64,000 nucleotides of DNA, taken from contig CM082596.2 of assembly GCA_040954595.2 (NCBI GenBank), positions 591,468 through 655,467 of the forward strand. Reading direction: 5' to 3'. A model generated the notes under the pieces. The model saw only the letters and a program-made list of their open reading frames with translations, made no database searches and was not told where the DNA came from. This DNA comes from Balanoglossus misakiensis (taxonomy: Eukaryota; Animalia; Hemichordata). A program made the position numbers and the translations under genes. Of this stretch, positions 1 through 64,000 are shown piece by piece (positions within the stretch are counted from its first letter, which is position 1; each line of letters starts with the position of its first letter).

Positions 1-99
1 AATGATGGGACACTTTGTTATGTGAGATGGTCAACCCAGACAGTGATGTTAATGATGATGGCAACGATGATAAATAAATGGCAATGGAAAGGGTTTTAC

Positions 100-7038
<6,939 letters not shown>

Positions 7039-10000
7039 CTTGGAAAATGTGTGGAATACAGATCGGAAAATTGAGATCATGTGACAGTCATGAGACCTGA
7101 TGCTTGAGTCATGATTGGCCAGACATTTACAACAGTGAATCAACATGTTGAATTTAGTGTCTTGTATTTCTGTAATGTCGTCGAAGAGTGATGAATTATT
7201 TATATTGAGACCAAATTAACTTCCCTTCGTCAAATCCCTTTTCATGATTCTGTAATGTGTCTTTCAATTACTGGTTCTACTTATAAAACTTCCCAAATAT
7301 AATAAATCTCATTAGTTGGTCCAAGGAGGCTGATATGGTTGATACTCTGAGTGTCCAATTTTAACCGTCTTTTTGTCGTGTAATTGCACTCTCCACATCA
7401 CATTAGGGTCAGCAAATAAAACTGCATTATTTACCCAAATATAAACAGAATGATGGAATAATTTTTGTAATGATAAATATGCTACAACCCAACTGAACAG
7501 ACACGTACATTACTTAGAATGAAAAGTTTGAATTTTTGATGAGAATGGGCCAACTGAAAGAATTATTCATTAATAAATAATGAGCATTTCCTATTTATAG
7601 CAGAGTAATAATATGTACTTTAATTCCAACCCTCATATTAATGAGCTTTGTGTCCTTCACATACAAAACTCTCCAATGACCTCCACAGAAATTCAATGGC
7701 AAATTAAGACACTGAATAATTCTATTTCTTTGCGAGATAAACAAATTCACTCTGTTATTGACTATTATGCGCTAATTCGCACTACCATGATAATTCATAA
7801 TACTAGTGGTAAATTGCTTACCTAATTTCTTTTTAGCATTTGTGGCAAATTATTATGAAACCTCATCAACACAGCAACACACTGCTGATATGGTAGATTA
7901 CAGCCTGAATGTCCAAATAATTCGATCATTTCTCCTTCATATTGATTCATAACTCCTAAAACATGACCCTTTCAATATTCATGGATTCAAGATTAGCTTT
8001 TATTGCTTACAGATATTAATAGACATATTTAGTATAATTAGTTTTGTCACCATGGAAACATTACTACTACGCAATCAAATAATCTTCCAATATTACAATG
8101 ATAATACCACTATAATTATGTTTCGATATCACTTCATCAGGATATTTTGCCAATAAATGAAATCAAATGAACCAGCAACTAAATCATATGTAGCAGAGTA
8201 ACATGATAGATAATTTTTCATGTATAGTTATCAAAATCATTTTTAATTTAATGAGACTTCAATGGGCGCGGCAGGCAAAGCAATTCACTCATTTACAATT
8301 GTTAGATGATCAAATTTGTGACTATGACTAACAACACGAGTGTTTTGAAGAGACAATTTGCCTCTTTATGATTCTAATTTCCATCTAGAAAAAATTGTTA
8401 CAGAGCTGAGATGTGACAAAAGCATGGAGTTCATTTGTTAAGCAATCAGCAGATCTTGCCGATCCTTAACAGTGAGAAGAAACCGTTTCTGAAGATTTGA
8501 GTGAAGTGGCTGCACAATGAGATTACCATGACAACGTACATTACGTATATGCTCATCGATCCTTCAGGCTTGCCATTTCTGTCACATCAGATTTCAACAA
8601 TACATTGTCATCATTCACAAGGATGTGTTTTCAAACCTAAACCTCTCTAACTATGAAACTCCTTATCCACAGAGCTATAAAGCATTTTTCAGCTTCACTC
8701 TGAAATGATGATAGATTGTATACTCTATAATGGAGCAATACACATTCAGGAAATATTACAAGTGCTTAGCTACATATCAGGAAATGTCTTGGTTTACGAC
8801 GACCATTACAATTCTTCTGACATGAACAGCACAAAACAAACTCACAACTGACCTATTTACTACAAAATCTATGAACATTGTAAATTCCAACAAGTTCAAA
8901 GATCATCCCCCTCCTTCTTTTCAAAAAAGCCTCTAACTAGACTGTCATTTATTTGACTTTTGCCCCAAAGACTTCAGTACCATTGTTAGCTCTGAAAAGA
9001 TATAAGTACAATGTAGAGTGTATCTGTATTCGCCTAGCAAACCATATCACAACCAACTAACCAACCAAACAATGCAAGTTATTATGCACAGCACAGCATT
9101 CAAGACACACCATCTGAGAACACACCTATAGCATATATTACATGCTGACTATAGGTGAAAAGACTTTAATGAAATACAATTCAGATATAGTCTGAGCAGT
9201 ATGTCTACTAACTTTGAAAAAAATGGTCTAAGTGTGTCTTGGACTCTGTTACATTTTTTCTGGGGTTGTAGTGGTTGTTCAAAATGCAATGTCATCTATC
9301 ATATTCTTTGCAGTCTAGTATGTATACCCTCTGACCATCTATAAAGTACACCTGCATACTAATTTTGTCAACACCCATCGCTTGTGACCCAGCTGTGGCC
9401 ATCACAGCCTTCAATACTAAACCTTATCACTCTAAGGTATGTACCTTCACAACAATGGTATCTACACAGTCTAATTAGTTAAACTATTACATGTCTGGTC
9501 AAATTCCAAGAATCAATAGATATTCCAGTTCAACTGGTCCTAGTGCACAGCCAACTGTGTTCTGCACATTAACAAGATTGGACCACTGACCATTCTGTCA
9601 TGTTACAGCACTACAAAATACACTAGATGCACAACCATCATGGATGCCTGGATACAAGTTCATCGATCTGTAACTAAGTACAATCAGTGGTTTTGTCAAG
9701 GCCACATTACGCTGGTAAATTTTGGGGGATTTCCCATAATTTCCCCCAAATAAAATCCAATGTTCAACTTCAAAGATTATTCTTTGCCCTTAATAATCTA
9801 CCAGGAGTGACATTGCCATGGTTACATGTCCATAATACCTCTGCCTGACCTCCCAATTCTCATCTAAATTACAAGACCCCACCTAACAACAACACAAACC
9901 ACACCTTGGACTCTACACCATCAATCCAACCAACGCCCTTGTGCAAATTCACCTCTCTTCATTATCTTAAAAACAACTCTACAAAGTTTGAATATTACAA

Positions 10001-10479
10001 AGAATTATGAGATGAAAAGTTTATGAAATATTTCCATGTAACCAAGCACTGAGATGTCATGTGGTCTGTTTTATCATCATCCATTGATTTATGTTAGGTT
10101 CGTGTAGAAACTTATATCTATCTTTATGTCAAATAACTGAGTTATTTATATGTTTAAAGGGAGACAGGTATTCCATATTCAATCTAATATTTTCAACTTT
10201 CACAAAATAAGCATGATTTATTGCTTTTATATCTCGTGTCAACTGGAAAATATTTCTAAATTCCTTGTTGTATACCCCAATGTAATTTCATTTGCAGTAA
10301 AGTGAAAATTATGTGGTTTCCATCAATGCTACATTGCCATCTCTGATAGGCAAATAAATATGCTTCTTCTGCAATATTATCAATTTAATATTTATGCAAC
10401 ACTTTCAGTTTATCTGTTGTTCATGAAACAAACTTTACATAGAACATATTTTGAAAGGAAAAGAAAAACAATTTATATC

Positions 10480-11830
10480 ATTCACGTACGCGAAGAAAGG
10501 AACGAAATGTATAACCACGGTCCCTAATGGGAGGGACTTCTGGTATTACGCACTGGAAGACGCGCACGCGCGCGCTCTAGACAGGACGCACCGACCACAC
10601 CCACTTTGCTAACACGATTGTACAACGCCCTAAATGTGTATGTTGCAATGTCAACAATAGTCCATATAAACACTATCCATTACGCAAACAATACACCCCC
10701 ATTTTGAATTGACTGTCACCAAACACGGAAATCGAAAGACAGAACATAAAGCTCGGTGATTTTTTTTTTCAGTTTGGTCTGCGATAGCACGGTCACTCGT
10801 GGGGACAATTAACGCTACGAACGTTCATGTGGGGGGGGGGGGGGGGGTCGGACATCCCATTTGCATGATAATAACAAGTTTTTCGCAACTCAGGGAATGC
10901 GGCCCGTGTCCTTATGAGGCTGACCCAAATTGAACTCTCCAAATAAGAATATAACGGGATATACCTTGGCTCTGACGAGTTCCTTCAATAAACTGCTCAC
11001 ACCTTCTTAACGCGTCGCTGAGTTTGCGATTAAAGCGCATCGGCGTTAAAACGGACAGGAAAATAAACAGTGAACAGTATATGCTACAGCTTGTAAATTT
11101 ACTCACCTCGAAAGGGACGATACGGGATCTTCTCAGGGTCCGGCCGCCACCGATTTAGTAGCTGATAACTTGATCGATAATAAGCGTCTGCGTTTTAACA
11201 GCTGATCACTCGTACCATCTCTCGGGAAAAATATTTACAGTGATATACAGAGATGACAAAATGAAAACTACGACCCGAGTTACTGGTATATATTAACAGG
11301 TTGTTTGAAATACGCATTAACACAGCGCAACAATAGACTGAGCGACCCTAGGCCGAGTTCGATATCAAAACCTACACTGGAGCCGGTGCGGTGGTTGTCG
11401 CACTCTTCTCTTGCCGGCCAAATTGTTAACGACGTCTCTACGCGGAAGCTGACGAAAGCTAGATCAAGTATCGACTGTCAGAAAACTCTACTGCGTAATT
11501 GGTGGCACGTGGAAAGTCGCTAGTCGATTACATTCTCGTCACGATATCGTAGAAGTATCTGCAGCCATGTCACATTTCAAGCACGCAATTGACATATACA
11601 TAATCCGGGAGACTCCGCGAAGCGTCCATGAAATGTACGAGGGCGCTTCCTTCTGATATCGCGAACATGCGACCAACAAAGTTACATTTAACCTTAGGAA
11701 AAGTGAAATGAAAGGCGCAAGTTGAGCGGATAATGTCCCGAATAAGCGGCTAATCTCTCCAATAAACGTATAATCTCTAGAATAATGTTGAGTCGTACTT
11801 GCGTGCGTGTCAATCCGGAGAGCGCGTCAC
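10480..11830. promoter_or_regulatory. CpG-rich region, likely the myosin III promoter and non-coding first exon
   Basis: CpG density is visibly higher than in the flanking gene bodies; cgcgcacgcgcgcgc at 10561; poly-G at about 10830-10847; minus-strand donor GAG|GTGAGT at about 11106. The link to MYO3 is inferred. Confidence 0.5.
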
Positions 11831-11989
11831 TTAATTCTCAACAGATTATAAACGTTAATTCTAATATCATGGATTATCCCATTGAATCACACCTGAGTGA
11901 AACGGGGAAAATGCAGGACATTGTGACACAAATTATGAGAGTTGTTATTTGGAGTAAGAGCTTGAAGCTGGTCCAACTTTGGTGCCTTG

Positions 11990-12350
11990 TTTAGTTGTAT
12001 AACTTTTCTCTTTTGTCTTAATAAACTTTTTCTCCTAAATACTTCTAGCACCAATTCCCCTAACACCTCAGCTAACATGATATAGAATGATTTCCATGCC
12101 TAATATCAGAGAATGGGGAATAAGTCACAAGAACGCAGTGCAATTGGAATGCTGAATGATTGCTTTGTTTTGGATAATCTTTCCTGATTTGGAAATTTAA
12201 ATGCCTGGACTCAATAAATAAGGATGAGATCAAGAAAAAACTTGATCAGAAGATTAGTAATCTGGGAGCACAAATGTGTAAAATAGTTGGGAATCTCTTT
12301 CAAAGGGAACAATTTTTGTGCACAGATCATAAGTAAACATTATACTTTAT
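11990..12350. mobile_element. Decayed L1/Tx1-like LINE reverse-transcriptase fragment, possibly with an inverted 5' part
   Basis: Plus strand gives FG..GL.INKD and WEHKCVK*LGISF (VKYLGI-like). Minus strand gives IRHG..FYIMLAEVLGE..KVIQ (RQG/AEVL-like). Stops and frameshifts are present. Confidence 0.4.
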
Positions 12351-12556
12351 CCATTAAAACATGCTAGCTCAAAATAATCTCGACTACATGTTTCACATTT
12401 GAAGATATTGATCACTCTCATTGCACAATTCAGGATTTCAAAAATCCAACACACATGGTGCATCTTTATTCAGTATTTGAATTCTACACATTTATTCTTC
12501 TTCTGATGTCAAGTTAACAATAGAGGATGCACAGTGCTAGCTGCAGATGCAGTTAA

Positions 12557-13166
12557 AGGGGAAATCCGCTGTAGCTGATTTCTACATAATTTGGTAGCTT
12601 TGATGTCACTCTTTCAGAAAAAAACATATTCGCCATGTATAGGTCGCGCGATTTTTTTACAAAATCTAGAGAAAGTTCCAATATGGCGTTTACTGTAATT
12701 TGAATCATGGGAAAAAAAGCGCCAGGACCAACTTCCGCCCACCTTAGTGTGGGTGATACCATTTTCCGATTGGTGTCACTGCGTCACAAGCTAAGCGTAT
12801 TTGCATATTTTCGATGGGTTATAGCTCATGAAAACTGTCAATAGATGACAAATTTTCGACTTTGCTGATGATTGCTTATCAACTGATGCAAAGAACAAAC
12901 AATAGCTATGAAAATACGCCTAGTCTGTCGCCCAGTGACACCTATCGGAGAATGGTATCACCCACACCATGGTGGGCGGAAGTTGGTCCTGGCGCTTTTT
13001 TTCCCATGATTCAAATTACAGTAAACGCCATATTGGAAATTCTGCCAACTTTCCCTAGATTTTGTAAAAAATCGCGCGACCTATACATGGCGAATATGTT
13101 TTTTTCTGAAAGAGTGACATCAAAGCTACCAAATTATGTAGAAATCAGCTACAACGGATTTCCCCT
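12557..13166. mobile_element. 610-bp non-autonomous DNA transposon (MITE), Kolobok-like
   Basis: Inverted arms of more than 200 bp, termini AGGGG...CCCCT, flanked by TTAA at 12553-12556 and 13167-13170. A TTAA target duplication with RR termini is characteristic of Kolobok. Confidence 0.9.
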
Positions 13167-13591
13167 TTAAAATACCACAAACACATACTTGTCTTGTGAA
13201 AATCAAATTTTATTGTAATTAATCAAAGTAATTACCACTTAAAATGGAATGATTCGCAATGATTGACATGTACATATATCATGTTTCTGTGAAATGCTTT
13301 GCATTACAAAGGGCAGGGAGTCACTGATCTCTGTGCTGATCACATGACCCTGAAAGGTCAAAGGTAAACACAGCCAGCATGAAAATGTCATTACTCAGGC
13401 AATTTTCTTTTAAACATGCGTTTACTACAAATGTATGTCTAACATGCAGTAAATAAAAAGATTTAATAACACAATGCATGCACTTGAATTAAGATATAAA
13501 CAGGAACTGATACTTTCTTCTAGATTTCTTGACAACACAGAAAAGTTGCAAGTGTGAAAAATAAAACTTGCTGTTTAGATCAACTCCATAC

Positions 13592-13665
13592 TTCATGCAA
13601 ACAGAAATAATTTTATAATTCATGCAAACAGAAATAAACTTATAATTCATGCAAACAGAAATAAT
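13592..13665. repeat. 27-bp tandem repeat, about 2.7 copies, in the ULK4 3' UTR region
   Basis: ttcatgcaaacagaaataa recurs at 13592, 13619 and 13646. Confidence 0.9.
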
Positions 13666-13863
13666 CTTGACACATGCATAAGTAGTCTGCCATATCAGAT
13701 GCAACAATGATGATAGTAACATAAAAATAGAAAATAATATAGTTTATCAAAATTTACATAGCATGCAAATAGGACACAGATATATATTTGTTATCCTATA
13801 ATAAATTTCTAATAGTTCACAAACAAACTGTGAAAATATACAACAAAGCTGGCAATTGCTCTC

Positions 13864-21974
<8,111 letters not shown>

Positions 21975-22454
21975 CTATATTTCGACCTGTCAATGAGAGA
22001 ACATTGCTGATATTGGCATCATAACTTCAGTACATGTATAAGTGATAGATCAGGATTGCAAACCAACAACTACAACAACAACAACAGCAACAAACAAACA
22101 ATGCAACACCCACTGAATGATGCTCATTTACTAATATTCCCTAACCCTAGCGAGACAATGAATCTCCATAAGGGATGCTTTGAGGGAAGGTTTGGTCAAA
22201 CATGCTTGGCTAGCGAAGAAAGCTGTTTTTGACCAAGTCTCCCAGCTACATCATGTACATGTCATGCCAATTTCTATTGCTAATAACAGTATCCTATCCT
22301 AGGCCCACCTTCCATACTCGGAATCATCTCATTCCCACTTCCATCTCGACACGAGAACAAACTTAACTATCTAATTCCTACTGAAATTTACGAAACTGCT
22401 GTCAGCAATTCACGACGATCCACTCTTCAGGACAAAACGTGTGCATCAGATCTT

Positions 22455-22510
22455 CTTACCTGTCAAACTACTGCAAGCTCCACCGCCATTTTGATTGTTT
22501 ACATCCAACT
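22455..22510 (-). promoter_or_regulatory. Probable ULK4 non-coding first exon and core promoter
   Basis: Minus-strand donor CAG|GTAAG at about 22460; YY1-type AAAATGGCGG at about 22483-22492; forkhead-type TTGTTTACA at about 22495. Confidence 0.5.
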
Positions 22511-22825
22511 GCCACCGAAATGGGGCCTGTTTTTCAGTGCAGAGGGCTCTTACTTTAGTATTTATGTTATACACGTTGATAAATGATGTATCCAATGTCC
22601 GAATAGCACGGTATAGCTTGACTGTTTTTCTTAATTTTGTAAGAGGCAGCAAATGTTTCGGTCCTCATCCCGAACAAGACGATGCTTGTTCAACCTGCTT
22701 TGACATGCAACAGTGGAGGAAACTAACGGAAAACAAACAGACGAATAACTCGGAGCCAATTTGCCTCTCCAGAGGGCGCCATCAATGACCTTTGGCTTTT
22801 CAGAGACGCGGTCAAGGTCATGGGA

Positions 22826-23142
22826 GTGTATGAGTTAGAATCCATGAAAATGACATGAAAAAATGACAATAATTCACACAAAGTCAAGAATTGGCCATTT
22901 TTTGAAAGTGTATGAGTATAAATCCATGTATATGACATGAAAATGCTGAAAGTGACCAAAATTCACAGTCAAGAATTTGTCAGTATGGACTGTGTTCAAG
23001 TATGAATCCATGCTTATGATATTAAAATGCTGAAGGAGACAAAAATCACAAAGTCAAGAATCTGTCATTTTTGGTAGTGTATGAGTTAGAATCCCAGCAT
23101 ATGACAAGAAAAATGCTGAAGGTGACCAAAATTCACAAAGTT
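22826..23142. repeat. Degenerate minisatellite, about 83-bp unit x4
   Basis: gtgtatgagt..aatcc..atgac..aaaatgctgaa..aaaattcacaaagtcaagaat recurs at about 22826, 22908, 22992 and 23077. Confidence 0.85.
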
Positions 23143-24662
23143 ATAAGAACACATGATTGGTGTTAGCCAGCTCAATCGGCGGTCGAATACAACTGTACCT
23201 TGCATACAAGTGCTGCTGTGAGTGTGCACGTCTGTGATAGGCTAATACTGTACTATGTTTGTATGAGTTAAATAAACACCTATACAAATGATTGACATAT
23301 TAATCAGAATTGGCCGATTGTAGTATTTAGAGCAGCTGATCACTAACAGCCCAACAACGTTGAGATCACTGAAATGAGGACACAATTATTTGATATTACA
23401 GCAATTACGAGGAATACCAGATAGGATTAGCGAGATGAAAAAAATGAAAACAAGACAGTGTTGATCAGAAGCAATTCCATGCAACCATGGTAACAGTGAC
23501 GGGGAGTTCTAGTGCAGCTGAAGTAAGTTAACCTTGACGTCTTTGTAACATTTCTGCACAGGGCTGGAGTGAGAAATACGTGAGACAAAAATGAAGCCAC
23601 AGTCATTCTGTGCACCAACAGTGGTCAAGTATAACATGGATACTTGCCAATTGTGAGTATTACTAAATTTCAACTGTTTGGAGTGTTTACATTTCATGAT
23701 TTTGAGTCAGAATGGGAACAACCTGCAGTTGGAGCAAGATGACTGTACTCAACATACCGGTGCAGCGCAGTAATATTTTGTTAAAAATCATAGCGTACGT
23801 AACATACTACCTCATGAAGAGTTTGAATTAGTTTGAATGGTTTACTGCTGCAAATTAGTCCTTGTTGAAACTCGTGTTTCTATAGTTACACTGGTAACAC
23901 AGCACACTACACCCCAATATGAAAATATCAAATAGTTAATCATTACACTCGCAGTATGTATGACCCATACGGTACTCTGTCATCAGTTACTGATCGAGCG
24001 CTGACCGCCTTATATGGATAAACATCCAACATGACAACGTAGATATTTAGATAGAAGCAGTGCAAACTCGTGAACTCTGTTTTTCTGTTTAGTTCCGTCC
24101 TCTGATGAAAGAATTTAATGTTTAAAACTTTAACTAAAAGCAAAATACCTTAAGGCATTGAAGTGTGCCAATTGACATATTAATACAAGTTCCTGTGTTT
24201 ATTATTTTGTGAGCACCAACAAATTCTTCATGATAGATCTATTTTCGGGTTTGACTTCATGCAATTGATAGATACGGAAACAGATCAATCTTTTCAACTG
24301 TATGTACAAAGACAAGCTCAACTGACAATCAAGGATAAAAATATCTTCCTATGTAATAGGAAAATCTAGGTAGAATCACTGAGTGATAGCAACAAGCAAT
24401 TTAAAGCAAAAGACTCTTAAGAATTGACATTTTGGAGGTTGACACGAGAAACATTCAGTGACTTTTGTATGATGTGAGTACAACAGTTCTTTTATGAATC
24501 TGCTTTTCTCTTTTAGGGGCAGTTTTAAATCTAACTTTATTTTGATATGGATATATAGATTTGTTCAAATCAATCAAATTTACACAAGCTTAACGTCCAT
24601 ACTGAATCTCTTTCAGACATGATTGGCACTTTCCAAAGAATAATCTAAACTAAATTCTAGTG

Positions 24663-27017
24663 ATGTCGGACGACTATGAAGATGCTACGAGCGAGGAGAC
24701 ACTAAAGCCTCCTGATGCCCTTCTTGAAGGGATGAAACTCATGTCGCTTTCAGGAATATCCAAACTCAATCTGTCAGGAAATTCTCTGAAAGAACTTCCA
24801 AAGGACCTCTCGAACTGTGCTGAGAGACTAGAGGAACTTGACATAAGTAGCAACGATTTACAGCACCTCCCTGTGTCCGTCTGTCAACTAAAGAAACTGA
24901 GGGTTCTTGATGTAGGCAATGCTAACCACAATGGGAACAAGTTACAATCTCTTCCCTTGGGTATTCTTGAATTACAAAATCTTGAAAAGATTGTCCTCAA
25001 CCGAAATGCTTTCGTCAACTTTCCTGGAGAGCTCTGTCATTTGCAGAAGTTGGAGGAGATTCATATGGAAGGAAACAAAGTCAGTATCATCCCAACTGAA
25101 ATCAGGCAACTTCGGCGTTTAAGGAAGTTAAACATTGCAGACAACAAATTTCAACAGCTGCCAGACTCAATCTGTGACCTAGTCTACCTTAGGGAACTCG
25201 ATGTCAGTAGAAACAATCTTGAACGACTACCAAAAGATCTCCGGAAATTGAGGCGGATGCAGGTCTTAAAAATTGGGCATAACATGGGTTTGCGGTTTCC
25301 CTACGAGATCTTGGGGTTGACAAATCTTGAAGTTTTGCACATGAATGACAACAATATCAAAGACCTCCCAGCTGCAATAGGAGACAAACTCTCAAAGTTG
25401 AAGGAGCTTAAAATGGAGAAGAATCAAATATCTGAATTACCTGAGAGTATTTGTAAAATGGGGAATCTGATCAGTTTAAATATATCAAACAACGTGATAA
25501 CTTCTTTGCCACAAGATTTCGGTAATAATCTACCCAGTTTGGAAAATCTCGAAGTCAGCAACAATTACATATCTTATCTTCCAAACTCGCTTTGTAACCT
25601 TTCAAAGCTGTATAAATTTATAGCTGATCGTAACAATATCATCAATCTGCCCAAGGGATTCTTTGTTAAGCTAACCAACTTGACAATCCTATCCTTGAAA
25701 GATAATCCAATACGGTATCCGCCAGCAGAAATCCTCGATATGGATGTAGAGAGCATACGGGCATATGAGATGCAACATCCAGTATCCTCACCCCGTGATC
25801 GTCCCTCGACGTCTCATATCAGACCATCAAGACCATCAATTATTCCAACCCTTCCTGATTGGCTGAAGACTGGTGGCACAAGACATGCCAGACCAAAATC
25901 AGCAATGGCAAGACTGAGGTTGGAACGTGACGCTGAAAAAGAAACGTGGAAATCAAGCACCACAGAGACTTCAATTGAGGAAGGTGATCTAGATGAACAA
26001 GCAGCTGATGGTGATGGTGTAGAGGATTCTTCAGATACAGGAACCAAAGAAGATCCCTTAGCAACATCACCGACAATACCAGTATCTCCAATCTACAAAC
26101 ATGACCAAGTGTATCATATGGACAAGAAGCCCCACGGTCTGGCAGTTATTTTCAGTAATGAACACTTCACCTACAACATCAGACCCACTGGTAATGGCTT
26201 TGCTCAGAGACACGGAACTCAAATTGATATTGGTAAGTCCATTGGCTGTGATTAGATGACTTGCATTTGTTTCATAAGAATGCGCTCTTAAACATTTGCC
26301 CTACAATTAGCAAGATCATTCTTTTCTATATGAACGATTTCTTTTCTCTCTATCTCTTTTTAACCAGATCGACTAACAGAGGTGTTCAACTATCTCAACT
26401 ACAAAGTGCGTGTTCACAAGGATCTTACCTTGAATGAGATGAGGTTTCATCTTGACGACCTCAGGTGTGAGGATCACACAGACCATGATTCCTTCATCTG
26501 TTGCATTCTTTCACACGGAAGACAGGGAAGTATCATCACCAGTGATGGCCAGGAACTCATGATACACCACATAGAGAGAATGTTTTCTGCAGGACCCTGT
26601 CGATCTTTGCGAGGCAAACCAAAGATCTTCATCATTCAAGCTTGTCGGGGTAGATGGCGACAGGCAGGGTATGATATCGATGCAGGAGATGAATTCACAT
26701 CACTACCACCGTATTCAGAACTGCCCTGTCGACCCACGAGTGTTCCAGAAATGGCAGACTTCCTCTTTGGATACGCCACTGTTGAGAATCTTGTCTCCTA
26801 CCGCAGCGCCACAGAAGGGTCCATCTACATAGAGAAGCTGACATCTTGTTTGCATCGGTTAGCTAAATCAAATCACTTACTGGATATTCTAACAGAGGTC
26901 AACAAGGAAGTATCTGATGAAATCATTGGTGAAGCCTGTGGGGATTTAATGGTGGAGTCCAGACAAGTTCCAGCACCAGTCAGCACCTTGCGGGGAAAAG
27001 TTTACTTCAAACCTTGA
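24663..27017 (+). CDS. LRR-caspase fusion protein, 739 aa (exons 24663-26232, 26368-27017)
   Basis: 14 LxxLxLxxNxLxxLP repeats with an NPIRYPP cap, a basic/acidic linker, then a caspase domain: YHMDKKPHGLAVIFSN, RHGTQID, CILSHG, KPKIFIIQACRG, ADFLFGYATV, SYR, GSIYI, QVPAPVSTLRGKVYF. The phase-1 GT-AG intron joins in frame (IDIDRLTEVF). Confidence 0.93.
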
Positions 27018-27981
27018 TGCTCGCCATGGGTGAACCTTCTGTCATCCAGCGATACAATCTTACCAAACTGTCAATATTACTACAAACACTACACAGTCTG
27101 TGTTATATCTTTGAGGGTTACTGACTCTCAGTTCCGTCCAGTGCCAGAATGTCTCAGTTTCTACCTCATGTTGAGCACGTCAAAAGGGAACGTCTCAGAT
27201 CTCAGAACGTCTTGAGCTTACGTGACAATCTGAGACATTCCCTTATGCTCTACAGGGGTGGGATTTGAAATACTTGTAAATACCTGTACAGTTGTCCACA
27301 TATGACACTTTTACACAAATATGTTATGTATTGTAAGTCTCGTATTTAATCTTATTTAGGCTATGCCAGTTACACTTTACTTAAACCAATCACTAAACCT
27401 TTGGCTTATACATTTGTACATTAACAAAATCACCTTCTCAAGGCGAGAAATGTGCAAACTATTATGATTTAACATCAATTTACTTATCATTAACAGTTAT
27501 CATGAAAATGTTTTTCAAACAAGGACTGACCTTAAGAAATATATTCCTCCACCAATTATTCACTGGATTAACATATTTAACTGTAAAAAACCTTGCTATG
27601 AAATATTTCCCTGAATAACCATTTGATCGTCATGCTGCTCTGTATACCAACAAATTCTTTTTCTTGTATACCACCCATTGTTGCTTATGGAAACAATTCA
27701 TCAGGAAAGTGTCCTCTAATGAAAGACAAATGTGATGCTACGGGTTCATTTTCTCACAAAAATTTATAAAAAAAGTACTTAATTTCAATTTACACCAGTT
27801 GATAATGGAAAACAATTCAAAGTGCTGGCCACACCCCTAAATACTGGCTTCAAGCACAGTCCGACTTCCCCTTTTATTTAAAATGCAAAAAGAGTAGAAA
27901 TAATAAGAATTTGATGTAAATATAATGAGAAAAGTTCAGTCATCAGACAACCACAGAGTTCCTTGACCCTTTGACTCAAAT

Positions 27982-30900
27982 CTATGTTTCATCCGTTGAA
28001 TGGGACGATTGAAATACTGTATTCTGCATTGTACTTTGCATACCTGTGACAGTTCTAAGATACCTCTCATAATCCATTCCCATGTAAAGCTGTGGATGTT
28101 TGTCGATGGTGAAGAGTAAATTGACTGAGGCTTTATACTGGTCTGTGTTTGCACCTACGGACTGGTACAGCAACTGCAGACCGTTGCTACGAGCTGCTTC
28201 TAACACTGCAAAGGCATCCGCCTCTCCCATAGTGATGATTCTATCTGATATAGCAGTAGCGTTTTCATTTATCTCTCGCACTGTGAAAAGAGAAGAGAAC
28301 CATAAGATACAATACGATATGATACTACAATGTATTTATATATTGCCTGGTATCTCACAAAAATAGTTCTTAAGTTTAGACTTAAACACTTGAGAACATC
28401 ATGCTAAACGAATGTTTTTACACGTGTCAAATTACAGTATTAAATATACTTTTTACAAATCAAGTTGTTATGAAATATATTCTGAGCACCCATACCTTCA
28501 TTGAGTGTCTTTTCCTTCATGGCTTCAGTTTCTTTCAGAGTGAGTGCAGATTCCTGATTGAAAAGTTCTGTCTCAGCAGTAATGATCAGCATTTGTTGTG
28601 TCATGAATCTGTTCATAAGTGAATCATTCAACTCAATCCGTCCAAGCTGGAAATATCGCACATCAATGTGGTAACCTCTGTTGCAGTCAGTAGCATTGCT
28701 GCAGGGCACACAATCATCTAACTCAGCTGGGCATTCTGTTGGACAGCAGTTACCTGTGGTGACAACCAATTATTAGAACTCTACCCCAAAGTTGGTTAAC
28801 GGCCTAACCACATTTCACACAGTATGACCATAATCATCACTAACACAAGGCTGGTGGTTAGTTGTTCAAACGCTGCACGACTAACCAACTAGAAATGCCA
28901 TTTGTAATTTCATCTATGGTGATCCCAAATACCAAATCTTACCACCAAGTTTTTGTCTGACAGCTCTGTGAAGACCTTGTTCGGTTTTCTCTCTTTCTTG
29001 AATAAATTCATTGATTGAAAACTGACTGCCTGCATTCTTCACTTCTGCATAGGCGATTTTCTCAATCACTGGTTCAAAGTCAGCATCGTACTTTTCAAAG
29101 AGAAGGCCAAGTTCATCACCCCTGAGTGAAAGAAAACAATTCCAATGTTATCTTTTACCTGGGCATTGCAGGAATGGTTTTAAAATTCCAGAAATGATTG
29201 TTCAGAAATGTCCAAAACGTTTGTCAGTTCAGAGTAACAGGTTCCACTGTAATTCATTCTTAACATCGAACACAGATCACAAGGGAGAGTTTTTTTTTAG
29301 TATTCTTCAAACTTACTTTAGGAAATACTGAAATGTACAGTTCATCGTAAATTCCAGTTTTTCAGCTGAAAATACCCGCAAATCGTTCAGAGACACCATA
29401 TAAGCAATTCGATGAAACTCTCTGAATTTAAAATCCGGACCGATGCCGTGTCTTCCTGATGTGTACGTCTTGCCTTCATCCACCTCTCCCGTTGATTTCT
29501 GCTCCTTCAATCCAAACTGCAATTGAACCAAAACATTGTCATATAGGGACTCATCACAGCAATCTTGTGGCATTAACAGAATAATCTCAGACACTTTGCC
29601 AAAAAGAAATATCAAAACCATACACACACTTACCCTGTAGTATTCCAGATACTTGAATGTCATTGGTACAAGAATCAAAATCAATAAGAACCCAATGATG
29701 ATGACAAGCCCAAAGATGACAAAAATCACATTACAGATGTCAACTCTCTTTGCTTTCGGTTCCACATCTTCCAACTCCTCTGATGGTCTACTTGTTTTCT
29801 CAAATCTCACATCAGGAACATCAGAATATACAGCTTCTCTTCCATCATGATGATCTTCTAAATCTACATTCCTCAGAGTTACCAACGACGTCTCAGCATA
29901 TTCATTGCCATCTCCAAATGTAGTCACTGAACAAGAAGCTCCATCACCCGTATCTGGTGAGAATGTTTGCATTTCCAACGTCGGCACTGTCAGTTCCAGG
30001 AATGGTCGGTCCGATTTCTGGGATGAGCCAGTTGAGAGCGCATCCTCATATGCAGGTGGGGGTGGCACTTTCCAGTTTTCCACAATCTCTCCCTCCTCTG
30101 CAGATATGGGCCTTCTTCTCCAAGGATGCCTAGGGGTTTCTGACCCCTCAGATGACATGGATGGCTGAGTGTCCAGGGAGAACTCACTCCCAAGACCATC
30201 TGAATACTACAAGCAGAGAAATGAATCCTGTTTGTACTTTTGAACAGATGAAAGTCAGACTTCAAATACACAAGTGTTTGCATAACAGTACAACATGGAA
30301 AGTTATTGAATGCCAAAAAGTTACAGCAATGGGTGAATAATAACATGGTGTTATTTACCTCAGGCATATCATAGACATCATCATCATCATCATCATCATT
30401 TGGTCTTGGTGGTACGGGCGGTGGTGGTACTGTAGGCAAAACTGGTGGTTCTCTCTCTCTGTTACGATCCCCTACAAGATACAAACCCACATGAATGTGA
30501 ACATTGATCACCAATTTATATTCCCTCAGTGGTAGAAATACAAAGTGGTGAAGGGAGACAGGCAAGCAATGTTTTTGCTGTGATGAGCAGAGCCATTGAA
30601 GTCAATGCAATGAGTAGCAACAAAACAGAGATGGGGAACATTTGAAGGCCAAGATAAGATTTGGAAGATTGTTTCTGTTCATATTTGAAGTTTTAATTAA
30701 ATATATTAATATTAATTAAATTCACTTCATCAAAATACAACCACAGAACCTCCAGAACAAAATTTCAGCGTGCAGAAACCATGTACACCATGCATGCGTC
30801 CATCAAAACATTACACAAATCACCATATCTAACCCCTGTGTCCAAAAGAACTCCACCAAGTGACCACATTCCATTCCACAGACAGGGTACACGAAACAAT

Positions 30901-32102
30901 TCACCTACCTTTACTGTTCTCTATGAATTGTTTAGGCAATGGAGGAGTGGATGGATGTGGAGTGACTGAATTCCTCGGGGAATGAGCCCTCCCTTGGCAA
31001 TATAAAGAAATTCAATATGTAAAGAAGGAACTGTGGATTCTATGTTAAATGGGATTGCCATTTTGCAAAAGTGTTTAGAGAAAGTGCAATTATTTATACA
31101 CTAAGCAAGTAAAATCTGCAGAATTGTGTGGCAATCTACGTACTGTCATGAGGAGTTGTGTAACATTTGACAATGTAGCTCTGCATACCTGATGTTTAAC
31201 ACAGCAGCAGAAAAGTTGAGGGAACTAGAGTGGAAATGAGATGTGCCTACCTCTGAGTCTATCGACATAATATCGAGGTAAAGATGGAATGGGAGGTACT
31301 ACATCATCCAGTTCTGATTGAAGATCAGAAGTGTTGTCATTGTCGTCTGATTTGCATTAACAGTGAAAGAAGGAAAAGTGATGACAATGAGAATCGCAGA
31401 TGAAGCTGATGTGCGGTGAAAACGGCATTTAGACAACTTTTGATTTGACATCTTGCGGCATAATTCCTTTACGCAAAATAAAATTAAAGTATGACAAACT
31501 TGCCAGCTTTATCAGCAAAGCGATATTATTATGACAAAGATAATGCTTGGTTTCTTAGTATGTACATAGTATTAGTAACATTTTAAACTTGCATATACAT
31601 GATATACGGTAAATGTAGAAACAAGGAAATGGAAAAGGCTCACTGTAGCCTGCCAAACACATTTTCCACCCCTTTCATAGAACCACATGTTAAAATCCTC
31701 TTTCTCCCAGTCTGTCATGGATTTCCCACGGGAAGCTACCAATGGTTTGCCACACTTAACTACCAAGTCTGGATTTGTTGCAATCTGTCATGGATTTCCC
31801 ACGGGAAGCTACCATGGGTTTGCCACACTTAACTACCAAGTCTGGATTTGTTGCAATCTGTCATGGATTTCCCACGGGAAGCTAGTGACCATGAAACAAA
31901 GTCACACAGAGAATGCATCATACTCACTTGTTGGATCATCAGGGATTTGTTCATATTGCGGACTCAGTGGTCTCTCTGGATTCAGAATTTCTTCAATGTG
32001 AGATTCATTTTCAACTGCCAGGGGTTTTCTGCGACTATCCCTGTATACTCGCTCGGTTCCATCATCTTGATCCATGCCTGCTTTCGGCCAATTTGATGCC
32101 AT
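27982..32102 (-). CDS. Single-pass membrane SPFH/Band 7-like protein, about 658 aa, 9 coding exons
   Basis: Exons 32102-31928, 31346-31251, 30992-30909, 30471-30359, 30206-29634, 29516-29317, 29121-28943, 28753-28496 and 28280-27982 are all phase-compatible. TM segment VIFVIFGLVIIIGFLLILILVPM, then SPFH-like sequence (YTSGRHGIGPDFKFREF, FQYFL, IDVRYFQLGRIEL) and a coiled-coil-like tail. Confidence 0.75.
31711..31884. repeat. 73-bp near-identical tandem repeat, about 2.4 copies, intronic
   Basis: Units start at 31711, 31784 and 31857 (tctgtcatggatttcccacgggaagctacc...). Confidence 0.95.
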
Positions 32103-32799
32103 TGTTGGTGACCTGTAGTGTAAGCAGGGCTACTACTATTAATACTTGGCAGGACAATTTAGTGGGGGACAGGGGCGTGGCATGTACATATTGTAGTGGA
32201 ACAGATGACTGACAGCCGAAGTTGGTTGCCCAGGGCGACGGCGAGCCAGAACCTGGGAGGGCAGAGCATTGGGACCTGACTGACAGGGGCGGCACCAACC
32301 AACGAGGCCGGCTGCAGCGTGGGCGGAACTGGGGACCAAGCTGTCTCGACGGGCTGAGAGCTGATCAGACTGAACTGAAACCGAACCCAAGGTAACAGGT
32401 TAGTGATATCCGTGTATTAGAGATAACCTTTCACTGAGAGTTTTCGCTGAAAGATCATCTGCTTTCAGTCTCACATTTGCTTAGAGCTAAGATAGTAGTG
32501 AAGTTAGTGAAGTCAGTCATCAGTCGCCCGTGTAGGTACTACTAGTATACACATGCTCAGCTGTTTGGGGGGGGGGGGGAACATGGGCGTGGCATGTACA
32601 TATCAACAAGCTACATTAGCTACGGCGGTACGGTAACACTCTCTCTCTATGGAGATTTTGAGTGGTACATTGAAAGAGAAATCGTCGAAAATTGAAACTC
32701 CACCAATTATCAGAGCAATTGAAGAAGAAGAAAAGAATCCTACCCTATCCAATTACGAAAATAAACATCCTACATGATGAACTCCGTGTGTTTACACTG

Positions 32800-33120
32800 T
32801 ACCGGAAATGCCCGCCATCTTAGTCCTTCTTTCTGAGGGCAACGGAAGAAGCAGAGGACTGTGGGTAACCGAGACTACCCCCACTCATGGAAAATTACCA
32901 AGAGAATTTGCCGCTGTGGAGGTTAAAAAGTTGCAAGGCAGATACTTTAGCTATTTTGTAGAAAAACACACCATCGAATTGAAAGAAATAATGTGTTAGC
33001 AATACTCGTATTGATACTTTCAGGAAAGTTAAAGGGTATTAAAAATGGCGCCGCACACAGGGTATTAAAAATGGCGCCGCGCCGCACACTGCGTTCTGGC
33101 AAACAGCGCCCTCTAACATT
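32800..33120. promoter_or_regulatory. Probable promoter of the SPFH gene with YY1-type motifs and a 26-bp tandem duplication
   Basis: CCGCCATCTT at about 32812; agggtattaaaaatggcgccgc occurs twice (about 33033 and 33059). Confidence 0.5.
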
Positions 33121-34061
33121 CCATTTTATTGCTTTTGTTTTTATTGGCTTTTCTGGGCAAGCTCACAGGAGCATAGAACTACGTGTATTTCCATGTTTCT
33201 TAATGCCAGGCCATAATTTATTGGACTCCCACGTTTCGGTCGTTTCTATACTTGGCAAAATTGCTAATTTATTTATAATCTGTCCTTTAAGTTTGTTTAT
33301 TTGCTTTAAAGTCACCCAAAAAGCTACTTTTTGAGTATATTTTTATCGATTAAATACTCCAATCTTATCCTTTACTTAGTTGACAGATGAAGCAATTTTG
33401 AATTTGTAATTTTAATATTTATTGGACATACCATGATAGTTGTGTACTCTTGCAATAAGAGGCTGAATAAACTGGTGTGACACAGCTATATTATTATATA
33501 CATATATTTAAAGAACATAGGCCTAATTCATAACTATAACCAAAGAGGTACAATTTTTTTCATTTATTTGCAATATATCTTACAAATGTTCAACAACATT
33601 ACATGCGATTACGTAAGTCTAAAAAAAGAACTTGACCTTTAATTCAACTTCAGGAGCAGAACAAGACCACACTCAGTACACAAAATGAAATCTCTGGGGG
33701 AAATCCCCCACCCCAGTCATACAGCAATGAGCAATGTCAACAAAAGCTGTCTTCTCGACTACGCCATATCGGACGATGGACAGCTTGTTGCTGGTTCTTT
33801 AAATTTCAAAACTAAATTATCAGGGTCGGAGATGGCGATTATCAGCAGATCGTTCATTGTTGAAAATGTGAAAATAAAGTTCCAGATATGCCTGATCACA
33901 TTATCAGGCACTAGTCATAGTGTACTTTAGCTGTTGTGTGACACATTTTATCAAATCACGATACAGCAGTAATATGCACAGTGCTAATAGATTTTCAGCA
34001 TGTAAACTATTTAAGTATAATAATAATAAAAAACTATTAAAGTAAAACTATACACTGGTTA

Positions 34062-37000
34062 TCAATTCACAACTCCTGAAATGAGGTCCTCGGAATAACT
34101 TTGCAGAGGAACAGCAAATTTTACATAGCAATGTTGATCGTAAGAGACGTATGTCCAGGCTGAACAGTCTGTGGTTTCTTGACAGAGTTTACAACAGTCC
34201 TGCGCAGAATCCAAAGTAATCGGTGATTGTGGAAGATCGGAGCCCCGTCGATCGGTGTCATATTCCAAACTGCATCCCAGAGGTTCTGAAAGCAAAAGTA
34301 AGTGCATTGTATTTACTTTGAAAACCTCCGAAAATGTTCTCATCTGAGAGGATTTTACCCCGTTTTAAGACGAAGAAAAGAAGAAAACGCTAAGATACGC
34401 CATTTATCGATACTAGTCCATAATGTAGGTCAGAATGACTGTATACGTTTAATTTCCTCGTATACTGTAAAACACTTTATTTTCGCGAGCAATAATTTTT
34501 CGCGATATACTCAAGAGCCAAAAAGTCGCGTAAATTTTTTTGAAGATATAATGATGCAGTGAATGAAATAAGAGAACGCAAAAATGAATACTCGCGAAAC
34601 AGTGGCCTCTCTTGATATCGTGAAAATTTCAACTCGCGAAAATAAAGTGTTTTACAGTAGTACATGCTTGCCATCGATTCATGTTTATTAGATTAGACTC
34701 AAAACCAAGGCTTAGATAGGCACATCATTGCTTGCTGTTAGAGTTAGACTTGTAAGCGTGACGGTGTTTCTTTGTCAGACTGAAAACATATTGAACAGTG
34801 TTACATTATCACCTGTCAATTGTCACTATACCAGTAAATTACATTTCCTTAATCGACTTTCAGTCTTTCAAATCTGCAAGACGTTAATATTATTGCCAAA
34901 GGACTCAAATTCCCCAAGGCCATAAGCTAAGCAAATACATTTACATCACAGATATCAAAATTTCCATTAAAACTGGTCAAGGTTTTTCATTTCTGACACT
35001 CCGGTTTATTAAAGGAGACTTATTCTGGTTTACCCATCGACGAATTTGGCAGTTACATGTATACTGTTTTTTATGCCACTCGCATATCTAATTTCAGTTG
35101 TTATGAACAGTTCAGAACAGTTCATGCATTACTGAAAGTAATAACATCCCGCTGGTGTTGGAAAGTTTTGTCTACAAATGTGTTATTTACCTGTGGTCTG
35201 TAGAATTGTTGTTGAAGTCTTTGTGACGTGGCTGTGGTCTTCTGGTGTGGTCATTGAGGACGGATCCGAATCGACATCTTCATTGGTTTCTGTGGTCAGA
35301 GGAGTTCCAGTCTCCTCCAGTGGTGTGATGAGAGTTGTCTGATCAGGCGTCTCAATGTGGTCGCTTGTAGATATAGTGACAGTTGAGTCTGCAATTGGAG
35401 GTCAGAGTAAAAGATACAGAGACGACGTCAGCAATAAAAACAAAAGAATTTTAGTATTCTATAGTGGAAAAATGAGTCCATGTGCTCAGGGAATCAGGAC
35501 ATTGACCACCTATATCCATTCCCCAATTAACAACCAGTGTTAGGGTTTAAGCGTGATAGGTTGGCAGATCTATAAACTGTCCCAGAGCTTTGCATAGCGC
35601 AAAAGCTGTTTTCATGACACGAAATTGATAGCAAGTCTGATTTATTTATCACCTGTCATCATGTATGATAGATCTAATTACTTGAATTTCATTGCAGTGT
35701 ATCAGCAAATTGCCAAGAGTAAATGCATGCAGTTATCATCTAAGGTGTTACCATGACAATAACGCTTTAATACTTCCCCAAAGACGAGAGTTTTTATGGT
35801 GTCTAAAACGCAACAAAGAGCGCATCTTTCTCATTTTGGGGATTGAATGCGGCTGTCAGTGAATTACTTGCCCATTACCACAGCATGGCGTTTCCCCACA
35901 TTTCCGTAAAGGACAACCTCTCTTTGACGCAGAGTGGGCAATTACAAGCAAAGATGGATTCCTGGTTTTCAATAACGTGTCTGTTTTCTCAATACCTGAA
36001 CGAGACTGGGAAAAACACAGGACCATAAACATGTATTAAATACTATACTAATACCTTGTGCATCCAGAGACATTTCTCCCTCGTTTTGTATCCGAAACCA
36101 ATAGGAGTCAAGTTCTGTTGCCATCTCCATGTCACGATTGCTGCTGCCTGACTCTGTTGCCACCGATGAATTGCCATAAAAATATCCATTTCCATCATTT
36201 CTTTCTGGCACACTTCGAGTTGGCTGATCTGTAAAAAAACATCAACATAGAAATGTACTAGAATGTACATTGCATTGTGGTCTGTCTCAAAGGTGAACAC
36301 TATGCATAAAAAGGAGATTCATTTCTGAAATCACCTCTATTGGGAAAGTGGAGTCCAACACAGTCACTAATATCTTCCAAATTGGATATAAAATCAATAT
36401 TGAAGCGCAACAATGCAGATAATGCACTTCTTAATCATATAATTGATTGTATTATCGCGTAGAGTGATAACTAATTCTCCAGAGGGGAGTTCTCTGCTGG
36501 AGGTTTCCTTTGTTGGTTTTTAATACTTCCCTTGACTTTCTGATCATCCTTTTACTGTCGTGTAAGTGTTATAATAGATGGTGGTTGTAAATTCATGTCA
36601 ACATGCTGTTTTATGTGCGTTGCTTGTTTTTTTATTGCTTGGTGACTACTGCAAGAACTTGTAAACGTTCCTTTTCACATGCTGGTGATTTCATGAACAA
36701 CTATCTCACCTTGAATGACGGGGTCACACGTAGGCCTACGACTTCTACCATGGCAGTGATCTTCAAACACAACCTACAATCATATACATGTAATGTAAGA
36801 ATGAAAATATAGGAATATACCCCACTGAACGTTTTACACAAATAGTTGACTCGTTTGTCATGGTTTTGCTTTCCATCCAATACTCCCTGTTTATAAAAAA
36901 AAACTTCTCCCAAGAAGCAATTTGTTTTCTAATGAGGATTAATAAGTGTATGCGTTTTCTCACTCCGGAAAACCACTTTCCCTTACTTTAAATTGAGGTT

Positions 37001-38451
37001 TTAGAGAGTCTAATTTGCTACCAAGTGAATGATTTGTGTGTGATGTCACATCCGGGTCTTTGACTCAGATTGTGTAGACAGCCGAGTCGCTTGAATTGCG
37101 TTCAAAGAGTCACTTCCTTCGTTTGGTGCTTGTCTGAGAAACTCGGGAAATAACACGCGCCATGCAGATTTGCCACAACAATGTCTAAACCTCAGAATAA
37201 TATCCATGCAGGCTTAAAACGTACAGGTTGTTCAACCTGTCTTTTTGGATCATGGTAATGATAATGGTGATATAACATCATCAACTACATTAGTGGCAAA
37301 TTTACGAGACAGGTGAATACGTTCATAATCTGTGTGTTTGGTGGTTAATATAGCATCCATTTTAGTCTCTTTGATTAAAAAAATTGATTGACACGCCAGA
37401 TGTTTATGAAAGTTTGCCATCACCTAATGCATGTACAACAAGTTGATTTACGACATGATAAACATGTATATAGCTTGTGTTGCTTTTGTGTGAAACAACT
37501 ACATTTTCGGTGAGTTAATTAAAAGGAAAACTGTAAATGCAATGTGGAAACTTGATGCTTTTCACAATCACCAAAAACCTTAATCACAGGAATAAATAAT
37601 TGTAACGTTCTAAGCGTCGGAGTTGCATACGTTTTTGTAAAAATGCTATTATGATCCCAGAGGATTTATTTTGATGATCTCTTGCGGAAATACTCGCAAG
37701 GTTAATAGAATCTGTCAGTTACTAGAAGATTCACGTCACAGAGATTTGAATATCGTTTGAAACTCCTTTGGCAGTATTGTTAACCATTTTAGAAATGATT
37801 GCTATGTGTAGCTACTGCGTTTTCTTGTTTGAATCCCTGAAACGTGATAAAATGACCAGTATGGAGCTTATCCGCACATTCTATAAGTTTAGATTCAATC
37901 AGTACTGTTATTATGGGAAACTGACATTGTAGAAAAATAAAATTAGCGAAACTAATACCATATGTTCGATACAGAGGACAAACGCCATTTATACTATGAT
38001 ACAAGGTGATGCCTGTATCCAGCCTGTGTCACATCTCAGCTCTGGACACTAAAGTGATCCCACCATGATTGGCCATTAAAGACAGAACAAGACAAGATGT
38101 ACTTACCCTCATTGAAACCAAGTGTCCAAACATAACGTCATTATCGCAAAGAGTAAAGAAACTCGTTCCATACTGGTACACCAGTTCACCTACCGAGGTT
38201 TCGCTCAACTCACAGTCATTGCTGAACCTCTTGAAGTTGTAGGAGGAACATCTATCAGACAGGAGGCACATGGAAGTGCATTGTGTAAGGCTGAACACTT
38301 GGCTGGATGAAAACACATGGCCACTTAGTCGGTTGTTTCTCACTCTGTAATAACCCATCTGGACAGGATCCTCTGAATTCAAATCCCGGCAGAAACTCTC
38401 GGCCATTTCCAGCAGGACGGCAATGTTTACCACTAACGCCAGTTTCTTCAT
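34062..38451 (-). CDS. Secreted PAN - linker - Thr-rich stalk - PAN/apple protein, 334 aa
   Basis: Exons 38451-38107, 36773-36710, 36228-36055, 35388-35191 and 34285-34062 splice in phases 0,1,1,1. Signal-like N-terminus; PAN pattern QCTSMCLLSDRCSSYNF..CELS; apple pattern DCCKLCQETTDCSAWTY..CYVK...ISG. Confidence 0.8.
34465..34657. mobile_element. 193-bp MITE with perfect 25-bp TIRs and TA target duplication
   Basis: CTGTAAAACACTTTATTTTCGCGAG ... CTCGCGAAAATAAAGTGTTTTACAG, with TA on both sides; a TA duplication suggests the Tc1/mariner superfamily. Confidence 0.9.
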
Positions 38452-39222
38452 TATTATTTCGTTGTTACCTCAGATACTGTTAGTAATTTCCACATTTAAC
38501 GGTTGAACCATTCTTGAAGAAGCTTTAAACTGAACGATTTTCCCTCAATACAATTATATTACATAAGTTATTAAATTGCAAATTTTCAGCCAGACTGAAA
38601 AAAGTCATTAAATTGTAAATTTACACGCCAGACTTTTTCGAATGAGAAAATCATTCATTTAAACACACAGATTGTCTACTAATGGCTTATACCATGCCGT
38701 TACCTTCTCGAAGCAAATAATCCTCTCCAAAACATTTACTGGTGCATCTTTAGCTCCAATATCGACATAGTTTTTCACTCGCGGCTCCGATGTTATGACT
38801 GAAACAGAAAGCCTTGTTGTTAATATATTAGATGTGGATACAATTTGCTGTCGTCACGCTATTACTACACGTTATAGGCGATCAAAGGTCACCTTTTCTG
38901 TATTCTGATGAAATGTTCTCAGCCAATGGCTTCGAAGGTAATCCAATTGGATATACTGCAGTTATTATATTTAAAGAGTTTGATGCAGATCTGCATAATT
39001 ACATAATTAAAGAAGCGATTAACGTCAATCTAATTTTACTTAAACGCCACAACTAATTCCATAGAGACACTTAGTCACGAAAGGGGTGACTACACTCAGA
39101 GCTGTCAATATGTAAACAGTTATTTCCCTTAGAATATATGCACATCAATCACGTAGAGGTGGAACTCCTGTGTTATGTTGCTTTACTGTGACCCTCCCCA
39201 TAGCCCTCTTCGCTTTACAAGT

Positions 39223-42200
39223 TCAACACTTTGAAAACTGGACACTTGACTCAAATACAGTATTTTCATCACAATTAAAAATTGTGTATAAAATTGTACG
39301 ATTTGTAACCGATCTTACGAGAACATCCACAGGGAAGACAACTGTGCCAATATTTCCTATGGTGAAGTAATTGCTGTAAGAACCACTTGTTTTACGGTTA
39401 AGGCTATGATAATGTTCATCTTTGAAGATTGCTATATAGTCGATAGGATAGCGTGTGTCATATGCCAGAAGTCCGTAGAAGTCGAGAGGACATGGCGGCA
39501 TGAGCTGTTGAATGAGACAAGACAAGTGAAAAGATATAAGAAACACTTGCACCAAAGCTCATTCCTTAGTAGACAATATTATAAGGACGCAAAACAGGGA
39601 TAAAGTTAGCATAAAATGAGTGCCTACCTTGAACTTGATGTATATATTGTCTGGGCACGCCACCGGCAGTGACGTCACTGTATACGAACTAACAGGAGTA
39701 TCTGCAATGACTTTATGAACTGCGCTGGTGATCAGCATATCTTCTGATTGACATCCGGGACAATCAGACAACACTCTGACAACTGCAGAGCCGGTTGGGC
39801 CAATCAGATGTAAGCAAGCACCACACATCTGTTCAAGTACAACATTGCCATAGTTACTGTATAGGAAATGATCTGCTTAAGAGGAAAGAAAGTGAATTGT
39901 CCATTTATTCATAGAGGGCGTAATACTATTTTGAATATAGGCACGAATACATGACATCATTTATATGCTGATCACATATAATTAACATGCTACCTACCGC
40001 TGTGTGATAAAACACTTTTACAGCAACAGTCATTCTGAGTGGATCTTCGGGTGTATTGCACGGCGACCCGTTGATGGTATCATCAACTCTCACCATATAC
40101 TTTGTAGTCTCATTGCGACAACCATGAAATGCCAGTGCTACATGGAAATAGTGAAAGCGAGCGAAGATTAAGATAACAAACACAGTTGCATGCTCTTCAG
40201 TGTCGTTGGACATAAAATACGATGCAATCAAAACTTGAGTCTTCAGTTTAGGGTAATGGGGTCAGACCACAATTCCCGGGTCTTAAAACAGGGAAACAAA
40301 AGCGACTTAAATTCTTTAAGCAATATCTCACCTTGGTTGTTGCATTGCTGACCTATATATCCAGCCGTACATTTACAAATGAATCTTTCAGGAAAACAGT
40401 CATTTTCACACACTCCATTGTTTGCACATGGCCCATTGTTACAGGCACTGGTATTCTGTTGGAGAGACACAGTATATATAGAGAATATATTGGTGAAATG
40501 TCAAGAGAACTGACCATGAATAGACTCAGAAATCAGTCAGATAGCCCAGATTAATGGCTTTGAACGAACAGCTTGAACACAAGCTCTACCCCCAAAGCTT
40601 CATCTGGGCCATCTAACAATCCAGACATTCAAGTGAGTTCTTGCCTCAACGAGTTCTTAATTTCACAAACCGGCACCCGCATGTTTTTCTGGGATATTAC
40701 TGGTCACAGTGACAATACTTGACGGAAATTTCTCTGGAAATTACAGCAGAGACAGACGACGGGATCTAGAATTGATGTTTAATCGAGCGAGACAGGCCTT
40801 CTGGCATTACTTCCGCTTTTAATATAGTCAGTTATAATCGAATTGCTTCCGTAGTGATTTTGCAGTTTTAATCAAATTTCATTTTAAAGGTAAAAGTTCA
40901 CATTCACGTGTGCAGTGTTATTGGGGTCTGAGGGGGAGAGGGGGAGAGAGTCTATGTATAACATGCACCATAAAATGGAATGCAAGAAAGGGTATCCATA
41001 ATTAGACGTCAAACACAAATGATCTTTGAACTTACATTTGTCATTTAATCTACTTGCAAATGTACTTTAATCCATTAACAGTTCAGCGATCAACTGTAAC
41101 ATGCAGTCACCTATACATGCACCTTGTTATAAAATATGAAGTTCATGACATCACTGATGAATTGCAAGAAAATCCATCACGCAGAGCTTGTTACACATAA
41201 TGTCACAACACATTGTGTAGATGGTATTGATGAAATAAGTTTGAGTTCCGCTACCTTGTTCAAAGCCGAGCTATTCTAAGGCAATTTCACGTCAGCCCTC
41301 TGGGAAATTTGAACTTCATTTCACTGAAATTATTATTGACAAATAGCTCATACATATGAACGCACTTTTAATGCTAAAGTTTTAGATACACTTAATATGA
41401 TCGTTTTCCTTTCCTTTTAAAATTAATAATATGAAATTAGTCGACAATGGTAGCACACATTTCACGACGTATTATAAAGTGGTAAACTTCTCTATATCCA
41501 TTCTATAGAGCAGGTTGTCTGTTGTTTATCAGTGGGCGTACAATGTCGTTTGAGCAGGAGATTTATCACAAACCTCTGAATCATTCTTACTAATGATAAA
41601 TGCGATATCTAGGCATAGGATGCAATTGTGAAAGCGTTTTGCCCCTTGGGAAATAAGCGAGACAAATTCCATAAATTCAGCTCATAATATATAATCAAGC
41701 AGACAGAATATGACTGGCCCTCAACTTGTCGTCATTTGTTTTAAGGTGAAAGGTGTTCGGTTCTCATAAAATTTCACCAATTCTCATTTATATTATGCGT
41801 CATGCATTACCAAGAAAAGCAACGTACTTCAGATTAAGAAAACTAGAAAGGGAATGACTCAAGTCGCTCACTGATTATAGTGTTTTTTATGAGATGGTCT
41901 ATACTTAGTATTACATGAAATGCTGTCCATGCATTCCTGAGCGGCCAGTCTTTTAGTGATATACTGTCACTTGTCACTATAAATCCAATCAATTTAGTAG
42001 ACGCTGACACAACCAGATACTGTAAGTCTTCATCATGTGCTGTATCTATTCTCGGAAAGACTAAATTATATTGATAGCAGCGAGGCTGTAATCTCGGAAT
42101 GCAAGTGTAGGATGGATTGATAGGATATGATTGAAGAACCAATTTCCAATGAAAATGACCCGCCTTTCTTATAAAACATGTTTACTACAGATGTCAGAAA

Positions 42201-43873
42201 TTGTCTTCTGGAAATTGCACTGGTAATATTGTGGTATTCTTTGAAAAAAAATGATACAATACATTGCTTAAAACTGACAGTGAAATTAATCAGTTTGAGC
42301 AAGCAATAAATCTGATGATGCATGAAACTGCCAAAAATCACTAGTTCGTTATAATTAACTTTCGTTCTGCTGATATGACGCGCATAAAATTGTGTCTCCT
42401 AGTCATGGTGTTACTTTTCTTCTATCCAATATTTCACAGACATTAAAGTAGAAAGATTAACATGCTCACAACATAATGGACAATTGTAGCTGTAGGGAGA
42501 GTCGACGAACTAGATCTAGATGCAAACATGATGTAAACAAACAAAACAAGACAAGACAGGGCAATGTTAGCAGACTAATATTTATGTAATTATGAGCAGC
42601 ACACACGTATATGCTCCTCAATATAACCTCCTACCAGAAGTATCAATATTTTCATAAAAGAGGCATTGATATAGAGATAGTCAAGATCAAATTGAGGTGA
42701 AAGGTGTCAAAGACGTGATGCAAATGAAAAAGACGAGTGATTGCAAGACTCAAAGCTCAGTACACCATGCTTTGCGATAACACTTGCCAGATAGAAGTAG
42801 AAAATAGATTAAAATCACGATGGAAATAGACAACTTAAGTGGTTTGGAAAGGAAGTATCGCTGTTTGGTTCCAATTTATGTCGACAAATAAATTTACCTT
42901 GGTTTGTTTTTAACGTCATACTTATAAAGTACAGTTTACGTGTGACAATGATAAGATGGCCCAGTCAAAGCATCAGACCAAATCTCGCGAGATTAACCGT
43001 GATTAAACTTAATGAGCTTTTTCCATTAAAATGCTTGTTTTCCTTACTCCAATAAATGCCTGTCCGTTTGTTCGTTTGCAGATATCACAGAAAAGATCAT
43101 GCACGTTTTCTAAACATGGTCATACATCAATGTCTCTCTTCAGACGTGTTTGATTTTCACAATTGGACATAAGAATATTGTAAATAGTTATTTCCCATAT
43201 GTTGCGGTTAAATTTTTACTTGCCCTAAGGCAAGCATGAAATTCCTACCATCCGATGTTTATTCTACGGTTTGTTTTTAATTTCAACGACAGTGCAGAGG
43301 TCATCTCTGGTTTGAGGCTGAATCTGAAATAAGACTTAGCTACAGGTTATACTCGGATTGCTTGTATCGCCGGAAACAAAATTTAGGTATTGGACCAATT
43401 CAAGGTTAAATCATCAAAAAACAAGGATTTTCTTAAACATGACATAGTCTTCATGTCATGAGTCCTTCGTCAATGGTTAATTCTCTTTAAACAAAAGACG
43501 TCAACGTATTTCAGAGACGGAAGATGAATGCATACATCACCTGATGTAAGTTGAAGTACACATTTGCTTCAAAATACCAAACGCCTACTTCAGAGAGGTA
43601 ATCCTGTGGGCTCATCTCTTTTGTCGATGTGCTTAATTCACACCTGCTTTCTCGTCTCCAGTAGTTGAAAGACTGGCATTCTGGATATCTGTTGCATTCC
43701 TCTCCACATTCCACGGCACTGAAAGTTTGCAGGACCCTGGAAACATGATTGGAAAGGTGTTTGTCTTTGTAGATTGGTAACATGGCATTGTTGGACAGGG
43801 TCAGTGCAGCACGGAAATGGAACACAAATCCGAACAGGATAAGAAGCTCTTCTAGTGCTCGCAGCCGAGCCAT
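39223..43873 (-). CDS. Secreted PAN-EGF-expansin-like protein, copy 1, 359 aa
   Basis: Exons 43873-43541 (signal plus PAN), 40455-40332 (EGF), 40137-39998, 39828-39628 (CGACLHLIGPTGSAVVRVLSDCPGC, double-psi barrel) and 39504-39223 (CBM63-like, ending VQFSKC); phases 0,1,0,0 are compatible. Confidence 0.8.
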
Positions 43874-46800
43874 TGTGCTTTGAATTGCGTCACTGCACTC
43901 TTCAATTGCAAGCTATGATCACATATGCCGCCCACAGCAACTTCCAACAGGCGTTCAGATATTATGAGTGTTTTGCCCGGAAATCACTGCCTTTCTGATT
44001 AGTTGAGAGTTACTAAACTGCGCAGGTCACACTCACTCATTCATAACGTTTCTGTCTTTCCAGCCACTCAAAGTATGCTCCGTTTATCCTGTTTCCATCG
44101 TCATTCTTTTCTTATTTAACATCATCAATTTTAAGCAAGTAGCCTACTCATTTATGTCAATCTCAAGAATTAAGAGCAATACGGGTATTTACTATCCTCT
44201 TTTTAGATACACAAAGAATTGTTGTTCCCATAAACAAAAGCAAAACCTTGATGAGCAGAGTTGTGAGCAAAGCGCCCTCTAATGATCTTCCCCACTTTTT
44301 CAGTCGCGGTAGAAGTGCCTCACTATTGGTTTATAATGGTTCACGATTTCAAAGTCCAAAAAAGTTAACTACATCAGTCAATGCGGGAATAAAGCGCCTC
44401 ATACAAGCAACTTTGTTACTGTAGTCATGGTTTACAACAATCACAGTGACGTTGACAATAAAATGGTGTATACTTACAAGCAGTCTATGATCGAGATACA
44501 CCTATACACTATAGCGTGTGAAGTCTGTACGCTGCAAATCTTGACTTGTGTTCAGGTGTTTGAGTTTTATAGGTTGAGATTACTGAGCTTAGGCACTGGG
44601 ACCCGAGTTTCTTAACTTCTCGAATATACCAATCATTAAGGATGTTGTGTTCATGCAAGGCAAAAAGATTTATTACTTATTTCAAGAATTGTAAAAGCTG
44701 CCATAAAGAAACCATTGCAGTAACCGTCAATCAATCATGCTTTGAATAGTGTACAGGCTGACCTGAAGGATTGGATAGCCATGGCACATTTTGCTTTTGT
44801 TGTATTCATTGGAATCTGTTCTTCACCTTTGCTTCAAGGGCATGTTCAGGAGACCGACCACAACACGTGGAGGGGGGTGGGTGGGTAGGGGTAGGTTGCT
44901 TCAATCCATGTTGGATTGTTACTATCTGGAAAACCTTGACTTGTTCTTTATATCTGCAAATATAAACATCTTTCAGTTATCAATCAAACAGAAAATAAGT
45001 GCTTGTTGTGAGAACTCAAATATTAAATTCGTCATGAGAGAAGTCATGATCTCAATCACGCTCCCGCGTTGTAAGACCGAATTTGGGTCGACGTTACACC
45101 GTTTGTTTACTTGGGGTATAAATTGCAATTTTCTCCTGGATTTAATTTTGATTAAATAGGAGATTGGTGTTATTGGAAAATTTTGAGCTGGTTTGGAAAC
45201 TGTCAAGAAATAAGCGATTGATGGCTTCTAGTTGCATTTCCCGAAATAACACCACTCACGTGACTGATATATTTTACAAAATTGCTGTCTATCGATTAAT
45301 TAGATTCTGGAAACTGGTATTTACAAAAAACAGATATAAAAGGAATGCCTTCCCCTGATTTGAGAGACCTTTTTTTTCACCCACAACTGCTTTTAATCAA
45401 GTGAAAGCATGTTGATGCATGAGATTGTACGATCTACGGAATTGACGATGGAATTGGTGATTACTGCAGGCGTTGAGACGTCATTATTGTTCCTAACATT
45501 TCTCATCAATCACCAATATACTAGAACACTGCACAGTGTGGTTCAGTACTTCGCCCTCAAGATGAATTTAATTCCTTAACCATGATCGAGATGAAGATGT
45601 ATATACACCACCTAAAACAGACAATATACGGAAATAGGCGTAGCGATTCAAAATTCCAAGAATACTCGAATAGAATTTATGGATGAGATATAATACAACT
45701 GCCTTCTTGCTTTAACTGTCAAGGTAAAGCTGATCCTGTTAAACCTATCAAAATATGAAATAATTTCATCTACACTAATCAGGTTATAGATTGAAAGTTA
45801 TTCATGAGCAATTGTTATGTATTATACTGTGCATGATGTTCATTTGAAACATATTTTGAATGACAGATTTCATTTTCAAGACTTGTCGTACCTGCGTTTG
45901 CCACTAAAATCTGCTTTGTTTCGAATAAAAAATTGAGTTTTTATCAAATTCTGTCTAAGCATCTAATCATTACATTATCGGATCCTGTAGGAGTAATTTT
46001 CTCTCTATTGAAAGAATTGTGCATTCTCTGTACATGTGAATTATCTTGTCACTATTCAATGTCATGACAACTGCATCATCTAATTAAAATGTACATCTTG
46101 ACACATTGTTAAACATTCATTTGAATTCATCTTAATTGTAATGGGGGAAATCTCAATGGTGTGAATTCGATTGCTTGGAGTGAAAACCAAACCAGTAATT
46201 TTGGTAATTATTGGTGTTAGAAGACATTTTCATAGAAACAACTGCACTTCTTTTAATTCACAACACGCATGAAGTGATCATGGAATAATTAAACAGTCTG
46301 ACAAATGGCATGTACTTGAACCAATCGGATTAGGGGTCACTTCAAAGTAAAAAGAGTTCAACTGTCAATCATTCCTAAAGCTTAAAATCAATGTTGCGCG
46401 CAGACTGCTGTTATAGCACCCTGGGTCTCTGGGAATTAATTTGCATAAGCAATTACCAAGAACCATGGCAAGATCACGTTTTCTTTCCTTAATTCGTCGA
46501 TAAATGGAGCTTAATTCATGTCTTGTTATACCCACGGTTTTGTCTAATGGAGAACTATATATATGAAACAAAACGCGTAATTCAACCTGACAAAAAAATG
46601 TACTACGGAAACATAAGCTCACTTCCCTTACTTTATCAATTGATTGAAAGACGGCACACAGTCAGAATAATAGAATTCAAATCAGGAAATATCAATTAAG
46701 CAGTGCATCTTTGATAATATGCTTGGCGCCGCGCGAGAGTGGACTTTTAATTTTCTACGCCTGCAAGTCTCTAAAAAATCCATTGAAAGAAATTAAGTTT

Positions 46801-49051
46801 CAACCACTGTGTGCATTCTGATACCTCTTGGATCTGGTGATAACAACAGACTCATCGGACAACTGTTCACGTATTCTGATCAGTGAACTTTTGGGTGAAA
46901 CGCTTTTTCTTAATCGTGTGAAAAGAATCTCTATGTCATATAGAGTTGTGGATGCTTATAATTCTGTTTTCAACTCACGTCAAGCTCTTCTCACATGCAT
47001 ATCGACCATTTGCAAGATTAAAATTTATGTGACATGTTAGATTATAAAAGGATGTCTAAATATTAGTGTTGATTGGGGTGGAGAAGGTTTTCAATTGCTT
47101 ATTTGCAAAAAATTAGTACGGCAATGAATGTACAGATTGAAAAATTGAAACAATTTATCGGAAAGACGCCTAGTTTGTGATTGCCGTAAATAATGACGCA
47201 AGTGGTTAACGAAGTCCACTTAACTTATAACAAGCAAGTCTTTTCACGTAATAACCTTTCTAAGCAAAACATATGGCAGCTAGTGATGTTCAACAAATGG
47301 TTTATCGTGTCTTTCACAAAGAGGATAGAGGTATGTACATTTTGAAACAGATTCATTTTAGAGTTAAGAGATTTGTAATATAATAACCATGTTCAAATCA
47401 GGAGGTATAGTTCTGCTGACATGCATGTCTATTATAGAGTATAAGCTTTTGAATTAACACAATTCCAATCCCTAATAGGAGTGCCCGAAGACAATCTCAT
47501 CTTAGTCCATCCAGACTCAATCTAGAAAGTCAAATTTGTAGTGTGTTGAAGGGGAGACGGTGTTTGCTTTAGTCGAACTATTGGAACCGATAAACAATCA
47601 AAGCTGTGATAAAATATAATTCAAATATTTAAAAGACCTAACTGGTTGGGAACAGTTTTTCCCTGAGGTGCATATTTTTACTTGTAAACTATACTTTCAC
47701 ATCTGCCATTGTTCTTAATTTGTGACGTCATCGCGACTGGCGGTCTCTTGTCAAGACTGAGGGACGCCGTGAGCTGTAAGAACACCGAATCCATCATCAG
47801 ATCGACCTAAATGTTACCGCTTACAGAAAGCATATTATTCATATCGATGGTGAACCGATGTGTACAAAGGTGACCAGTGGAGTGCACTTTCCATTTAACT
47901 AATTCAATACAATCACTCACAGTACATGATACATCTTTTGCGGTACAGGCGATCAAATACAAGCACACATTTTCTGTGAGATAAAGTTGGTAATCTATAT
48001 CAATATGAGCACTTCTTGTTACAAAATATGACGATAAATTCTCCATTTCAGTAAATGTCATGACTAATGGTCTGCATCGACGTGTTTACAAATCGATGGG
48101 TTGGTGGGAAATTGTTAGGATGTTCCTTTGATGTATTGCTTGTATGCATTGAAAATACAGACTGTGGAAATTCATCATCTTTATCTTCTGGAAAACATCA
48201 CAGCGTGACAGCATCGTATTTGTACATTAAGCAGTTCCATTTTCACACCGTATTTATATCACCAACCACAGACATCGGTACAAGGGCACGGATTTAGACG
48301 GAACGTAGTGCAGCTATTTCAATCAAGTGTCATAACATATACACCCGCAAGACGTCAATATATCTCGTATCAATCTACACAGATGATCAAGAAACAATCT
48401 TTCCTCGGTACTTACATAGACGTTATTAAGGTGATGTAATTCAATAAAACAGCGTTATTTAAGAGCTGATGGAGGCGAGAAACAGGTTTGTGTAATTTTA
48501 AAGCCATAACCGTCATCTCCTTGAGAAGTGTTAGTGAATGTATGTTAATGCCATCTAATGGTGCATGGCCACCTGTCGTAACGAATAAAAATTCCTCCAT
48601 CAGCAAACAGTGGCAGGCAGATCACTCTTTATCATCAAAGTACACATGTCACACAATCTCAAGCCTGTTTTATTCACGAAAAAAGCATTCCCTGATTTGA
48701 GGTATAAAAAGTGCATAATCTCAATACATACACGTAAATTACGTTCGTATCTTCAAACATGATACTCGTTCTTTAATATCTACACGACTTTAAGTTTCCA
48801 TGAAGCAAAAAATAAAAATAATTAATTGTAATATTTATCTGTGTTGTTTGAAGGTTCAAATTTACAGTGGGGTTACTGTGTTCGAAAAATTAATTAAAAA
48901 TAGTCTATTGACCTAATATTGTTCTTGGGGGTACACTCACTATAAACATTAAATTTGCTTTCTAGTCATTTAGCAAGAGAATTTGTCCTGCAGGGAAATC
49001 TCCACAGATAGCTTAACAGTTGGACATTATTTAGGGGTGTAGAACAATGAT

Positions 49052-52000
49052 CTAACAGGGTGTAAACTGACTGTTTGTATTATAAATGATAGCATCTTGA
49101 CAATTGGCCAGTGTATATGTGACAGTTTGGTTTGTTGAAGAGTGTATCCTGATATCCGTCGGTAAGTTGATTGCGGTGGGGATGTTGAAGTAATTGCTGT
49201 AAAGTCCACTTGTTGTTCGCACAAAACTGTGCCATTGCGAGATTTCCAAGATTTCCATGCTTGCAATCGGGTGCAGTGAGTCGTAGGCGACAAGTCCATA
49301 GAAACCCAAGAAACACGGTGGCATCATCTGGTAGAACAGAAATAAACAAACAAAATTATGCAAAAGAAAACATACACAAATAGCCCTTGTTTCGTACTTT
49401 GGGACATCCTGTAGGACCCAATCAGGTTTTTGAATATAGATGGGTATGATGTGTCATTCTGCTCTATAGAGAGAGATCAACATGAAGCTTTACATGAGAT
49501 ATTTACCACAGGGGCTAGGCTTCTTACAAACATGAGTAAAACAATAATAACAGTTTAATTCTAAATGAAAATGAGCAGTATATGACCTTCAACTTGATGA
49601 ATCCCACATTTTGGCAGGCCACTGGTTGTGCTGACACAGTAAATGAACTGTTTGTATTGTTTGCTATGACATTTCTGACAGCTTCGGTCACCATCAAATC
49701 TTCATATGTTGCACATCCGGGACAGTCAGACACAACCTTTACCACCCCCGTCCCTGTTGGACCAGTCAATTCCAAACAAGCCCCACAAACCTATAAGATG
49801 CAGAAAGAAGATGGAAGATGGAAACTAACACACACGTTTAACCACTAATGCCAACTGTTGACATCACTGTGAAATTATGAGTAGACAGTTGAAACATTTC
49901 TTTCAATTAGCATATTGTCACACAGAGAGTCGTTTTCACATACGTCAGTGTCTTGGAAATCCTTTATGGCCACCATCATTCCATCTGGGTCACTTGGTGT
50001 GTTGCATGTCTGACCAGTGATGGTGTCATCAACGCTAACATTATACACTGTAGGACCACCAAGGCAACCGTACACTGTGGACAATAAGAACAATAAATCT
50101 TTTATCATTTCACAACATACTTGGCCGACTGCATACTAACACTCATTTCAGTGGACCGGTCTGAATCATTGGGATGGGAAAGTGGCTGAATGTATTCACC
50201 ATTAGAGAAATGACTTTCGTAAAGAACTCTGCAAATACACCCCACCTTCCTGCTCGCATCGCTGGCCGCTGTAGTCTGGTGGACACTGGCAGATAAACCC
50301 ATCAGAACTACAATCTTCTTCACAGACGCCGTTGTTATAGCAAGCATCTTCAGAACATCTACCGTTGGACTACAAGCAAGAGCACATCAAATGTGAAACT
50401 TTATTAGTCTAGCTAAAATGGTAATAATATCACTAAACACATGATTGACAAATCCGCAAGACTCGTTTATAGATAGAAAGTGCCACTCCTCTTTCTTTGC
50501 AATAAAGTCCACGACCTTTGCTATCAAATGTTAGATCAGATAATACACTTGTACGTGCAGAGTGATTATGCTGTATGTCGACTGGGTTTCTACCATCTTT
50601 GGTAACAAATGTATATTAGTGTAAAAGGGGTTAAATGATTGGTACAGGAACAACCTGAACACCACATGACAACCGTAACATTTACCAGACTAGCTTACAT
50701 CACACGCTGTGACCGGATTTGGGAATAATATAAAGAATTAAATGGACCATCAGGCTGGGTTCAATTTGTTCTGAGAATTGAGTAATGTTCTGTCATCAGT
50801 GAAGGGCACGCACAGTTTATGTTATCGAGCCTAACTCTGATTGACTATGGACTAATGGTACTGTTGAGATCCAATTTGAGAATGGTGGTACTGACGATAT
50901 TAGTTTAGTTAATTGTGCTTTCAATCAAATCCGTCATTCCTACAGAGACATAACACTTCCAATATGTCAGTTACGGGAGCCATAGAAAAGAACTAGACTC
51001 TAGAAATTACATTTTCTTTAAAGGTTATTCACTATAACACTCTCGAGGGGAACCTTTAGTGACACTTTAATGGTTAAGGTGTCCAGGTCATATAACGGCC
51101 ACAAATTCTACTTAATGATATGGTCTTATGGGGAAACCAATTATGATTGAGGTCTCAAAATAAAACGATTTGGAAATATATATTAATACTTCAGTCTTTT
51201 CATGATTTTATCGCGTGTGTATTCAATTATTGAAGTGAGCTGATTCTATTAAACACGCGACTAAAATTAAACATATCTTTGGCCTAGCAGCTGTTTACAT
51301 AAAGGATAATTCATATTGTCATATATATACACATATGCACACATATACGATGTATATGTGTGCGTGTGTGTGCCTGCCTGCCTGGACAACTCTGTTTGTT
51401 GTTGTTGTTTCCTTGAGAACAACTGTGTACAGGCCTACTTATCACGATAGTGGCTCAGGTGTGACCAAAGGGCTGATTTTGTCGAGGTGATGAACCGTGG
51501 CCAATATTGCCGTGTGAATAATATTATGATGCAATTTTGAATCCAAGGCTATCAGCCGGGTTAATAGCTGTCGACATTAAGTAGATTGTAAGATTTTCAC
51601 AGATTTGAGAGGGTGCGGTTCCCTTCTTGTTTCTGCGATGTGGCCATTTTTATTTGTTACTTGTGCATTTGACACCTGCTGCAATATCCCTGAATTGAGA
51701 TTGTAAAGATTGGCACAAAGAGTATACGTCACTTCAAAGGAAGCGCCATCACAGTCGGGGAGGGGGTGTCAATATTAAAAGACGTCTTATTGACAGTTAT
51801 AAGCTTGCAATTGCGACATGTTTTCAATTAAAGAAAAAGTGATACTGTGGGGAGGTTTCCAGTTTGCGTGATGGTAACCATATGGTATAAGGTGCATCTA
51901 CCACACTGTGTAATGACCATGTGTTATACTCTCAACTAAACTGACAATTGACTATTGTCAGTTGTTCCTTAGCATAAATCAAGACTTTGATATATCATAA

Positions 52001-55000
52001 TGTATATCTCTGCACCATATTTTATCAAATGTGATGAGTTTTTCATGCCAAAATGCGGTCTAGAACCACACTGGCACTCGTTGCAATACGACTCAAAGAA
52101 GCGGCGATATCGGGCAATAACCTCAACGTGAACAGTGTCACTGTTGTGCACATGTCTGCTCTGCAATGTTAACAACAGGAAGTATCACTGTTTGAATTAA
52201 CAGAAAAATATATAATAATGTACTTCATGAAATTACCAATTTCCAAACGCCATTGAAAGCTATTGAGATATTATAGAACTGCGTGTTTTCTTCATGATTC
52301 AGCGTCATGCGGTGATACAAAGAGAATATTGGATTGGCTGGCAGTGTGGTAAACATATCAAATAATACCTTGTGGACAGGATTTTTATTTCGGGAAGTGT
52401 ACGACAGGAAACAGACTTGCCTGATGTCCATTACATTTTCAATAGGTTTTAATTACTGTTATTGCAATGTTGTTGTATCTCGGTTACAGTTTTTCTGTTT
52501 AAAACTTCAGAACCACAACCAAATCAAACGAAAGCAGCCTTGTACCTATGAATTGTTTGAAATGAGTCGATCACGAACCTTGAATTACTATCCCCCATTA
52601 TAACACATCAAAATTTAAAGACCCCATACTACTACATGAATTTTGAAAGAGTAACCGAATGCTGTTATATAGTACGCGGCAACCTCAACAACAAAGTCTG
52701 TATGGATCAGTCTTCGGCATCCTTTGTAGAAAATATTGGAAGGAGAAATTAAAACTGATTAGCCATTTTTACTATAAGACCACCTAATAGATTCGGAAGG
52801 TGAAAATCAGCAAAGTGGCTTAAAAGCCAAAACAAGTCCGCACAAATTACAGGTTCATAAAACCCTTTAACGCAACTGTTCGGTGACGGAAAAGTCTTAA
52901 TGAATGCATTACCGCACTCTACGCGTAAACATGAACTACACTGTCCTTTATAGAACCTTCCTTTTAAAGTACTTTGTCCCCGTCTCGTAATTTGTTTTTT
53001 TCAACTCAGGAAATTTCTCCCAGTATATATCACTTTTCTTACAAAATATTAAAACGAAACAAGGTACAATTTATATGGCCAATTTGGTCATTGCCGAGGC
53101 AGCATATGTACTGGAATGAACCCATTCTCTCTTCCGCCTCGAAAAGTGTCTATTAAGTTGTCTTGTATTGGCGCTAAGGTCTCTGGCGCGACACATGGAC
53201 AAACAAACCTAACTTTGTAACAATGACATTTATCGATAGCAGTTATAGAGGTGTTGTTATTCACAAAATTGTCCGCTCCAATTCCAGGTTTGATTGTGAA
53301 AGGAAAAGAACACAAGACCATTTCATTAGTGAGCCCAATCATTCCACTTAATGGAGTCGACTGGCAAGTTGTAGGTGATGTGGAAATCAGTTGATCGAAC
53401 AAACATGGTAAAATACCAAGGTTACTTTTGTGGCTTGTAAGACAATTATTTAGTGTGGGCATTGTTGGTAACATTTGGGTAGACTGTATACTTCTGCAGG
53501 TGGCTTTTTCACAAACACTCGTATTGGTCAACTAAAAACACTGTGCGCAACGGTTATACGTTGTGTACGACCACTAGGTTTCATATTAGACTCCCAGTTG
53601 TAAAACCCAAAGTAGAGATCATAAACCTGAAGCATTGCTGTAATTATTACTGAGGTAATCGAAGGATATAGTTTTTCATCATTACGGAGATTAACACGAT
53701 CGCGATCATAAACAAGTACCGAAAGACAGGGTTTATGACATGGTTATCGTAAAGCTCTACTTCACTGCATACAGATATGTAGTCATCAATTTGAAGAAAG
53801 GGTCTGTTACGTTGATGGATTTGGATCCTCATGCCGTTACATCATCTTTGTCTGTTTTATTTCTTGTCCTCATATGTTACTTCCTAATCCATGTGTGCAT
53901 GTGTGTGTGGAATATCAAAATTTTGCGAACTTAAAATTCCAAGTGACCAAGCAACGATGTCAACCCTGAGCACAATTAAGTAAAATGGTGACGTTCTACT
54001 TCAAAGAAAAAGGAACAATGTTGACAACCCATGCGTAAAAATGCCCGAAAACATTGATGGATAAAAGTAGCCATCCGTGTGATTTCAATATAAGTGCCCT
54101 CAACTATTTAAACTTTATAGTCGTGGGTCATAAACATTTTTTCTGCTGTAGGAGTTTTACGACATAATCAAGTTACGCCGTTGATGCAATCAAAAACACA
54201 AACCTAACTCAGTGTTGCTGTGAGAAGTTATAAAATACACAATGTCGTACAGATTTTTACCTTAGAATTATATCATACGTCTAGATTAATTCTGATCCAG
54301 TAGTCCATGAATCAAGGTGTAAAACACGAATGCGTGTACAGCATCACATCTACCCTATTTTGCTGCGAGCTCTAATTTCAAAAATTAAAACGTTTTACCT
54401 TGAAAGAAAAACTAAGAGCTGCTACCTTCATGTTCTGAGGGAAATACCCTTTTCAACTTCACCACGATGTGAAGTTTAAATTTGTCAAAGTATGGAAACG
54501 ATAGCAAATATTGACTCTCTGAAGTGAAAATAAATACCGCATTAGAATCTAATGTCTGTAAATGGTGCATGTAATTATCTAGGACACAAAGTGGAAACTG
54601 GGATATTTTTTTAAAATGCAAGCAGCGGTTGATGAAACGAGCAACGGGTTGTTAAATGGACTGGCAAATTTGATCACACACCTCGTGTGGTTACAAATTG
54701 AAAGCTTGACAGGAGCTGAACATTTCTTTCATTAATCCAGCATGACATCACCATGGTAACCACCAAAAACTCAAAGTAATCAGAGCGATGGGTCGGCGCA
54801 TGAGGGAGAAGGTGTAAGTATTTAACTTCAACAAAAGTAGGAGTTCGTTTCACGCCCATCTTTGCGGTTGCTTCTGATTCAGTTCCTTTGCAATGAAATC
54901 TCTGATTATTTTCATTAATGTACAAGTGGTGACGAGCACAAACGAGACCAATGCAGAATCAACCAGTTCAGTGTCCTCAAGCTGTAAGTGCTGAGATGAT

Positions 55001-58000
55001 CTTGTCTGAGTTATCAACGGGAACTTTTTTGACAGCATCTTTCTTCAATATGCACTGAAACTAATAACAATTTCTATGTGGGGTGTCCTTGTCAATGGTT
55101 ACAATGCCCGTAGCAAAAACAACTTTTACTTCAAACTGGAAGGCGATGGTCTAGTCGTCTAACGCATGTGCGAGAAATGGGTAAGCGGTACCTTTGTATC
55201 AAGTTTACGAGCTCAATGTTAGTCAAACCGGTCTTTAGTATCTGCAGGCACTAATATTGCAGCGAGAGACACCTGTGCTCGATATATTTTTTAGGATTAA
55301 TGTGACATTATTGCGAACTGACATGGCCGCCTTTGTTTCACGTAAGGCAAACGGATATCAATAATTCACAAGATGTTTTTTCGCAACTTCATTATGATTT
55401 CCGAGCCCGAATGAGCATAAGAAAGCTCCATAGCTAAGTAGGCACCTCATACTCTGAATTGTGCATTTGTTTTTCATTTCACTACATTTTCATTTTTATA
55501 ATATAAGCTTTGATTTCATTAGTTTTTACAATGAAATTTTAATGTAGGCCTAAGCTTCAGTCATTTCCTCAACAGTCTATCGTGTTGAAATAAAGATAAA
55601 TCAATCAATCAATCAAGCAATCAATCAATTAATTAATAATTAATAACGTGTTGAAATCACAGATATGAAACATCTTTGTCTGTTGTGTCTACTGTTTGTG
55701 ATCCTAAATGTATCAATCGTACAGAAATCTCTGGTTATACCAACAATGCCAACATTATAAGACAAGCGCATGTGCAAGTGGTCGTAAGACCTTTTCTGGC
55801 TGAAGTAATAAAAATGTGCTGTGACGTCAATAAAACGTGTACGAAACACTCATATGAAAACAGAGTAATCACATCCACTTTGTGCTTTTTTAGCGAGTAT
55901 GGCTTCCGGAAGTGACCCTCAGTAGGCAGACCGGTTACAAATCATTGCAGGAAATGCGTCCTTGATTGATTTTTGAGACAACCATTTTCTTGATTAGAAG
56001 AATTAGTCAAGAAGACAACGTAATATTGATGATCAATTTATATTGATGCTACACTAATCTCATGAAATATTTACGGAGTAAACATGCTTTAAAGAACAGA
56101 AAACTGATTCAGTTACACAGCAATTGGTTACCATGGAAACATACTTTATTGTGTTGTATTTGGAGACAATCACGATAAACAAATAATTCACTTTTACCTC
56201 TGCCGTACTGAGACAGCAGCGCTCTCGGTGATCGAGAGAAATATCAATCTTAATTGATTAAAGTTAACAGCCGGAGGAAAATTTGAAGTTAAACAGATAG
56301 AACTGGGTGGAAAGCGTACGGTAAATTACCGACGTGTTGCGACTGCGCACTTGGATCAGAGTTTATTTTTCATTTGTTTTGGACGTGGTTGTGAATATAA
56401 TAAAATGACCATTTAATAAGTCTACCTTATTGCATGTATGATACTCCCGGGAAAGTAAAACACCTATTATTTTCAATCACTCTTGTGAAATGCAGATGAG
56501 GCAGTCATCTTTGAAAGCGTGTTAAAGTGAAAACTTCCGGTTGTTTCGAATTTCCTTTTTCACCACGATCAATACGCATAAAATAACAATAATGCATCGC
56601 ATTTACCAACAATGTCTCAAGCCAGTTTCAGTAAGGTACTTCGTCATCACACACACACCCCAATAATGGAAGTTTCGCTGAGGAAAGACCTGTGCTTTTG
56701 AAGAGGTAAACAGATACAATTCAGGCCTCAGCCAACCAGCTATATGAGAAAAACAGGGCAAAACTGTCCTCATTATTATAAGATCTTGCATGTGTAGTTG
56801 TAAAGAGAAATAGCTATCAACGCAACATTTCCATACCTAATTGAATCAAGAATATACTAATATCTCAGATAAAAGACCACTTAACCATAAGAATCCTTTT
56901 AAACAGCCGCGTTGAATAGACTCGCCCGCCAAATTTAATTCAATTAACGATATTGTGAAAGATCTAATGCAGACCAGACTGAATGGAAGAAACACTTGGT
57001 TCTACCATGACCCAGGATGTGAACTTGCCTAACCCAAATTGAATGATAAGTAGGTCAACTTTATTAAAATTGACAGTCGTATTATAGTAATATATAATGG
57101 GTAAATTCTCAACCTGGAATAGGTTAGAATGCTTTAAAGGAGCACCTCCTATATCAGCTTCATCAAAAACATTCCATGCCAACAAGAACTAATGTATGAA
57201 CCAGTGATTGAATGAGTTCTAGTCCGGACTTGAAAAAAATAACAGAGTCATAGTGTAAAACAGAGAGGGCTAAAGATTACAGAAAAGAATTGAAACTTTT
57301 GTTATAAACTGTGATCCTTGTTCAGAGCAAACATAAAACCTGTTCTGTGCTGAAGGAAGAATGTTTATTTACGAAACTCTTAGTCATCCTATTTATCGGC
57401 ATTGACAAAGGCAGACGAGGAGGACCATTTAGAATTATGACACTGTTTATTTTACATCCAGCTTCGGGTCTTTTAACCTTCTTGGAAATCATACTGGAGT
57501 AATAACATCGACTTTCATCAGTCGTGAAAATCTGTTCCACGTTATAGTTTATTGCAGACTCCGGAGGGCTTCACGCCTCATTCTAGAGCTCTGTATATTT
57601 TTCCGCTCCACAGAACAAATTGTAATCGTATCAAACAAGCTCCAAAAAGGGTGCCTTTTCAACACACCTCAATATCGTATCATAATATTGCATCACTGAT
57701 TAATTAAAAACCAATGTTTGTTTCTGTTAAACTTGTGAGAAGCTAAAAATAATTTGCTTTAAAAGTGACGCCGACAGACCTACGGTTCATTTAAACGAAT
57801 GAGTATTTTAAAATAATATAATGGCAAAAAGGTTTAAAGAATTTGTTGCCATGGATTTACGAAATCAAGATCATTATATCTTGATAGAGTTCATGTAATA
57901 TGACCAGAAAATTTCGAACTGAAAATACATCACCTGAGAATGGCGCCTGGTCGAGGCAGAGAAGTTTAACGTATTGACATAACATCAGGATCTTTTTATT

Positions 58001-59952
58001 GAAAGCTAACACAATGTGTTTTGCAACTTCAATTGGCTACATAAGTTAAATTTGGGTGCATGGAGATCCCTTTTTATCTCCAAGGGCACGTGTAAGAGCT
58101 GGCTAGACTTCCACAGTGTTTTACTCTGAAATATAACATCAGATATCATGTGGAACAAGCCTGAAGGGTGTGTGATGGTCAGGAAAAACAGGGGAAGACA
58201 GTTCTAATAAAATATTTTATCTGCACCGTCTGTTGATTCTGAGTACGGAAGCCATCTATGAATACCAATGAGACACCAGCCTTCACGTAAAGTCCGTCAA
58301 TCTTTATCAAAAGACATCAGAGATCTGTGAGATGCAGACATACTGGCTTTGACGAAGGAAGTTCGTCTGACGCCGCTTCTCAAATTCTGTTCTGTAGCGT
58401 AAATCGACGTAAAATGACGACAATTCGTAATTTCCACGTGGCATAAATACGTAAACAGAGCCCGTGCTCTGTTATCGACTAATTTCCACTTTCAGTACAA
58501 TAAAATTGTTTAAAAACAAACGCCAAGAGAGCGTACAGGAGAAAGACTTAAGAAAGTCACAAAGAATCACGATGAACATTTGCAGAAGGAAATTGGCAAT
58601 AACTAGGTTGGATTATGAGAATGTATCAAAGCGGGAAACAATCGCCCTTTGGTGAGCAAATCTCTTTCATTACAATATCCACAGCAACTTGATATGTTTC
58701 TTGCCATGTACAGCGCGTAATGATACGACAGTGGACATTATGAGCAGAATCTCTTTTAGAACTGGAAGATGCAGACTGGGAATTGAAACGAAAGTGAGAG
58801 TACATTTTTCGATTGAAATGAACCACCGTGACGCTGGCAAATGGTTTTCCTTCAAAGCATCAATTTCACAGATCCCTGAAGTCCATCAATACGTGTCGTC
58901 TTTTCCTGATTTCTTGTTTAACGAGACAGAAACAGAGGAAGTCGCTGTGAAACCATCGCTAAGGTATTGTGTTTCTAAACTCGTGGGCCAGGCCACACGG
59001 TGCCTGTGATTTTCCCTTGTGGTACAATTTCAAATTTCACGTCTTACTGGCAAAGACTATTATATACCATATTGCTCTAACAACATCACAGGGAGCAGGG
59101 TGTTCTACAAGTTTGTAAAATATTACATGTTTCTCTTCTCCATCTCGCAAACAGTCATACCTACAAAGCCATGATATTTATCGTCGCACCATGCTTGCAA
59201 CCTTTTTACTATGTTTCATGACAGGAAAATCTCTTCGATGGAGAAGTATCAAGATTTTTGAAGAAATCGAAGTCTTTTTTAATGTCAACCTTTGTCGAAT
59301 TTTATTTCTTTCCACTTAGACGTTTCAGGGAATGAATTTGATTTCGGAATTTTATTGCTCACAAAAACGGTGATAAATTCCGTATTACTGGTTTATTCGA
59401 AAACACGATGCGGCTCGTGGCACACAAGAGCTAGCTGGAATGTATATATCAAAGTAACTGATGGTGTGTCTGATCGGGAAATGTAACAGAAACATGTCTC
59501 TTTCTCACGAAAATTCATCATCAGTGTTTGAAGCATCAAAATTACTCACAGAATGAAATCTGCCTGAAGTTCAAACACTGATAGATGCTTTTGACTTTCT
59601 CTCCCGTCCAACGTACCTGACATGGTTGAAGAACATCCCTGTAGGAATCAGCCGAAATATACCACGCTCCGTACGATATTACGTAATCCGCTGGATGCGC
59701 CTCTCGTGTTGATGTGTTCAACTGGCATCGGTTCTCTCTTCTCCAGTAATTAAAAGACTGACAATGCGAAATCTTGTCACATTCTCTGCTGCAATCCACG
59801 CTACTGAATGTGTCGAGTTCAACAAAGACGTGATTGGCCAGATACCGGTCTCTGCTCGTCACAAGTGTTGAGTTTTCGAACAGAACACCTCCATCGCTGT
59901 GGTAGAACGTTACGAAGGTGCAGTAAAACAAAGACGAGAACAATTTCTGCAT
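49052..59952 (-). CDS. Secreted PAN-EGF-expansin-like protein, copy 2, 356 aa
   Basis: Exons 59952-59617, 50369-50246, 50074-49944, 49790-49587 and 49327-49052, with the same phases and the same 124-nt EGF exon size as copy 1. Joining the PAN exon across a 9.2-kb intron is inferred from phase and paralogy (shared CQSFNYWRRExRCxL). Confidence 0.75.
55598..55629. repeat. (AATC)n microsatellite
   Basis: Read directly from the sequence. Confidence 0.85.
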
Positions 59953-62900
59953 CTTCTGTGTCAGAAAGCGAAATCAAAAGAGTTCTGAGCTTGATAGTTA
60001 ATCAGTGATTAGAAAAGCGCTGTTCTTCGGAGTGGAGATAAAATGGTAGCGTACAGTGGTCAATACGGACTCCCTTATTACTACTTCAGTGAGCAAGATG
60101 ATTGAGGTCTGTATCAAAATCTCGGTACCGTTGAGAATGCGCACGCATCACATGTTCTGGTCTCAGTCGGATATTTTATGCTTCTCACGTTTTCTGTCGA
60201 CGGAGCATGTGGCTTGCCAGGCGATCAGTGCAAGCGCTTTTGAAGATCCGCCAGCGAGAGTTTATGAACCGTGTGATCAAGTTAATTAAATAGATTCGTG
60301 GCAACGACAGCTTGTTTGAGCGTAAAGATACATCGCCACGGACTCATCTTTCTGAAGTATCTAGATTCATGCTCATTTATTTCTACAAACCTCATTTATA
60401 AGTTTATCAGGATATTTGTTTGTGTTCAACTTTTTAGAAACTCTGACAGACACACATAGGAAAAATACCAAAGAGAGCCAAAAGTTACAAACAACCTCCA
60501 AGATTTGAAAGAGCACATTCTTCAGGGGCAAACAGTGCATTGTATGACCATGGATTAAGTGCCATAGGCGCAAATGTGGCAGATAATTCTGCAACTAGCG
60601 ATCATCAGATGTGAGCGCCACCAAGACAAACAACCACGTCAGTGTCACTGACAACATTTAGTGACAAATTGTCACAGTTTCACCCCTGCTGTTATGTCTT
60701 TCAGAACGTCATTAGAAGAAAATAAGAGGTGACATTTAAACTACCATTTATCATTATTTTATAATCCGGGTTGAAGTCCCCGTCCTTCATTAAATGCCAC
60801 CCACGTCGAGGAAGATGGTGATCACAAAAACCTGAACACGTATTCACACACGATTATGGGTGAGCATTTAGGGTAATGATGTTTAAGCCTCCTTACGATT
60901 ATCGTGCACAATTCTACACTTAGTCTTGTGAAACAGTTTTACGAGTTGTGCGTCAGAATCTGCCCAGTGGATAATTTGCCAGAAGGGAAAACTTCTTTCA
61001 TTATTCAGTAAATGTCACAACTTTAAATTGACGCGGTCTTTGTGAATTGGTATAGATATATCTTCGTGTAGGGGCGCCGGTATGTGAAAGTGTAAAGCAT
61101 AAAATCTTCCTTTTTAGGGAATCATTAGTTCAATATTACATTGACTGCAACTAATATGAGACCAGTCGCAGCAGAAGTGGATAAAAGTTGGCTAATAATA
61201 TAAAAGCCGTGTTCTCTTACTCGCATGTCTATGAGAAAGCAGAGGTCTGACTATCAGACAATGAAAGATGCGGATGTACAATTTCGAGTTCCGGAAGCGC
61301 ACAAATGTGAATGGAAGTTGCTCTGAATACCTGCGCATATGTATGACCTTTTTACGTCACGTGATTGGCGGTGCAGAGGCCAGCAAAGAAGCACGTTTGC
61401 GCACAGAGAGGAATGAAATACTTTAAAAAACGGTCTTCATATGCTGACGAATGATTGAAACATATGTTAGTGTGATGAAGCGACGTTAAACCAGGTGCAA
61501 CCCCCTGACATCTGTTGTAAGTCCATGACTAACACCAGGTGCAACGCTGCCATTATGCATTACATCAATAATATGCAAATGAATGTCATCGCCAAAAAGA
61601 GCTGCCATTCAATATTCAAAGCTTCACCCACAGAGTGATTACCAGGACACAATATTGAATAATATAACATGCGTGTTCCGCAGAAGATAATATAACGTAC
61701 TCACCAACACCTCGTCTTGAATTCTGTCCAAAATAACGGTTACAAAAGTGAAAAGGCACCTCCACAATTGGCAATTGTCCTGATGATGTCCATTGAAACT
61801 GTTGTGTCGCTCGGTCAACCTTTTGATAAACCACAAGCTGGGTCAATTTTTCTGCCATGTCATGATGATATACTACAACAATTAGTTTCAGAACAGTGTT
61901 CAGTCCAAATAAACGCTATTTCGCAAGAATGTCATGATGGCCACGAAGGAAAAACGCACTTCCATTTCTTTCTTTCTCCCCACTCATGTCCCGGTCACAG
62001 CCTCAAGCAAAATGTCCACATGCAAAACTCCACTCACCAAATTACAATTTTGTTGACCAGCCAGGTGTTCTTATTGTTATGTAAATGTCTTACCCTGGCT
62101 CTACACTGTGACAATCTGAGAGGTTTCCAGCAATTGGATAAAAACAGTAGTAAGAGAAGTTGCGAGCGTTAGGGGCGCTTTTGGAAAAAGGTGACTACTG
62201 GACCAAGTCTTGTCATCTGGGAGCGCTCTTTACACTGATATGTATGTATAATGATTGATTAAAGCAAGTTTATAAAAGCAGCACACTTGTACGGTATTAT
62301 ACATTTTCTACAAATTCCAATCTCTGTACATTTCCCATGACAGATGTAGCAAGATTGTGCTTTATTAGCTGATTTATTTCTTTGGTACCATTTATGTTTG
62401 GATGCTACGTAAAATAAATAAACATTATGTAGTTATTATTAAATAACTATAGAAAAATAATACATAACTATTTTACTCATAAGCAGATACTATTGACACT
62501 GCGAGTTCGGTAAATGTGGCATGATAAACGGTTTAACGCGTACACATGTTGAACACTTGTGAAGTGTTGACACATCGTTACAGATTTTGGCGACAAAACT
62601 AACAGTTGCATCTGAGTGCATTATTGTCAGAGGACCGTTGCCTGGTGATTGTATGTTCAACGACCATTGACGTCTCGTAAATTCTTACAGGGTACTATAA
62701 ACACAACGTGTACAGTGCCTGTCTGGGTCAACTCAAATTTGCAATGGTAGGCCAAACACACCAATATGTGTATACGTATAGAGGCTACCAACTCATACAA
62801 AGACAAATGCTTACATTACACAACATAGAATAATTTCTAAATGAATGAAACTAAGATCAGCACTAGAATCAGTGCCGAGTGCGCACTCGCAGTCTTGCTC

Positions 62901-63260
62901 AATGTGTACTGCATTAATATATGAAACTGTAATGATATATATTCATACTGTTATCTCATGACAGTTAAACACAAACATAAACATGGTGGACAACGTCGTT
63001 ATGACAGATATTCGTTTGAGTTCGCCGAACAAATCGGATTCTCGGCTGTGTAGCAGGACAGTCAGGTATTCTCAGACAGGTAGTGCAACAGTTGTTGTAA
63101 TAATTGTCACATGTACATTCGAGCGAGCGATTTATTCCTCGAGATCGTGACCTCATGTCAGGTATTTGTCGACGATTAACGCCAGGACATAATTTCGTTG
63201 TCCAGATCAACAAATTTAACCGAACCAATTCTACTTAGCATCACGCCGTGCCGAGCATCT

Positions 63261-64000
63261 CTAATTCGACTCATCACAACAGCATTGGCACGTTAAAAGC
63301 CTTCTCATGGTCGCTCGAAATTCGGCGAGTCTCAGGGTGAAGATTGTTGGGCCAGAGCTGTAGACGGCAACCAGAAAAGTGACTGCGTAGAGAACAGTAT
63401 ACTCGTCAAGCAAAGACGGATTGAAGTATGCAATGTTAAGAAGGGTTATGAGAGGAAGCCAAACGATTACAAATATGATCATAGACAAATGAAAAAGTAT
63501 GGCAAGTTTTCTCTGAGTGTTTGCCGACTGAGCAGCGGAAACGCTGTCACCATTTCTGTTTATAACTGTCCTTTTCAATAAACGGATTAAAAGAGCCGCT
63601 ATGATATGTCCGAAGATGTGACAGGGGATCACAATAACGAACATAAAAACGCAAAAATGTCCGAGTGTTGGAACACCTAGAGGTGTACAGTGAAAATCAC
63701 TGTCATCTTGGTTGTCCTGGTAACTGTTAAATCCCATAGCTGGGACGAAACTGAAAACAATGACTATTACCCACATTACCATGGCGACGGCGATCGCTCG
63801 TTTTATCAGGTTAATTCTCACACTGTCGAAAGGCCGCCTGAACTGGAAATTGAGCATGATCACGAAGATTAGAGTAGCCGTGGCGATAGCAGAGAGGGAG
63901 AGAACCAGAAAGCAGTATGCTAACACACACTTCCAGTAGTTGTAGAATTCACTAGCGAGTAGAATGGACAGCAGTATAGGCACCGTGACAGCAGCAGACA
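63261..64000 (-). CDS. Class A (rhodopsin-like) GPCR, partial (TM2-TM7 and C-tail), 5' end beyond the window
   Basis: Uninterrupted ORF with successive hydrophobic segments, TM3 Cys, TM4 W...P.MGFN, TM6 FVIVWLP, helix 8 EFRATMRRLL and a Cys-rich tail; loosely adenosine-receptor-like. Confidence 0.85.
   Translation of the reverse strand, partial: SAAVTVPILLSILLASEFYNYWKCVLAYCFLVLSLSAIATATLIFVIMLNFQFRRPFDSVRINLIKRAIAVAMVMWVIVIVFSFVPAMGFNSYQDNQDDSDFHCTPLGVPTLGHFCVFMFVIVIPCHIFGHIIAALLIRLLKRTVINRNGDSVSAAQSANTQRKLAILFHLSMIIFVIVWLPLITLLNIAYFNPSLLDEYTVLYAVTFLVAVYSSGPTIFTLRLAEFRATMRRLLTCQCCCDESN

Follow-up and report, generated by a model that had tools for sequence, protein, structure and literature searches.

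Gene structure

The window, the whole stretch of 64,000 nucleotides from Balanoglossus misakiensis that was analysed, is animal DNA with a GC content of 35–42%. It was found to carry a two-exon gene, running from an ATG at 24663 to a stop codon at 27017, in which leucine-rich repeats (LRRs) and a caspase are encoded as a single product of 739 aa with one terminal stop. The parts of this LRR-caspase gene, all on the forward strand, are as follows.

24497..24662, +, possible 5' UTR portion of exon 1, with a putative acceptor at 24516 and a stop codon in frame at 24651-24653
24663..26232, +, coding exon 1: acidic N-terminus, 14 LRRs, C-cap, linker, first caspase strand and S1-Arg loop
24756..25766, +, LRR solenoid, aa 32-368: 14 repeats of the SHOC2/LRRD1/Roco type with an NPxxxPP cap; fold taken from the model of the ortholog
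25767..26114, +, linker, about aa 369-484: many S, T, P, D, E and R residues, predicted to be disordered
26115..26232, +, first part of the caspase large subunit, including the codon of S1 Arg516 at 26208-26210, from sequence motifs and alignment
26233..26367, +, phase-1 GT-AG intron of 135 nt, as predicted from the sequence
26368..27017, +, coding exon 2: small subunit and stop codon, from Pfam and motifs
26514-26516, 26643-26645 and 26802-26804, +, exon 2 codons of His573, Cys616 and Arg669, respectively
26679-26681, +, exon 2 codon of Asp628, the predicted self-cleavage site

There are two open frames, 24654-26255 and 26364-27017. Eighteen GT-AG joins between them hold the frame open, and the one chosen combines the sole GTAAGT donor (TTG/GTAAGT at 26232/26233) with the best acceptor (26367/26368, preceded by a tract with 85% pyrimidine) and retains the RHGT motif. 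This splice had been proposed in a sequence-only reading of the locus, and it is supported by an ortholog from Ptychodera flava, which aligns across the junction. Read without splicing, the frame ends at 26255. The exon 1 frame comprises 533 codons, the longest in 1000 shuffles having 172, and the LRRs, the linker, the first caspase strand and the S1-Arg loop all lie inside one exon of 1570 nt, so that the fusion is independent of splicing and cannot be the product of two neighbours wrongly joined.

The in-frame stop is a TAA four codons 5' of the ATG. An upstream exon would be permitted by an in-frame acceptor at 24660, which is weak (45% pyrimidine). The possibility that such an exon adds a death fold, which the sequence-only reading had taken into account, is unlikely, given the in-frame stop, the lack of any profile match and the P. 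flava ortholog, which starts at the same Met. Inspection by eye disclosed an out-of-frame uORF of 9 codons (24619-24648) directly before the main ATG, which could lower translation of the main frame. No AATAAA signal was found within about 1.4 kb downstream of the gene, and two simple patterns for NF-kB-like and ISRE-like motifs, a weak test, had no match upstream.

Other features recognised in the window are listed below.

174-647, −, myosin motor-domain exon (Pfam, E 6e-7)
19045-21941, −, kinase gene with its start at 21941, arranged head to head with the LRR-caspase gene (Pfam Pkinase, E 1.9e-4)
22877-23141, tandem repeat of 85 bp in about three copies with 72% match, between the kinase and caspase starts
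27936-30600, −, convergent gene on the downstream side, with a TM-like stretch and weak similarity to SPFH/Band 7 (E 3.4e-4)
38032-38469, 43514-43912 and 59545-59973, −, three PAN/Apple-domain exons

The kinase, encoded by the nearest gene upstream, is ULK4-like by its sequence; its start codon and that of the LRR-caspase are 2.7 kb apart, so a common promoter region is possible. The last exon of the convergent gene may overlap the 3' UTR space of the caspase gene, and the PAN/Apple exons are likely to form a small cluster of secreted proteins. Searching with tblastn, using the window protein and nine relatives as queries, disclosed no further caspase or LRR locus there.

Domains and catalytic residues

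The predicted protein consists of 14 LRRs, a linker of ~115 aa and a caspase domain. The 14 LRR strands start between aa 32 and 340, and 12 of them match the strict motif, those at aa 79 and 199 being irregular. Pfam assigned exon 1 to LRR_8 (E 3.3e-39) and exon 2 to Peptidase_C14 (E 2e-45; 155.7 bits against a cut-off of 21.4). The caspase motifs RHGT, SHG, QACRG and SYR are found at positions 516, 572, 614 and 667, and the catalytic set, Arg516, His573, Cys616 (in QACRG) and Arg669, includes the dyad and both S1 arginines. Pfam, the motifs and the ortholog thus bear out the earlier description of a single chain with 14 LRRs and intact His, Cys and S1 Arg positions.

The absence of a transmembrane segment, also noted in that description, is confirmed, as the highest hydropathy over 19 residues is only 1.03; the N-terminus is acidic. 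The same holds for its statement that the LRRs stand in place of a CARD or DED prodomain, with neither a death fold nor an NTPase, which was examined with Pfam and with home-built profiles made from fetched DED, CARD and Death proteins (positive controls, E 1e-25 to 1e-58). These profiles gave no match in the LRR-caspase protein or in nine relatives, and their best E value over 2883 six-frame pieces of the window was 0.56. The Pfam scan of the LRR-caspase, in which the LRRs are N-terminal, contained no NACHT or NB-ARC NTPase, and a PIDD1-like layout (LRR, ZU5/UPA and Death) is likewise absent by Pfam and the death-fold profiles.

The linker holds 10 Asp residues. When the caspase domain is aligned with caspase-8, Asp628 (YDID/A; YEVD/A in the ortholog) falls on the first Asp between the subunits. 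Both the window protein and its ortholog have Ile as the small-subunit residue that follows GS, while Trp, Phe or Tyr occupies this position in 19 of 22 aligned rows. In other caspases the residue at this position belongs to the lining of the S4 pocket, and the replacement of Trp by Ile suggests that the specificity may differ from that of caspase-8.

The ortholog in Ptychodera flava

Comparison of exon 2 with longer proteins gave 59 matches, only one of which carries LRRs, namely XP_070569985.1 (P0001) from P. flava, a protein of 747 aa that RefSeq models as one chain under the name 'protein scribble homolog'. This name was rejected, as the Pfam list of the protein is without PDZ. The two proteins align end to end, from the same start Met and with the splice junction covered. 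Identity amounts to 219/335 residues (65%) in the LRRs and 176/259 (68%) in the caspase domain, and to 38/115 (33%) in the linker (aa 366-480). Positions on the concave face of the LRRs are identical in 36 of 56 cases against 65 of 131 elsewhere (p 0.079), a trend that is missing in a trio of paralogs described below (p 0.67–1.0). The concave face is therefore at least as conserved as the other exposed positions, which suggests a conserved partner more than an arms race.

As modelled by AlphaFold2 (mean pLDDT 78.7, pTM 0.57), the ortholog has an LRR solenoid to about aa 369, then the linker, with pLDDT below 50 across most of residues 372–484, and then a caspase fold. The model matched caspase chains with a TM of 0.91 by target, and the top six rows of the Foldseek search are titled as complexes of caspase-8- or caspase-3-specific peptides. 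For the LRRs, the closest solved structures in the PDB search are those of LRRD1 and SHOC2, and the ESM Atlas structure matches of P0001 are solely LRR, Roco and LRRD1 clusters; the same Atlas gave no usable feature match for P0001 or P0202. The NPxxxPP C-cap occurs in six of ten family proteins, and the same cap-type LRR module was seen by eye on amphioxus LRR-Death-kinase and LRR-Roc proteins. When the LRR region was used as the query, a caspase domain was present in the ortholog only, one among the 120 matches listed.

The LRR-caspase family of acorn worms

Among the matches listed, nine LRR-caspase genes were found in three acorn-worm species that represent three families (Ptychoderidae, Spengelidae and Harrimaniidae).

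Ptychodera flava, five genes: XP_070569985, XP_070569996/7, XP_070569699, XP_070533318 and XP_070545591
Glandiceps talaboti, two genes: XP_077999233 and XP_077985432
Saccoglossus kowalevskii, two genes: XP_006816015 and XP_002732925

A HMMER search with the caspase domain of the ortholog contributed 150 proteins among the matches listed, and the LRR region of the window protein matched six of the 205 proteins scanned in the exon 2 and HMMER sets, all six from hemichordates. An alignment search added two members and one partial model, the full-length form of which was obtained by a cluster look-up. Pfam confirmed both LRRs and caspase in all nine genes. By sequence, the window gene has several relatives in acorn worms and forms a multi-gene family with them, which is an addition to what had been read from the window itself.

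The catalytic His and Cys are kept in all family members, the P. flava model P0327 having an intron-like insert ahead of the Cys. The trio P0202, P0327 and P0432 has the unusual active-site pentapeptide QACQN, not QACxG, in all three species. The LRR arrays vary across the family from 5 to 12 strict repeats. Of the five P. flava genes, three are recorded on a contig of 44,037,996 bases, as are two LRR-less near-paralogs (P0204 and P0318) and the canonical DED-DED caspase-8, which suggests local duplication. In the newer annotation of S. kowalevskii one paralog is split into P0344 and P0431, and P0344 departs from the full-length sequence at the codon where the unspliced frame of the window gene does so. 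We read this break as an intron probably common to both genes, the annotations disagreeing on that paralog.

No LRR-caspase from Branchiostoma was found in the searches run, which were incomplete. As the alignment search recovered only one of its own six query members among the 120 matches listed, the absence of amphioxus and echinoderm matches is weak evidence.

Other caspase-8-like proteins with unusual partners were encountered (P0233, P0371, P0320, P0194, P0021 and P0181). These comprise an ankyrin-caspase from Macrostomum lignano, a kinase-caspase from Amphiura filiformis, an Ig-caspase, an Antedon protein with a long helical N-terminus that is TPR-like by eye, a GTPase-caspase from Batillaria, and an RRM-like double caspase, in the order of the handles. 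Swapping of prodomains on the caspase-8-like clade may be common, and some of these examples are perhaps model errors.

Relationship to caspase-8

The sequence search of the PDB ranked caspase-8 (E 1.5e-40) above caspase-3 (E 2.2e-34). In a maximum likelihood tree of 40 caspase-domain rows, from which 21 non-family rows out of 61 were left out, all 12 family rows (ten LRR-caspases and two LRR-less paralogs) fell with DED caspases in a clade of 36 rows (97/84), and caspase-9, caspase-2 and a further CARD caspase lay outside it. A first tree had left out 37 of 207 rows without exactly one QACx motif. The tree rows come from searches seeded with the LRR-caspase family and include no named caspase-3, -6 or -7, a gap in executioner caspases that is covered by the ranking in the PDB searches. 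The initiator-like character ascribed to the protease by the sequence-only reading is in keeping with this placement in the caspase-8/10 clade. As judged from sequence, the caspase domain is derived from caspase-8, and the protein is not a canonical caspase-8, tandem DED being absent.

Within the clade, the window protein pairs with P0001 (100/99), and these two join P0325 and P0204 (93/87 together), with a long branch leading to the subgroup of the window protein and its ortholog. A second group is the trio P0202/P0327/P0432, one per species from three families (100/100); a third consists of P0248, P0328 and P0318 (98/93), and a fourth of P0280 and P0300 (90/63). The family as one clade was held by none of 200 bootstrap trees, and the AU test did not reject that arrangement (p 0.465 and 0.366). 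Across groups, the LRRs resemble each other no more than they resemble those of unrelated LRR proteins, P0300 with the trio being the exception. The family may have arisen by one old fusion followed by divergence, or by several fusions.

Proposed activation and alternative explanations

With moderate confidence, and by analogy with caspase-8, the product is likely to be a cytosolic initiator caspase that is switched on when its LRRs are clustered by a multivalent partner. The zymogen would be a monomer, as in caspase-8. Binding of the LRRs to the partner would bring two caspase-8-like domains together and dimerise them, and the dimer would then cleave itself at YDID628/A and cut downstream caspases or signalling proteins, with no need for an adaptor of the FADD or ASC type. 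Activation by clustering is described for caspase-8 fused to oligomerising FKBP or CRY2-PHR (PMC10754905). A conserved LRR on a disordered, poorly conserved linker fits a tethered binding module that clusters a protease, and induced proximity is further supported by caspase-8 as the best match, both by sequence and by the fold of the ortholog model. A rapidly evolving pathogen protein is the less likely partner; a conserved molecule is favoured, be it an invariant microbial pattern or a protein of the host, and an immune or stress role is plausible. An antiviral death role is disfavoured by S. kowalevskii, which has two family genes and in which poly(I:C) gave no enrichment of apoptosis terms in the results seen of that study (PMC11251625). 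Other points against this explanation are that the concave-face trend falls short of significance and does not appear in the paralog trio, that Ile replaces the aromatic residue after GS, that the weak upstream test for NF-kB-like and ISRE-like motifs was negative, and that LRRs of this type are frequent in non-immune scaffolds (SHOC2, LRRD1).

Autoinhibition by the LRR is established for NLRs, and by this analogy, or by that of a CARD8-like tripwire, the LRRs could fold back on the caspase and keep it inhibited, the block being lifted by a ligand or when a protease of pathogen or host origin cleaves the linker. We regard this as unlikely. The linker, which is long, fast-changing and predicted to be disordered, does resemble protease baits, and its 10 Asp residues would suit such a role, but no Asp site is clearly common to the window protein and its ortholog. 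The LRR arrays differ widely in repeat number and, except within the ortholog sets, are no nearer to one another than to unrelated LRR proteins, so that no common inhibitory surface is evident. Moreover, caspase-8-type domains are described in the same report as inactive monomers even without an inhibitor (PMC10754905), so release alone is not expected to activate them. It is similarly doubtful that the LRRs are a targeting or substrate-recruiting module with a non-immune job (development, gametes or SHOC2/Ras-type signalling), the caspase being activated by another caspase or by concentration. Such a job would agree with LRRD1 and SHOC2 as the nearest solved LRRs, with an LRR region about as conserved as the catalytic domain, with the clean one-per-species trio and with the lack of an apoptotic response to poly(I:C) in what was seen for S. 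kowalevskii (PMC11251625); it is at odds with the five P. flava genes, their varied repeats and the LRR-less P0204 and P0318, in which we infer duplication and turnover of an immune type, and with the same cap-type module on the amphioxus proteins.

The long branch and the change from Trp to Ile could mark a weak or inactive caspase, a cFLIP-like modulator that pairs with canonical caspase-8, while a retained intron, ending the frame at 26255, would give a mostly unspliced LRR-only decoy, and the newer annotation of the S. kowalevskii paralog breaks there into P0344 and P0431. Either outcome is highly improbable, as the window protein and its ortholog both retain His, Cys, the Gln and the two Arg, the caspase domains of the two are 68% identical and RefSeq has the ortholog as one chain. 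The gene model was built on DNA sequence, and yet an artefact or a pseudogene can be practically dismissed in view of the single open exon that holds the LRRs and the caspase start, the whole-length ortholog and the nine relatives in three species. Clustering of the LRRs remains the preferred explanation.

Comparison with known systems

To our knowledge, animal pathways couple sensing to initiator caspases by means of death-fold adaptors. In PIDD1-RAIDD-caspase-2 and in the NLR inflammasomes an LRR protein likewise acts upstream of an initiator caspase; there, LRR and caspase reside on separate chains connected through death folds, and NLRs carry a NACHT ATPase, whereas the LRR-caspase is one chain with neither a death fold nor a NACHT ATPase. 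The cytosolic LRR modules of SHOC2, LRRD1, MFHAS1 and Roco proteins share the repeat type and the NPxxxPP C-cap, and in them the LRRs are followed by a Death domain, by Roc-COR or by nothing, while a caspase follows here. Caspase-8 and -10 (C14A, PF00656) have the nearest catalytic domain, the same placement of the inter-subunit Asp and a long prodomain with a flexible linker. The LRR-caspase differs from them in having 14 LRRs instead of DED, QACRG instead of QACQG, and Ile instead of Trp after GS, and acorn worms also hold a separate canonical DED-DED caspase-8 (P0213, P0345).

We tentatively extend this comparison to the whole family, which might represent old, diversified, adaptor-free immune sensors of one chain, with cytosolic LRR arrays grafted onto caspase-8, possibly several times, and each member detecting a different intracellular danger signal. 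If so, it would be a natural minimal inflammasome or DISC in which proteolysis is started directly, with no death folds and no ATPase, and it would also show the freedom with which caspase-8 prodomains are swapped in nature. Its importance would be lesser if the LRR were only a targeting module.

Kozlovski et al. (2024) included two S. kowalevskii members of the family, XP_006816014.1 and XP_002732925.1, under the names 'casp10b' and 'casp10c' (PMC11251625); in the main text of that paper the words 'LRR' and 'leucine' are absent and the clade is called DED-bearing. LRR is not mentioned in PMC13736523, and the one supplement of PMC10210618 seen contains no caspase and no family accession. Within the literature searched, which covered sources outside subscription journals, no paper on a hemichordate LRR-caspase family was found, and the layout is named only in PMC2575513. 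There, Zhang et al. (2008) reported 'LRRs-caspase' hybrids in amphioxus with QACXG intact and proposed a direct link from recognition to apoptosis, so the possibility, left open in the sequence-only reading, that the layout is undescribed is not supported. Both the layout and the direct-link hypothesis date from those models, and the acorn-worm gene is not a new category. What is added here is the sequence evidence for a single-exon fusion, for caspase-8 ancestry and for a family, apparently unreported, that spans three acorn-worm families. The 2008 models are predictions without cDNA support, LRRs-caspase not being among the 16 rows of the cDNA-verified table (PMC2575513), whereas the acorn-worm fusion lies in a single exon and is conserved between species. 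These two properties, together with the ortholog trio, make the idea of a direct connection testable on named, short and soluble proteins. As far as the description in that paper allows a comparison, the amphioxus LRRs-caspase has the same pair of domains, with the LRRs joined directly to a QACXG caspase (PMC2575513).

Follow-up and report, generated by a model that had tools for sequence, protein, structure and literature searches.

The expansin fold is known mainly from plants and microbes. In microbial expansins, Asp82 (BsEXLX1 numbering, used throughout) has been described as essential, with Trp125, Trp126, Tyr157, and Lys119 forming the binding surface (PMC12779228). A survey of the family left it unconfirmed that the handful of expansin genes seen in animals are genuine and not contaminants (bioRxiv 10.1101/637728). 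Nematode expansin-like effectors and a whitefly EG45 protein are expansin relatives in animal genomes that were attributed to horizontal transfer; they are linked to plant parasitism or feeding and have another domain order or a single domain (PMC11800479). In contrast, the two genes analyzed here, designated A and B, contain both expansin domains fused to the animal extracellular domains PAN and EGF, whereas the fusions published in the survey involve CBM1, CBM2, CBM32, or GH5. Because the Asp needed by expansins is absent from A and B, their products probably act as secreted binding proteins, not as cell wall looseners.

Gene structure and genomic context

Both genes were located in a window of 64,000 nucleotides (the whole stretch of DNA analyzed) from the acorn worm Balanoglossus misakiensis. 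Gene A (minus strand, 43873-39223) and gene B (minus strand, 59952-49052) each consist of five exons, encoding predicted proteins of 359 and 356 aa, respectively, and the predicted order in both is signal peptide, PAN, EGF, and two-domain expansin fold, as follows.

A exon 1: 43541..43873, minus strand; ATG, predicted signal peptide, and PAN (PAN_1, E = 1.3e-9; hydrophobic N terminus; inferred donor)
A exon 2: 40332..40455, minus strand; EGF-like domain (Pfam EGF, E = 6.5e-5)
A exon 3: 39998..40137, minus strand; first part of expansin domain 1, the double-psi barrel (colinear with both B and the Ptychodera flava model)
A exon 4: 39628..39828, minus strand; expansin domain 1 core and linker (NF041144, E = 3.1e-7; alignments)
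A exon 5: 39223..39504, minus strand; expansin domain 2 (CBM63-like) and stop (NF041144, E = 0.016; 44% identity to B exon 5)
B exon 1: 59617..59952, minus strand; ATG, weakly predicted signal peptide, and PAN (PAN_1, E = 1.2e-7)
B exon 2: 50246..50369, minus strand; EGF-like domain (Pfam EGF, E = 1.4e-5)
B exon 3: 49944..50074, minus strand; initial part of expansin domain 1 (colinear with P. flava XP_070569325.1)
B exon 4: 49587..49790, minus strand; expansin domain 1 core and linker (7WVR, E = 4.8e-5; NF041144, E = 2.8e-7; HHalign register)
B exon 5: 49052..49327, minus strand; expansin domain 2 (CBM63-like) and stop (predicted model at pLDDT 85.7, matching domain 2 of the Clavibacter expansin best)

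The tandem pair began and ended where the first-pass annotation had placed it, with 59952 being the ATG of B and 39223 the stop of A. All eight introns had GT-AG boundaries, with phases 0, 1, 0, and 0 in A and B alike, and the two proteins shared 46% identity (E = 3e-115), in agreement with the earlier description of the module as intron-split and duplicated. Both spliced frames were open through to the stop. Splicing is likely, judging from gene structure, and finds support in XP_070569325.1 ("uncharacterized"), a RefSeq gene model of P. flava that was colinear with spliced B and shared 70% identity with it (359 columns, three gaps); B exon 1 was 78% identical to P. flava residues 1 to 112. 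The proposed joining of PAN and EGF to the expansin exons was thus upheld by the predicted frames and the colinear model. PAN_1 matched exon 1 with 38.1 (A) and 31.9 (B) bits (gathering score, 21.4), and Pfam EGF matched exon 2 with 23.5 (A) and 25.7 (B) bits (gathering score, 21.5), while neither DPBB_1 nor Expansin_C matched any of the six exons 3 to 5 of A and B; of the Pfam profiles that had been suggested as a check, only PAN_1 and EGF recognized the proteins.

Signal peptides were called from N-terminal hydrophobicity alone, more clearly in A than in B, where the call is weak, and no transmembrane stretch was found in either protein. The number of cysteines in A was odd (21), so either the predicted boundary between exons 1 and 2 may be a little misplaced or one Cys was lost; no candidate for a cysteine-bearing mini-exon was found in intron 1 of A. 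Between the two expansin modules, dN was 0.41 and dS was 1.32 (rough values, with dS near saturation), a ratio that roughly points to modules kept under selection.

A and B are real animal genes. Contamination or a mis-joined gene model is very improbable: the orthologs are themselves predicted models, but the eight spliceosomal introns have phases common to both genes, the neighbors in the window are animal genes (kinase, Band 7, LRR-caspase, and rhodopsin-family GPCR), the GC3 values of A and B (0.42 and 0.48) compare with 0.42 to 0.49 in these neighbors, and the independent colinear model is located on a 44-Mb P. flava contig. The earlier view of a domesticated animal gene was also borne out. 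Together with relatives in three acorn-worm families, these intron-split, duplicated genes answer the contamination question for one animal group.

Expansin fold and remodeled surface

The expansin-like motifs quoted in the first-pass annotation were present in both paralogs. NCBIfam expansin_EXLX1 (NF041144) matched all four exons 4 and 5 of A and B, each under the curated cutoff (E = 2.8e-7 and 4.7e-4 for B exons 4 and 5), and scored 62.5 bits on the P. flava ortholog, below the cutoff of 100. The best PDB match of B exons 4 and 5 was the fungal (Talaromyces) expansin 7WVR, with E values of 4.8e-5 and 0.0076, respectively. The predicted model of the P. flava module (pLDDT 88.5) matched expansins in 12 of 12 Foldseek matches at an E value of ≤0.001 and aligned with BsEXLX1 (3D30) at Z 23.3 (rmsd 2.2, 195 aligned), which is the structural resemblance to EXLX1 that had been anticipated; across microbial EXLX proteins (3D30, Talaromyces 7WVR, Streptomyces 9MS5, and Clavibacter 4JCW), the two-domain order was the same, with Z 22-23 over ∼190 to 195 residues. 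The Atlas's own model gave TM 0.81-0.85 to expansin clusters. In a comparison of the B exon 5 model with 48,161 chains, the top six were expansin or pollen-allergen domains (Z 12.6-8.0; next, 5.7), with domain 2 of the Clavibacter expansin in first place (Z 12.6, rmsd 1.9, 86 aligned). These structural models were built on mostly-expansin alignments and hence do not count as evidence separate from the sequence match. As modeled, the A/B branch has an N-terminal double-psi beta-barrel followed directly by a CBM63-like beta-sandwich. Searching the Atlas by features of A exon 5 gave no usable match, and no candidate out of 21 scored when B exon 5 was compared by word search with longer proteins. 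The Atlas names PF29515 for one 945-aa cluster, given without taxa.

The A/B branch shares about 25 to 30% identity with microbial EXLX proteins and, like them, contains the CGxC and CPxC cysteines, Thr12, and Tyr14, along with an aromatic residue (Phe) at position 126. The branch differs from them at five positions, counted over the 116 alignment rows outside the acorn-worm set. At the Asp82 column (Asp in 113/116), A, B, P. flava, and Saccoglossus kowalevskii have Leu, Met, Met, and Ile, respectively, corresponding to Leu231 of A (codon 39735-39733) and Met230 of B (codon 49694-49692). Moreover, a 4825-aa acorn-worm CUB/Sushi/EGF/HYR/pentraxin protein carries three Asp-less expansin modules, all with Val at this column, and a hydrophobic residue occupies the Asp82 position in 7/7 modules of the branch uniting A/B and this giant protein. 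Asp71 belongs, with Thr12 and Thr/Tyr14, to the supporting residues of domain 1; its column (Asp in 113/116) has Ser in all four PAN-EGF-branch sequences (Ser220 in A and Ser218 in B), and the Lys119 column (Lys in 100/116) has Met or Gln in them (Met in A and B). Trp125 (aromatic in 105/116) is replaced by Asp, Gly, Gly, and Met, and Tyr157 (Tyr in 98/116) is replaced by Ser, Ser, Ser, and a gap, in A, B, P. flava, and S. kowalevskii, respectively. HHalign (probability 99.9) and a phmmer comparison with the Clavibacter D78N mutant gave the same register. We discarded an alternative register in which the Asp of an ED pair would fall at position 82, since phmmer, MAFFT, and HHalign all put this Asp two residues earlier.

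On this alignment, both A and B have lost most of the surface with which expansins work, and the replacement of the Asp82 equivalent (Leu/Met), together with Asp71, Lys119, Trp125, and Tyr157, is what is new here. A Tyr that lies in a short insertion, one residue ahead of position 157, might substitute for it; with Thr12, Tyr14, and Phe126 also retained, the glycan surface may be partly intact. We also considered whether, in a deposit feeder's gut, A and B could use substitute residues to bind cellulose from algae or detritus and loosen it. Full retention of both expansin domains, the remaining Thr12, Tyr14, and aromatic residue at 126, and the mucociliary capture feeding described for acorn worms (PMC13554239) are consistent with such a digestive role, but it is improbable given the hydrophobic residue at position 82 in every module of the branch and the change of two of three platform aromatics plus Lys119; the Asp82-retaining tandem expansins of acorn worms, described below, are better candidates.

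Acorn-worm relatives and origin of the module

A and B make up one branch of a larger acorn-worm family, parts of which are already labeled expansin-like in databases. The EGF-expansin relative of S. kowalevskii, XP_077870173.1 ("expansin-like protein 5," partial), and P. flava XP_070569325.1 belong to the orthologous branch, with the domain order and Asp82 loss seen in A/B, and their database names are automatic labels only. No ortholog of A was present among the matches found. Tandem expansins were represented by P. flava XP_070533744.1, S. kowalevskii APU50764.1 (labeled "expansin-yoaj protein-like protein 170"), and Glandiceps LOC144434331, covering three acorn-worm families. They resemble A/B in being secreted, in having the expansin fold, and in coming from the same animal group; unlike A/B, they contain two modules without PAN or EGF, the second of which is near canonical, and they pass the EXLX1 cutoff (333 to 341 bits). 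Asp82 was kept in the second module of two of the three representatives and also in one Saccoglossus variant. The tandem expansins formed a separate tree branch (support, 96/89), and the Asp-less modules formed one branch of seven rows (support, 98/93). Long branches could draw the A/B clade and the giant-protein modules together. No paper on acorn-worm expansin-like genes was found in the literature; the main information file of PMC4729200 may list them, the table of expansin-bearing animals in bioRxiv 10.1101/637728 may name Saccoglossus, and two other files of PMC4729200 as well as the supplements of PMC12768270, PMC11175523, and PMC11618098 gave no match.

The horizontal acquisition suggested in the first-pass annotation was not borne out by the phylogeny: a tree joining 13 acorn-worm modules with two Mastigamoeba modules was not rejected (p-AU 0.47), and the union of all 13 acorn-worm modules was neither supported nor rejected (p-AU 0.52). 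The single change that the tree counts for acorn worms was set aside, as this count ignores 34 ungrouped rows. Vertical inheritance of an early eukaryotic expansin, with loss from most animals, is a serious contender, although somewhat short of even odds. In its favor, one tandem module was 42% identical to an amoebozoan protein, against 45% to the best bacterial row, and expansins occur in Amoebozoa, fungi, and stramenopiles and are annotated in Oikopleura and bivalves (bioRxiv 10.1101/637728). However, vertical descent would need many losses, since all five named animal matches among the 21 (of 66) looked up by name, and one further animal match, were acorn worms, and the best matches were bacterial, though from a bacterial sample biased to Myxococcota (59/80 loci). 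A prokaryote genome scan with a Saccoglossus module returned 329 pattern matches, none of which was confirmed.

For an acquired gene, Simakov 2015 names a defined locus among animal genes and introns, both of which were found for A and B, and also names nesting among microbes in a tree, with other eukaryotes excluded, and absence from other animals. Overall, we regard a horizontal origin of the acorn-worm module as somewhat favored. More tentatively, an ancestor that lived before the divergence of the main acorn-worm families (370 million years ago or more; Simakov 2015) may have taken up a bacterial expansin once, which later gave rise to a still-active tandem expansin and an Asp-less shuffled extracellular domain; if so, a microbial wall loosener became an animal binding module, used like EGF or CUB in PAN-EGF proteins and in a giant matrix protein.

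Candidate functions of the Asp-less proteins

PAN domains are protein- or glycan-binding modules. We put at roughly 0.55 the probability that A and B are intact, likely spliced and secreted proteins that have lost Asp82 and most of the cellulose platform and function in non-loosening binding in mucus or the extracellular matrix. An ancestral acorn-worm expansin would have duplicated, with one branch keeping a near-canonical site (the tandem expansins) and the other losing Asp82 and being shuffled among animal extracellular domains, next to PAN-EGF in A/B and CUB/Sushi/EGF/HYR in the giant protein; A and B would then have split by tandem duplication. PAN and the remodeled expansin surface could provide two putative binding sites with EGF as a spacer, so that a ligand, which we guess to be a polysaccharide or glycoprotein, would be cross-linked rather than loosened. 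Having versions with and without Asp82 in one genome offers a direct route to the role of the expansin fold after loosening is lost. The acorn-worm family also bears on whether deposit-feeding deuterostomes produce their own cellulose looseners.

Innate-immune recognition of microbial wall polymers (chitin, beta-glucan, or peptidoglycan) by proteins secreted to mucus or coelomic fluid would fit the secreted PAN-EGF layout, and some bacterial expansins have been named peptidoglycan-binding by PDB depositors. In addition, the B module has an acidic pI of 4.3, and a preference for chitin was seen in acidic fungal expansins (PMC12779228). We consider this role unlikely, as this trend was measured on intact-site proteins, the A module is not strongly acidic (pI 6.05), and only two copies were found, with a one-to-one ortholog conserved at 70% identity instead of a fast-expanding family.

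Less likely still, the module may have no glycan role and serve instead for protein interaction or as a spacer, within an extracellular protein of development or the nervous system. Such a role would accord with the change of most of the glycan surface and with the threefold occurrence of the Asp-less module in the CUB/Sushi/EGF/HYR/pentraxin giant, and a Schizocardium "Expansin-YoaJ" gene is a marker of juvenile neural cluster 2 among the matches listed (adjusted P = 2.6e-266; PMC13554239). The enrichment is small, however (11% versus 8% of cells), and the gene has a Pfam DPBB label, which the A/B branch does not reach, so it is probably another family member.

Organization of two tandem PAN-EGF-expansin genes

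Six-frame reading of the window, followed by assembly of exons by coordinates, yielded models of two genes, A and B, which the first-pass annotation had described as tandem paralogs encoding signal-PAN-EGF-expansin-like proteins; the feature is real, with five exons in each gene, and that architecture was right.

Exons of the two genes
Gene A, minus strand: 43873-43541, 40455-40332, 40137-39998, 39828-39628, 39504-39223; 359 aa
Gene B, minus strand: 59952-59617, 50369-50246, 50074-49944, 49790-49587, 49327-49052; 356 aa

All eight introns have GT-AG borders, the intron phases (0,1,0,0) are common to A and B, and Pfam placed PAN_1 in exon 1 and EGF in exon 2 of both genes. The predicted proteins are 46% identical, and the four DNA matches between the genes each overlap exons; no third expansin copy was found in the window by tblastn. 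Inspection of hydrophobicity revealed a hydrophobic N-terminus in both proteins, clearer in A, and no transmembrane stretch was found after it. For the module, a rough count near saturation gave a dN of 0.41 and a dS of 1.32, which argues that A and B are maintained genes. A profile of both exons 4 retrieved XP_070569325.1 of Ptychodera flava (359 aa, 44-Mb contig) as the sole match among 490 candidates, and this protein lines up colinearly with spliced B (70% identity, three gaps); a partial EGF-expansin model is present in Saccoglossus kowalevskii (XP_077870173.1). Both are predicted models built independently of ours, and the joining of PAN, EGF and expansin exons in A and B, as predicted from sequence, is likely. 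Judging by these identities and by the module tree, the window probably belongs to an acorn worm closer to Ptychodera than to Saccoglossus.

Expansin fold and altered working surface

The expansin-like module claimed for both proteins, together with the suggested comparison with the bacterial reference BsEXLX1 (PDB 3D30), held up. Exons 4 and 5 of B, searched separately, each had the fungal expansin 7WVR as best PDB match, as did the P. flava ortholog (E 2.2e-14), and all four exons 4 and 5 of A and B matched NCBIfam expansin_EXLX1, below cut-off. The predicted structure of the ortholog module (pLDDT 88.5) aligned to BsEXLX1 with a Z of 23.3 and an rmsd of 2.2 over 195 residues, and all 12 of its Foldseek matches at E ≤ 0.001 were expansins. 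The model of B exon 5 (pLDDT 85.7) had the fold of expansin domain 2, with a Z of 12.6 to the Clavibacter expansin 4JCW and 5.7 to the next unrelated structure. Both models lean toward expansin because their input alignments were mostly expansins; the Atlas's own ortholog model, made without those alignments, gave a TM of 0.81 to 0.85 to expansin clusters. Taken together, these matches and models support an expansin fold for the A/B module.

According to excerpts of PMC12779228, Asp82 is essential and the binding surface comprises Trp125, Trp126, Tyr157 and Lys119; this Asp is described as conserved across all expansin-related proteins (PMC12846793, in excerpt). Residues were counted, with BsEXLX1 numbering transferred, in 13 acorn-worm modules versus 116 other rows (36 library hits and 80 prokaryote loci).

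Residues in the other rows and in A, B, P. flava and Saccoglossus
Asp82: Asp in 113/116; Leu in A, Met in B and P. flava, Ile in Saccoglossus
Asp71: Asp in 113/116; Ser in all four
Lys119: Lys in 100/116; Met or Gln in all four
Trp125: aromatic in 105/116; Asp in A, Gly in B and P. flava, Met in Saccoglossus
Tyr157: Tyr in 98/116; Ser in three, gap in one

Thr12, Tyr at 14 and Phe at 126 are retained in A and B. The register of Asp82 was the same by phmmer (against the Clavibacter D78N mutant), MAFFT and HHalign, and it also fits where strands and helices begin and end in the structure model. A and B share the overall build of microbial expansins, but two defining expansin features fail in them, and for this reason we do not class them as members; their sequences point to an expansin module that lacks the aspartate and was domesticated alongside extracellular domains of animals. 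PAN generally serves as a binding domain and EGF as a spacer. A and B would be secreted proteins with two binding ends, PAN and the remodelled expansin surface, spaced by EGF, and they would not loosen walls, since the essential acid (Asp82) is gone. Candidate ligands would include detrital or microbial polysaccharide, mucin, or protein.

The acorn-worm family and its origin

Among 1.84 billion representatives searched, 66 matched, and the 21 whose names were checked comprised 5 from acorn worms, 2 from Mastigamoeba, 1 from Basidiobolus, 3 bacterial, 1 taxon-less metagenome expansin and 9 unnamed; a second search (six matches) added Glandiceps talaboti. Three acorn-worm layouts were observed: the PAN-EGF-expansin branch of A and B, secreted tandem expansins, and a 4825-aa S. 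kowalevskii protein. The tandem expansins of Ptychodera, Saccoglossus and Glandiceps score above the EXLX1 cut-off and retain Asp82 in the second module in two of three representatives; these proteins are candidates for an active animal expansin. The 4825-aa protein (XP_077862127.1, record P0002) carries three expansin modules (1272-1470, 2164-2365 and 2541-2742), all with Val at 82 and embedded in Thr-rich stretches, alongside CUB, Sushi, EGF, HYR, ephrin-receptor-like and pentraxin domains; its remainder presumably resembles SVEP1 or Uninflatable. Tandem expansins from three acorn-worm families (records P0015, P0021/P0068/P0069 and P0076) have Lys or Asn instead of Asp82 in the first module, and Saccoglossus tandem records vary between Asp and Asn at 82 in the second. 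Two Atlas clusters without recorded taxa (945 and 957 aa; TM 0.85 to the module) may be other fused expansins.

Expansin-like names already stand on some acorn-worm entries in GenBank/RefSeq (e.g., APU50764.1), though no paper on the acorn-worm family was found, the information PDF of Simakov 2015 and the animal table of the survey 10.1101/637728 lying outside the search; the main text of Simakov 2015 does not mention expansin. The only paper retrieved on expansin and Saccoglossus was PMC6006793, in whose available part expansin refers to nematodes, and the search on expansin and hemichordates added PMC6878697. Excerpts of 10.1101/637728 describe animal expansins as few, in Oikopleura and bivalves, with contamination not excluded, and whitefly and nematode cases are treated in PMC11800479 (in excerpt). 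Transcription of at least one family member follows from a Schizocardium single-cell table (PMC13554239 supplement), whose available part lists a gene labelled Expansin-YoaJ as expressed (at least 3 rows); given its Pfam DPBB label, this gene is probably not an ortholog of A or B.

The module tree included 49 of 63 modules (14 near-duplicates, short sequences or poor matches were dropped) and was built without plant, ascomycete, stramenopile or mollusc rows. The seven modules lacking an Asp82 equivalent formed one group (98/93). A was the sister of B and P. flava together (100/99), with Saccoglossus outside (100/98), which places the A/B duplication before the P. flava split and after the Saccoglossus split. 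The six tandem modules grouped together (96/89). A single clade of all 13 acorn-worm modules was neither shown nor rejected (p-AU 0.52), and one also including the two Mastigamoeba rows was not rejected (p-AU 0.47). Best matches of the tandem modules were bacterial, at up to 46%, in a set that was 59/80 Myxococcota and picked by likeness to one query; an amoebozoan row reached 42% to a tandem module. A horizontal origin of acorn-worm expansin, raised in the first-pass annotation, is plausible and somewhat favored. The GC3 of A and B is in line with neighbouring genes, so any transfer would be old.

Neighbouring genes

Directly downstream of A lies a third gene with PAN exons, whose first PAN weakly resembles the PAN of A and B (tblastn E 1e-4); given this likeness, the N-terminus of A and B may derive from a PAN cluster at this locus. 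Minus-strand neighbours in 1-30206 and 63264-63998 are ordinary animal genes. An open stretch in intron 1 of B is probably chance or a decayed fragment.

Other features of the window
34062-38450, minus: third gene, PAN exons
38450 to about 38107, minus: its exon 1, signal and PAN_1 (E 5.8e-9)
near 36230-36070, minus: its further exons
near 35390-35190, minus: its Thr-rich exon
near 34284-34062, minus: its final exon, PAN_4 (E 3.5e-11)
53091-53531, minus: 147-codon open stretch, no Pfam match
24654-27014, plus: two-exon gene, leucine-rich repeats then caspase domain (Pfam LRR_8 E 3.8e-39, Peptidase_C14 E 1.2e-45)
about 177-7215, minus: kinase-myosin gene, myosin III-like by eye
about 14075-21974, minus: kinase gene, ULK4-like by eye
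about 27985-30206, minus: Band 7/SPFH gene
63264-63998, minus: rhodopsin-family GPCR
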